From the NCBI RefSeq assembly GCF_000143415.4, contig NW_003314269.1, positions 2,597,060 to 2,661,059 of the forward strand: a stretch of 64,000 nt of DNA, read 5' to 3'. The stretch comes from Selaginella moellendorffii (Eukaryota; Plantae; Lycopodiophyta). Positions 1 to 64,000 of this stretch are shown in pieces. Position 1 is the stretch's first letter. Every line of letters begins with the position of its first letter. A program made the translations under genes and the position numbers. The notes under the pieces are model-generated. The model was not told where the DNA came from. It searched no databases and was given only the letters and a program-made list of their open reading frames with translations.

Positions 1-2
1 AG

Positions 3-848
3 AATATTTTATTATTTCTAATTTTCATTTTCTTAATAACAGTAAATAGCTATAAATCTAGAATTGGAAAAATTGGAATATTAAATTCAGCTGATGTTAG
101 ATTAATAATAAGTAGTTTAGAATCTTTATTAGTGAAAATTTTGACTGATGGTTCTCAAGATCCATATCCATCTAATTATGCAGATGGAGATTTAATACCT
201 ACTTCTAAAGGACTTGTACATTTAATGATTAAAACTAAAGATCAATGTTATATTGAAAGTCCAGATGGAATTACAGGAATAGCTTTAAGAAGAGGTTTCA
301 GAAATATATATAATAAAATTTTTTCTGAATTATCAGAATATTGTACAGACAATTTTCTTAGAGAAAGCAACCATTATTTAATAACATATAAAATTACAAA
401 TGATTGGGAGTTTGAGTTTCCAAAATCAATTGTAAGTACTACTTTTAAATCATATAATTTAAAATGTGATATTGAAGCTTCTATTTTATATAATCCTGCA
501 ATTTTACATACTGAAATGTTTTTAATTTCTTCAAATGGTAAAAATGTATTATTATTTCAATCAAATTGTAAGCTTGTTTTGTTCTCATTAAAAAATAAGG
601 TATGGGAATCTAAAACTAAAACAGAAAATATTTTTAATTGTAAGTTAAAACTTCAAAATGATGGTAACTTTGTCATATATTATAACAAAGAACCTCAATG
701 GTCTACAAATAGGTATTGTAAAAATTGCATTTTTCCTGTATTTCTTGTTGTTCAGAATGATTGTAATATAGTAATTTATACAACAAAATTTCCAAACTAT
801 ATAATGTGGGCTTCAAATACTGAAAAGCATATTCTATGTTCACTATAA
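3..848 (+). CDS. AT-rich secreted protein with a C-terminal bulb-type (GNA/B-type) mannose-binding lectin domain; 5' end lies before the window
   Basis: Frame is open from nt 3 (NILLFLIFIFLITVNS, signal-peptide-like) into the 132..848 ORF. Two QxDxNxVxY motifs (LQNDGNFVIY, VQNDCNIVIY), each followed by W-S/A-T/S-N. No introns seen. Confidence 0.75.
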   Translation, partial: NILLFLIFIFLITVNSYKSRIGKIGILNSADVRLIISSLESLLVKILTDGSQDPYPSNYADGDLIPTSKGLVHLMIKTKDQCYIESPDGITGIALRRGFRNIYNKIFSELSEYCTDNFLRESNHYLITYKITNDWEFEFPKSIVSTTFKSYNLKCDIEASILYNPAILHTEMFLISSNGKNVLLFQSNCKLVLFSLKNKVWESKTKTENIFNCKLKLQNDGNFVIYYNKEPQWSTNRYCKNCIFPVFLVVQNDCNIVIYTTKFPNYIMWASNTEKHILCSL

Positions 849-1289
849 TGTTTTTATAAGCTATTTTGATAATTCAACAGCATATACAATATTTTAATTA
901 TTATTTATCATATTAGCATTTAATGGGATTAGTAGCATCACTTGGCTGCTTTGGTATTATATTCTTATTTTTATATAAACCCTACTAACTCTTTAGTTAA
1001 AATACTAAACCTTTCTACGGTGATCTAGATGTAATGATGCTTATACTATTTGACCCAATTTACTATAGATAGTGATCTGGCGGTAAATTATTTTTTATCT
1101 CAGAACTAAATCTCATTTTATTGCCATGTTTAACCATATTTAGTATAGTATTAAGTATAATAATAATAAGAAAAACAAACCTTACTTTTACTTCTTTTCT
1201 GTTCTAATTCTTTTAATGTCTTGCAATCTAATCTTAAATTTATTAATTTGTATAAGAGAGGCTATTAATGCAACTACACATATACCAAA

Positions 1290-3827
1290 TAATATCACAT
1301 CACATTTTTGGCCAATAAAAAAATTTATATAGTTTTTCAGCCACATGACGATGTTCCATATGCCCACATAAAATAAGAGAATCATGGTAGGTATGGAGAA
1401 AACGTGGAATAAAAATCAAAAGCACTACCAATCATAAATGATTATTAGGATCCATCCTTATAAAATTAAGAAGGTTGTTTTAAGGGTAATATTAAGAATG
1501 TAAATGCTGAAATCATCAGCAAATGATATAAGATTTTGAAACCCATTGCAAAGCCGTTAGATTCATGGCTCAACCTTTTAAGCCTAATAAACCTTATCAA
1601 AAGAAAGTAAATCTTACTCCACACTTTGTGTACATTAAACATCAAGTACAACAACTACCAATGGCACAAAATCCTCATTCAAAAAATTTATATATACTGA
1701 AACAATAGGCTTGCTAAAAGCATGAGAAAAAAGCGAAAAAGTAAGAGGAACTATAGAAAGGATATCAACATTAGCCATTCCCCAAATAATGAATAATATC
1801 AAAATCATATATTTGAAGCTTCAAAGCCCACTGAGTAGTATGACCAAGAAGGTTCTTTCACTTCAATAACAAAATAACTATAGCATGATCACTTTTTAGT
1901 AATGTCCGAGAATTATGTAGATAAGCATGAAGTTTTTTGAAACCCTAGATTATTGTTAAACACTCTTTTATTGTGGAGTAGTTCACCTCTACCGGTTGTA
2001 ATGTACAATTAATGTATGCAATGGGATGGTGTTGACTAGGCACATTTGAGCTCTCTTGCATCAACACATCTCTAAGATTGATATAAGAAGCATCCATGAG
2101 CAAAATGAAAAATCAAGTGTAATTAGAATATGCCAAAATTAAAGGAGTTGTCAATAGCTTTTTTAGATTTGTAAATGCCCCCTCACAATCCACAAACTAA
2201 ATGAAAGATGATGTTGACAACTTTAACAATACTTACAATGGTGCAATACGATCAGAAAGACAATCAAGTAAATGCTCGAGATATTGCACCTTGCCTAAGA
2301 AGTGCTACACATCATTCACACACTTTGGAGTAAAAAACTTAAGAGTAGCCACAAATTTGTCATGATTAACTTACAAATCTTCACAAAAAATATGGTACCC
2401 AAGATAAGTGGTGTCTTTGGACCAAACATGCACTTTGATTACTTCAGCTTTAAACCAACTTCTTGCAGTTGATTAAATACCTTACGAACATCACAGACGT
2501 GTTCTTCTTATATCCCCTCCAAGTGGATTGAAACATCATTAATAAAATCAATAGTCATTTTTGGCATATTGCAAAAGAACCTTATCCATCATCCACTAGA
2601 AAGTTATTGGAGCATTGTTTAAACCAAACGACATCATTAAGAACTTATACAAACCAAATGGTGTACAAAAAACAGTCTTGGGAATATCTTCCTTAGCCAT
2701 TAGCACTTGCTAGTACCAAAAGCAAGATTTTACTGTGAAACACAAATCTCTAAGCCCCAAAGTGGAGCTGAGAGGGTGCCACATGGTAATGGCTGAAGTA
2801 GAAGCCAAATAAGCATAATAAGTTTGAATTAAAAGTTTTAACTTGAAAAGTCGAGAGCGGGAATGGAACTCTTAAAGAAGTGCTCGAGGAAAGAGGATAA
2901 AGCAATCAATAAGTGAGCCTTTAGAAAAGGGACATAAGAGGACCAACATATAATATGTGGAAGTGTTGGGACCAAGTTCGAGATAGAGTTTGAGTTGGAT
3001 CTGAAATGGAATTTGGGATAGACCCGAGATGGACTTGAGATGGAGTCGGAGAACAAGTCCAAGATGAAGTTCGAGATGAAGTTTGAGATGGACTTGGGAT
3101 GGAGTTTGAGAAGGAGTCTCAGATAGACCTGAGATGGAGTTCGAGATGAACCTGAGATGGAGTCCGAGATGGACCTAAGATGGAGTCCGAAATGGAGTTT
3201 GAGAAAGAGTCAGAGAAGGAGTCAAAGATCGAATCCAAAATAGAGTCTAAGATCAAGTTCAATATGGGAACCAAGACCGAGTCCAAGATCAAGACTAAGA
3301 CCAAAACCAAATAATTAAATCAATAATACACATCATCCCCAGGACTCTCATAGAAGAACTTCAGCCAGACGCCAAGATTGGCAACAAGCTATACCACACA
3401 TTGTGTATACTACTATTAATTAAGTCTGATTATTTAATTGGAATCATATAGCATCAAGCAATTGCATTAACTACTACTTTAGAGTTAAAGGAGGAAGAGG
3501 TTATTACTTTGCCATGAAGATGAACAAAAAAATGAAAAAACAAAAGAAATGAAATAAAAATAACTATAAAGAAATAGAGATCTAAACAATGCAAAAATTA
3601 AATTTAAACCAAAATCCCAAATCTAAACACTCATCAGGACAATCAAAACTACCCTTCATCTCCACCAATATGAGTGTATAGAATATAAAAATGGAATACA
3701 AAAATATACATATCAATTATCCCAATAACCTTCAAGACCAAATGATCCAGATTGAAATTAATTTGATAATGGTTATCAAAATCCCATTATACTAATAATA
3801 GTTTACAACATTGTATTTCATTTCACA
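1290..3827 (-). mobile_element. Heavily decayed, internally deleted copy (A0) of Ty3/gypsy family A
   Basis: Reverse complement aligns by eye with RT/RNaseH/integrase of the 14.6-31 kb copies. Gag start remnant near 3515, PBS remnant ctccaccaa near 3660-3668, LTR remnant 3669-3827. Confidence 0.85.
2734..3310 (+). mobile_element. Truncated LTR fragment of family B, including a decayed 11/12-mer and 6-mer repeat array, nested in A0
   Basis: Begins tgtgaaacacaaatctctaagccccaaagt, matching tgtgagacacaaaatccctaggccccaaagt at 23730. Degenerate gagatggagtcc and aagacc repeats follow. Confidence 0.85.
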
Positions 3828-3928
3828 TATCTTAATAATATATTAATAATTTTAAGAATATCCTAGAGCATTGATTGTGCAATTTCAATTTCTATTTGCT
3901 TCTTCAGACCACGTCTTGTTCAACAAGA

Positions 3929-5549
3929 TCATTCACGTATTTTCTGAACACCAACCCATCGAGCATAATCTACCCACCTGTTTACAAGCAGCAGCATAAG
4001 AGGAAGAAGAGAAACCATTTTTGCTTCTTTATACTCACATAAGGGAGCCCAGAAACGTGTTGCCTGTTCGGACCGCAAAGCAGAGTACACTCAGGGCAAG
4101 CTTTTTGTTGTGAAGCATTGGCTCCAAAATCCGTTGCTCCACCACCCCAGCCAAAATTTGGTACCTGCACACAATCGTTAGCATGAAAAGCCGAACACCA
4201 GTTTCTCATACCGCAAGTTACTCGACACTGCCATGTAAACGCCATATGCCAGACTTGTAGAGAAAATCGGCACATCTTCAGCCTCACCAGCGAAGTTCTT
4301 GTCCAGTGACTTTCTCACACTGATGAGACCATTCGTTACCGCTGTGCCAACCTGAAAGAAAAAAGAAAAGGTCGCAGGAAGAAAAATAGTGACAAAAATG
4401 GCGGCTTACCAGAGATGCAGTAACTCCAACACCTAAAAGCTTTGCTCCATTTCTCTGAAAGCCGTGGACGTGAGCGGTTGCAGAAACACAGGTTTTACTT
4501 ACCCCAATAGCTCCCATCCGCTGCAGTAGAGAGTAAGAAGTCCCTCTGATGGCAACCTGGAAAGAACCACAAGAGTTGCGTTTTGGCAATGCTTTGCGCA
4601 ATACTATACCTGAAAAGCATTGTCTGGACATCCATAGAAAAACTTTGCGAGCTTGCCAGCCTCCATTGCAGGCGCTGCGCGCAAGGACACTGTCGGAGCA
4701 GGAAGCCAAACAAGCATAAAGTCGGCAATCAGTGCCATCACCTGTCACAAAGAAACACCGGTTCAAGAGAGAAGGTAACGAAGCACAAAAAAGTATCTTA
4801 GAGAACTTACAATGTCTGCAAACACGAAATCCAACTCCTTGGAGAAGTTCTCCTTGCGTCGCTCCAGTTCTGCCGCAGTCTAAGTACATTTGCGAATCAC
4901 TCACGAGAATGCAAGTAGAAAAGACGAGGAGAAGAGCTCACTTGCCCACGCATACCTTGGTGAAAATCCCCACACCGCATTCGATGAACACCTTGGTGAG
5001 GAACAAATCGTCGGCCAGGAGTCTCTCCGTGAACCCACTGAACTGGAGCAGCCATCCTCGCAGCGGGGTCTTCTCCAGCAGCACAAATCTCTCCACAATG
5101 GCCGCTGTCACCCTTCCATCCTGGATCGCGTAAGCCAGGTCTCGCGGGATGTTGTCGAGCGATCTCCCAAGGCTGGCCAGCGCGAGCAATGCCTCTGTCC
5201 TGTTCTTATCGCTGCTGGAACCATCGTCTCCGCCGCCAGAGCCGCCGCCATAGCCCCCTGTGGAACCATTGCCGCCGCCGCCGCTGCTTCCATCGTCTAG
5301 CTCCATGGACGCGGATGCCTGGCGGGGCACGAATCTCGACCGCGGCCCAGCCATCCTGGCGGCGAACAGACCTGACGATGCCGCCGCGGCGAAGACGAGC
5401 TTGGGGGTTTTGGATCGCGCATGGCGGAGATCGACGCGTTGCCTCTGAGAGAAGATTACCAGGCGCTGCTGCTGCTGCTGATGCTGGGAGGACGCCACGC
5501 CATAGCTGGATTGCGACGATGACGCTGCGGCTGGGATGCACAGCGCCAT
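3929..5549 (-). CDS. RETICULATA-related plastid envelope protein (DUF3411, RER4-like), multi-exon
   Basis: Transit-peptide-like N-terminus, Gly-rich linker, then ERLLADDLFLTKVFIECGVGIFTK / TAAELERRKENFSKELDFVFADI / VMALIADFMLVWLPAPT ... YQILAGVVEQR ... WVDYARWVGVQKIRE*, joined by GT-AG introns. ATG at 5549, TGA at 3929-3931. Confidence 0.9.
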
Positions 5550-6249
5550 AGCCGTCCCCTTCGCAGGGGAAAAAGAGAATGGCAATTCCAACCTTTAGTT
5601 TTCTAATGAACCCTAAACTCTTAACGGTAGAGAGATCTTTTGCGAGGCGATCGATGGAGGAGCTCGCGGCGTGCTCATTTACAGCGATCGATCGATCTTC
5701 CACGCCTCCATCGATCGCCTGGATCGGTCTTCCTGGAATGTGGGTGAGAAATTGTCTCGACTCACAGTGGGGATTTCTCAGCGATGATCCACGATCGGAC
5801 AATGTGGGGGAAAGCGAGAGATTTTTCGCGTTCTTTTGCAGCGATCGCGTGCCGATCGAGCTCTTTCTTTTGCGGAATGTTTTCGATCGAGGGCGACAAT
5901 AAGAGGTAAATTACTTACCTAGCGTTTTAACTTTTTTTACGCTAGCCAGCCTTTATAAATCTGCATGTAGGTCTTTCAACAAGGCGGCGGTAGTAAGGTC
6001 TTTTCATCGATTCGAGAGGAGTCGAGTTCTTAGGCGGCGACGAGCTTCTTCATTATCGACCGCGGCGTCGGTGAGTTTCTTCTTGTCTCGCGTTCTTGAT
6101 CGTGGTCGTAGCAGAACTCGTGAAGAGATTGCTCGTTTTCCCGTCTTTCCAGTCTTTGCCATCCAACAAAGCCGCGAGCTTTGCGCTCCAGGTGAGTCAA
6201 TCTCTCGTTTTTCCTTGCGAGCCTCATCGCTTTCTTCGAAAGGTGAGCC

Positions 6250-9200
6250 ATGGGTGGAGGATGGGATGACGATGGTTTCGAGTTCGTGGAAGAAGTGGAG
6301 CGTGACGAACAACCGGCAAGAGAGGACATGGAGCTTGATCTGGTCGTGGTTTCTCCCATTGCTGCTAGCGCCGCGGCCCCCTCGAGGGAAGCTTGCGCTC
6401 TCTTCAGCCTCATCGAAGTGAAGTCGGACAAGCAAGAGCTAAGCTTTGTGGAGAAGGTGCTACTGTCCGAGTCCCAGATCTTTGAGCTCTTCAACAAGCT
6501 TGCTCCTGGATCCGTCCGGGTGGAGGATCAGCGATGGTTTCTCGACACGGGACTTTTGGAGGCTGTGTCGCTGGAGACGGTGGGTTTTTACGGGAGCAAG
6601 GGGTTGATGGTGGACATCTTTGCGAGAGAGAAGGCTTTCGTGGAGGAGGATATCGCCAAGCTGAGGTCCGACCAGCTTCCGGCGGGTCTCTACGGTGCCT
6701 TGCACGGCCGCAAGCTCTTGATCTTCTACTGGCAGCCGAGCAAGAAGTTCACGGATGCGAGGAGGAGCGACATCTCTTGCAACTTCATACGCTACTTGGT
6801 GGAGCTGTGCGATGTGGTGTATAGCTGCATTGAGCTGGAGAATGGTGGCGCGTCCATGGCCTCGATTGGCACGTCGAGCAGCAAGAGAAAGCGGACTCAG
6901 CGGCTCCAAGTTTCCATGGTGAAGTCGAGCGACAACGATTTCAACGTCAGGAGAGGCTTTCGGTTGCCTGCCGGAGGTGGAGCGTCGAGGCTCTCTCCTC
7001 GCAAGCTTAGCGAAGGCTTCTATCGCACTGGGCTGCTTGAGACCGAGAAGTACACCCCCAAGGAGTCTTTCTCGCACGATCACGCGACCGTGCCACCGGA
7101 GAAGCTCGGTGAAGTCGTGAAGAGCTGGGGGGACGTCCAGATCGACTACACGGAGATGAAGGACGAGGACTTTATCCTTTTCTGCCAGAGCGCCATGCCG
7201 GATAGTGGTCAGGAGCTGCGTGAGGCATTGGCAACTCTGGATGACAAGATCAGCGCCGCGGGTAGCGAGTTTTCCAGCACTGAAGAGCTCTTCAACAAGG
7301 AAAAGGAGGAGGTTCTCTCGGTGTTTGCAAGAGGTCTGAATGCTTACTTGAGGCTTGCCTGTCCATGGGAAGAAAAACTTCTTCTGGGAGGTGGCGAGCA
7401 GCGGGCCTGCACAGGCTCGGTTGACTTCATCAAGTATCACGAGGGCTGGAACGAGCAGTCCATAGAAGCTGACGAGAAGGCGCTTTCGGAGATGGAGGCG
7501 AAGCTGCTGGAAGTTTTGGCAGCGGACAAGAAGGAGAAAGTATTCATTGGATCGAAAGTCTCAGTGCAAGGATTTTCCGGATTCTTCGTCATTGCTCGAG
7601 AGGGGAAGCGGTTATCCGGGCCTATGACTTATGGGGAGACTTTCACCGCAATCAGGGGTCACTCTCGGGTTGAGGCGCGTCTCTTAACAAGAAATGGTGG
7701 TCCTGAGGTGGTTTCATCCGACAACTTTGATCTCTTTGCCGGAAAAAAACTGGTAGCGAGGAACACCAGGTTCCGCTCCGTGGACCATCCATCAGGAGAT
7801 CATTTCAGGCAGTGGCTTGGTTTCTGTGCGGAAGAAGTGGGACTCATGCTCAAGAAGAAAATCCAGCTTGCAGCTTCTCTGAAGGACCAGGTGGATGCAA
7901 CCGAAGATTACCTTTTGCAGTGCATTCTTGCGGACTGCCTAGACGAAGTCGGTAACGTAGACTTCGCCAAGAAGCTTAAGGAACTGCAAGGCCGCGAAGT
8001 GGAGGATCCCAGTCTGTCGGATTCAGTCCGGTCTCTCTGCATGGGAGCCTACGTAATGAGACGGCAGCAGTTCATGGGGATATTTCTGGACTTGGTGGAG
8101 GACAGTCTCTTCCATATCCTCAAGTCCAAGGTGAAACTGGAACTGGAAGCGCAGCATAAGGCACGGGTGGAGTCTCTGAAGCAGAAGAAGTCGGACGTGG
8201 CCTCGGCTTACAAGATGAAGCTTTCGCAGAGCGATGGAGAGGCGCTTCCAAAGATCAAGATCAAAAGCTGCAGACCAACAAGTGGTGGCTCTTCGTGGCG
8301 AGTTTTCAGCCTTCTGAAGGGTGATGTGCCAAAGATCTCTATTAGCTTCCTGAGGCAGCAGACGCACAGTGAGCGGATTATCTGGAAGGTGGTGGAGTTT
8401 CTACCCCAGAAGAAAGAGCTGGAGTTGCAAGCGGCCAAGAGCGAGCATATCATCGTTCCAAGTAGTTCCGGGCTCCAGACCATTGCTGATATCGACTCCC
8501 AAGAGTATACTCTGAGCAACGTGATTCTTCTCAAGTCTGGCCAGGTTCTACTTTTCGTTAAGGGCGTGGTGGAGTCGTGCATGGCAATCTATCTCTGCCA
8601 AAGTCTTGGTAGCAGGATTCGCATTCCTGAGAGGGAGCCTATGAAGGTGCTCAAGAGGGGCTTCGACTTGGCTGCTTTCGATGAGGCGTCCAACTTCATT
8701 GCCTTCTACGAGCAGTCCCTTGCAGCGATCAAGATTTTCCGCTTTACCGATGGCTTCCGTGAGCTCTTCTGGACTGGCGTGGACATAGAGCTCGACAAGT
8801 ATCACGGCAGTACCACTATCACTGGGCTCCACTTTGTTCCATCCAGAGCGGAACTTCTGCTGTTCGATGCAACAGGCTGCGTGAGGGTGTTTGAGGTCGC
8901 TCAACCAGCGATGATGAAGCCTCGGACGATCCAGTTGCTAGATTCTTTTCTCAAGGCCTGCGTCACGCCGGATGGTCTCTGCCTGCTGGCTATTTGCAAA
9001 GGTGACGAGATTCCAGATGCCGAGAACTTTCAGACGCTTTCAGGTCATGTCTACAGGCTTGACGACACTTGCGAGCTCATCAAGACAGTGACGCTTTCGG
9101 ATATCTGTGTCAGTAGCGTGCATCAGCTCGAAGCACAGGTCGTCTTGTTCGGAAGCCAAACGCACCTCCTGGTACTTGACGACGAGAAGAACGTCCTCCA

Positions 9201-12200
9201 TTCGGTCGTGCTGGACGTAACTTTGGCGTCCCAGACTTGCCAGATTCGCCTGCGCGACAAGTGTGACTCCGCGGAAGAAACACCCATGTCGACGAGCGTC
9301 TGCTACGAGGTGGATTACCTCTACCACATCTTCGACAAGTACGCAGTGAGCCCTCCTCTGCTCAGAGCGTCCCCGAGGTGCATTACATTCCGGATGGTCG
9401 TCAGAGTGCTCAATGGATCCCACGACGGTAACGACGCCGAAGTCGTGAAGCATGCTAAGATGGTGCTGGACAAGCTTCGTCGAGAGAAAGGAAAGGAGGT
9501 TCTCAACGTGGACATCTCGTTCGAGGCTGAGCACTTTGATCGCAAGCTTGAGGTCCGGACGAGCCGGCGCTGTCTGGGAGATTTCTTGCGACGGCTTTCG
9601 TGCCTGGTTCCCGTCCAGATTGCTAGAGCAGAGAACAACAGCTTGCGGCCTCTGATCAACGGCATGAGAATGGCAGCCGATGTCAACTACGCGGACTCCA
9701 TCTCACTTGCGGAGATCGTCCGCTTTGGACTTTATGACGCAGTCATCCAGAGCTGGAACGGGCCTGTCAAAGTTATATCCTCCATGGGTAAACAAAGCAG
9801 CGGGAAGTCCTACCTCCTGAATCATCTCAGTGGCTCTCTACTGGATGTAGCAGGGGGACGATGCACAGACGGTGTGTGGATGACTACTTGCACGGCGGAG
9901 GATTGCTTATATGTCATTCTCGACTTCGAGGGACTTGGAAGTTTTGAGAGGAGCGAGCAAGAGGACATGCTACTCTCGATTCTTAATGCAGCAGTCAGCA
10001 ACATCACGGTTTTCAACAAAAAGGTGAGTTTTGTAGTGAGACTTTCATTGTTTCGAGCTTTCTGACATGCTGACGTGCAGGACTTCCACCTTGATAAGGA
10101 AACCGAGGCTCTGTTCGATCGGTTCCAGGCAGGAGTGAGCTTGGTTAAGCAGGACGAGAAGCTCTTCAAGGGTCTGTTCTACATGGCTATCAAGGACGTG
10201 GATGCAGCAGACGTCGAGGACCTGAGGCACGAGTTTTACTCCAAGATAGCGCAGATTTGCAGTAAGTCAGAGGAGAACTTCCTGACGAGAATGTATGGTG
10301 GGGAAGTGGAGATATGCGCTATGCCACCTTTCAACCGTTGCGAGTTCTACGAAAGCATCTCCCAGATTGCTCGAGGAGTTGGAGCCGGTTCACACGAATG
10401 GGAAGAGTTTTCTGCGGGACCTCAAGCTCATAATCGCTCAAATCAGCTCGAAGGACTGGTCGCCGATTGATTCCAAGAGGATCGCCTTCAAGCTCACCAT
10501 GCTTGCCAAGAACTTGCGCTCAGCCGTCGTCCAGGGGTGTATGGAAGATGGCAAGCCTCTCGTCAACTTCGACACCGAAGAACAGATCGACGATGCAGCT
10601 CTCGGTATTGAGGGTCTCGCTTTCAGTGTTGAGGATGCCGGCCTTCGTCTCGGCTGCTATGGTGACTTGGATTTATCCAGAGCGGTGCTGGAGCAGCTGC
10701 TGGGCGAGTTTGAGAAAGTGATGCCGCGGACTGGTAAAGGTGATGAAGAATGGCACAGGAAAGCAGAGATTTTCCTCGTGGAGCTCGTCGAGAGGCGCAA
10801 GGACCGTGTCACAAAGTGGATCGGCTCCAACACTGCTGCGTTTGCCACCGAAGGCGATGTCCAGAAGCTGGTGCTCGAGGCGGCAGCGATGATCTCTGGC
10901 ATGAAGGAGAGCCTGGCTCTGTGCAGCTGCAAGTGTACCCGCTGCTTCCTCCGGTGCTCGTTGGAAAAGTCTCACAAGAGCTCGCACAGCTGCAACGGGA
11001 ACCACCGCTGCTCGGAGTTTTGCACGTACTGCGTGGAGGAAGGAACGAGCTCCGCGAGCCACTGTGCGGACGTTGCAGGTCACGAAGGCTCCCACGACTG
11101 CAAGCTCAAGAGCCACACTTGCGGCCACGAGTGCGAGCTCCTCGGCGCGTCGAGCAACTGCAACAAGGTGTGCTCCAGGAAAGTCGGCCACCCGGGCGAG
11201 CACAAGTGCAACTCGAGGCAGCATATGTGCAAGGAGAAGTGCCAGCTCCCGGGCTGCGACAACATCTGCGTCTCACCGAGCGAGCTCGATCACAAGCTCC
11301 ACGCATGCCACGAGAAGATGTGCCCGACACCGTGCTGCATGCCGGGGTGCCACCGCAAGTGTGCCACCGCCGACCACTTCCACTCGATGAAGAGCGGTAT
11401 CCAGCACTTCTGCGAGAGCGAGCACCCGTGCCAGGAGGCGTGCCAGTCCCCGGGGATTTGCGACGTGGTGACGGAGGTGGTGAAGAAGACGAAGACGTTC
11501 GTGGGGAAGCGGTCGCAGTTTGAGTACGAGCACGTCTCGGAGCAAAACGGCGTGAGAAAAGGATGCTGCGTGCCGGTTCCAGCTTTCAACAATACCCATG
11601 CTGGGCCTCACATCCACACGACGAACCCGAGCGCCATCCACTTCTGCCCGGTTCGCTGCCAAGGCTGCGGCTACTTTTGCAACCTGGCCATCGGACACCG
11701 CGGGCTGCACGACACCACGCACGGCAACATGACGGACAAGTTCTTCGCTTCCGAGACCGAGGAGGTGGACATCCTGGACCGGAAGTACTCGTGGGGGGAG
11801 TCGGGCGCCGCAGAGATGTGCATGATGCACTGCAAGGCCCGGGGCCGGGGACACGTTCATCTGGCGGTGTGCGAGAGGAACAAGTCCGTCTTTGGAGTGT
11901 GCAAGGCGATCTCCATCCCGGACGGTGCCAGGCACGAGACGAAGAAGTATGGGCCCGACTTTGGCGTCGCGAAAGACGAGCTCACTCACGCGGCCTACTG
12001 GAAGAACATGCGCTTCAAGGACCCGTGCTCGGACGAGGACCAGCGCTTGTTTGCGCTGTGCGCGCACTCGTGTGCGTCGTCCGAGCACCGCGGCGATGGA
12101 GCAAACGAGCAGAGATCCTACTGCACGGAGAAGCTGTGGCACGCGCCAGTGAGCTCCATGTCCGGAGTAGCGGGCTACGTGAGCGAGGACGGGCATGTCT

Positions 12201-12823
12201 TCGTGTGCAAGCACCTGAGAGACGCGGCCAACCACGTCGTGTTCGTGATCGACAAGTCGGGATCCATGGGCTCCCCGGATGCGAAGCCGAGGATGGCGAG
12301 CTTTCCTCCCAGCCGGCTGGGATGCGTGTACGAGGCCATGGTGAGGTTCATCCGGACGAGGCAGGCAGCGGGGATCCGCGACTTCATGTCGGTGGTGCTG
12401 TTTGAGAGCTCGGCGGTGATAGCTATGGAGAAGGTGGCGATGGCGGAGTCGCAGGTTTACGCGCTGCTCGGACACGACAGCTCGGGTGGGACGGTCTACT
12501 CGGCGGGGCTCCAGCTCGCGGAGGAGATACTTGGGAGGTCTGCAGGGGATGCGAAGGCTCCGGCGATTATCTTCTTGAGCGATGGTGGGAATGCTGGTGG
12601 GAGTGATCCGGTGGCGTTCGTGAGGAAGATCAAGAGCATGGAGCCGAGGCTGGTTGTGCACACGATCGTGTTTGGGAGTGACTTGTCGCCGAGGAAGGTG
12701 TTGGTGGACATGGCTCGCGAGGGCGGGGGTGTGTTCCAGGTGAGCTTGGATGAATTGCAGCTGGGCAGGAGCTTCAAGGCACTCGCGAAAAGTCTCCATC
12801 CCACGGTGGCTTCGCTCGTCTAG
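6250..12823 (+). CDS. Giant (~2,170 aa) protein: unknown N-terminus, VLIG/GBP-type GTPase, Cys/His-rich zinc-finger array, VWA domain; one apparent frameshift near 10372
   Basis: Exon 1 6250-10023, 57-nt GT-AG intron 10024-10080, exon 2 from 10081. G1 GKQSSGKS, G2 RCTDGVW, G3 DFEG, putative G4 IKDV. Cys/His repeats ~10920-12210. VWA MIDAS VFVIDKSGSMG ... GGT ... IIFLSDG. Confidence 0.85.
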
Positions 12824-13769
12824 AGCTTGACGAAGGATTCTCTTTGTCTGATACGTTTTGCTAAAGGACAATTGTTTTTGTTTGAAGACTATGGTTTCAA
12901 GTGTTTTCAAACCGTAGATCACAAACTGGACGGTCTCCTTCCTATGCTTGATTATTCTTATATTTGCAATCCTGGAGATTTGTGATATTGACCAGGCAGA
13001 TTTAAGATATCTTTTATCTTGGTATCCTAGACATGTGCATATGAGGGGCAACATTTGCCCAGGCGAGGTTATGTCTTACTAAAACCACCATGCCCTACTG
13101 TATTGTATACATTATGCTAGAATCCTGCACATGAGGGGCGAACCATGGGTGATATTTAGAGCTGTGCATCACTAAAACCACCATGCCAATCCTAGGAACA
13201 TGCTCTAAGACTCTATAGTGTATGCATTAAGTACTCTATACTGTATATTAGAAACCTGCACAAGGTGTGAACTGTGGGTGATATCTCTAAGTCCCAGGAT
13301 CATGCTCTAAGATGCTGTATTGTATGCATTGACCATATATTGCTGATTTGCACTAAAGCAAATAGGACTTTTGATATGGTATTAGTTATATTTTTGCAAC
13401 ACCAATGCTAACCATATGAAGAGGCTTAAAGATACTATAAGTGACAAAATTTAATATAGTACCTAAAGAATAGCTAATTGTTACACTCATCTCAGATAAA
13501 ATTCAAAACTTTGAAAATTTTGGTTTCAATTTTGAAAGGCGGAGAGTTGAAAATATGAGTGATATAATTAGCACTATTCCTACAAAGATGTATAAGGAGG
13601 TAGTTAAATTTATTGGTACCATCTCTAAGCAGAAGTAAAGTAAAATAAACTTGATTCAAACACGAGTGTGAGATTCTCTCCGTGAACTACATCATTACAC
13701 TTGCAAAGAAGTACAAACTCAAAAAATAAGATAACTTTTAGAAAACTAAAAAAAAAATTTAGAGCTAAC

Positions 13770-13950
13770 TATAAACTATTGAATTTAAATTTCTCAAGAG
13801 GCCATCCAACTCAATATTATTCAAACTTAAAAATAGTTAATCCAAATATTTCAATACTCTTAACTAATTGAAAAAAGGGTGCACTTTTATTTATAGGCCC
13901 TTTCCCTTTACATTTGAACCTTTCTCAAGTTATTCTTTTTAGTTAACTAA
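13770..13950 (-). mobile_element. Decayed solo LTR of the 5S-bearing TRIM family (see 40010-40464)
   Basis: Colinear with 40010-40195 (ataaact..gaattt, ttaact.attg.aaa.gggtgcactttt.tt.ataggcc.tt.cccttta.atttgaa) with many C>T and G>A changes. Confidence 0.7.
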
Positions 13951-14829
13951 ATTAAATTTGCTCAGATTATTGATGTTTATTCTCTATTGATAATATAAAT
14001 TCTTATATTTTATGAAATAAATATAAAAATATACCTTTTATTTTATATACTACTACTAGTAATACTTGTGTATCTTTACCATTTCAAAAAAAAATTCATA
14101 ATAGTCTTTTGGAGACATGATGTTGTAACGCATCGTGAGAATATATATATCATTATATCAATTGTTGCTATTATTTCTACAAAAAAACTAATAATTAAGT
14201 AAGATTGTTTGAGAAAGTTATAAATTTTAATTTTCTAGGGGGGCATTTTTTTACACACAATTTGTTACATATTTATCTCCAATGTATTATCATTATCCTT
14301 ATTATCATTTTTTTTCTTATGTTATTTGATTGTGCTATGTAAGAAGATAGTGATTATAACTCTTGACTCTTACCTCAATAAAAAACATCATAAAAGTTGA
14401 AATTATCAATATTAAAAATCACAAATATTTGTGTATTTCTCTCTCTTCAAATGAAAGTAAAAGTTAAAATCCATAAATTCTAGACATTATGCTATAACAA
14501 ATCTTTCAAAAATATATAATTTAGAAAAGAACTAAATCTTTCTTTTATATATAATAAATTTATATTAAAAATTGTACTTTACCATTTAAACTATTGCATT
14601 GCTTTGTAAAAAAAATTTATTTCAAATTTATAATTTAAATTTAAATAAACTTTGTGAGGGCCAAGTGTACGGCTATGATGCTGTATACTAATATTAGCGT
14701 AGTGGGATTTTGGTAGCCATCGGATTAATTTCAATTCGGACCACTCACTCTTGTATATAAGCTAGAGATTTTTGGGTTAATGGATATGCACATTTCTATA
14801 TTCCCTTTCCATATTTTATGCACTTACAT

Positions 14830-14845
14830 TGGTGGAGGTGAGGGG
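14830..14845 (+). promoter_or_regulatory. Primer binding site of family A, probably tRNA-Ala
   Basis: TGGTGGAG directly after the 5' LTR is complementary to a tRNA 3' end CUCCACCA, typical of tRNA-Ala. Repeated at 20118. Confidence 0.6.
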
Positions 14846-15959
14846 CATCTTTGATTGTCCCTGAAGAGTGCTTAAATTTGGGATTTTGGTTTAGATTTAA
14901 CTTTTGCATCGTCTAAATTTAATTTTTTCCATTTCCTTTCTTTTTGTTCTTCCATTTCAAGATTTTGGTTTAGATCTAGCTTTTTGCATTGTCTAGATCT
15001 ATTATTTCCTTCTAGCTTTTTTCTTTTGCTCTTTTTTTTTCATTCATCTTCATGGCAGATCAGCAATCTCTTCCTTTAATTCTAGAGCAATAGTTGATCC
15101 AATTGCTTAATGCTATGCACTTGCAATTGAACAACCAAACTCAATTGATGGTAGCATTCATGGCACGTGGTCCAACTCCTCCTACTCTTGGTGCCAATCC
15201 TCGCATTCGGCCGGAGTTTTTTCGTGGGAATCCTAGGGATGATATGTACCATTGGTTCGATCACTTCACAATGATTGCCACATATCATTCTTGGGATGAT
15301 GCTCGACGTTTGCATGAGTTTCCCACGTGTCTCCAAGGGACGGCATTGCAGTGGTACAATGGATTGAGTGCGGCCACTCGTGGGGATTGGAGTGTTCTTT
15401 CAGACATTTTCAAACACGCCTTTGGACATGCCGACGATTGTGATGATGCCTTCCAACAATGGCATCGTCTTTGCCAAGGGCCATCTAAGTCGGTGATGCA
15501 ATTTGGCATTTGTTTCCAAAGTCTTTTGCTTCGTGTGGAGCCCAATATGTCGAAGCGGATCAAGCTAGGAATGTTGTGGCCAACACTTTGTCAAGATCTT
15601 GTCAGCCTTGTGCATGCACTTGCTCTTGCCACCCTTGACGATGCTCTTCGCTTGGCACAACGTTATAAGATGTCGCCTCTTCCACTTCTCGCTGCCCGTC
15701 CTTCAGCTCCACTTTCTATGAGTGATGGTCCTGTTCCAATGGAGGTTGATGATGCTGCTACTCGAGTCCAAGGACAAGGGTGAGGACGTGGTTGTGGCCA
15801 TGATGTTCGTTGCTGGGCGTGTGATGAAGTTGGTCATACTTATCGGCGTTGTCGACGCTTTCCGGATTGGCGACCTCCATTTCCTGGGTGGAGACCTTGG
15901 CGTCAGCAATGTCCCATTGGTGCTGCTGCGGTGGAAAGTTTAGACACTGAGGTGCATCT

Positions 15960-16023
15960 GGGAAACGAGGAGTCGCGCGAGTAACGGAGGGACCTTACAC
16001 GAATAAGTTAGTGACCCCTCCAT
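15960..16023 (+). other. Putative -1 programmed ribosomal frameshift signal at the gag/pol junction
   Basis: G_GGA_AAC in the gag frame (gag stop 15982-15984). pol continues in the -1 frame. 6-nt spacer, then a potential pseudoknot that is better preserved in A2 (21261-21311). Confidence 0.8.
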
Positions 16024-19000
16024 CTTTCTTTCGGGAGTATCATCAAGGGGTTTACTCGACACCGGTTCATCCAGTGTTTACTTTCCAAGCTCGTTTTTAT
16101 AATAAGAGGTCTGCTATTATTCTCTCCGTGTTGGTTGATACAGGTTCAAGTTTATCTTCTAGTGCTCGACCGGTTGCCACACATTGTCATCTACACTTGC
16201 GTCGTGCGGTGGACCCAGTTTTCATTCTTTATGGCAACGACACATGTGCACAAGATATGTGCACAAGATAAGGTGGACCTGGTTGTGCATGTGGGCAATC
16301 TTGAGTTTGAGCTACAGTCGTTGCGGGTGGTGCTGAGTCAAGCTTTTGACCTCATTTTTGGTATGGATTGGTTGCAGCACAATCATGCCAAATGTGACTT
16401 TAAGGCTTCTCCCCTTTGTCTCATACTTCTTTATGTTTCATCCATTCCTCTCACTTCCATACCTCTTCGTCCCTTTACTTTTACCTCTGCTTCCATTACT
16501 TTTGTTCCCCCACTATTTCCTCCTGTATTTCCATTTTGTTCTGCTCTTCCCTTTTTTGATCCCCCCGACGATCTTTGTGTTGCAGCAGTTGACCGGCTCA
16601 TGAAGGAGTATTTTGATCTCTTTAAATTTGACCTATCGTCTGGGGCCAAAATTGCCACACGTCATCCGATTCCAACCGGGGATGCTCGTCTAATCAAGGT
16701 TCCTGTTCGTCGTCGGTCACCCAAGGAGATCAAGATTTTACGTGCAAACGTCAAGGAGATGTTGGAGAAGGGTGTTATTCGGAAGTCGCGGAGTCCTTGG
16801 GCATGTGAACCTCATCTTGTGACAAAGCCTGATGGGAGTATTCATTTCTGCATCGACTATCATCCGTTAAATGAAGTGACGATCCCGGATGTGTACCCTC
16901 TTCCTCACACTGCTGATCTCTTGGATCGTCTAGGGCAAAGTCGTTGGTTCACCAAGCTAGATCTTGCTTCTGGGTACTGGCAAGTACCGATGGCCAACAA
17001 AGATATTCCTAAGACTGTTTTTCATATACCATTTAGTTTGTATGAGTTTTTGGTGATGCCGTTTGGTTTGAACAATGTTCCAACAACTTTTTAGTAGATA
17101 ATGGACGAGGTTCTTTATGATATGCTAGAGGTGACTGCTGACTTCATTGATGATGTCTTGATTCACTCGGAAGGGACGTGAGAGGAGCACATTCGTGATG
17201 TGTGTAAAGTGTTCGATCGGCTATAGGACATTAGTTTAAAGCTGTAGTGGTCGAAGTGCGTGTTTGGGTCCAAGGACACAACTTATCTTGGGTACCGTAT
17301 TTCTCGTGAAGGTTTGCAAATTGATCTTGACAAACTTGTAACCATTCTAACGTTCCCTACTTCGAAGTGTGTGAATGATGTGCAATGCTTCCTGGGCAAG
17401 GTGCAGTATCTCGGTCCTTTTGTGGATCATCTTTCTGATCGCATTGCACCGTTGCGAGCATTGCTGAAGTCATCAACGTTATCTTTCATCTGATCTTTAG
17501 ATTGTGAGCGGGCGTTTGTGGATCTCAAAGAGCTATTGATGACTCCTCCGTTTTTGGCATATCCTGACTACACTTGACCTTTTATTTTGCGCATTGATGC
17601 TTCTGATATTGGTCTTGGAGGTGTGTTAATGCAAGAAAGCCCGAGTGTGCATCGTTAGCGTCATCCCATTGCATATATAAGCTGTATGTTACAACCAGCA
17701 GATGTGAACTACTCCACGACAAAGGAGTGTTTAGTGGCAGTTTGGGGTTTCGAGAAACTTCATGCATATCTACATGGTTCTCGGATGTTACTTGAAGGTG
17801 ACCATGCTGCTGTTACTTCATTATTGAAGTAGAAGAACGTGGTTGGTCGTACTGCTCGGTGGGCTTTGAAGCTTCAGATATATGATTTTGATGTTGTTCA
17901 TCGCTTAAGGAGTTTTATGGCTGATGCTAATGCCCTTTCTCGAGCTCCTCTCCTTTCTCCACTCTCTTCTCGTGTTTCTGATAAGCCTGTTGTTCCAGCA
18001 TCTGTGGATTTTCTAAACGAGGATTCTGTGCCGTTGGCGGTTGCTGTACTTGACGTTCAGTGTCCACAAGGTGCAGAGCAAGATCTACCTTCTCTTGATG
18101 AGTTTCGCGAAGCTCAAAAGATTGAGCCGTAGATTCGAAGGCTCCAAGATGCGTTTTAGAATCCTGCATCACTTGCTGATGACTTGCCTTTCCGGCATTT
18201 ACATTCTCAATATCGCTTTGAAGGTGGCCTTCTTTATTTTGTGGGGACAAATCCTGATAATCATTTACGGCTGGTGGTGCCTTCTGTCTTTATTCCGTGG
18301 TTTCTCTATGCCTACCATGATTCTCCTGTTCTATGTGGGCATATGGGACATCATCGTGTGACCGAGAAGCTGCGCAGGTCTTTCTATTAGCCGGAGATGC
18401 GAAGTAATGTTATCCAGTATGTGCGTAGCTACGTTTGGTGCCAAGCTCGTAATACTCCCCCTTGTGCTGCGGAAGGACGGTTGGAGTCAATTGCAGTTTC
18501 CCATCTGTTTGAGTTGGTGGCGTTTGATCTTATGGGACCTTTTCCACAGTCAACTGCTAGCAATGAGTATGTTATTATTGCTTCTGACTACTTGACTCGT
18601 TGGATGGAAGTTGGTGCCCTTGCTAGTGCCTCTGCAATTGCTGTTGGATACTTCCTCCTCAATCAAGTGGTGTTCCAGCATTCTTGTCCAGAGTGGATTC
18701 TTTCGGATAATAGTCCTGCATTTATGGCTGAGGTATTTCATATTTTGACGTCTCGGTTAGGGATACGCTACACTTTTACAAGTGCTTATCATCCACAATC
18801 AGACGGTCTGGTGGAACGGCTCGTTCAGACATTCAAAGGGATGATTGCGAAGTATGTGAACTTTCAGCATTCGGATTAGGATGGTTATTTGCCATCTCTT
18901 CGGTATACCTATGTCACAAGGGTGCAGAGTTCTATTGGTGCTTCACCATATAAACTTTTATATGGTCATGATCCAATATTACCAACGGAGCTGGGTATAC

Positions 19001-19942
19001 CTTCATGATTGCCACGAGCTCCTGATGCTAGGTCATGGAATTAATATTTGACGAGCATTCTTCCATTTGTCCGAGCAGAGTTTGCCGAACACTTAGGCCG
19101 CATACAAGTGGGACAACAATGGCACTACAACTCCCATCATCATCCACCTGTAGAGTACAAAGTGGATGATTTAGTGTTAGTTCATTTTCCCCATCTTACG
19201 GTACGTGGTTTATCTAAGGGGCTCCTTGTGCACTGAAAAAGGACCATATCGGGTGTTGTGGCAAGTTGGACCGCAACTTTATCAGGTTCGGCATGACATC
19301 CAGCAGGCCGATCCTCCAGAGATTGTGCATGTGCAGCGGTTGAAACACTTTATACAAAGGGATTAGAAGTAGTTAATACTGTTTACAGATCCGCCAATGC
19401 TTCCTCCTGACGTTCCTCCAGATCCCGGCCCATCTACAAGAGAACCCTGACGGCCTTCCATTATTCCAAGAGGAGGGGATGATGTGAAGGCCAAGTGTAC
19501 AGCTACAATGCCATATACTAATATTAGCGTAGTGGGATTTTGGTAGCCATCGAATTTGTTTCAATCCGGACCACTCGCTTTTGTATATAAGCTAGAGTTT
19601 TTTGGGCTAATGGATATGCACATTTCTGTATTCCCTTTCTATATTCCATGCATTCACAACTTAATATTTAAAAGCCACAAAACACATAATACAAATGTTA
19701 AGGAATTAATAAGATTCTTTTTTTTCAGATAAATTTTATTTTATTATGTTTTGAAAAAAATAAATATTTAAATTCTTAGACAAGAAGTCTCCTTGATAAC
19801 ATAAGTATAAATAGTTATGAAAATATTTTTAAAAATTTAAAATTATAATATTTATAGTGCTTATTAACTATTTGAGATATTTTCATGTAAATAATACAAA
19901 ATAAAATTTTTTAAAATTTATATCAACTTATTTATTAGGATA

Positions 19943-22900
19943 TGTGAGGGCCAAGTGTACAGCTACGATGCCGTATACTAATATTAGCGTAGTGGATTTT
20001 GGTAGCCATCGGATTGGTTTCAATCCGGACCACTCGCTCCTGTATATAAGCTAGGGTTTTTGGGCTAATTGAGATGCACATTTCTGTATTCCCTTTCCAT
20101 ATTCCAGGCACTCACATTGGTGGAGGTGAGGGGCACCTTTGATTGTCCCTGAGGAGTGTTTGGATTTGGGATTTTGGTTTAGATCTAGCTTTTGCATCGT
20201 CTAGATCTAGCTTTTTCCATTTCCTTTCTTTTGTTCTTTCTTTTGGTTTAGATTTAGCTTTTTGCGTTGTCTAGATCTACCATTTCCTTCTAGCTTTTTG
20301 TCATCTCTCTTCTTTTGCTCTTTCTTTTTCGCTCATCTTCATGGCAGATCCGCAATCTCCTCCTTTGACTCTAGAGCAGCAGTTGGTACAATTGCTTGAT
20401 GCTATGCGCTTGCAATTGAACAACCAAACTCAGTTGATAGCGGCGTTCACGGCACGTGGTACAACTCCTCCTGCTCTTGGTGCTAATCCTCGCGTTCGGC
20501 CGGAGTTCTTTCGCGGGAATCCTGGGGATGATGTGTACCATTGGTTCGATCACTTCACGGTGATTGCCACATATCATTCTTGGGATGATGCTCGACGTTT
20601 GCGTGAGTTTCCCACGTGTCTCCAAGGGACGGCGTTGCAGTGGTACAATGGTTTGAGCGCAGCCACTCGTGGGGATTGGAGTGTTCTCCCGGACGTCTTC
20701 AAACGCGCCTTCGGCCATGCCGATGATTGTGATGATGCTTTCCAACAATTGCATCGTCTTCGCCAAGGGCCATCTGAGTCGGTGATGCAATTTGGCGTTC
20801 GTTTCCAAAGTCTTTTGCTTCGTGCGGAGCCAAATATGTTGGAGCGGATCAAGCTAGGAATGTTGTGGCCAGCACTTCGTCAAGATCTTGTCGGACTTGT
20901 GCATGCACTTGCTCCTACCACCCTTGACGATGCTCTTCGCTTGGCACAACGTTATGAGACGTCGCCTCTTCCACTTCTCGCTGCACGTCCTTCCGCTCCC
21001 CTTCCTATGGGTGATGGTCCTGTTCCAATGGAGGTTGATGCTGTTGCTGCTCGAGTCCAAGGACAAGCGCGAGGACGTGGTCGTGGCCGTGATGTTCGCT
21101 GCTAGGCGTGTGATGAAGTTGGTCATACTTATCGGCGTTGCCGTCGTTTTCCGGATTGGCGACCTCCATTTCCTGGGTGGAGACCTTGGCGTCAGCAACG
21201 TCCCGTGGGTGCTGCTGCAGTGGAAGGTCTGGACACCGAGATGCATCCGGGAACGAGGAGTCGCGCGAGTAATGGAGGGACCTTGCGCGAATAAATCAGT
21301 GACCCCTCCATCTTTCTTTCGGGAATATCATCAAGGGGTTCACTCGGCACCGGTTCATCCCGTGTTTACTTTCCAAGCTCGTTTTTATAATAAGAGGTCT
21401 GCTATTATTCTCTCCGTGTTGGTTGATACAGGTTCAAGTTTATCTTCTATTGCTCGACCTGTTACCACACGTTGTCGTCTACACTTGCGTCGTGCGGCGG
21501 AACCAATTTTCATTCTTTATGGCAACGGCCGTACACATGCATGTGCACGGGATGAGGTGGACTTGCTTGTGCGTGTGGGCGATCTCGAGCCTGAGTTGCA
21601 GTCGTTGCGGGTGGTGCTGAGTCAAGCTTTTGACCTCATTTTTGGTATGGATTGGTTGCAGCGCAATCATGCCAAGTGTGACTTTGAGGCTTCTCCCCCT
21701 TGTCTCATACTTCCTTATGTTTCATCCATTCCTCTCACTTCCATACCTCTTCGTCCCTCTACTTCTACCTCTGCTTCCATTACTTTTGATCCCCCACTCT
21801 TTCCTTCTGTGTTTTCATCTTGTTCTGCTTTTCCTTTTTCCGATTCCTCCGACGATCTTTGTGTTGCAGCAGTTGACCGGCTCATGAAGGAGTATTCTGA
21901 TCTCTTTCAATTTGACCTATCGTCTGGGGCCAAAATTGCCACACGTCATCCGATTCCAACCGGGGATGCTCGTCTAATCAAGGTTCCTGTTCGTCGTCGG
22001 TCACCCATGGAGATCAAGATTTTACGAGCCAACGTCAAGGAAATGCTGGAGAAGGGTGTTATTCGGAAGTCGCGGAGTCCTTGGGCATGTGAACCTCATC
22101 TTATGACGAAGCCTGATGGGAGTATTCATTTCTGCATCGACTATCGCCCGTTAAACGAAGTGACGATCCCAGATGTGTATCCCAGATGGGCTTTGAAGCT
22201 TCAGATATATGATTTTGATGTTGTTCATCGCTTAAGGAGTTCTATGGCTGATGCTAATGCCCTTTCTCGAGCTCCTCTCCTTTCTCCACTCACTTCTCAT
22301 GTTTCTGACGAACCTGTTGTTCCAGCATCTGTGGATTTTCTAGATGAGGATTCTGTGCCGTCAGCGGTTGCTGTCCTTGACGTTCAGTGTCCACAACGCG
22401 CAGAGCAAGATCTACCTTCTGTTGATGAGGTTCGCGAGGCTCAAAAGATTGAGCCGTGGATTCGAAGGCTTCGAGATGGGTTTTAGAATCCTGCATCACT
22501 TGCTGATGACTTGCCTTTCTGGCATTTACATTCTCAATATCGCCTTGAAGATGGCCTTCTTTATTTTGTGGGGACGGATCCTGATGATCATTTACGGTTG
22601 GTGGTGCCTTCGGTGTTTATTCTGCGGTTTCTCCATGCCTACCATGATTCTCCTGTTCTAGGTGGGCATATGGGACACCGTCATGTCACCGAGAAGTTGC
22701 GCAGGTCTTTCTATTGGCCGGAGATGCGACGTGATATTATCCGGTATGTGCGTAGCTGCGTTTGGTGCCAAGCTCGTAATACTCCCCCTTGTGCTGCGGA
22801 AGGACGGTTGGAGTCAATTGCAGTTTCCCGTCCGTTTGAGTTGGTGGCGTTTGATCTTATGGGACCTTTTCCACGATCGACTGCTGGCAATGAGTATGTT

Positions 22901-23729
22901 ATTATTGCTTCTGACTACTTGACTCGTTGGGTGGAAGTTGGTGCTCTTGCTAACGCCTCTGCAACTGCTGTTGGATACTTCCTCCTCAATCGAGTGGTGT
23001 TTCAACATTCTTGTCCAGAGCGGATTCTTTCGGATAATGGTCCTGCATTTATGGCTGAGGTATTTCATGTTTTGACATCTCGGTTGGGGATACGCCACAC
23101 TTTTACGAGTGCTTATCATCCACAATCAGACGGTCTGGTGGAACGGCTCGTTCGGACATTCAAAGGGATGATTGCGAAGTATGTGAACTTTCAACATTCG
23201 GATTGGGATGGTTATTTGCCGTCTCTTCGGTATGCCTATGTCACAGGGGTGCAGAGTTCTGTTGGTGCTTCACCATATAAACTTCTATATGGTCATGATC
23301 CAATATTACCAACAGAGCTAGGTTTACCTTCACGATTGCCACGAGCTCCTGATGCTAGGTCATAGGATCAGTATTTTACAAGCATTCTTCCACTTGTCCG
23401 AGCAGAGTCTGCCGAACACTTAGGCCGCATACAAGTGGGACAACAACGGCGCTACAACTCCCATCATCGTCCACTTGCAGAGTACAAAGTGGATGATTTG
23501 GTGTTAATCCGTTTTCCCCATCTTATGGTACGTGGTTTATCTAAGGGGCTCCTTGCGCAGTGGAAAGGACCGTATCGGGTGTTGCGGCAAGTTGGACCGC
23601 AAGTTTATGAGGTTCGGCATGACGTTCAGCAGGCCGATCCTCCGGAGATTGTGCATGTGCAGCGGTTAAAACGCTTCATACAAAGGGATCAGGAGCAGTT
23701 AATACCGTCTACAGATCTGCCGATGCCTC
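19943..23729 (+). mobile_element. Family A copy A2, 5' part: LTR, gag, PR, RT/RH with a ~1-kb deletion, integrase
   Basis: LTR 19943-20116. gag from 20341, with TGG>TAG inside the zinc knuckle. Fusion junction PDVYP|RWALKLQ near 22183. Integrase 22511-23729. Confidence 0.93.
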
Positions 23730-24614
23730 TGTGAGACACAAAATCCCTAGGCCCCAAAGTAGAGCCGGAAAGGGCGCCACGTGGTTGTGGCCAAAGCGAG
23801 AGCCAAACGAGCGTAACACGTTTGGACCAAAAGCTCCGACTTGAAAAGTCAAGAGCGGGAGTGGAACTCCCAACGAAGTGCTCGAGGAACGAGCACGAAG
23901 CGAGCAAAAGGCGAGGCTCCAAAAAGGGACCCAAAAGGACCAACACATGACACGTGGGAGTGTCCGAGATGGACTCGAGTTGGAGTCCGAAGTGGAGTCC
24001 GAGATGGACCCGAGTTGGAGTCCGAAGTGGAGTCCGAGATGGACCCGAGTTGGAGTCCGAAGTGGAGTTCGAGATGGACCCGAGTTGGAGTCTGAAGTGG
24101 AGTCCGAGATGGACCCGAGATGGAGTCCGAGATGGAGTCCGAAGTGGAGTCCGAGGTGGACCCGAGATGGACCCGAGTTGGAGTCCGAAGTGGAGTCCGA
24201 GATGGACCCGAGATGGAGTCCGAGATGGAGTCCGAGATGGACCCGAAATGGAGTCCGAAGTGGAGTCCGAGATGGACCCGAGTTGGAGTCCGAAGTGGAG
24301 TCCGAGATGGACCCGAGATGGAGTCCAAGATGGAGTCTGAGATGGACCCGAGATGGACCCGAGTTGGAGTCCGAAGTGGAGTCCGAGATGGACCCGAGAT
24401 GGAGTCCGAGATGGAGTCCGAGATGGAGTCCGAGGTGGACCCGAGATGGACCCGAAATGGAGTCCGAGATGGAGTCCGAGATGGACCCGAGATAGAGTTC
24501 GAGATGGAGTCCGAGATGGACCCGAGATGGACCCGAGATGGAGTCCGGGATGGAGTCCGAGATGGAGTCCGAGATGGAGTCCGAGATGGAGTCCGAAGTC
24601 GAGACCGAGACCGG

Positions 24615-24646
<32 letters not shown>

Positions 24647-27600
24647 TCGGGACCGAGACCGAGACCGAGGCCGAGGCCGAGACCGAGCCCGAGCCCGAGT
24701 CCGAGTCCGAGTCCGAGTCCGAGTCCGAGTCCGAGTCCGGAGCCTGAGAGGGTGAAAGCCCAAAGCGTTCGTCTCCCAGACCCTGGGGGGTTTGGTGAGC
24801 TCCAAAAGTATAGTAGGGGGAGGACTGCAGTGGAGCCAGTTTGGCCAGGAAAGGCCAGTTTGGCCCAGGAAGGCCGGACCCAGTGTTGGGTGATGAGTTG
24901 CCCACTGGGAAGTCCAAGACTAGAGTGAACACAGACCGACAAGCGGGGTAGCTTGGTGAAGTGTTCAAGAGCCGGCTCTAGTTCCCCCGGGAGATCGACT
25001 GGCCGATGCTCCCAGTCCAAGTGTGGGTGGCACTACCTACTTGGATACCTGGTGTGGCTCAACGGAACCCGCTCTAAGCCCATGGCTAGAGCACCCAAGG
25101 GCAGAAGGCGAGGAGAGTACCCAGGTGGCTCGCGTAAGGCCACGGTGTTCCGAAATGTTGTCCCAAAGGCCCAGACTGTGGAAAGGAAGAGGAGCAGTCC
25201 TCTGGGGTAGTGACCAAGGACACAGTCGTGTGGTGAGGAAGTCCCAGAGGACCGTGGGACTTAGTGGTCGGGCCTGTGGGTCTCGATCCAGTGGCAGTGT
25301 TGGCAAACATGGCCAGGGGCAGAAAGGGACTTAGTGGGGACTGACAGAGGGATATTGGGGAAGGCTATTCCCCTTGTCGGTGGGCATCCTAAGGATGCTA
25401 AGGAGTGGATCTGAGATGACCACTCACGGATGGTTTGCCTAGTCTTGGAGAGCCAAGACGGTGATGCAAGTGGTATTGGACTACCAGTGTGGCAAAGGTG
25501 ATTGGGCATGGCCTTAGCGTAACGGGCTGCTATGTCGGTGGTACCTTTGAGTGTCGGTCATGGGATCGGACACGTGGAGCACTTGGACCAAGTGCAAATG
25601 TTGAGTGGCATGGATGGCATTCTCGGGGCTAGCAAGTCCCAAGTCCTGGATTGGACTTATGGAGGTTGTGAATAAGACTCCTTCAAGTGGTCAGAGGTGT
25701 GGTTAAGTGACTAAAGTAGAATGGAAAATTTAGTCGCTTACAATTTGGTATCGGAGCTGTTCCTTAGTCCAACTTTTATTGGTGCTCAAGTATATCACCA
25801 CTAGTGTTGGCATCGGAAGGTCCGAGGAGTGGGCCTATCCTTGAGGAGTAGCAAGTCGGGAAGACATGGCTCTCCATTACAGTTCATGTATGAACTTGTA
25901 GACGAGGTGGTGGATAGAAAAGGGCCAATAATGGAACGACTTTGGGATCTTGGGAACAGTATAAGGTCTCCTCAGAGAGCTGAGGATGTGATCCAAATGA
26001 ACGTTTGACGCAGCAAACGGGCTAACGTAGTTGTGATAAACAACTATAGTTGGGATCACGGGAAAGATGTAGACTCCAAAACAATAAAGGAGTCACAAGA
26101 TTATCCTCATATAGTTGAGGTTGGTGCTCATGAATGTGAGACCAGAGGCAATGACCGTGGGAGGTCAAATACGGAAGAGGACTCAAGTCCTTGAAATGGT
26201 AGCCGGGGCTACCTTTAATAAATGCTGGAACAACCCAAGGAGTTGGGGGTGTATTAAGTGGATGAGTTGGTATTCTCATCACATGGACAAGTAGTCCTAA
26301 GGGGCAAAGGTTGCCCCCAGAGAACAAAATCAAGTGTCGGAGTAACACTTGTGAAAATAGTCCTTTTGAGTAGGACAGGAATGCAAGAAGTGTATTCCAG
26401 TGAGCTAGTGCCTCACAAAGAGGACCTTACAGGTCTGTGGATTAACCAAGTCCAAAACTGTTGGATGACTCAAGTAGAGTCAAGGAATGGTCCTAAAAGG
26501 ACTGATGGAAGCATTTGGACTGAGGTGTGTTGTACCCCACGAAGGATGGGGGGGGGATCATAGGATCCAAGGATGAGAACAGAGGGTATCTCATCGATGG
26601 CAAAATGTGCCATGCTAAAGTTATGGGAAAGGTGTTCCCAGAAGAAAACAACTTTGACATAAAGTTGTGTGTGACCTCTATGGTGCAGTGCTAACGGATG
26701 GTTGGCATGAGAAAGAGCGGTGTTGGTCTTGGCAAAGACTTAGACACGAAGGGGAAATGTCATAGAGGTAGGCTCGTGGAGCCGATGGTGTGGAGACACC
26801 AAATGTGCCAAGGTGTGATACCTTGAGGCTATGTTGGTGGGTTCATGAGAACCCCTTGCCAAAGGAATCCCAATGGAAATGGGAATAGCATAGCCTAAGC
26901 TGCAGAGCATGCAGTTGGAGTGTGGTGACCCAGATAATGATGGAGGTGTGAAAGCACCAAGCAATGAGTTGTAGGACTTGACAACTATGAGGCAACTAAG
27001 TAAGAGGTGCAAAATAACTGGTTAAACGGGTAGAAGGTAGCTACCCAAGACTTCTTAATAGCATAGAGAACTTAAATATACTCTTACGGGGGATAAGTTG
27101 CTTGTGTTGCGATATAGTAAGTCAATGTCATAAAAGGAAATACTCATTGTCAAGAAAGCCATCATTGGGACACCCGAACACTCTAGAACACCAGAAGGTG
27201 GTGTTTGATGTCGCGAGGGCATTGGATAAAGCCCAAGGGACTAAGACCCTAGCGAATGATGGATAGAAGATGCTATCCAAATGTCCAAGGTTGCGGAGAC
27301 AGGAGAGGACTGTCTACCCGAGTTGGACAAAGCCAAAAATGGAATTTTGGCAAGGCTAGTGATGGGCATATAAAGGCCCATAAGCAACAATGTAATCCCA
27401 GTGTGTGGGATTATAAGGTGAGCATACCCGGATTGAGGAACCACTCCCTAGGCTATTGGGTAGGTTCATCCCTAAAAATACTTGCTAAAGCATGATAGAA
27501 AGTGCAAAGCTATCCTCCTGGTCTGGAGGAGAATGACCAAAGGAAACATATGGGGCCAAAAAGCAAGTAGTATTGGGATGGAACTGAACCATAGAAATCG

Positions 27601-27977
27601 AAGGGCATAACCAAAGTTGGTTATACCAACTGGGAGTGGAGAATCAAGTGGGGGCTCGAGGGTGTTGCCGCTAGCAACCGTGATGCCATGGAGAGTCTAA
27701 AATATGGAATTGTCCATGTTAGACTATGTGGCATTTGGAAGGCTTGCAAAAAGGGAGGCCTTAGCAAGCTAAGGGACAGAGTTCCTTCAAGGTTCCCAAA
27801 GACGATTCTAGGTAGCTTAGTACCTAGAAAGGCCAAGTGTAAATGGTTCATGGAACGCGCGAAATCAGAGTGGCGCAGCAGAAGCGTGGTCTTGAAGCTT
27901 GCCATGAGGCAAGGCTATCAAGGTTAGGGAAGTAGTTCCTGAGTGTTCAAAGAGAAGGCTTTGAACGAAAGTCGATG
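23730..27977 (+). mobile_element. Family B element: ~2-kb 5' LTR, tRNA-iMet PBS and a highly degenerate, truncated gypsy-like interior
   Basis: Starts TG at 23730 and ends ttaca at 25742, followed by tggtatcggagc (25746-25757). Only faint integrase/chromodomain-like remnants at 27.1-27.8 kb. No 3' LTR found. Confidence 0.75.
23957..24742 (+). repeat. Tandem minisatellite/microsatellite array inside LTR B
   Basis: Monomers ggagtccgagat, ggagtccgaagt, ggacccgagat and ggacccgagtt with a 35-bp higher-order unit, then hexamer blocks gagacc, gaggcc, gagccc, gagtcc. Confidence 0.95.
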
Positions 27978-30957
27978 GGATGCTCGTCCAATCAAGGTTC
28001 TTGTTCGTCGTCGGTCACCCAAGGAGATCAAGATTTTACGTGCAAACGTCAAGGAGATGTTGGAGAAGGGTGTTATTCGGAAGTCACGGAGTCCTTGGGC
28101 ATGTGAACCTCATCTTGTGACGAAGCCTGATGGGAGTATTCGTTTCTGCATTGACTGTCGTCCGTTAAATGACGTGACGATCCCGGACGTGTACCCTCTT
28201 CGTCACACTGTTGATCTCTTGGATCGTCTATGGCGAAGTCGTTGGTTCACCAAGCTAAATCTTGCTTCTGGGTATTGGCAAGTACCGATGGCCGAAGAAG
28301 ATATTCCTAAGACTGCTTTTCGTACACCATTTGGTTTGTACGAGTTCTTGGTGATGCCGTTTGGTTTGAACAATGCTCCAGCAACTTTCCAGCGGATGAT
28401 GGACGAAGTGCTTTGCGATATGCCGGAGGTGACGGCTGACTTCATTGATGATGTCTTGATCCACTCGAAGGGGACGTGGGAGGAGCACATTCGTGATGTT
28501 TGTAAAGTGTTGGATCGGCTACGCGACATTGGTTTAAAGCTGAAGCGGTCAAAGTGCGTGTTTGGGTCCAAGGACACAACTTATCTTGGGTACCGTATTT
28601 CTCGTGAGGGTTTGCAAGTTGATCTTGACAAACTTGTGGCTGTTCTAAAGTTCCCTACTCCGAAGTGTGTGAATGATGTGCAGCGCTTTTTGGGTAAGGT
28701 GCAATATCTCGGTCGTTTTGTGGATCATCTTTCCAATCACACTACACCATTGTGAGCGTTGCTGAAGTCATTAACGTCATCTTTCATCTGGTCTCTGGAT
28801 TGTGAGCGGGCGTTTGTGAATCTCAAAGAGCTATTGACGACTCCTCCGGTTTTGGCATATCGTGACTACACTCGACCTTTTATTTTGCGTGTGGATGCTT
28901 CTGACATTGGTCTTGGAGGTGTGTTGATGCAAGAGAGCTCGAGTGTGCCTGGTCAGCGCCATCCCATTACATACATAAGCCGTACATTACAACCAGCAGA
29001 GATGAACTACTCCACGATGGAGAAGGAGTGTTTAGCAGCAGTCTGGGGTTTTGAGAAACTTCATGCATATCTACATGGTTCTCGGACGTTACTTGAAGGT
29101 GATCATGCTACTGTTACTTCATTATGGAAGCGGAAGAACCTGGTTGGTCGTACGGCTCGATGGGCTTTGAAGCTTCAGATATATGATTTCGATGTTGTTC
29201 ATCGCCCAGGGAGTTCTATGGCTGATGCTAATGCCCTTTCTCGAGCTCCTCTTCCTTCTCCACTCACTTCTCATGTTTCTGACGAACCTGTTGTTCCAGC
29301 ATCTGTGGATTTTCTAGATGAGGATTCTGTGCCGTCAGCGGTTGCTGTCCTTGACGTTCAGTGTCCACAACGCGCAGAGCAAGATCTACCTTCTGTTGAT
29401 GAGGTTCGCGAGGCTCAAAAGATTGAGCCGTGGATTCGAAGGCTTCGAGATGGGTTTTAGAATCCTGCATCACTTGCTGATGACTTGCCTTTCCGGCATT
29501 TACATTCTCAATATCGCCTTGAAGATGGCCTTCTTTATTTTGTGGGGACGGATCCTGATGATCATTTACGGCTGGTGGTGCCTTCGGTGTTTATTCCGCG
29601 GTTTCTCCATGCCTACCATGATTCTCCTATTCTAGGTGGGCATATGGGACACCGTCGTGTCACCGAGAAGCTGCGCTGATCTTTCTATTGGCCAGAGATG
29701 CGACGTGATATTATCCGGTATGTGCGTAGCTGCGTTTGGTGCCAAGCTCGTAATACTCCCCTTTGTGCTGCGGAAGGACGGTTGGAGTCAATTGCAGTTT
29801 CTCGTCCGTTTGAGTTGGTGGCATTTGATCTTATGGGACCTTTTCCACGATCGACTACTGGCAATGAGTATGTTATTATTGCTTCTGACTACTTGACTCG
29901 TTGGGTGGAAGTTGGTGCTCTTGCTAGTGCCTCTGCAACTGCTGTTGGAAACTTCCTCCTCAATCGAGTGGTGTTTCAGCATTCTTGTCCAGAGCGGATT
30001 CTTTCGGATAATGGTCTTGCATTTATGGCTGAGGTATTTCATGTTTTGACATCTCGGTTGGGGATACACCACACTTTTACGAGTGCTTATCATCCCCAAT
30101 TAGATGGTCTGGTAGAACGGCTCGTTCGGACATTCAAATGGATGATTGCAAAGTATGTGAACTTTCAGCATTCGGATTAAGATGGTTATTTGCCGTCTCT
30201 TCGGTATGCCTATATCACAGGGGTGCAGAGTTCTGTTGGTGCTTCACCATATAAACTTCTATATGGTCATGATCCAATATTACCAACAGAGCTAGGTTTA
30301 CCTTCACGATTGCCACGAGCTCCTGATGCTAGGTCATGGGATCAATATTTGACAAGCATTCTTCCACTTGTCCGAGCAAAGTCTGTTGAACACTTAGGCC
30401 GCGTACAAGTGGGACAACAACGGCACTACAATTCCCATCATCGTCCACCTGCAGAGTACAAAGTGGATAATTTGGTGTTAGTCCGTTTTCCCCATCTTAC
30501 GGTATGTGGTTTATCTAAGGGGCTCCTTGCGCAGTGGAAAGGACCGTATTGGGTGTTGCGGCAAGTTGGACCACAAGTTTATGAGGTTCAGCATGACGTT
30601 CAGCAGGCCGATCCTCCGGAGATTGTGCATGTGCAGCGGTTAAAATGCTTCATACAAAGGGATCAGGAGCAGTTAATACCTTCTACAGATCCACCGATGC
30701 CTCCTCCTGACGTTCCTCTAGATCCCGGCCCATCTACAAGAGAACCCTGACAGCCTTCCATTATTCCGAGAGGGGGGGATGATGTGAGGGCCAAGTGTAC
30801 GGCTACGATGCCGTATACTAATATTAGCGTAGTAGGATTTTGGTAGCCGTTGGATTGGTTTCAATCCGGACCACTTGCTCCTGTATATAAGCTAGGGTTT
30901 TTGGGCTAATTGATATGCACATTTCTGTATTCCCTTTCCATATTCCATGCACTCACA
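27978..30957 (+). mobile_element. Family A copy A3, 3' part: RT, RH, IN, PPT, 3' LTR
   Basis: Resumes at gatgctcgtccaatcaagg. RT MPFGLNNAPATFQRMM..FIDD, RH DASDIGLG, IN DNG/GLVER/WKGPY. PPT gagagggggggatga. LTR 30783-30957. Confidence 0.93.
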
Positions 30958-33216
30958 ATATGATATTTTGGTAATTTCTATTAATAATTATTTGATAAAA
31001 TTATGAAAGTTAAATAGTTTGTCCTCCTTACAATTTTTATGAAGTGTTAGTTTAATAATTTGTAACTAAATTTTACTACATATAAATCAAAATTACTTTA
31101 AAATATTATACTATTTTCTCATAGATATAACTATTTAATTTTTGTTCTCAGCTTTATTCATATAGTATTTTGTAGATAGATAAAATTATTATTTTTTAAT
31201 ATAATAAAATATAAATTTAATTGAATATATACTACATCCAAAACCTTAAAATAATACTAATTCAAATAAAAATATTCACTAGATAAGAAAGAGCTACAAA
31301 AATAAGTTACAAAATTATATTCATTCTAGCCAACTAAAAAACTAATTACTATTTACATTTATATTTTTTATTATAAAATTAATTTACTTTAAATTTAAAA
31401 TATAAAATTAATAAATTTAAGCTTTAAATATGAACTCCTTTGTATCATAATAAATTCTATCCATTAATAGTTTTGAAGTTATTTAGATTTAATAAGAAAA
31501 AGAAGAAATACTATTTTCTCATTACTAGTAAACTCGTTCACAAATTTTTTATTAACAACTTTATTTTTCAAGAGAGATCCTTTTTAAAAAATTGACATTT
31601 ATTCCTAATTTATTACAGTAATAAAAAATAACATTTTTCATTTCCTACTAAAACAATTTGTACTTCCCTCTTAATTTGCTTAATAAGTTTTCTTTGCAAA
31701 TGTAGGTATTCACTACCATTTAAGGTGCTTTGTTGAGTGAGTGTTTTGATCAATTTTGATTTAAAATGCAACTTGATCTTCTCTTCTAGCATTGAACAAT
31801 CTTGAACATTGATCATAAAATTGTCAATGTTACTTGTTTTTTATTTCTTGTAATGTGATAATTGCCAAGTTTTGATTAAACTCTAGAATATCAACATCAA
31901 TCTTCACTTTCCCTTCATGATACAATATACTCTATAAACTTATTCTTCTTTAGTTAGGCGAGAACTTTTCTTTTTGAATTTAAAAATTGCTTCTATACGA
32001 ATGGCATCCATCAAGATCACAGAAAAGATTCAACAAAAGAGAAATACAAAACAAATTCAACTCAAGAAAAAAAGACATCAAGCTCTCATTGGAATGGGAT
32101 ATTGACCTTGAATATCACACAAATATGTTATTGTAACCTAGTAATACCTCTTTATATAAAAAATATCGTAAAAGGTCGTGTGACCCCAGGTGGGAAGTAT
32201 CACAAAAGTATATACCTGGTTCGCGTCCCAACGACGCCTCCTCCAGTGACAATCTGACCATAAGACCTCGGGTCTCTCACACAAGAATGATCAATAACTA
32301 CTTTCAAACCGTCAATGCTGTCATTCCCTTCTCTTGAGCAATGATCTTCCAGAGATTGCCTCTCAACCTGTGATAGAAGGAAGCTTCCTACCGTTGGGAT
32401 GGCCCGGATCCTGTGCAGCACTTCCTTCCTCATCCACGCCTATTGCCCTCACTGCCTGCTTCCTGGGCGACGTCATCCCCACGCTCACGTTCACGCTGAG
32501 CAGACCGCCAGCTTTCCCAATTATCCCTGGCTGATCGACCTGTTTACACAGGATGACCGATCCCTCCAGTCTCAATGCTAAACTCCCCGACCCACCACCA
32601 CCCCGTGAACGTGGACTCCACGTTGGAGATCTTCACCACGATGCTTTCCAGCGGCTGGGCCTGGGTGCTCCCCCCTTCGGCCGTCGCTGTTCCTTAGTAG
32701 GCTGATGAAGGCGTCCGAAGATGCTTAAGGTGGTCCAACGCGACAATGTGATAGTTACTCCGGAAATATGTGGAAGCCTAGCAGCATTCCTCATGGCTAA
32801 CAAAATGGAGACCTTATATTGCCGAAGCTATTGACGTGGAAAGCTTTCTGCTACGCTCCAATGGTTTCCTCCAAGGTTTGCCAATTTCTCCAGGTTTTAA
32901 TAGCCGGCGGGGGTGGAGTCAAGGACCATCAGCTATAAGTCCGCCCGGCCACCGGACGATCTCGACTCCTGGTACCTGGTCGAGCCAGTGTAATAAAAAA
33001 CACAAACCTAGACTTGCCAACTTGTTGGTTCGACAATGACACCGCATCTCTAATATGGAGCAATGTCAGCAATAAAAAAGTTAAACAGTTGCCACACATG
33101 AGCTCATGAACTTGCGGAGACAGAGAAAGATATTACTCTTCGACATTTATCTTCTATTGAATCAGAGAGATTTGATTCGAGGAGAAAGTGTGTTCGTGTT
33201 ATGTAAACCCTCTAAT

Positions 33217-34511
33217 TCAAGTTAAGAGGCCTTTGCGATCCAAGCTCGCAATGCAATCGTCAAACATTTGCTCCAGTGACTTGAATTGGAGCCCAAGATC
33301 GTCTTGAAGCTTTCTGGAGCTGAATCCCTTGAAATTTGCCGGAAAGACAACCTCGATCCTGCAAGAAGGCAAGCGAAGGCATGAGTATAAAGCTACGAAA
33401 TAAAACTAGTCTTTTGTTTGCGTGATCTTACTCGTCGGTGGAGGCGATTGGGAGCTTGGGATAACGCTTGGACATGAAGCTGGCGAGCTCGATAGCACTC
33501 ATGTTGATCGCAGAACAAACGTATCTTCCACTAGCATTGGGATTTGTATAGGCAAGGAGGTGAGCTTGAGCAACGTCGTCGAGATGGACGTATCCACCAT
33601 GATCGAACCACCGCTTGTCTCCTACAATGTGTTTGGAATCTCAAGAACTTTTTTTTTTCTCGAGATTGAAAGGCTTTACCTTTGAGCATTCGGACAATGT
33701 CGGCAGTACTTGTGGTGGCGCTGGACGAGAGAAGTTCTCCAACGATTAAGCTGGGAGAGATTGTGATCACATCTAGGCCGTTGTCTTTCCCAAACTCGAG
33801 TGCTGCTTGCTCGCCTAGAGTCTTTCCCAGAGGATACCACATCTAGACTTGAAAATCTTGTAAGAATGAGCTTATGGAAATAAGAAACTTGCCTCAAGCT
33901 CACGGCAGTAGTCTAGGGAGCTCCACACCGACTCATCCAAGACGTCATTGGGCTTGAAGCCGTCCCTTACACGAACAGCACCTACGGATGACGTGCACAC
34001 CACTCGCTTGACTGTCGTGGATCTTTTGCAAGCATTGAGCACGTTAAGAGTTCCAAGCAGGCATGGATCCACAATCTCAGTCTGGAAGAACCAAAGAACA
34101 GGTAGAAGTTGTAGACCAAAGATGCAGAGAGCTGAATAGAAGGGGTCAAGCAAAGTTACCTGCGGATCCTTCTTGTAGATCACAGACACGGCAGCCGCAA
34201 CATGGAAAACTCCATGGCAGCCTTGGACAATATCGTCAAAGGCGCCTTCAGTGACAAGGTCGGCGCTCTTGAGCTCCAGCCTCTCACTAGCCCCTGGAAG
34301 CTTCCACAGGTGGGAAGTCTCCTCTATCACAACAAGAGAAGCAATTTCCAGTTACAATCAATCCGCATTCTTGTCTTCCTTCTCGTTTCTACGTACCTGA
34401 CTCGCGTACAGTCCCGACAACGTGATATCCCTCCTCCAAGAGCCGCTTCACGAGCCAAGATGCCAGGAAGCCAGCAGCGCCGGTGACACACACCTTCTTC
34501 TCGTTCTCCAT
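33217..34511 (-). CDS. NAD(P)-dependent reductase of the CCR/DFR/TKPR (extended SDR) family, 6 exons
   Basis: [37 protein letters not shown], catalytic [25 protein letters not shown] at 34511, TGA at 33217-33219. One intron appears to use a GC donor (~33892). Confidence 0.92.
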
Positions 34512-34844
34512 CGCCCGTTGACTTCGGCTCTCTCACACGATCAGTAGCAAAGAAAAAATTCTCTCAAACCTTTCAATAGTGAACAGTGTACCCCAATAGC
34601 ACTTTCATTCCCTTCGCTTGAGCGATGATCTTCCGGAGATTGTCTATCAGCCTGTGATAGAAAATGTCCTAGAGTTTGAGAAACCACAGCAAGGATGGCC
34701 CCGATTCCATGCTCGGCTTTGCTTCTTGTCCGTACCCATCTACACAAGCATTGATCGTTGCAATGCATTTAGGAAATGCATTCAGAGGTGGTCAAAGAAC
34801 TAACAGTTCGGGCGCCAATGTTTTAGGGTTTAGGGTTTTAAGGA

Positions 34845-35612
34845 TTCCTCTGCCCGCATTTCATCGGCGCCCGCCAGTCCCGGAGATGGGCGACGCCACA
34901 ACGAGATGGCCGCCGACAAGCCATCAATACAAATATCCCCGATTGCGCAAGAAGCTCCGCGCTGGAGCGGTGAGTACGAGGACAAAGGGCGCGAGACAGA
35001 CTCCTCTACGCGTTCGTTTCCCGAAGAAGTACCTCCTCCGTTCGAGCTCCAAGGTTTTCTATTTTTCTAGTTTTATGATTTCTCTATGTTTTGTTCAGGA
35101 AGTGACGCTCGAGAGGCTGAAATAGTATATATTGAAAGGAAATATCTCTCCCGGGAAGAAGATTACCATCAAGACACTTCGCGCACGAACACATTTTTTT
35201 ACTTTTTAACTTCCTGTTCTTCCCGACTGAAAAATATGTTCTTCTTGACTGTGCAAGTATATTGAGGATGGGGTTTTGCTGCTGGGACGCGGTCTCAAGG
35301 ATTCCGAACATTGAATTCTAAGGAAGGATTTGGTTTGTTTGGAAATAGGTTAGCAGATGCACTACGGTTGCTGGGATCGCAATCCAGCAACCGTTCGTAA
35401 AGTTCACGACACCGGTCACTGGTTCAAGCTTAGTTCCCCAAGCTGCAAGGCCCAAACCAAAGATTGCGCCACTGGTTAATCGCCCCGTGAGCCCCATTCT
35501 ACCAGAAGGCTTTGTTCTCAAAGCTCCAGTTTGTGGTCATCCTTGGCCTCCGGAAGGAAAGAACACCAACAAGACTGACAACGATGAAACTAAAGGTGGC
35601 GGTGACAGTTAA
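34845..35612 (+). pseudogene. Deleted, intron-containing pseudogene copy of the organellar uL15 gene at 52670-54024
   Basis: Shares [20 protein letters not shown], intron sequences and the 3' end ([21 protein letters not shown]). Multiple deletions and stops. Confidence 0.9.
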
Positions 35613-36068
35613 AAAAGGTGGTTTCATTTGGAGAGATCAGACTTACGGGGAGATTCAGTTTCTAGCTCTATAATTCTTTTCATTTGATGTGGTTCATGTT
35701 TGATTTGAATTTTTGCGTTCTTTTCTCTCTTTCTTTGTGGAATGTGGAGTATTTTCCATTGAGAACAAGAGGTAAACTCTACTGGCCTCTTTACCTATCG
35801 TTTTAACTTTCTTTACGCTGCCAGCCTTCATAAATTTGCATGCAGGGTCTTTACCAAGGCGGCGCTAGCAGCTAGTGTCTTGCTCTTTCTAAAAATCTCC
35901 AGCTCTTCGGCTGTGAGCTTTTGTTTCTCCGCAGTGAGGTCGATCGCACTCCCGACGCCATCGCCCGTTAAAGATCTAAGAACTTGTGAGGCATTTCCAG
36001 TCTTTGATCGTTCTTCCAAGCCGCATTGAGCCGAGGTGCGTTGATATCTCGTTTTTTCTTGCGTGACC

Positions 36069-38226
36069 TCATCGCTTTTCGAAAGGTGAACCATAAGTGG
36101 AGACGATGGTTTCGAGTTCATAGAAGAAGGGGAACTCCAAGGCCGTGATGCACCCGCAAGAGACGACATGGAGCTTGATCTGGTGGTGGTTTCTCCTACT
36201 GCTGCTAGCGCCGCGGTAACCTCGAAAGAAGCTGGCGCTCTCTTCAATCTCATTGAGGTGAAGCAAGACCTGAGCTTTGTGGAGAAGGTGCTGCTGTCGA
36301 AGTCCCAGATCTTCCAGCTCTTCAACAAGCTTGCTCATTCGGATGGAGGATCAGCGATGGTTTCTCGACACGAGCCTTTTGGAGGCTGTGTGCTGGAGAC
36401 GGTGGGTTTTTACGAGAGCAAGGGGTTGATGGTGGACATCTTTGCGAGAGAGAAGGCTTTCGTGGAGGAGGACATCGCCAAGCTGAGGTCCGACCAGCTT
36501 CCGGCGGGTCTTTACGGTGCCTTGCACGGCCGCAAGCTCTTGATCTTCTACTGGCAGCCGAGCAAGAAGTTCACGGATGCGAGGAGGAGCGACATCTCTT
36601 GCAACTTCCTACGCTACTTGGTGGAGCTGTGCGACGTGGTATATAGCTGCATTGAGCTGGAGAATGCTGGCCCGTCCATGGCCTCGATTGGCACGTCGAG
36701 CAGCAAGAGAAAGCGGACTCAGCGGCTCCAAGTTTCCATGGTGAAGTCGAGCGACAACGTTTTCAACGTCAGGAGAGGCTTTCGGTTGCCTGCCGGAGGT
36801 GGAGCGTCGAGGCTCTCTCCTCGCAAGCTTAGCTAAGGCTTCCATCGCACTGGGCTGCTTGAGACCTCACACGATCACGCGACCGTGCCACCCGAGAAGC
36901 TCAGTGAAGTCGTGGAAAGCTGGGGGACGTCCAGATCGACTACACGGAGATGAAGGACGAGGACTGTATCCTTTTCTGCGAGAGCGCCATGCCAGATGTT
37001 GGTCAGGAGCTGTGTAAGGCATTGGCAACTCTGGATGAAAAGATTGGCGCCTCAGCTAGCGAGTTTTCTAGCATTGAAGAGCTGTCGAACATCAAAAAGG
37101 AGGAGGTTCTCTCGGTGTTTGCAAGTCTGAGTGCTTACCTGAGGCTCGTCTGTCCGTGGGAGGAAAAGCTTCTGGCAGATGGCGAAAACCGGGCCTGCAC
37201 AAGCTCGCTAGACTTCATCAAGTATCATGAAGGGTGGAACGGCCAGTCCATAAAAGCTGACGGGAAGGCGCTTTCGGAGATGGGGACGAAGCTGCTGGAA
37301 GTTCTAGCAGCGGACAAGAAGAAGAAAGTGTTCATTGGATCGAAAGTCGCGGTGGAAGGCTATGACGGATCCTTCGTCATTGCTCGAGAAAGCAAGAGGT
37401 TTTCCGGGACTATTACTTCTGGGGAGACTTTCACCGTAATCTCGAGGGATCACTCTCGAGTGGACGCTCAGATCATAACAAACTCCGGCGGTGCTCGTGA
37501 GGTTGTTTCATCCGACAACTTTGATCTCCTTGTCGAAAAGAAAACCGTGTAAAAAAACGCCAGGTTTCACTCGGTGGATCATCCGGCAGGAGACCATTTC
37601 AGGCAGTGGCCTGATTTCTGTGCGGAACAACTGGGACTCGCGCTCCAGAAGAAAGTCCAGCTTGCAGCATCTCTGACGGACGAGGTGGCTGTCACAGACG
37701 ATTGTCTTCTGCAATGCATTCTTGCGGACTGCCTGGACGAATTCGATAGCGTGGAGTTCAACAAGAAGCCAGGCTTGATGACACTTGCGAGCTCATGAAG
37801 ACTGTGACGCTTTCGGATATCCGTGTCAGTCAGCTCGAAGCACAGGTCGTCTTGTTTGGTAGTCAAACGCATCTCCTGATACTTGACGAGAACAACGTCC
37901 TCCAGTCGGTCGTGCTGGATGTAACTTTGGCGTCTCAGACTTGCCAGATTTGCCTCCGCGACAAGCTTGGCTCTGCAGAAGAAACAGCCAAGCTGTCGAG
38001 CTCTTGCTACGAGCTCGATTACCTCTACCACATCTTCAACAAGTACGCAGTGAGCCTGCCTCTGCTCAGAGCGTCACCGAGGTGCATTACATTTCGCATG
38101 CTCATCAATGGATCCCACAACGGTATTGATGCCGAAGTCGTGAAGCATCCTAAGATGGCGCTGGACAATCTTCGTTGAGAGAAAGTAAAAGAGGTTCTAA
38201 ACATGGACATCTCGTTTGAGGCTGAA
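36069..38226 (+). pseudogene. 5' half of a decayed paralog of the GTPase-ZnF-VWA gene
   Basis: Near-identical to 6330 onward. Stops, frameshifts and a ~1.1-kb deletion (junction ~37768). Upstream region 35765-35870 matches 5900-5995. Confidence 0.95.
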
Positions 38227-38260
38227 AACTTCTGGATTTTCTAAACTAGTCCACATAGAA

Positions 38261-39091
38261 GGTTTCAAATCTAAACTAGTCCCTAAATCTAAAACTACAC
38301 TACAAAAAGAGTACCTGCTTGTGCCAATCCAAGTCGAGAGTGTGAACATGAGCATGAAGGTGTTAGTCCCATGCCTTTGTTCCCTTGAAGGCGATGGGTA
38401 AATAAAACATTGCCGTGAAGAACCAAAGCGATAGGCAGAATGATAATGTATTGCAATATATTTTGTATTAGGGATAAGTCTAAAAAGATTTTAAATCTTA
38501 TTTTTATAGTCTCTACAAGGTTAGAAATACAATTCTAACCTTGAACCTCTCAAGGAGTGCACGGATTCTTTCTTTTGCTGTGAGTAGCTCCTTATTGAGC
38601 CTTTGCATTTTCCTGTTGAAACTGCTATGCAAAGTTGAAGGATTCCTTACAGGATTTTGGAGTTGAAATTCCATGGTTGTGGGTGCTCTTGATTGTGGTG
38701 TTCAGTTGCTTGAAACCATCCTCGAGTTAGTGGAGAAAAAGGAAAAAGGCAAGCTCGGAAGTTCAAGCTTAGAAAAATAAACTTGAGAGGTTCAAAGTTA
38801 GGATTGTATCCTTAACCTTGATGTGAGTAGTAATGATTATAAAAGGAGGACTTACAATGTTTTTAAGCTTATCTCTAATACAAAATACATTGTAATATAT
38901 CGTTATTCTACCTATCTCTTTGGCTCTTCAAGGCAATGTCTTACTTACCTACCACCTTCAAGGGAACAAATGTGTGGGACTAACACCTTCATGCTCGTGT
39001 TCACAGTCTTGACTTGGATTGGCACAAGTAGGTAAGTGCACTCTTCTAGTAGTGTAGTTTTAGATTTAGGGACTAGTTTAGATTTGAAACC
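38261..39091. repeat. Inverted repeat with ~300-bp arms (38261-38554 and 38782-39091)
   Basis: ggtttcaaatctaaactagtccctaaatctaaaactacac versus gtgtagttttagatttagggactagtttagatttgaaacc. Mirrored peptides appear in the ORF track (38216+ and 38945-). Confidence 0.9.
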
Positions 39092-40009
39092 TTTTAGGAA
39101 GATCTCATGTGGATGTTTTCTTCCCAATTTAAAAAATTTAGAGTTTTTCACTGGTGACTATGGTGGGATAAGGCAACATGAAGAGCTCATATGATAGAGC
39201 AAACCAAGATGATCATTTCCCCCAAAACTTCAAGAAAAATGGACCAAAGACACATAAGAAAATGGTGTAGGAAGAAAAAGACCCAAAAATCAAGAAAAAC
39301 AAGACCGTAAAAGAAAAATGGTGGAAGACCATGAAGAAATGAAGAAAAAAATGGAGTGTAAAACCAAAAACATGAAGAACATTTAAAGATTGAAGCCACC
39401 TAAGTCATGGAAAACTTGGAACATACACGTAACTGTTTTTGGCGAGAGGTTGAAGAAAGTGAATATTCCAAGAATTTGTGACAAAGAAACAACCAAAGAA
39501 AAATTCTAGTGGCTGGAGATGGAAGAAGAATGAAAAAGCACAACTGCCCATTTGGAGACACAAGCTATACAAGGTACAAGAACTGCCTTTTATGTAGTTT
39601 CAGAAATTGTGCAAAACCATACAAGCAATGCTATCTAATATGGCGATGCAACACTTGCAAGCAAGCAAAAGCAAGACTCTAAATCAGGGATAAAAATGCC
39701 ACAGCAGAAGAGAAAAAGAAATGAGAAGAAATAACTCAAGAAAATGACACTAAAAAGAGTGACGATAGTTTTAAAAAAAGAAGAGAAATAAAGGTTCAGA
39801 TGCTTTCTAAAACTCTAAGAAACAATTTTGTGACTCTTTTACAAATTGTATAGCAAATAGGAAAAATGCGAGAATGAGGAAATGTTGAAAGAAAAGTATG
39901 TTTACTTCGATTTCTTACAACTCAAAGAACCCTAACTTAGGTGTATCGAGGATACATTTTTTAGCAAACAATTATTGAATTCCTAGGCATACATAAATAT
40001 GAAACTTCT

Positions 40010-40464
40010 TATAAACTCATGAATTTGGACTTCCTGGGAGGTCACCTAGCCTAGTACTATTAGGACGCTTAACCCCAAATATCCTAAGACCCTTAACTGA
40101 TTGGAAAAGGGGTGCACTTTTGTTCATAGGCCTTTTCCCTTTATATTTGAATTCATATGGATCGTCTTTCGAGTCATTCCTTTTGATTGCTTATAATCTA
40201 CCATGCTTCCTTGCAAGTTCATGCCCTCATGAATGGAAGTTGAAAGTGGGAGCAAACTGGACCTACCAAATGTCAATCAACATATAGTGTGATTCCCCTA
40301 GCCAATTAACAGAGTCAAACCCAAAACTACTCTGATACCAAATGTAAACTCTTGAATTTAGACTTTCTGGGAGGTCACCCAACCCAGTACTATTCAAACC
40401 CAAGGACGCTTAACCCCAAATATCCCAAAATCGTCTTTCGAGTTGATCCCTTTGGTTATTTACA
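40010..40464 (-). mobile_element. Cassandra-like TRIM with 5S rRNA-derived sequence in both LTRs
   Basis: LTRs 40010-40195 and 40343-40464 (TGTAAA..TTTACA). iMet PBS ctctgatacca at 40330-40340. TSD cttct/ctttt. Both LTRs carry the reverse complement of the 5S internal control region. Confidence 0.85.
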
Positions 40465-40679
40465 CTTTTCAATTATTAATGTTTGTTTTCAACACTGATT
40501 TGATGAGAGTTACAATAGCAACAGAGTGTGGAACCTTTAAACCACAAGTTCGTTAGTTTGTTGACACTCTTAGATTTAAATTTTTTGAAGAGAATGCAAA
40601 ATTACTTTATTGACTTCTTCAAAGTCCTCTTGGTGTAATGCTACCAACAAGCACTTTTATCAAACTATATGTTATAGCA

Positions 40680-43600
40680 TATTGGCATTGTTTAGGATGG
40701 ACTAGAATAACTGGAGAATTAAGAAATCAAGGACAAAGCAATCAACAAATTCGAATTAAGAATTCAAGTTCAAGAAATTGACAGGAACCTGAACTTGAGT
40801 CAAGTTCAAGGGAACAACTTGAAAGCTCGAGGATTACAAATCAAAGGAAGAGAAATTTAAGATGAAATCACAATAGGCCAAGATTAAATACAGTAACAAA
40901 CTTCAACTTTGACACTGAGGTCCAACATTGAAACCCCAGCTTAGAGATAAATATCACTCACAACCAACAAGGAAGAGTGTGTCCAAGAAATCTCAACATT
41001 TGAAGGAGTATTTTAGGAGATCTTGTGTCAAGATTTCAAACTTATAATGCAAGAATATTAATTGAGACTATACCTTGGGAAGTTCACGAAGCAATCAATT
41101 CTGATCGTGAAAGAGAATGTGCTATACAACAGAGGGAAGTTGAACAACACTGGTAAGTATAGAATCAGGGAAATGAACCATCACAAAATCAAAGACAACA
41201 TGTAAGGCAGAATCAATGAGTTAACGAAAGAAGTTAACAAGATCAAGAATTCATTTGATAGACACGAGACATTACAGAGTTGCAAGAAGCAAACAAGCAA
41301 TTACTAATTGAATACAGAAACATTACTTTAGTTTAGTTTACAACACATTAGATCAAAGAGATTTTACACTTGACGAAAGTGCGATATATGAGCTTACCGG
41401 CCTCAAGATAAAGGAAGGACTGTCCATACTTTAACATATGGACATCACTTGAGACAAGAAACATACAAGAATTATGAAATTAGAACCCTATATCATCTGA
41501 AGAAGGTGAGGTTAGGACATTAAAAGTACAATCACTGCTGTATTTAACATTTTCAAATATTACTAAATATCAAATTTTTTGACTAGGAAACACAAACGCT
41601 CATAGTGAGAGCTCACATTCTAGTACAACAAACACATTGTAAGAGACCAAAACAATTGTTCAAGAATTTAAACAAGATTGGACTATTAAAAAGAGTTGCA
41701 ATCGTTTGCATACCTGCTTGATCCCAAAGTTGGTGAGTAGTATCTAATATTACTAGCAAACAGCTATATCAATCAATTTATGACACAACTGACCTCCTTC
41801 CAACAAACAAAATCATGCTTACTTACACCACCAGATTTTTCAAATACAAGACATTTCCTGAGCTAGACTCAGGAAAGTGACCTCAAGAAGAAACTTGGGA
41901 AGAATTGAGAAAGAAACACTTAATTGAATACTCAAGACACAAGAGCTTGACTTCGCATTTATGCAAGGATCAAAACTTGCAAAAGACTCATGACATAAAA
42001 GCTTGACTTTGCAATCTATGAAGAACAACATTTGACTCAAGACAATTTAGGCAAAACACAAATTCAGGAAACTTACCTTGACATTCAAGTCGAAAAGACC
42101 CAATCAAGATCCGAGAAAGAGATCTTTAACAAAAGAATCGAGAAGTGAAAAAGGAAGAGATAGAAAAAGAGAAATTAGAACAACAACAGTAACAAATTTT
42201 AGAAACGATATTAGAGAAGTACAACAAAGAGGATAAACAAATTCAAATTGCCGAGTCGAACAACCCAGCCAAAGATAACAAAGAACCAAATATTGAAGAC
42301 GCCCTAGAGTTTGAGGCATTTGAAGAAGCAAAATACACAGCACTAGAGTTTTACTCAATCCAAACTCATTAGAACAACAACTCAATCAACAAAGTCTATA
42401 ACTTCAAATGGCAATCATCAACCCAGAGACAGCCATAGAGAACATGATTTCCTATCCCATTTTTACTGGTGGAAAAACTGAAAATGCAAACTAGCATTTT
42501 AAACAATTTGATCAAATTGTGAAGATAAACAAACAGAAAATGCATGAGAAATACTTTTCCCATACACACTTAAAGAAAAAGCACTCGATTGGCATAATAC
42601 ACTTGATCATGCTTTGACCCATGACAAAAAGGTCACATAATTCAAAGAGCAATTCCAGACCAATGGAACTTTAGAAGAACACTATGAAATCATCAAAAAC
42701 TTCAAGCAAAAACCACATGAAGGAATTCAAGATTACACTTGAAGATTTAAGTTTCATACAAAGTGCTGCAAGGATTTGATAACAGATAAAGGAAAGAGCT
42801 TGTCATATATCCAAGGACTTGAAGAAATCTATAGAAACATGGTAGCAATTGCTGCTACAGCAGAAAATCTAGATAATGAAAGTGTTGATACATTCTCTAA
42901 AGAAATCCTCACAAATTCACAAAAGCTATACTTTCACAAACTGATGATAGTTTAGATGATGAAGAAGAGGAAGAAATACACATTAAGACAAAGAAGAAAA
43001 CACTAAAAGACTAAAACTTGAAGCATATAATCAGGAAAATCTCACAAACTGAACTCAAAGGAGTGTGGTGTACAAAGTGTAAAAATGAAGGACATACATA
43101 TTTAGAATGCAAATTTTAGCTTCCAAAGTGTAAAATTTGTGAAAGGGAAGGCCATACAGCCAAGAATTACTGATACAGGAATATAATGGAAGTTTCAAGA
43201 ATCAAGAATGCTCCTCGTCGAGAGCCCAATCCTCGATATCAAAGAAACTAGAATCAAAATGCACGACCACCACAAAATCAACCTCCAAGATATAGCAATT
43301 ATTATCAATGTGATGATAATTTGTATAATCAAAGAGGAAACTTTTACCATCGAGACAATAGCAACTATAATAGAATACCCCCTCAAGATCAATGACCAAA
43401 AAATTATATTGGAAACTATGGAAGAAACTACAATGCATATCAGCAACATGATGGACCTCATGACAACTACCAACATCCTCCCCCACGAAATTACAATTAT
43501 GATCAAGAACCATATTGGATTTACACCTCAAACCCAAAGTTACAATTATAACCAACAACCAGCACCATAGCAAGATAATTGACTCTGACAACTTTACCAA

Positions 43601-46600
43601 AATGCAAATTGCAAAATAACTAAGGAGTAAACAATCAAGTTCCAAGGCCAAGACCACAAGTAGCACGGAATGTTGAGGTGGAAATTGACGAATCACAAAC
43701 TTTTGAAGAACCAGCAATACGAGCTATCACGAGACAACAATACAAGTATCAGCAACCAGATAATCTGGAAGAACAAGATCACGATGGTAAAGTTGAAATT
43801 ATCCAAGACACCGAGTGGAAGAAAAACAAGAAAATACTTCAAGCAATTCAAGCTGAATTGCAGGAACAAGAACTACAAGTAATCGAAGATCATGACAAAC
43901 AATCAAATGATCAGGAAACAACAAGTTTCACTCAAGAAGAGCACACCTCACTTGTAGAACAAATACTGCAACATGGAATCACATTTACCCTTACAACAAA
44001 TACTTCAAATAGCACTATATCTTAATAGCCAAATACTTACGATTTGTCATCCACGAATTCCTGAAGCTCACACTCAAGAAAAGCAACTTCTATGTAAATC
44101 TTAAGTAAAGATCCATCTTGGAGATTACAACGATAATGTACCTTGCATCAACCTCAAGATAAGCAAGAATCAAATCACTGGAGCAATATTTGATGGAGGC
44201 TCGGTCGTGAATATAATTGAGCATGGTATGTGTAAAGTAATGGGACTTGGACCCATACAAGTTGCTCCCTTCAATGTTCGCATGGTAGACCAACATGTCG
44301 TAAGACCAACTAACATAATAAGAGATATCACCATTGGAATCAAAGGACACAAGTTCAAGATCAACTTTGTGGTATGAAAAATGTCAATTGAAGAATCATC
44401 TTACGAAATTTTGCTTGGAAGACAATGGCTAAATAAAGCAGTTTATGCTCAATATTGGATGGACCATGAAATTTGTATACAATCAGATAAAGGACAAACA
44501 AAGACAGCTATGAATACAACTAGGAAAATTCCAAAAAGATTTCAACCAATTCAAGCCCAAGAATACAATTGGCAAGAAGGCTTGGATGACCTTGAAGAAG
44601 TCAAACTCCTTGAAGCTTACCTAGAGCTATAAGTTTTTCAAGAAATCTATTTACACCATGTACTACCAATAGTGTATCAAAACCAACACAACAACTTAAA
44701 CTCGATGGACCAAGCACTCCACTCTACAAAGCTACAAGCTCAACGTCAACAAAGATTAAAGATAAAATAACAAAACGAGAAGCCAACTCTCAAGCTTGAA
44801 CAACTACAATCTAAAGAATACAACATTCAGATCAATGATAATCTAGCCCTACAATCTGGAAATGATGAATTTACACCCCAAATTAACCTCAATGAAGAAA
44901 CTGAAGAACTCAATCTCGGACCTCAAGAAAATCCACACAACATAATCATAACTGCAAATCTTGACAAAGACTTCAAGATAAAAGCTCAACAACTATTCAT
45001 AATCTACAAGGACGTTTTTGCATGGTCATACAAAGATCTCAAAGGAATACCATCGGAATTATGTATACACTGCATAGAGTTATTACTACAACTTATCACA
45101 TGAACCCAAACTTTGCTGATAGAGTCAAAATAGAACTCAACAAACTACAAAATGCTAAATTCATTTACCCCATTAAGAATGCACAATGGTTGTCACCATT
45201 GGTTATTATCCTAAAGAAGAATGACAAATTGCAAATTTACTAGCATCTTTGGAGCAAAAGATAAACACCTTGAACACTTAGAAAAGTGTTTCATTAAATG
45301 TCGACAAAATTGAGTTGCACTTAATTCAGAAAAGTGTATTTTCTTTGTCAAATCAGGAATATTACTTGGCCACATCATTTGTAAAGACGGAATTCTTATT
45401 GACAAAGCAAAAACTGAGGTCATCGTCAAAATGACTCCACCTATGGATTTAACGAGTTTGAGAAGATTTCTCAGAAAAATGGGTTACTATAGATGATTTA
45501 TTTAAGATTATGCAAAGATTGCTAAACCACTCATGGAGCTACTTAAGAAATCTCAAGTTTATACATGGACACAAGATTGCCAATTGGCCTTTGACACACT
45601 TAAGGATAAACTTACAAAAGCCCCCATACTAGTTCAACCAGATTGGATTCAGAAATTCATTGTCTAAATAGATGCATTTGATTATGCACTTGGAACTATA
45701 CTTTGCCAAAGAAAAACGATAATAGAAACCATCCAATATACTACGTGAGCCAAAGACTTTCCCCATTGGAGATGAACTATACAACCACGGAAAAAGAGGT
45801 ATTAGGAATGGTCTATGCACTCACCAAATTTCAACATTACCTCCTTTCAAACAAAGTCAAGATCATGGTTGATTGCCAAGCACTCTTACACTTACTCAAT
45901 AAGACAATATTCATTAGAAGAATGGCAAGATGGTTTCTTCTACTTCAAGAATTCAACTTTGAGATTATTCACAATCCAGGCAAACAACATACACAAGCTG
46001 ATTATCTTATTTGAATTACCATAAGGGAACAAGTCATGAAATCCAACGATGATTTACTTGATTCACACCTTTTTAAAGTCACAACTCAAAGAATGCTCAA
46101 GGATATTTACAACTTCTTGATGACAACTAAGATCCCAAATCACTACTTCACAAACGATCAAAGGAAACAATTCGTCTTGAGAACATGATGATATTCAGTT
46201 ATGGGAGGCAAACTATATAAGCTTGGACATGACAACATCTTAAGAAGATGCATAGAATCACAAGAAGAGATTAAGGATCTACTTGATGAAGACCGACTAT
46301 ATGACAAAATGGGTAAAAGCTCTCCCACTAAAGAAAGCCATAACAAAAAATACAGCCAAGTTTCTCTATAAAAAAATTATAACAAGATATGGATTACCAC
46401 GAGAAATTGTTATAGATCAAGGAACATATTTTCTGAACGAAACCATCAACATTCTTGTTAAAGAATTTATCATCAACCATAAAAAGTCAACACCATATTA
46501 CCCACAAGGTAATGGATAAGCACAATCAACAAACAAAATGCTCAAAAACATACTCAAGAAAATAGTCAAGACAAACCTTAAAGATTGGGATGAAAGAATT

Positions 46601-47970
46601 TACGATGTTCTTTGGGCTTACAAAGCTACTTACAAAATTTCAACAAATTCTACACCTTTCAAGCTTGCTTATGGCCTTGAAGCATTAACATCACTTGAGG
46701 ACACAATACCATCCTTGAGAATGGCCATTGAACTTGAAATTAATCAAGAAGAATCGATCAAGAAAAGATTTGCAATACTTGAGAAACTCAATGAAGAAAG
46801 ATTGAGTGCAATATGGACAATCGAAGCAATACAAGCTAGAAGAAAAGTTTATCACGATCACAAACAAGTTAAGAAAAACAAAGCGCATTACAAAATAGGA
46901 GATCTTGTATTATGGTATTGTGGCAATGTGGATAAAGTTGGAGGAAAACTCGTTCATCAATGGGAAGGACCATTCAAGATTACAAGTATATAAATCCCAA
47001 GAACAGTAAAACTTGCAACTCTAGACGATGAAAAATTGCAAGTAGTTAACTTGAACAAATTGAAGATTTACAAGCAACCACAAGTGCTTCACACTATGGT
47101 GGAATACCAGAAATTTCAAGAGAAAACGCTTAGAGAAATTGAAGAAAACACATTTGAATACATGTAAACACTTGGAGAAAATTTGCAAATGTGACCTAAC
47201 CCTAATCTTGGCAGCTAAGAGAAGAGTTACGGGCGACGGTGCGTGAGGAAAGAGAGAGCCCACCAAGGGCAAACAATGGTCAAGGTTGCGGCAATTCTTG
47301 GTATGGTGAAAGTGCAGCTTCAATGAGGACTAGAGTCGTTTTGAGGGCTCCACGCCGTGCATGGGAAGAGGAGGAAGCGATTGACCTCTTGGATGATGAG
47401 AACAAGGTATGCTCAGTTTTCCAAGTGGGAAACCCAGAGTGGTCTCGAGACTAGACTCTTGACGCATGGCTGTGGAAGTATCAGCTTTATGCGTTATCAG
47501 TTCTTATTAACAGCTACAGGAAGCTCCAATCCACAGGGTATCAAGAAGAAAATTATCGATTTTGCGCGTAGGAAACTCATGATTGAAGAAGAAAACTTCA
47601 CCAAAGCTCTTCAACTACCTAACAAGGGAAAGCAAGTGATTGTTCCGTGAGATAGAGCCATCAATCCAAAGATCATGAAGTGCACAGCAAACTACAAGAT
47701 AGCAGCATCTCTATAGTTCTCGAATGTGAAATAAAATTTGCAAGGGATTTTCAAATTCCTTCTAGCAACATTGGAGTTCTAATGAACAGTGACATTAGTA
47801 AGCAAGAACGTCGCCTTCATCTATGAGGACTTGAACAATGGAGTCCAAGTCGACTTGGGAGCGTATGTTTACATCAAGTTCCATAGGGAACTCTCACAGG
47901 TTTTCAATGCACTGGAGAGTAAGAAGAAAATTACAACAACATTTTTTCCATACACAGAGGCTTTTGTCAG
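40680..47970 (+). mobile_element. Old AT-rich Ty3/gypsy element (family C, non-chromovirus, Athila/Tat-like) with an extra ORF 3' of integrase; boundaries approximate
   Basis: Two zinc knuckles (CTKCKNEGH, CKICEREGH, ~43070-43170). Protease IFDGGS (~44190). RT start WLSPLVIILKKNDKL with the core deleted. RH YTTTEKEVLG..RMARW. IN TDYMTKWV, IDQG, YYPQGNG, WEGPF. Confidence 0.85.
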
Positions 47971-49380
47971 TGAACAATGAAAGGGCATTGGTGCTTGGCG
48001 CGCAAGCCCAAGGGAAAACGGTGAAGGAGAAGGTCGACCTTGGCAAAGGAAGTGAGGCGCAGGAAACAAAGGAAGAGGAGCAGGATGACCACAAAGAAGC
48101 AAAGGAAAAGCAAGTGGAAGTTGAGGATGAACAAGATGAAGCCAAGAAGGAAACTCCGAAGGAATAGGAGGTTGTGGACTGCGAGAACATGCAAGAGGAA
48201 CCACCCTATGATGGGGAAAAACCGATGGATCACACATAGGAAATCCTAGCACTAGAGAAAAATCAAGAGGAAGGGATTATCAATGACAAACTCCTGGACA
48301 CTCCAGTTTGCAGTCTTGAGTCTGCAACACAGGATTGCAACCTTGAGCCTGAAACGGTTGTGATAACCACAATGGCCAAAGACAATAAGAAGGGTTTGTA
48401 TGAGGCAAGTCAAGAGCTCTCACCAATTAAAGAAGCTGAGGAGATGGAGAACCGTGGAATGCAGGATGGAGCAGAGCAACACCTTCACAATTTTCCTCCA
48501 CACTGCTAAACTCCAGAGAAACGAGGATGGGAGGAGCTCAAGTGCGGCAACCACAGCAACCAGAAGCTTCCGCACAACTTTTTGCAGCAGTACCACGACT
48601 CCAAGCTAGCAATGTACACACATGAAGGCATCGAAAGCTTCTACGAGAAAACATTCGTCAAACTGACAGAAAGGCACTGCTCCGTTGGCTTGATGAATGT
48701 TTTCTCATAGAAGCTTTCAATGCCTTCACATGTGTACACCGCTAGCTTGGAGTTGTGGTACTGCTGCAGGAAGTTGTGCAGGAGCTTCTAGTTGCTGTGG
48801 TCGCCGCGCTCGAGCTCCTCCCGTCCTCGTTTCTCTGGAGTTTAGCAGTGTGGAGGACAATTGTGAAGGTGTCACTCTGCTCCATCCTCCATTCCATGGT
48901 TCTCCATCTCCTCAGCTTCTTTGATTGGTGGGAGCTCCTGACTTGCCTCATCCAAACCCTTCTTGTTGTCTTTGGCTGTTGCGGTTATCACAACCGTTTC
49001 GGGCTCAAGGTTGCAGTCCTGTGTCACAGACTCAAGATTGCAAACTGGAGTCTCTGGGAGTTTGTCATCGGTAATCCCTTCCTCTTGATTTTTCTTTGGT
49101 GCTAGGATCTCCTGCGTGTGATCCATCAGTTTTTCCCCGTTATGGGGTGGTTCCTCCTGCGTGTTCTCGCGGTCCTCAACCTCCTGTTCCTTTGGAGTTT
49201 CCTTCTCGGCTTCATCTTGTTCATCCTCAACTTCCACTTGCTTTTCCTTCACTTCCTCGTGGTCATCCTGCTCCTCTTCCTCTGTTTCCTATGTCTCACT
49301 TCCTTCACCAAAGTTGATCTTCTCCTTCACTGTTTTCACTTGGGCTTGAGGGACAAGCACCAATGCCCTTTCATTGTTCA
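47970..49380. repeat. Large fold-back inverted repeat, ~700-bp arms with a very short spacer near 48677
   Basis: tgaacaatgaaagggcattggtgctt at 47971 versus aagcaccaatgccctttcattgttca ending at 49380. Mirrored peptides at 48400+ and 48742-. Confidence 0.92.
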
Positions 49381-49383
49381 GAG

Positions 49384-52300
49384 TGAGCACTTTGATCCCA
49401 AGCTTGAGGTCTGGACGAGCCAGCGCTGCCTGGGAGATTTCTTGCGACGGCTTACAATGATCATGATATTCTAGGCTTTCATGCCTGGTTCCCGTCCAGA
49501 TTGCTCGAGCAGAGAACAACAGCTTGCGGCCTCTGATCAACGGCATGAGAATGGCAGCTGATGTCAACTACACGGACTCTATCTCTCTCACGGAGATCAT
49601 TCGCTTTGGACTCTATGACGCTGTCATCCAGAGCTGGAACGGGCCTGTCAAAGTTATCTCCTCCATGGGGAAACAAAGCAGCGGGAAGTCATATCTTCTG
49701 AATCATCTCAGCGGTTCTTTGCTGGACGTAGCTGGATGGCGATGCACAGACGGTGTGTGGATGAACACTTGCACGGCGGAGGGCTGCTTATATGTCATTC
49801 TCGACTTCGAGGGACTCGGAAGTTTTGAAAGGAGCGAGCAAGAGGACATGCTATCTCGATTCTTAATGCAGCAGTCAGCAACATCACGGTTTTCAACAAA
49901 AAGGTGAGTTTTGTAGTGAGACTCATTATTTCGAGCTTTCTGACATACTGACGTGCAGGACTTCCACCTTGATAAGGAAACCGAGGCTCTATTCGATCAG
50001 CTTGGTTAAGCAAGATGAGAAGCTCTTCAAGGGTCTGTTCTACATGGCTATCAAGGACGTGGATGCAGCAGACGTCGAGGACCTGAGGCACGAGTCTTAC
50101 TCCAAGATAGCACAGATTTGCAGCAAGGCGGAGGAGAACTTCCTGACGAGAATGTATGGTGGCGAAGTGAAGATATGCGCTATGCCACCTTTCAACCGTT
50201 GCGAGTTCTACGAAAGCATCTCCCAGATTGCTCAGAGTTGGAGCCGGTTCACACGAATGGGAAGAGTTTCCTGCGGGACCTTAAGCTGATAATTGCTCAA
50301 ATCAGCTCGAAGGACTGGTCACCGATTGATTCCAAGCGGATCGCGTTCAAGCTGACCATGCTTGCCAAGAACTTGCACTCAGCAGTCGTTCAGGGTCTAT
50401 GGAAAACCGCAAGCCTCGCGTCAACTTCGACACCGAGGAACCTATAGAAGATGCCATTCTCAGTATCGAGGGTCTCGCTTTCGGAGTTGACGATGCCGGG
50501 CTCCGACTCACCTGCCATGGTGACTTGGATTTATTCAGAGCGGTGCTGGAGCAGCTGCTGGGCGAGTTTGAGAAAGTGATGCCGCAGACTGGTAAAGGTG
50601 ATGAAGAATGGCACAGGAAAGCAGAGATTTTCCTCGTGGAGCTCGTCGAGAGGCGCAAGGACGTGTCACAAAGTGGATCGGCTCCAACACTGCTGCCTTT
50701 ACCACCGAAGGCGACGTCCAGAAGCTGGTGCTCGAGGCGGCGGCGATGATCTCTTGCATGAAGGAGAGCCTGGCTTGCAGCTGCAAGTGTACCCGTTGCT
50801 TCCTCCGGTGCTCGTTGGAAAAGTCTCACAAGAGCTCGCACAGCTGCAACGGGAACCACCGCTGCTCGGAGTTTTGCACGTACTGCATGGAGGAAGGGAC
50901 GAGCTCCGCAAGCCACTGTGCGGACGTTGCCGGTCACGAAGGCTCTCACGACTGCAAGCTCAAGTTGCACACTTGCGACCACGAGTGCGAGCTCCTCGGC
51001 GCATCGAGCAACTGCAACAAGGTGTGCTCCAGGAAAGTTGGCCCGGTGGCACACTTTCGGTGGCACCCCGGCATGCAGCACAGCATCGGGCACATCTTCT
51101 CGTGGCATGCGTGGAGCCTGTGATCGAGCTCGGTGAGATGCAGATGTTGTCGCAGCCCGGAAGCTGGCAATTTTCCTTGCACATATGCTGCCTCGAGTTG
51201 CACTTGTCCGACCACTTTCACTCGACAAGGAGCGGTATCCAGCACTTTTGCGAGATCGAGCACCCGTGCCAGGAGCTGTGCCAGTCGCCGGGGATCTGCG
51301 AGTAGGTGGTGACGAAGACAAAGACGTTCGTGGGGAAGCGGTCGCAGTTTGAGTACGAGCACATTTCGGAGCAAAACGGCGTGAGAAAAGGATGCTGATT
51401 GCCGGTTCGAGCTTTCAACAATACCCATAGTGGGCCGCACACACGAACCCGAGTGCCATCCACTTCTGCCCGGTTCGTTGCGAAGGCTGCGGCTACTTTT
51501 GCAACCTGGCCAGGGGACACCGCGGGCTGCACGACACCACGCACGGCAACATGACGGACAAGTTTTTCGCGTCCGAGACCGAGGAGGTGGACATTCTGGA
51601 CCGGAGATACTCTTGGGGGGAGTCAGGTGCTGCGGAGATGTGGCCCGGGGACACATTCACTTGGCGGTGTGCGACACCATCTTTGGAGTGTGCAAGGCGC
51701 GGATGGTGCCAGGCACGAGACGAAGAAGTATGGGCCGAACTTTGACGTTGCCAAGGACGAGCTCACTCACGCGGCCTACTGCTTCAAGGACCCGTGCTCG
51801 GACGAGGACCAGCGCTCGTTTGCGCTATGTGCCTACTCGTGTGCCTCGTCTGAGCACCTTGGCGATGATGGTCAGTCACTGCACCGAGAAGCTGTGGGAC
51901 GCGCCCGTGAGTTCCACCTCCGGGGATACGTGAGCGAGGACGGGCATGTTTTCTCGTGCAAGCACCCGAGAGAACCACGTCCTGGACTTGTAGCCGGGCA
52001 TGGCCAACTTTCTTCCCCTGCCGGCTGGGATGTGTGTACGAGGCCATGGTGAGGTTCATGCGGACGAGGCTGGCGGCTGGTATCTGCGAGGTGCTGTTTG
52101 GGGGGGTCGGCAGTGATCGCTGTGGAGAAGGTGGCGATGGCAGAGTCGGAGGTTCATGCGCTGCTCGGGCACCACTGGTAGGCTGGGACAGTCTACTCCT
52201 TGGGACTGGAGCTTGCAGAGGAGATACTTGACAGATCTTTGGAGGATAGGAGGCCTCCGGCGATTATCTTCTTGAGCGATGGTGAGAACAATGGTGGGAG

Positions 52301-52556
52301 TGATCCGGTGGCGTTCGTGAGGAGGATCAAGAGCGTGGAGCCGAGGGTGGTTGTTCACACAATCATCTTTGGGAGTGACACTTCGTCGAGGGAAGTGTTG
52401 GAGGAGATGGCTTGCGAGGGCGGGGGTGTGTTCCAGATGAGCTTGGATGAATTGCAGCTGGGCAGGAGCTTTGAGGCGCTCGCGAAAAGTCTTCATCCCA
52501 CGGTGGCTTCGCTGGAAAACGAAGGACAATATGTTTTCGAACAATATATTGTTTAA
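49384..52556 (+). pseudogene. 3' half of the decayed GTPase-ZnF-VWA paralog
   Basis: Resumes where the 5' half broke off (tgagcactttgatc). Retains GKQSSGKS, DFEG, the intron, the Cys array and the VWA tail. Many indels and an internal inversion at 51044-51207. Confidence 0.95.
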
Positions 52557-52642
52557 AGGACAATTATTTTTTTAAAGGACATTATGTTTTGGTAAGTTTT
52601 GTATATAGAACAATACGTTTTATGACAGTGTTTAAATTGTGT

Positions 52643-52658
52643 TTTAGGGTTTAGGGTT
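52643..52658 (-). promoter_or_regulatory. Telo-box (AAACCCTA-type, two units) upstream of the ribosomal protein gene
   Basis: tttagggtttagggtt just before the ATG at 52670. The same motif precedes the pseudogene copy (~34822). Telo-boxes are common at plant ribosomal protein genes. Confidence 0.6.
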
Positions 52659-52669
52659 CTGCATCCTCC

Positions 52670-54024
52670 ATGGCGAACAAGATGCTCATCGCGGGCATGG
52701 CGAAGAAGAGGAGGTTCACGTTTGGCGTCCCTCTGCCCGCATTCTTCATGCCGCCCAAGTTCATCGGCCCCCGCCGCCGCCCGCCAGTGCCGGAGCCGCC
52801 CGTGGAGCAGTTCTTCCTGGCGGCGCCCGAGGATGTGCACAACGGCGTCTCCTTCCCTCGCCCGCATTGGCAGCGCGACAAGCCGCTCGGGCATCTTTAC
52901 AAGGAGGACCCTCGATTGCTGAAGAAGCTCCGCGCAGGAGCGGCTGCGCTCCAGATCGAAGGAGGTGAGCAAGAGGTAGAAGAAGCAACAATAGTGGAAG
53001 AAGAAGTAGAAGAAGTGGAAGAGGAGATTGAAGCACAGGGCGAAGAAGAGGAAGCACGAGTTGCTCCCATAGAAATTCCAGAGGGCGGATTCCTCCCGCT
53101 GTGGAACTTGCCGGACAATCCATACGCGAGGAAGAATGTGAAGAGAGTTGGACGGGGTATAGGATCGGGGAAGGGGAAGACTTGTGGGAGGGGACAAAAG
53201 GGACAGAAGGCGCGACGAGGCCACAAACCGAGGTTGGGTTTCGAGGGTGGACAGACTCCTCTACGCGTGCGTTTGCCGAAGAAGTACGAGAGCAAGTCTC
53301 CATTCGAGCTCCAATTCAAGGTACTTGCCGTATTCTACTTCTTTTTTTCTCAGAAAACGCGATTTTGATGGATTTTTCTTTGTTCTGTTGTTCAGGAGGT
53401 GACGCTGGAGAGGCTGAAAGAGCATATATTGAAAGGAAAGATCGATCCCGGCAAGCTGATTACCATGAAGACACTTCACGTACGAACATATTTTACTTTT
53501 TAAACTTTCTGTTCTTCCCGACTGAACTTTCTGATCTGTAGGATACGCGCTGCTCTGGGAAGTACATTCAGGATGGAGTTTTGCTACTGGGACGCGGTCT
53601 CAAGAATTTTGACATTCCTATTCACATTGAGGTCTATATTACGCACTTAGTCACTCGCTTGGTACATTCTAACAAAGGTTTGTCTTTGAAACAGGTTAGC
53701 AGATGCACTACGGCTGCTAAGATCGCAATCGAGCAAGCTGGAGGAACTGTCCGCAAAGTTCACTACAACAAGCTTGGAATGAGGGCGCTGCTCGATCCAC
53801 TCTGGTTTAAGAAGAAAGGTCGCTTGCTTCCCCGAGCTGCAAGGCCCAAACCAAAGATCGCGCCACTGGTTGATGCCATCGGTCGACTCCCGGCCCCCGT
53901 GAGTCCCATTCTACCAGAAGGCTTTGTTCTCAAAGCTCCAGTCTGTGGTCATCCTTGGCCTCCGGAAGGAAAGAACGCCAAGAAGGCTGACAACGATGAA
54001 ACTAAAGGTGGCGGTGACAGTTAG
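52670..54024 (+). CDS. RPL15: Organellar (probably mitochondrial) ribosomal protein uL15, 4 exons
   Basis: [34 protein letters not shown] and [29 protein letters not shown]. Introns at about 53321-53395, 53479-53541 and 53632-53694. Confidence 0.92.
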
Positions 54025-54755
54025 AATGGATCAACAACGCTAGAACAGATGAGGATTCTGGTTCCATTTGGAGAGAGAGAGATTAAGTTTCTCAGGAGAT
54101 CTGGCACGCCAAAGTCAGGTACTTTCTTAAGTTCTAGCTCTATAATTCTTTTGATTTGATGGTGTTTGCAGAAGGCCTCTTGAGCACTATTCCTTCAAAG
54201 TAAGCTTTCAATAGTGCTCAAAGAATTTCATAATGTGTTTGTGTGAACAGGCCTCTCAATCGATCTTACAGTCAAAGCTGTCGAAAGTTTTCTCAGGGTG
54301 GGGACTTGGAATTTATAGTTCCAGGGACTCAATTTTCATCGGAGAATTGCGAGCCCAGAAAGCGAGAGTTTGGTGGAAGATGAACGAATCATCGCAGCCG
54401 TTCGTCAAGCTACCGACAGTGGGCGATAATGCGAGAAAATCGCTGCCCGTCGATTGGCCCCGATGCGAGAATGCTTTTTCCCGCGTGGACGCGGTGGATG
54501 GCGCCACGTCGGCTAACTGGCAACGTGCGATTGATTTCAAGGCTTGATATATAGGTTTCGCTGCTGGCATTTTCTTTGATTGATAGAAGCGTTCTTCCTT
54601 CTCTTGGGATATCTTGCTCGCCATTCCCTGTGCTCGCGAGATTTCGATGAGCTCTCGATCGATGCGAGGAGCTGTTCTAGCTAGATTTCGTGGCTGTTCT
54701 CCTCAGGATCGCTCTTTGCCCTAGGGAATTTGCTGCTCGCGGTCGTCGCGATAGA

Positions 54756-57700
54756 ATGTCGGCTGTTCTCTCCAGGCGCACGACTCCAGTCCGGGGATTA
54801 TCGCTCAAAGATTGCGATCCAGAGCGGCTCGTTGCTCCGTCTTCCTGCATTCTCGACGGGAGCTTCGAATCCCCGAGCTCTTCCAGCGATGAGGACTGCG
54901 AAATATCGGTCCCAGGGGATGATTCTTCCTCGGCATTGCGGCTGCCGTATACTCCACCGCGAAAGAAATGGGAGGTGTCGGTGAAGAATGGGATCGTTAC
55001 GACGAAGGAGGTAAGCTAGAATCTAGAATTCCTCAAATCGACCAGAGAAACCTTTGCGATTGTAGGTGAGTGTAGATGAAGAGATATCACAATTCAGCGG
55101 AGACGAGGAGGAAGAAGTGAACGATTTCAGCGAGGACGCTTATCTTTGCGAGGCTGTTCTAAGGTCCGTGTTCGCTGTCTCGTCGCCCGCAAGGAGCCTG
55201 GACGATAGACTGGCCGATGCAGAGACTGTGACTGGCGCCTTTTCGACGATCGATCGCGCCATGCTCCACAGCGTGAAGCTCCGAGCCCAGAAAGCGGCAC
55301 AGTATCGTCGAGCAGGTCTTGAAAGACAGATCCATGGTTTTCAAAGACTCATTCGTTTTTGGCTTTTAGAGCTCTCGCTTTGGCTGGACGCGCTGCAAAA
55401 CAATCAACTCCAGTCCGTCAACCTGGACCAATTCGAGGACCCTCAAATTTATGAGCGCTGGAAGCAGCAACAAATGCAAGAGGTTTCCACGCTGATTGCG
55501 AAGCTCGGTGAGCGTCCATCTTTCTCTGGCTTTGTCCAAGTGGACGTGGTTTCGGTGGACAATCTTAAGCCATTGGAGGTGGGCTGCGTGTCGCCTTTAA
55601 GTTGCAGCAGGGAAGCTTTAAAGCAGCTCCATGTTTATTCGTCGGTCACTGTCTTGCCGATGCGATCTGGATCAGAAAAATTCGGCACGGGTGATCTTGG
55701 GAAAGAGCCGACTCCTGCTTTTTTAACTGACGTTGTTCCCAGTACCGGGAATGCTGAATGGCAAGCAGCATCGCCATGGATTCGCGTGAGCAGGTTAGTA
55801 CTTTATGCTTTTCTGTATAGTTTGCTCTTGTTCACTGTAGCGGATTTGCTTGGCACCGACGTGGCCTGCGATTTTTAAAAAATTTCGTATTTAAGTGGGC
55901 TCTGAATTGCTGTAGTGTGCAGGACAAAGTGCTTATAGAAGTCTGGGACAGACAAATAGGGGGGTCATCTTTCAGAGCGTCTGGAAAATCCAAGCTCAAG
56001 AAGGTGCTTCGGAGTAGGAGCTCCAGTAGGAGCCTGAAGGCAAGTTCACATCACTTTCAGAGTGAATTTTCAAGTGAGTGTTTTTGCTTACAGGTGGCGC
56101 CTTGGAATCAAGATCCGTTCCTCGGACAAGTGATTGTCTCTTTCAGTAACATCGAGTCTCAAGCACTCAGCCAGGGTGTTATGCAAGGAAAGACTCCATT
56201 GATGTCATACATGCTAGCGGATGAGAAGGGACGACAGAAGACCAGTGGAATACAACTGCGATTTTCTTGTTCGTGCGAAAGATTTTACAGGTTTGCTAGC
56301 TTATGATATTAGATATAATTTTGAGCTGCGCCTTCAGAGATGCTCCTTCCAACAAATTACTCTTGAGACCACCGGTTCCAGATGTCGAGAAAGCATTTGA
56401 TGCTCTAGTATCCATGGCCTACAAGCCACAAAAGAAAGGTATGTTTCGAACCACGTTAAGTATTATTTTCCTGTTTAACAATTCTGTATAGGCAACGTTG
56501 ACGTTGCTGCACAGTGGCATGGTATTGTGGCTGGCTTTGGTTTTCACTATCGGATACGTAAGCAAAGATGCAGCCTGGGTATTGTGATGGTTTTGGCACG
56601 GAATTTCCATATTAACGTCCATATCCTGTCCTCCATTGTGGAAGAGTGGCTTCCTGTTTGTGACTCAGCACGAGGAGGACAGCTAACGAAAGACGAGCTT
56701 GGATTACACACAGCAGTGGTCTCGAGTATGTCCAAATGTTACTCATTTCTCTTTCCTTTTCCGTGATTTTGTTGTTTAAACTGGGTGCAGTGCTCGTAAA
56801 ACCGGCTATTGATGCGATTGAGAACTTTCAGACTGTTTTTGCGCAAAATCAACCATCTGGAGCACTATCATGCCTTCTCAAGTTGTTGGGCCTTGTTCTC
56901 CGCTGGGATCCGGATCCTAAAGAGATTCTCATTCCACTGAAAAGCTGGATAAAGGTAATGCCTCTCTTACGGTTGCGGTGTCCTTGTCCACAGTGACCAT
57001 AAAATCTCTCTCTTATCCTCACTTTATCTATTAGAACTCATGCGAGAAAAGATTTTATCACCACCTCTTTGGCGGCATTTCTTCCACTCAACAACCTACA
57101 GAGATTTCTCTTCAGCATTTGTCAAATGTCATAAAACTGGTGCATGGGGACGTAACGGAGTTAAGAACTTCTTTCAAAGATACATTTCCTGAGGCAGTAT
57201 CTTTGACTGCTGTAGCTGTTCCTGTCTATTACAAATTGGTAAAGCGGCATGGCTATTCAAACGTTGTATTTAACTTTGCTCTGCAGGTGTCCGCGTACGT
57301 AATAAACTGTATCCGGGTGGCACAAGTGAAGATGTTTACTAAAGATTGTGAGGTATAGCTTGCAAAATTGTTTCTAGATCTAACTTTCTTTCTTACAGAG
57401 TTTGATAATGGAAATGCTGTCTTTTCATAAGGACATTGAATTGGCCGGTGAAAAATGCGAGCTTCTGGATCTCCATGGGATATTTGGAGACCACATCAAT
57501 CAACTAATTAGCACCGCGAGAACAAGAATGGTTGAGTAAGTACCATGTATACAGAAGACTTTTAAGTCATGCTTTTCTTTTTAGCTGGGTGAGCTCCAGT
57601 ATCACTGCAGAAAAGTGGGAGCCTCTTTCAGCTCAGTCGGGTGCCTTATTTTCTTTCTCCGTTGTAGGTAAGAAGTATAACAGAGCTTCTCTTACAGAAA

Positions 57701-59995
57701 ATAACTTTCTTTTTCTTTTTTAGATTTATATTTTATGCTTGGTGAAGTTATGGACGAAATGATGACAAGGCTTGCAACACTTCCGTTTGGCAATTTTTAC
57801 TTTAAAAATGTTGAAGACGCGATCTGTACAGCCGTCAGAACATACGTTGAGCTTTTAGAGAAGTTGTGCTTGCGGGATCTTCCTGAAGAAACCACCGCAG
57901 AGGGCATATCATCTTCCGAGCTAAGTATTTCAAAGGCACTTTGCGTGAAGGTAATAATTTTTATTTTGTATAACTGAAAACTGAATACGATGGTAATGGA
58001 CCAGTTGAACAACATGAATGCTGTCATGGAACAACACCAGGACTTGGAACGGAGGCTGATGGAAACACAGCGAAATAGTAATGGACGCGAACCCTTGGAA
58101 ACGTAATGCAAGGACGCGTCTTGCGTTTTTATTTTTATACTAATCATTGCTATCATCTGGACTGGACAGAGATGCAGATGCGAACAATCTGAGCTTGTTT
58201 AAGATTTTGGAAAGGCACGGAAGTGTGAAAGATGGTCTCAATCCCAAGTTTGAGGAAATACAGCGGTTCACTGAGCAAACAATTGACAACGTCGTCGGCT
58301 CCGTTGTCGAACTCCTACAGGTTTTTATTTTCTTACAATGCTTTCAATTTCTGAACACTCAGCTGCAGGTTAGAATTGGACGCGATTTGCATCTCATCTT
58401 CGATGAGGCAGCAATTAGTGACGGTGAAACACTTGATCAGAACCTGCAACCGTTAACCGGGCATCTAGATCAGCACCTTATGGTCATGAATGACTCTTCG
58501 CATCCAGTCGTTTTCCAAAAACTAATCACGGTACGTATTGTAAAGAAGAGGGTTGTTGTACCTGAATCTTCTTCTATGCAGGAGATATGTAAAGCTTTAG
58601 TTTTCTGTCTGGAGGAGTTTGCGCTGAATAGGGACGAGGATCCGAATCCGATGACCCCGAAGCAAAGGAGGCTCCTTGAAGAGAGCCTTTCGTTTTTTTA
58701 TGACTACTTTTATGGCGATGGTCAAGGTCTGGACGGTGGACAAATGGATACTATAACTGCCCGTCTACGTCAGATCCTGGCTTGCTGGGATCTTGACACT
58801 CGTGAATTGTGCTCTCTTTACTGGAGAGCTTGGGACCAGTTTAATACTCAGGAAGAAAATCGGCAACCTGAAGTTGACGGGAACAGTGGCACGCTCCACA
58901 TTCTCGACTATTTATGGCTGTTGAAGCAGAGGACTGATGATGAAGCCCATGAGATAGTCGAGCAACAGAACTTCATTGCAAACAAACGAATGATGCAGGT
59001 AAATTTGCTTTCAAGTTTTCGCTGGTATCGTTCCTCACGGGTTGGCCTTTTTCCAGTTCATGTTCGGTCTTCCAAAAGAAGAAGAGCTGGTGGCGTCGTA
59101 TTCTTGCAGGTAAAGACGCTTATGATTTTTGGAATATTGTTTTCAATAACTTCCCTCCGTTTTGCAGAAATCCTCAAAAAGTGCGTGGCACACTATACGT
59201 TACACCAAAACACATTTGCTTTGCCGATACGAAGATGACTCTTGCCGATAGCCGAAACCTGTACGTGGTCCCAATTGATCGCATGATGCGCATTGAGCTC
59301 TCAGGCAAACGATCAATCGTGCTAATACCTTTCCATCAACGCCCTCTAGAGTTCAGCAAGCTGTCCGATCGCGATGCAGTTTGCAAAACAATCTTTGATC
59401 AGGTGAGCTTTCGACTTGAGTACAAGTTACTCGAACTAAGCTGAATCATACACAGGTCGTTGGCACAGGGTCACATTTGGAGAAGTGCATGTCGCCCATT
59501 TGGTCCGAGAAGGGGAGACACGCTCCACTCAAGTCTAGTAACAGTGCTGTCAAAGGTGCGTGAGTGCAAGGTTTTTCATGGACAGCTGCTAAGTGAATTT
59601 GAACGTGAGCAGTCTTTAAATGCTGGCGGCAAGGAATGCTTCACAAATACAGTGGAACCTTGCTAGTAACAACGGCTTATATCTTGTTTACTCAAGATGA
59701 CAAGCAGAAGGTAAGAGCTTCAGTCTGTGAAGTCTAATAGCTCTCTGATGTCGCGCACAGGTAATACAAATGGACCATACCAGCATCTCCAAAATCCATG
59801 CCAGCAGACGAGGCTTGAGACCCAGCGGCGTGGTCATTGAGCTGAAAAGCGGGGAAGATGTAAGTTGCTTCCTTTCAGACCATTTTTCGACTGAGAAAAT
59901 GTGGCTTGCAGTGTGAATTTTGCGACTTTGAAGGTTACACCGCCCCCGCCAAGGAGATAGCGAAAGACCTGCACAGCTTGGTCTTCCCTGGCTAA
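54756..59995 (+). CDS. Munc13/UNC-13-like protein: C2, MUN (MHD1/MHD2) and C-terminal GRAM/PH-like domain(s); many exons
   Basis: C2-like VQVDVVSVDNL..IEVWD..DPFLGQV. MHD1-like EKWEPLS..FSFSVVD and LCVKLNNM. MHD2-like LQPLTGHLDQHL..FYDYFYGDGQGL..DTRELC. GRAM-like FGLPKEEELVASYSC..RGTLYVTPKHICF. Stop TAA at 59993-59995. Confidence 0.72.
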
Positions 59996-60045
59996 GCGCC
60001 GACGTGGACAGCCACATTCAGCTGACATTCAAGCCCTAACGACCT

Positions 60046-60471
60046 ATGGCGGATGAAAAGGCCACAAGCGGCGAGCACGCGGACTGGACAACGTCGCTGG
60101 AGTCGGACAGCGGAGAAGTGAGCGGAGTCCAAGTCGAGGCTGCCGGAGCCGAGGCCGCAGCTGCAGTGGAGCGGAACCACGTAGAGAGGATGAGACGAGC
60201 AGACAAGGCAGAGGAGGAGAGGGGCGTCGCCGCGGCTCGAGCCAAAGCAGGAGAGACCATCGCCGGGATAGCGTCGGGCTCGGTGCCGTCCCCTAGGAGA
60301 GCTTCGTCTCCTGCCGCTCCCGTTTGGAGGGACAAAGACGAATGCGAGGCCGCTGCCAAGGACAGAGCACGCTTGGAGAAGATTGCGAAGGAGATGGCCG
60401 ACATAGCGGCAACGAGAAAGCAAGAAAGAGAGACCACGGCCAATCCTCGAGACCTCCACGACCTCTCTTGA
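60046..60471 (+). CDS. Small hydrophilic Ala/Glu-rich protein, possibly LEA-like
   Basis: 141-aa single-exon ORF with an ATGGCG start, coding-like GC content and a charged helical composition. No family recognised. Confidence 0.55.
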   Translation: MADEKATSGEHADWTTSLESDSGEVSGVQVEAAGAEAAAAVERNHVERMRRADKAEEERGVAAARAKAGETIAGIASGSVPSPRRASSPAAPVWRDKDECEAAAKDRARLEKIAKEMADIAATRKQERETTANPRDLHDLS

Positions 60472-60590
60472 TTGAAACAACTTCCATACGAGGTACACTC
60501 AAGCTTTTATTCTCTCGATCTCGTCTCACGGAGCCCTGCCAGTTGAGAATAAATCCCGGAGGGTTTGCTGTAAGTTTGTCCAATCTAGTT

Positions 60591-61271
60591 TTAGTCGATT
60601 CTCTGCGTCTCTAGTTTTTCTTTCCGTATCGCGTGCTCGTAGTAACTCCGCATTGCCAGGGGCAGGAACAAGGGAAGCAGGAAACAAAAGAGGTTGAAGC
60701 TCCAGAACACCATGTTGGCAACCGCTACAAACTTTGCGAAGCGCTCCCAGCCGCCGCCGCCACCGGGCCTCGCAAACTCGACGATCATCCAGCTCCAGAT
60801 GGTGAACAACCTCCTCGCGTTATACGAGATGGGAACGAACGCTCGAATGGGGAAGGAGACCGCGTCGGAGCTCCCGGCAACCCTCTCGGACATGATCTGG
60901 AAGACGAGGAGCGCGGTGTGAGGCACTACCGATCGAAAGAGGTGCCGGTCACCGCGGTAGAGTCCGACTAGCAGGAGGATGAGAGGAAGAACAAGGCCAA
61001 TGACGGCTGCCACCGAGACGTAGTACCTGAGGATCTTGAGCTTGAATCCGGTGTAAGCTTGCGGCGGCCGGGTCGCTGTGACTGGAGGGAACGCGAGCTT
61101 GGCGAGGACGAAGAGGTAGAAGGACGCGAATGCCGCGAACTGGAGCTCTGGGATGGGGATGAATCCATCGCTGGCGTAGAAGATGGCGGCGAGGTAGCAA
61201 GCGTAGAGTAACACGGACCTGATCGGGGTGGAAGAAGGCCGGGCTTTTTCCTCCTCGTTCTTCGCCGCCAT
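60591..61271 (-). CDS. Conserved plant multi-pass membrane protein of unknown function
   Basis: Several hydrophobic helices with AFPP, IGLVLPL, PIRAFVPISYNARRLF and FWSFNLFCFLLP motifs, recalled from the At1g27990/At5g52420-like family. Likely ATG at 61271. Confidence 0.75.
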   Translation of the reverse strand: MAAKNEEEKARPSSTPIRSVLLYACYLAAIFYASDGFIPIPELQFAAFASFYLFVLAKLAFPPVTATRPPQAYTGFKLKILRYYVSVAAVIGLVLPLILLLVGLYRGDRHLFRSVVPHTALLVFQIMSERVAGSSDAVSFPIRAFVPISYNARRLFTIWSWMIVEFARPGGGGGWERFAKFVAVANMVFWSFNLFCFLLPLFLPLAMRSYYEHAIRKEKLETQRID

Positions 61272-62965
61272 GAAACGCGCTGTGATAAGAAATGCCAAGT
61301 GGAAGGCGAGCTTTGCCCCACGTGTATAGATTTTTCTACATGAAGACAATAGAAAACATTAGCATTGAGAGAACATGAAGACAATAGAAAAACCATACCA
61401 CGATCACTGTTGGGAGTCAATGGTTTCGTTTTTGTAAAGCTAATTTTTTCGCAGCGCTGTTCCTGCAGATCCAAGCAACGTCACCGTCGGTGTCTCACAG
61501 AGCAAGACTGCTCTCGGAATTTATAACGCATACTCCTATGCTACAGAACAAACAAAGAGCCAAAAAAACTAAAGAAAAACAAAGAAAACCAGAGATTTCT
61601 TACCGAGGATATGGAAGTAAACTCTCCCTCAATCACCAGAGCCTGGCCACTGCGACAAAAACAAAATCCCGCCTGCCTACAGCACGTTCACTGGGACCAG
61701 GAAGAGGAAGAAGAGAGAAAAAAAAACAGGAAGAAAAAGAGACGGTTTTGTTTCTGGGGCCAGCGTCGTAAGTCCGATGCATTGCACGGTCCAAAGGCAG
61801 GAGCAGTAGCAGGAAAAAGAAATCGAGAGCGGAAGCTTACGTACAGCGGGTGGTGCTGATGCAACACCATCAATCACTGCCTGCAAGCCAAGCGAGCGAC
61901 GTAAGTTCGTAACAAAAAAGAGGAAACAGCAGGCAGCAGAGAAAGCAAAACAAAAGAAAAACCAAGCGAGAGATTGGTTGACAAAGAAAAATCTCTGGAA
62001 AAATCAAAAGCGAGCTGAAGCAGCAGCACACAGCAACAGGAGCAGAGCTACTTACCGCCTGCAGAGAGTGAATGAGTAGGTGCTACGAGCAGCGAGCGAA
62101 GAGTGGTATGGATATACAAGACGCTGGAAGATCTTTGCCACCCTTTGAAAAACTTTTGCGTAGTGTACTTTGCAGCGAGATTTCATCGACCCAAGCTTGA
62201 GTCACCAAGCTGTAACATATCATTACCCTTTTGTGTACTTTACTGTGCAGCGAGATTTCATCCTGCGTAACAAGCCAAAGCCTTTAGTCACTGAGATTGT
62301 AACATATCATTACCTGAGAAAAAAAAGAGAAACGATTCTCCTCGGCCTGCATTAATCTGCGAAGAAAACGAAGCTTTAGTATCTTCTTTTTTTCTTTTCT
62401 GGGCTTTAAACCTTACCAGGAAAACTGCTCCTCTCAATCTTTGCAGAGCAGCGCTTGCTTCCTTTTCTTCTCCTTGTGACCGATATGAATATAAAACTGA
62501 CGCTCTGTCTGAAGGATCCCTTTCTCGGCTTGCGCGACCTGCTTTCTCTGGTTAGAGGAAAAAGCTTTCCTTGCTGATGCTTCAAAAGTCTCGCTCACTA
62601 AAACAGTAGAATCCGTGTAGTATTGAACTGCGGCCTTGTTTTTTGCCTTTTCTTTGCAAGGGATCTGCTGGAGAGCCCATCCGAGCTATAGTCCAATAAT
62701 TCGAATTTGTCAGCAGGTCTCGGGAGAGTGATTGGTTGAACAGTGGAGAACGAGGGTCCCCTCCCCCTTCCCATTTTTGAAGAAGCAGCTTGAGGGAGCC
62801 GATGAACTGCACGAATCACTTCTCGCAGGATTAGTACATCCGAAGAAAAAAAAACCACACACGAGGTATGTTACCAGTAGCATTCTGTGCAGCTGTTGCT
62901 GCTACTGCTGCTGCTCCTCTCCTCGGTGCTCACCTCGGCTCCATTCATTCTGTAGAAAAAATCAT

Positions 62966-64000
62966 ATGGATCCTTACGAGCTCACCAGAATGCTGTACGC
63001 AAGAGTGCAGGCTCTGGATCCCAGGCACGTCTCAAAGATCATTGGATATCTGCTTCTGCAAGACGAGGCAGAGCAAGATATGCTCCGGATGGCCCTCGGC
63101 TCGGATGCCCTCCTCTTCTCCGTGGTGGACAAAGCAAAGCAGGAACTTGGCCTCTCTCCCAGTCCTAATGCTCATTTCGATCATCCTGCTCCATTCTCCA
63201 GGCCTGAGCATCCACCTTTCCACTTTGGTACCGCATTCGATCACCAGCTTCAATCCACTTACCATCTCAGAGACGTGTACCATCCTCCCCTCGTCAATTC
63301 CCATGTCCCGTTCCAGAAGCAACTGCAACAACAAGCGGAGTTAATGAATCGGCCTTCAATACAAGATACATACCAGCACCAGCCTCTCTTTGGTGCCGGA
63401 GTTTTCCCAAATGATCACTTCTACCCGGAAACTTTCGCGTTCCTCAACAGGAACAGATTGAAGCAGCAGAAGCAGCAGCAGCAAAAGTCAGACGAACACG
63501 ATCTGATGCTGAGTCTCTCGGAGCACGGATCTCCAAACAGCAGCAGCAGCAGTAGCAATAACAGTAGCCACGCGTGGAAGCCTTGCGTCTACTACTCCCG
63601 GGGCCACTGCAAGCACGGCAGCGGGTGTAGATTTCTCCACACTCCGAACTCGCTGGGAATCGAGGAGCACGGGACAGAGTCGGCTCTGGAGAGGCTGGAA
63701 TTGGAGATTCAAGAGCTGCTCCGTGCCAGAAAGTCACCGGTGCCAATCTCGTTGCTTCCGCAGATGTACTTCGAGGAATTCGGGAGCGCTCTCCACGTTG
63801 ACGGGTTCCTGGCGACTCCCGAGGCCGTACAAGGATCCGGTTTAACCAGCCTGCTTTGCCATATGAAGAACACTCTCGTCATCGATCAGTAAGCCGATCG
63901 ATCTTCTTTCGAGTCCGTCTTGCATGCGTCTGACAAGTAGTTCGCTTCTCAGGCCCAATGGACAGCAGGCAGTCGTCCTGGTCGAAGAAAGTTCCAGGCT
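62966..64000 (+). CDS. CCCH zinc-finger RNA-binding protein (AtC3H18/46/53-like: PWI-like N-terminus, CCCH, LOTUS/OST-HTH); runs off the window
   Basis: RVQALDPRHVSKIIGYLLLQD, KPCVYYSRGHCKHGSGCRFLH and LERLELEIQELL..LPQMYFEEFG. Intron ~63889-63952, then RPNGQQAVVL. Confidence 0.88.

Follow-up and report, generated by a model that had tools for sequence, protein, structure and literature searches.

Structure and expression of the locus

The 64,000-nt stretch of Selaginella moellendorffii DNA analysed here (the window) contains one large gene on the forward strand and, downstream of it, an interrupted second copy, copy B (Table 1). The first-pass annotation had described a nearly intronless gene of ~2,170 aa. 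One intron of 57 nt was found, which is retained as an intron in haplotype 2 and in copy B, and the intact allele encodes 2,174 aa; the allele in the window, however, is frameshifted. Exon 1 agrees with proteins P0041 and P0001 except for allelic substitutions, and the intact frame terminates with the stop codon at 12821-12823 (+). The gene is intron-poor; its neighbours contain introns.

Table 1. Features of the gene, its encoded domains and copy B (window coordinates)
Feature	Position	Strand	Basis or remark
Gene	6250-12823	+	ORFs 6250-10065, 10075-10470 and 10295-12823 joined
Exon 1, codons 1-1258 (N-terminal region and start of G domain)	6250..10023	+	ORF, GT donor
Module N1, alpha/beta, conserved, residues ~50-207	6397..6870	+	AlphaFold2, pLDDT ~90
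Helices (one of ~70 residues), small beta module and linker, residues ~283-735	7096..8454	+	Secondary structure
Beta-propeller, NHL/WD40/sialidase type, residues ~737-1001	8458..9252	+	Foldseek, VIA
Alpha/beta segment, conserved, directly upstream of G domain, residues ~1019-1160	9304..9729	+
Large G domain, catalytic type, residues ~1165-1440	9742..10618 (spans intron)	+	Pfam, PDB profile, fold matches
Sole intron, 57 nt, GTGAGT...GTGCAG	10024..10080	+	GT..AG ends; divisible by three, in frame
Exon 2 (remaining G domain, helical bundle, Cys/His array, VWA domain)	10081..12823	+
Site of 8-nt deletion (ACTGCGTG missing)	10372..10373	+	Haplotype comparison
Helical bundle, residues ~1441-1540	10619..10918	+	Model helices; like middle domain of GBP, Sey1p and atlastin
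Cys/His array, residues ~1541-1972	10919..12214	+	82 Cys+His in 433 residues
VWA domain with complete MIDAS, residues ~1975-2174	12221..12820	+	Pfam VWA_2, VIA
Copy B, 5' part, pseudogene	36102..38231	+	85% identical to gene, frameshifted
AT-rich insertion, 11.15 kb, splitting copy B	38232..49383	.
Copy B, 3' part, pseudogene	49384..52513	+	80-91% identical

The other haplotype (L001, protein P0041) is intact and has an uninterrupted frame of 2,174 codons. The 8 nt that it carries after position 10372 are the sole indel between the two alleles in 6.6 kb. Because the frame of the window allele changes near this position (after codon 1355, the shifted frame stopping at 10468-10470), the full ~2,170-aa protein cannot be read from it, and the window allele is a recent null or truncation allele produced by the 8-bp deletion. 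The deletion is known from the two assembled haplotypes; no contig of DNA run X2 spans 10372. Comparison of the alleles gave a dN/dS of 0.27 over the full length and 0.15 for the part behind the break, which indicates that the downstream part was constrained until recently. A small intron at the frame change was rejected: the GT..AG pairs around 10262-10378 would excise 104, 114 or 117 nt, and the frame is restored by none of these lengths. Programmed frameshifting was rejected as well, since the frame of the intact allele is continuous without it and the deletion in copy B is a different one. The public gene model SELMODRAFT_408444 (P0001) bypasses the break by an invented intron and thereby loses part of the G domain; this artificial splicing calls for caution in using the annotation of the window allele.

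Spliced contigs from three RNA runs cover 7000-12800 at low depth. The 8 nt absent from the window are present in contigs of all three runs, RNA contig X3 omits the 57 nt with GT..AG ends, and X1 has the equivalent joint. The gene is real and transcribed, and the form found in RNA is the intact allele of the other haplotype. Failure to be transcribed as one mRNA, which had been named beforehand as an argument against the first interpretation, was not observed, as it is transcribed and spliced in the RNA contigs.

Copy B (36.1-52.5 kb) is a wrecked pseudogene. In its 5' part, 1,078 nt corresponding to gene positions 7976-9053 are missing; its 3' part has deletions of 17 nt and 10 nt, more indels and an inverted 168-nt segment at 51044-51207. 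The 10-nt deletion overlaps the site of the 8-nt deletion in the window allele. Gene positions 9528-9536, nine nucleotides, can be aligned at both flanks of the 11.15-kb insertion. Transposable elements lie between and inside the two copies, and the local duplication and decay in a TE-rich island proposed earlier were borne out by the two parts of copy B.

Domain architecture

The architecture was recovered as originally proposed: a long N-terminus is followed by a G domain, a helical stretch, a Cys/His array and a VWA domain. The motifs quoted for it (GKQSSGKS, GGRCTDGVW, DFEG, the Cys/His array and DKSGS) are all present, and Pfam detected the G domain and VWA_2. The AlphaFold2 models had pLDDT values of 80.7 and 90.0.

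The G domain has the motifs of a GB1/RHD3/VLIG-type GTPase. G1 (GxxxxGK[ST]) is GKQSSGKS at 9787-9810, G2 is the Thr of GRCTDG, G3 (DxxG) is DFEG at 9922-9933 and G4, of the RD/KD type, is IKD; G1 to G4 are near-invariant among 68-71 family members. These catalytic-type motifs are intact. The model (pLDDT 90) has a large G fold followed by a helical bundle, and VIA comparison of both parts together matched Sey1p (Z 21.2), GBP1 (Z 20.3) and atlastin (Z 19.2), with Foldseek E-values of 1e-12 to 6e-15. The fold alignments run through the helical bundle (model 21-441).

In the N-terminal half, N1 combined with residues ~1019-1125 was aligned by VIA-align with the G domains of Sey1p, GBP1, atlastin-1 and atlastin-3 (Z 13.6-14.5; 197-215 residues aligned, model range ~47-50 to 1121-1125), on a model with a pTM of 0.48 in which the packing between domains is uncertain. 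In alignment A4, G-x-Y-G-x-K stands where the Walker A motif GxxxxGK[ST] is expected, and a Y-W segment replaces DxxG. Comparison of the N1 profile with the G-domain profile of the same family by hhalign gave no signal, and profile comparison, Pfam and PDB profile searches gave no profile-level similarity for a pseudo-GTPase. As judged from the modelled fold, N1 and residues ~1019-1125 probably form a candidate second, degenerate large-GTPase-like domain. Residues ~283-735 are the most variable part of the family (14-18% identity between distant members) and have no Pfam match. The beta-propeller matched WD40 and NHL domains in the PDB (Foldseek E ~3e-7; VIA Z 16-17 over model range ~226-996) and may borrow a blade from residues ~219-281 (6904-7092). 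By sequence, nothing was found for the N-terminus or the zinc array in Pfam (E up to 10), the PDB profile search, PADLOC or NCBIfam, and the ESM Atlas yielded only generic WD40-like leads (0.82).

Within the Cys/His array, 67 Cys/His positions are invariant or nearly so across 71 family members, and beta sheets are embedded in the array. The conserved positions would suffice for ~16 predicted zinc sites; no Pfam family was matched even at E up to 10. The VWA domain scored 36.7-38.3 bits with VWA_2 (cut-off 27) and reached a VIA Z of 22.9. Its MIDAS consists of DKSGS at 12251-12265 and a conserved Thr and Asp, and D886, S888, S890, T966 and D996 are conserved in alignment A3. The nearest VWA structures include those of the intracellular adaptors TFIIH p44/Ssl1 and Rpn10. 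No transmembrane segment was found, the highest Kyte-Doolittle mean over 19 residues (1.62) being located within a strand of the propeller, and the C-terminus (...TVASLV) has no CaaX motif. The 2,174-residue protein is predicted to be soluble.

Distribution and phylogeny

Database searches recovered 480 cluster representatives at E<=1e-30. The best-scoring ones are collinear from the G domain to the VWA domain; the N-terminal modules are also common to family members. Members occur in bryophytes, ferns, gymnosperms, Mesostigma, red algae, fungi, oomycetes, amoebae, a malawimonad and a few animals. The similar giants in fungi mentioned in the first-pass annotation exist, and the gene is not a fusion specific to plants but belongs to a collinear family across eukaryotic supergroups. 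Between Selaginella and the red-algal, malawimonad and amoebal members, identity is 46% in the G domain, 44% in the zinc array and 28% in the VWA domain.

In agreement with the earlier remark that the architecture was not recognised from flowering plants, no angiosperm member was found in the protein databases, even with a gymnosperm query that recovered every other land-plant group. In the protein searches, Physcomitrium and Marchantia also gave no match; Ceratodon, Calypogeia and Riccia were matched. A G domain belonging to RHD3 or the GBPLs, together with the same architecture in broadly single-copy form in seed plants, was not encountered. Selaginella has one functional gene only. Cryptomeria has at least nine paralogs with clustered locus tags (SUGI_0690900 to SUGI_0691520) on one chromosome, and Ceratopteris has the adjacent genes KP509_35G015100, 015200 and 015400. 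Oomycete, EukProt and metagenomic members carry additional RING (PF13639), B-box (PF00643) and SAM (PF00536) domains. Members are named 'hypothetical' or 'VWFA domain-containing' in the databases, some of them 'VLIG-type G domain-containing' in UniProt, and literature searches yielded no publication on the family, on its locus tags or on its architecture.

Land plants and fungi each formed one clade with 100% support. Selaginella was placed inside the land-plant clade with mosses, liverworts, ferns and gymnosperms, with no fungal or protist sequence within. A grouping of land plants with Mesostigma was rejected (AU test, p=0.004; the tested group was named after the tree had been viewed). Deep branches were not resolved by the tree, so its backbone indicates no donor. 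Of the patchy distribution or horizontal acquisition suggested at first, the patchiness was confirmed; a recent horizontal transfer is not supported, because of the two fully supported clades.

In identity and architecture, the locus very probably represents the one S. moellendorffii gene of an uncharacterised family of large GTPases that is ancient in eukaryotes and whose members are giant, soluble proteins. In this widespread and well-defined family, a GBP-like GTPase is combined with a beta-propeller, a zinc scaffold of very large size and an adaptor of the VWA/MIDAS type. As it occurs in every land-plant group searched except the angiosperms, its function is a candidate for one that is hidden from flowering-plant models.

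Comparison with known systems

In animals, large GBP-like GTPases have a central part in cell-autonomous immunity. To our knowledge, research on such large GTPases in plants has been confined to RHD3 and the GBPLs.

The Selaginella protein resembles RHD3, Sey1p and atlastin in its GxQSSGKS-type P-loop and in its fold, for which these proteins were the best matches (RHD3, E 6e-15; Sey1p, 323 residues aligned at the Z value given above). The Pfam RHD3_GTPase match (PF05879) covers G1 to G4 and, at 33-37.5 bits, stays below the cut-off of 42.4. The N-terminal, zinc and VWA parts are additional in the Selaginella protein, and the C-terminal transmembrane hairpin that anchors RHD3, Sey1 and atlastin in the ER was not found in it, which makes membrane fusion of the RHD3 type unlikely.

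With GBP1-7 and plant GBPLs it shares the order of a large G domain and a helical domain. Pfam GBP (PF02263) scored 22-26.4 bits against a cut-off of 21.1, in a partial match of ~100 residues (positions 16-114 of 264). The family profile found GBP5, GBP2 and GBP1 in the PDB (3e-12 to 1e-9), and GBP1 ranked first in the Foldseek PDB search (1.4e-12). In contrast to the GBPs, GBP_C (PF02841) gave no match in the Selaginella protein, a CaaX motif is missing, and the protein is four times larger, with unrelated extra domains.

GVIN1/VLIG-1 and URGCP are likewise cytosolic proteins of giant size whose large G domain is GBP-like. URGCP_GTPase (PF25683) gave the best E-value across the family (1.7e-13) and was matched by 65 of the 68 members, but with 32-36 bits, and 36 for the Selaginella protein, against a cut-off of 55 and only from the P-loop to G3 (model positions 189-284 of 396). 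Neither GVIN1 nor URGCP was among the best 30 Swiss-Prot fold matches. From Pfam scores over 68 members and fold ranks, the G domain is about equally distant from URGCP/VLIG, RHD3/Sey1 and GBP, and probably belongs to none of them. Its initial assignment as VLIG/GBP-type therefore held for the GB1/RHD3/VLIG group as a whole, not for VLIG/GBP specifically, RHD3/Sey1 being about equally close. GVIN1 was only recently shown to coat bacteria and is predicted to contain two large-GTPase domains, to which the possible degenerate second G-like domain found here would be a parallel; its description mentions no beta-propeller, zinc array or VWA domain (bioRxiv 10.1101/2025.03.24.645074).

RNF112/ZNF179 also combines a GBP-like GTPase with zinc-binding modules. 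RNF112 was among the fold matches, and Phytophthora members of the family carry RING (PF13639); the zinc module of RNF112/ZNF179 is a different one, and VWA and propeller are lacking. TFIIH p44/Ssl1 and Rpn10 use a VWA domain with MIDAS as a protein-binding module next to an NTPase, and p44/Ssl1 pairs this domain with zinc fingers. Prokaryotic NTPase-VWA conflict systems follow a logic of 'NTP switch plus VWA' (Kaur et al. 2020, PMC7159879), in which the NTPase partner belongs to the MoxR AAA+ ATPases or the septin/GIMAP-like GTPases instead of the GBP-like ones. The systems treated by Kaur, Aravind and co-authors (PMC7159879, PMC8195603) are other NTPase-VWA systems than the architecture in Selaginella, and PADLOC gave no sequence match.

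Proposed function and alternative explanations

The best overall explanation of the locus, to which a probability of roughly 0.6 was assigned, comprises an ancient GTPase family, a null allele in the window, a GTP-driven scaffold and a role in defence or conflict. By analogy with GBPs, atlastin and Sey1p, the G domain would dimerise or oligomerise upon GTP binding. Selection of the target would fall to the propeller and the N-terminal module, the zinc array and the VWA/MIDAS would bind partner proteins via an acidic residue, and GTP-driven assembly would build a scaffold on the target. The chances of this mechanism are considered to be about even.

As to the role, defence or another conflict-related function is most compatible with the evolutionary behaviour of the family, i.e. 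tandem expansions, null allele, pseudogene copy, patchy losses, additions of RING, B-box and SAM, and no angiosperm member. Cell-autonomous defence in particular is suggested tentatively, with the odds somewhat against it. Strong conservation and the single gene in Selaginella look more like a constrained cellular machine than like a fast-evolving sensor. A wider reading is rather doubtful: the family might form a fourth branch, of ancient origin, within the GBP/VLIG/atlastin group, already present early in the history of eukaryotes and acting in cell-autonomous defence as a GTP-driven coat or scaffold. Non-flowering plants, fungi and protists would have kept it and expanded it locally, and the ancestor of angiosperms would have lost it. 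As part of the same doubtful reading, propeller and pseudo-GTPase would recognise the target, and zinc array and VWA would recruit effectors. If this were true, non-flowering plants would own a component of innate immunity that is missing from the angiosperm-based picture.

Alternatively, though with less probability than the preferred explanation, the protein could be a housekeeping factor for GTP-driven assembly, remodelling or quality control with no specific role in defence, its patchiness reflecting dispensability. The VWA/MIDAS would then be a co-chaperone-like adaptor as in midasin, Rpn10, TFIIH p44 or MoxR-VWA pairs. Such a role is consistent with the collinear architecture and the invariant catalytic, zinc and MIDAS positions across eukaryotic supergroups, with the single functional gene in Selaginella, with p44/Ssl1 and Rpn10 among the nearest VWA structures, and with constitutive low-level expression across unrelated RNA runs. 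It is at odds with the lack of matches from angiosperms, Physcomitrium and Marchantia next to those from Ceratodon, Calypogeia and Riccia, with the tandem expansions in conifer and fern, with the tolerance of a null allele by the reference clone, and with the RING, B-box and SAM additions in other lineages.

That both copies are a decaying, functionless pair of pseudogenes in a TE-rich island, as the frameshift in the window allele, the wrecked copy B, the different deletions at one spot and the surrounding transposable elements could suggest, is largely refuted for this species and highly improbable, given the uninterrupted frame of the other haplotype, the freedom of the window allele from any further defect in 6.6 kb, the low dN/dS ratios and the spliced RNA contigs with the intact form. 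Transfer from a fungus or protist into Selaginella or the ancestor of land plants would fit the intron-poor gene among intron-containing neighbours, the patchy distribution and the separation of land plants from the streptophyte alga Mesostigma, but is judged just as improbable in view of the position of Selaginella in a pure land-plant clade and the missing donor; ancient paralogs that were lost differentially would account for the Mesostigma result just as well.

For work on the preferred reading, a GTP-driven scaffold with a role in defence or conflict, the moss Ceratodon, the fern Ceratopteris, basidiomycetes and Phytophthora are tractable test hosts. The reference Selaginella clone carries a natural null allele in the heterozygous state, which makes it a genetic resource already at hand.

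Gene structure and alleles

The gene was composed of three long plus-strand open reading frames (ORFs; see table). ORFs 1 and 2 lay in the same frame, separated by an intron that removed an in-frame stop; ORF 3 was in a different frame, and no intron of suitable length was found before it. The database cluster of the best match had two members, P0001 (SELMODRAFT_408444, 2,121 aa), which is the window gene's own model, and P0041 (SELMODRAFT_402429, 2,174 aa), which is encoded on another scaffold representing the second haplotype. Alignment of the window allele with the matching locus of that haplotype (L001) over 6.6 kb revealed 124 substitutions and exactly one indel, a stretch of 8 nt (ACTGCGTG) that L001 contains and the window allele lacks after position 10372. 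Restoration of the 8 nt and removal of the intron gave an open frame of 2,174 codons; without the 8 nt, the window allele reached a stop at 10468-10470. The dN/dS ratio between the alleles, 0.27 overall, was 0.15 in the part downstream of the break, and the deletion was therefore regarded as recent relative to allelic divergence. P0001 masks the frameshift with an invented intron, by which about 65 G-domain residues including the G4 motif are lost; it also omits 38 propeller residues and differs at the C-terminus. The correct gene model is SELMODRAFT_402429.

Features of the window
Feature	Position	Strand	Remarks
RETICULATA-like gene	about 4900-5800	-	neighbour, has introns
ORF 1	6250-10065	+	
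Intron	10024-10080	+	57 nt, GTGAGT...GTGCAG
ORF 2	10075-10470	+	
ORF 3	10295-12823	+	
Repeat of ~5 kb	14657-30958		at least 3 copies, 88-91% identical to the L001 copy (17742-22819)
3-beta-HSD/epimerase-family gene	30981-34680	-	neighbour, has introns
Copy B	36102-38231 + 49384-52513		80-91% identical to the gene
Insertion in copy B	38232-49383		11.15 kb, AT-rich; splits copy B
Inverted segment in copy B	51044-51207		168 nt; gene 11202-11369, 92% identity

Transcription

Four public sequencing runs of the same organism were compared with window positions 7000-12950. Three of them were judged to be RNA-derived because their contigs lacked the intron: the X3 contig skipped 57 nt bounded by GT..AG, and an equivalent joint occurred in X1. 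Together the RNA contigs covered window positions 7000 to about 12800, and one contig of 1,537 nt (9468-11053) connected the G domain with the helical region preceding the zinc array, crossing both the splice site and the position of the deletion. The first-pass annotation had named a complete lack of transcription as one mRNA as a finding that would refute it; transcription is documented by the spliced contigs, which are assemblies and not one full-length molecule. The 8 nt were present in the contig over 10372 in all three RNA runs (the contigs of the DNA run do not span the site), so the intact allele is expressed; since contigs drop minor variants, they are uninformative on a transcript of the broken allele. 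Only in the RNA contigs of X6, a run from a different study, did further small deletions add up to 21 nt (13 nt altogether around 11284-11305, 8 nt at 11934); they could reflect a different allele or strain or be an artefact of assembly.

Genomic surroundings and the decayed duplicate

Several copies of the ~5 kb repeat and the epimerase gene were located between the gene and its duplicate, copy B. The haplotypes differ structurally here, the other one having a single repeat copy at the same position. Both neighbour genes were collinear with the other haplotype.

Local duplication and decay, as initially proposed, was borne out by copy B, which is frameshifted by many indels, lacks 1,078 nt of the gene, and is split and partly inverted. 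Nine nucleotides of the gene (9528-9536) aligned on either side of the insertion, like a target-site duplication. The gene and copy B were broken at one spot (window 10360-10390 and 50225-50245). Copy B lost 10 nt overlapping the 8 nt missing from the window allele, the first base of the 8 being kept; judged from these sequences, the two deletions are independent events. When intact, this site forms a near-palindrome (CTCAC...GTGGAG) and may for that reason be prone to deletion, a possible deletion hotspot.

Domain architecture

Residue numbers refer to the intact allele. The C-terminal half (residues 1100-2174) was modelled with AlphaFold2 on a 71-sequence family alignment (mean pLDDT 90.0, pTM 0.75) and included a large G domain with a helical bundle. 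Their fold matched Sey1p (Z 21.2, 323 residues), GBP1 (Z 20.3) and atlastin-1 (Z 19.2); RHD3/SEY1 and GBP5 were matched among Swiss-Prot models (6e-15 to 1e-13), and GBP1, GBP2, GBP5, Sey1p, ATL1 and RNF112 in the PDB. The Cys/His-rich region of about 430 residues has embedded sheets and matched no Pfam family, even at E up to 10. The VWA domain resembled bacterial and archaeal VWAs, TFIIH p44, Rpn10 and ITIH1 (Z 22.9). Among 68-71 family members, the GTPase motifs GKQSSGKS (G1), GRCTDG (G2 Thr), DFEG (G3) and IKD (G4), the MIDAS motif DKSGS...T...D and 67 Cys/His positions were invariant or nearly so; by count, the latter would be enough for about 16 zinc sites. Neither a transmembrane segment nor a CaaX motif was found in the protein.

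The N-terminal half (residues 1-1160), modelled on a 60-sequence alignment (mean pLDDT 80.7, pTM 0.48, inter-domain packing uncertain), contained a beta-propeller at about 737-1001, with matches to WD40 and NHL domains (Foldseek E about 3e-7; VIA Z 16-17). Strands 219-281 may supply a blade, as the VIA-aligned range begins near residue 226. Residues 283-735 formed long helices and a small beta module, and conserved alpha/beta segments were located at about 50-207 and about 1019-1160. The only non-propeller entries among the 50 best VIA matches were the G domains of Sey1p, GBP1, atlastin-1 and atlastin-3 (Z 13.6-14.5, 197-215 residues aligned, model range about 47-50 to 1121-1125). Tentatively, the model suggests a second large-GTPase-like domain, degenerate and interrupted by insertion of the helical region and the propeller; sequence-profile comparisons gave no support to this reading. 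In the N-terminal alignment, the P-loop position (strand-loop-helix) has G-x-Y-G-x-K instead of GxxxxGK[ST], and a Y-W segment occupies the DxxG position. Similar to the intact and the candidate degenerate domain here, GVIN1 is predicted to hold two large-GTPase domains (bioRxiv 10.1101/2025.03.24.645074).

GTPase affiliation

Pfam scores of the protein were 37.5 bits for RHD3_GTPase (cut-off 42.4), 36.2 bits for URGCP_GTPase (cut-off 55) and 26.4 bits for GBP (cut-off 21.1, partial match). Of 68 G domains from the family, 65, 65 and 63 were matched by the RHD3, URGCP and GBP models, with best E-values of 3.2e-10, 1.7e-13 and 3.7e-9, respectively, and a family profile found GBP5, GBP2, GBP1 and Sey1p in the PDB. 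Of the original VLIG/GBP-type assignment, membership in the GB1/RHD3/VLIG group was therefore retained, yet placement in any named family within it was not.

Distribution and phylogeny

Residues 1100-2174 served as the query of an exhaustive HMMER search; 1,732 cluster representatives matched at E<=1e-3, of which 480 did so at E<=1e-30. Among the best 150 matches, the majority were 2,000-2,600 aa long and aligned from the G domain through the VWA domain. Many of these best matches also had the modules of the N-terminal half (about 50-240 and about 750-1160); therefore, the whole architecture is conserved, beyond the C-terminal fusion alone. Members were found in land plants (Ceratodon, Calypogeia, Riccia, Ceratopteris, Adiantum, Ginkgo, Taxus, Cryptomeria), algae (Mesostigma, Galdieria), protists (Gefionella, Dracoamoeba, Oxyrrhis, Reticulomyxa), oomycetes (Saprolegnia, Lagenidium, Phytophthora) and animals (an acoel and an amphipod transcriptome). 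The first-pass annotation had mentioned similar giants in fungi and had not recognised the architecture from flowering plants. Both points held: a chytrid, Diversispora, Gigaspora and many Agaricomycetes have members, and a Taxus query recovered all the above land-plant groups (42-82% identity) and no angiosperm member in protein databases. No member was found in the protein databases for Physcomitrium and Marchantia polymorpha. Full-text literature searching retrieved no publication dealing with the family, its architecture or its locus tags.

In a tree of the C-terminal half (47 taxa), land plants formed a single clade with 100% support, in which Selaginella adjoined mosses and liverworts. 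Fungi formed a separate clade, also with 100% support and with a species-tree-like order inside; the backbone was not resolved. Because of Selaginella's position, a recent horizontal transfer into this lineage, suggested earlier, was not supported. A grouping of land plants with Mesostigma, chosen after the tree was seen, was rejected (AU p=0.004); this pattern could stem either from ancient paralogy followed by differential loss or from an old transfer. Gymnosperm members fell into two clades, a conservative one (Ginkgo, Taxus and two adjacent Cryptomeria genes; 68-82% identity) and an expanded one with at least nine Cryptomeria paralogs on one chromosome (SUGI_0690900 to SUGI_0691520). Ceratopteris has three adjacent family genes. 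The most conserved part was the G domain, with 68% identity between Selaginella and gymnosperms or a liverwort and 46% to red-alga, malawimonad and amoeba members; the least conserved was region 301-700 (14-18%).

Putative function

The domains suggest a soluble machine. GTP-driven dimerisation or oligomerisation is established for GBPs, atlastin and Sey1p, and the intact GTPase would be of this type. The propeller and the variable region would be suited to target binding, the zinc array could serve as a rigid scaffold, and the MIDAS site might catch an acidic residue of a partner. A role in defence or conflict was given a probability of about 0.35; it would fit the tolerance of a null allele, the pseudogene, repeated losses in lineages and expansion in tandem, as well as the gain of RING, B-box or SAM domains by members from other lineages. 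A housekeeping assembly factor was considered nearly as probable; the strongly conserved core and the single Selaginella gene fit it about as well as the evidence for defence fits defence.
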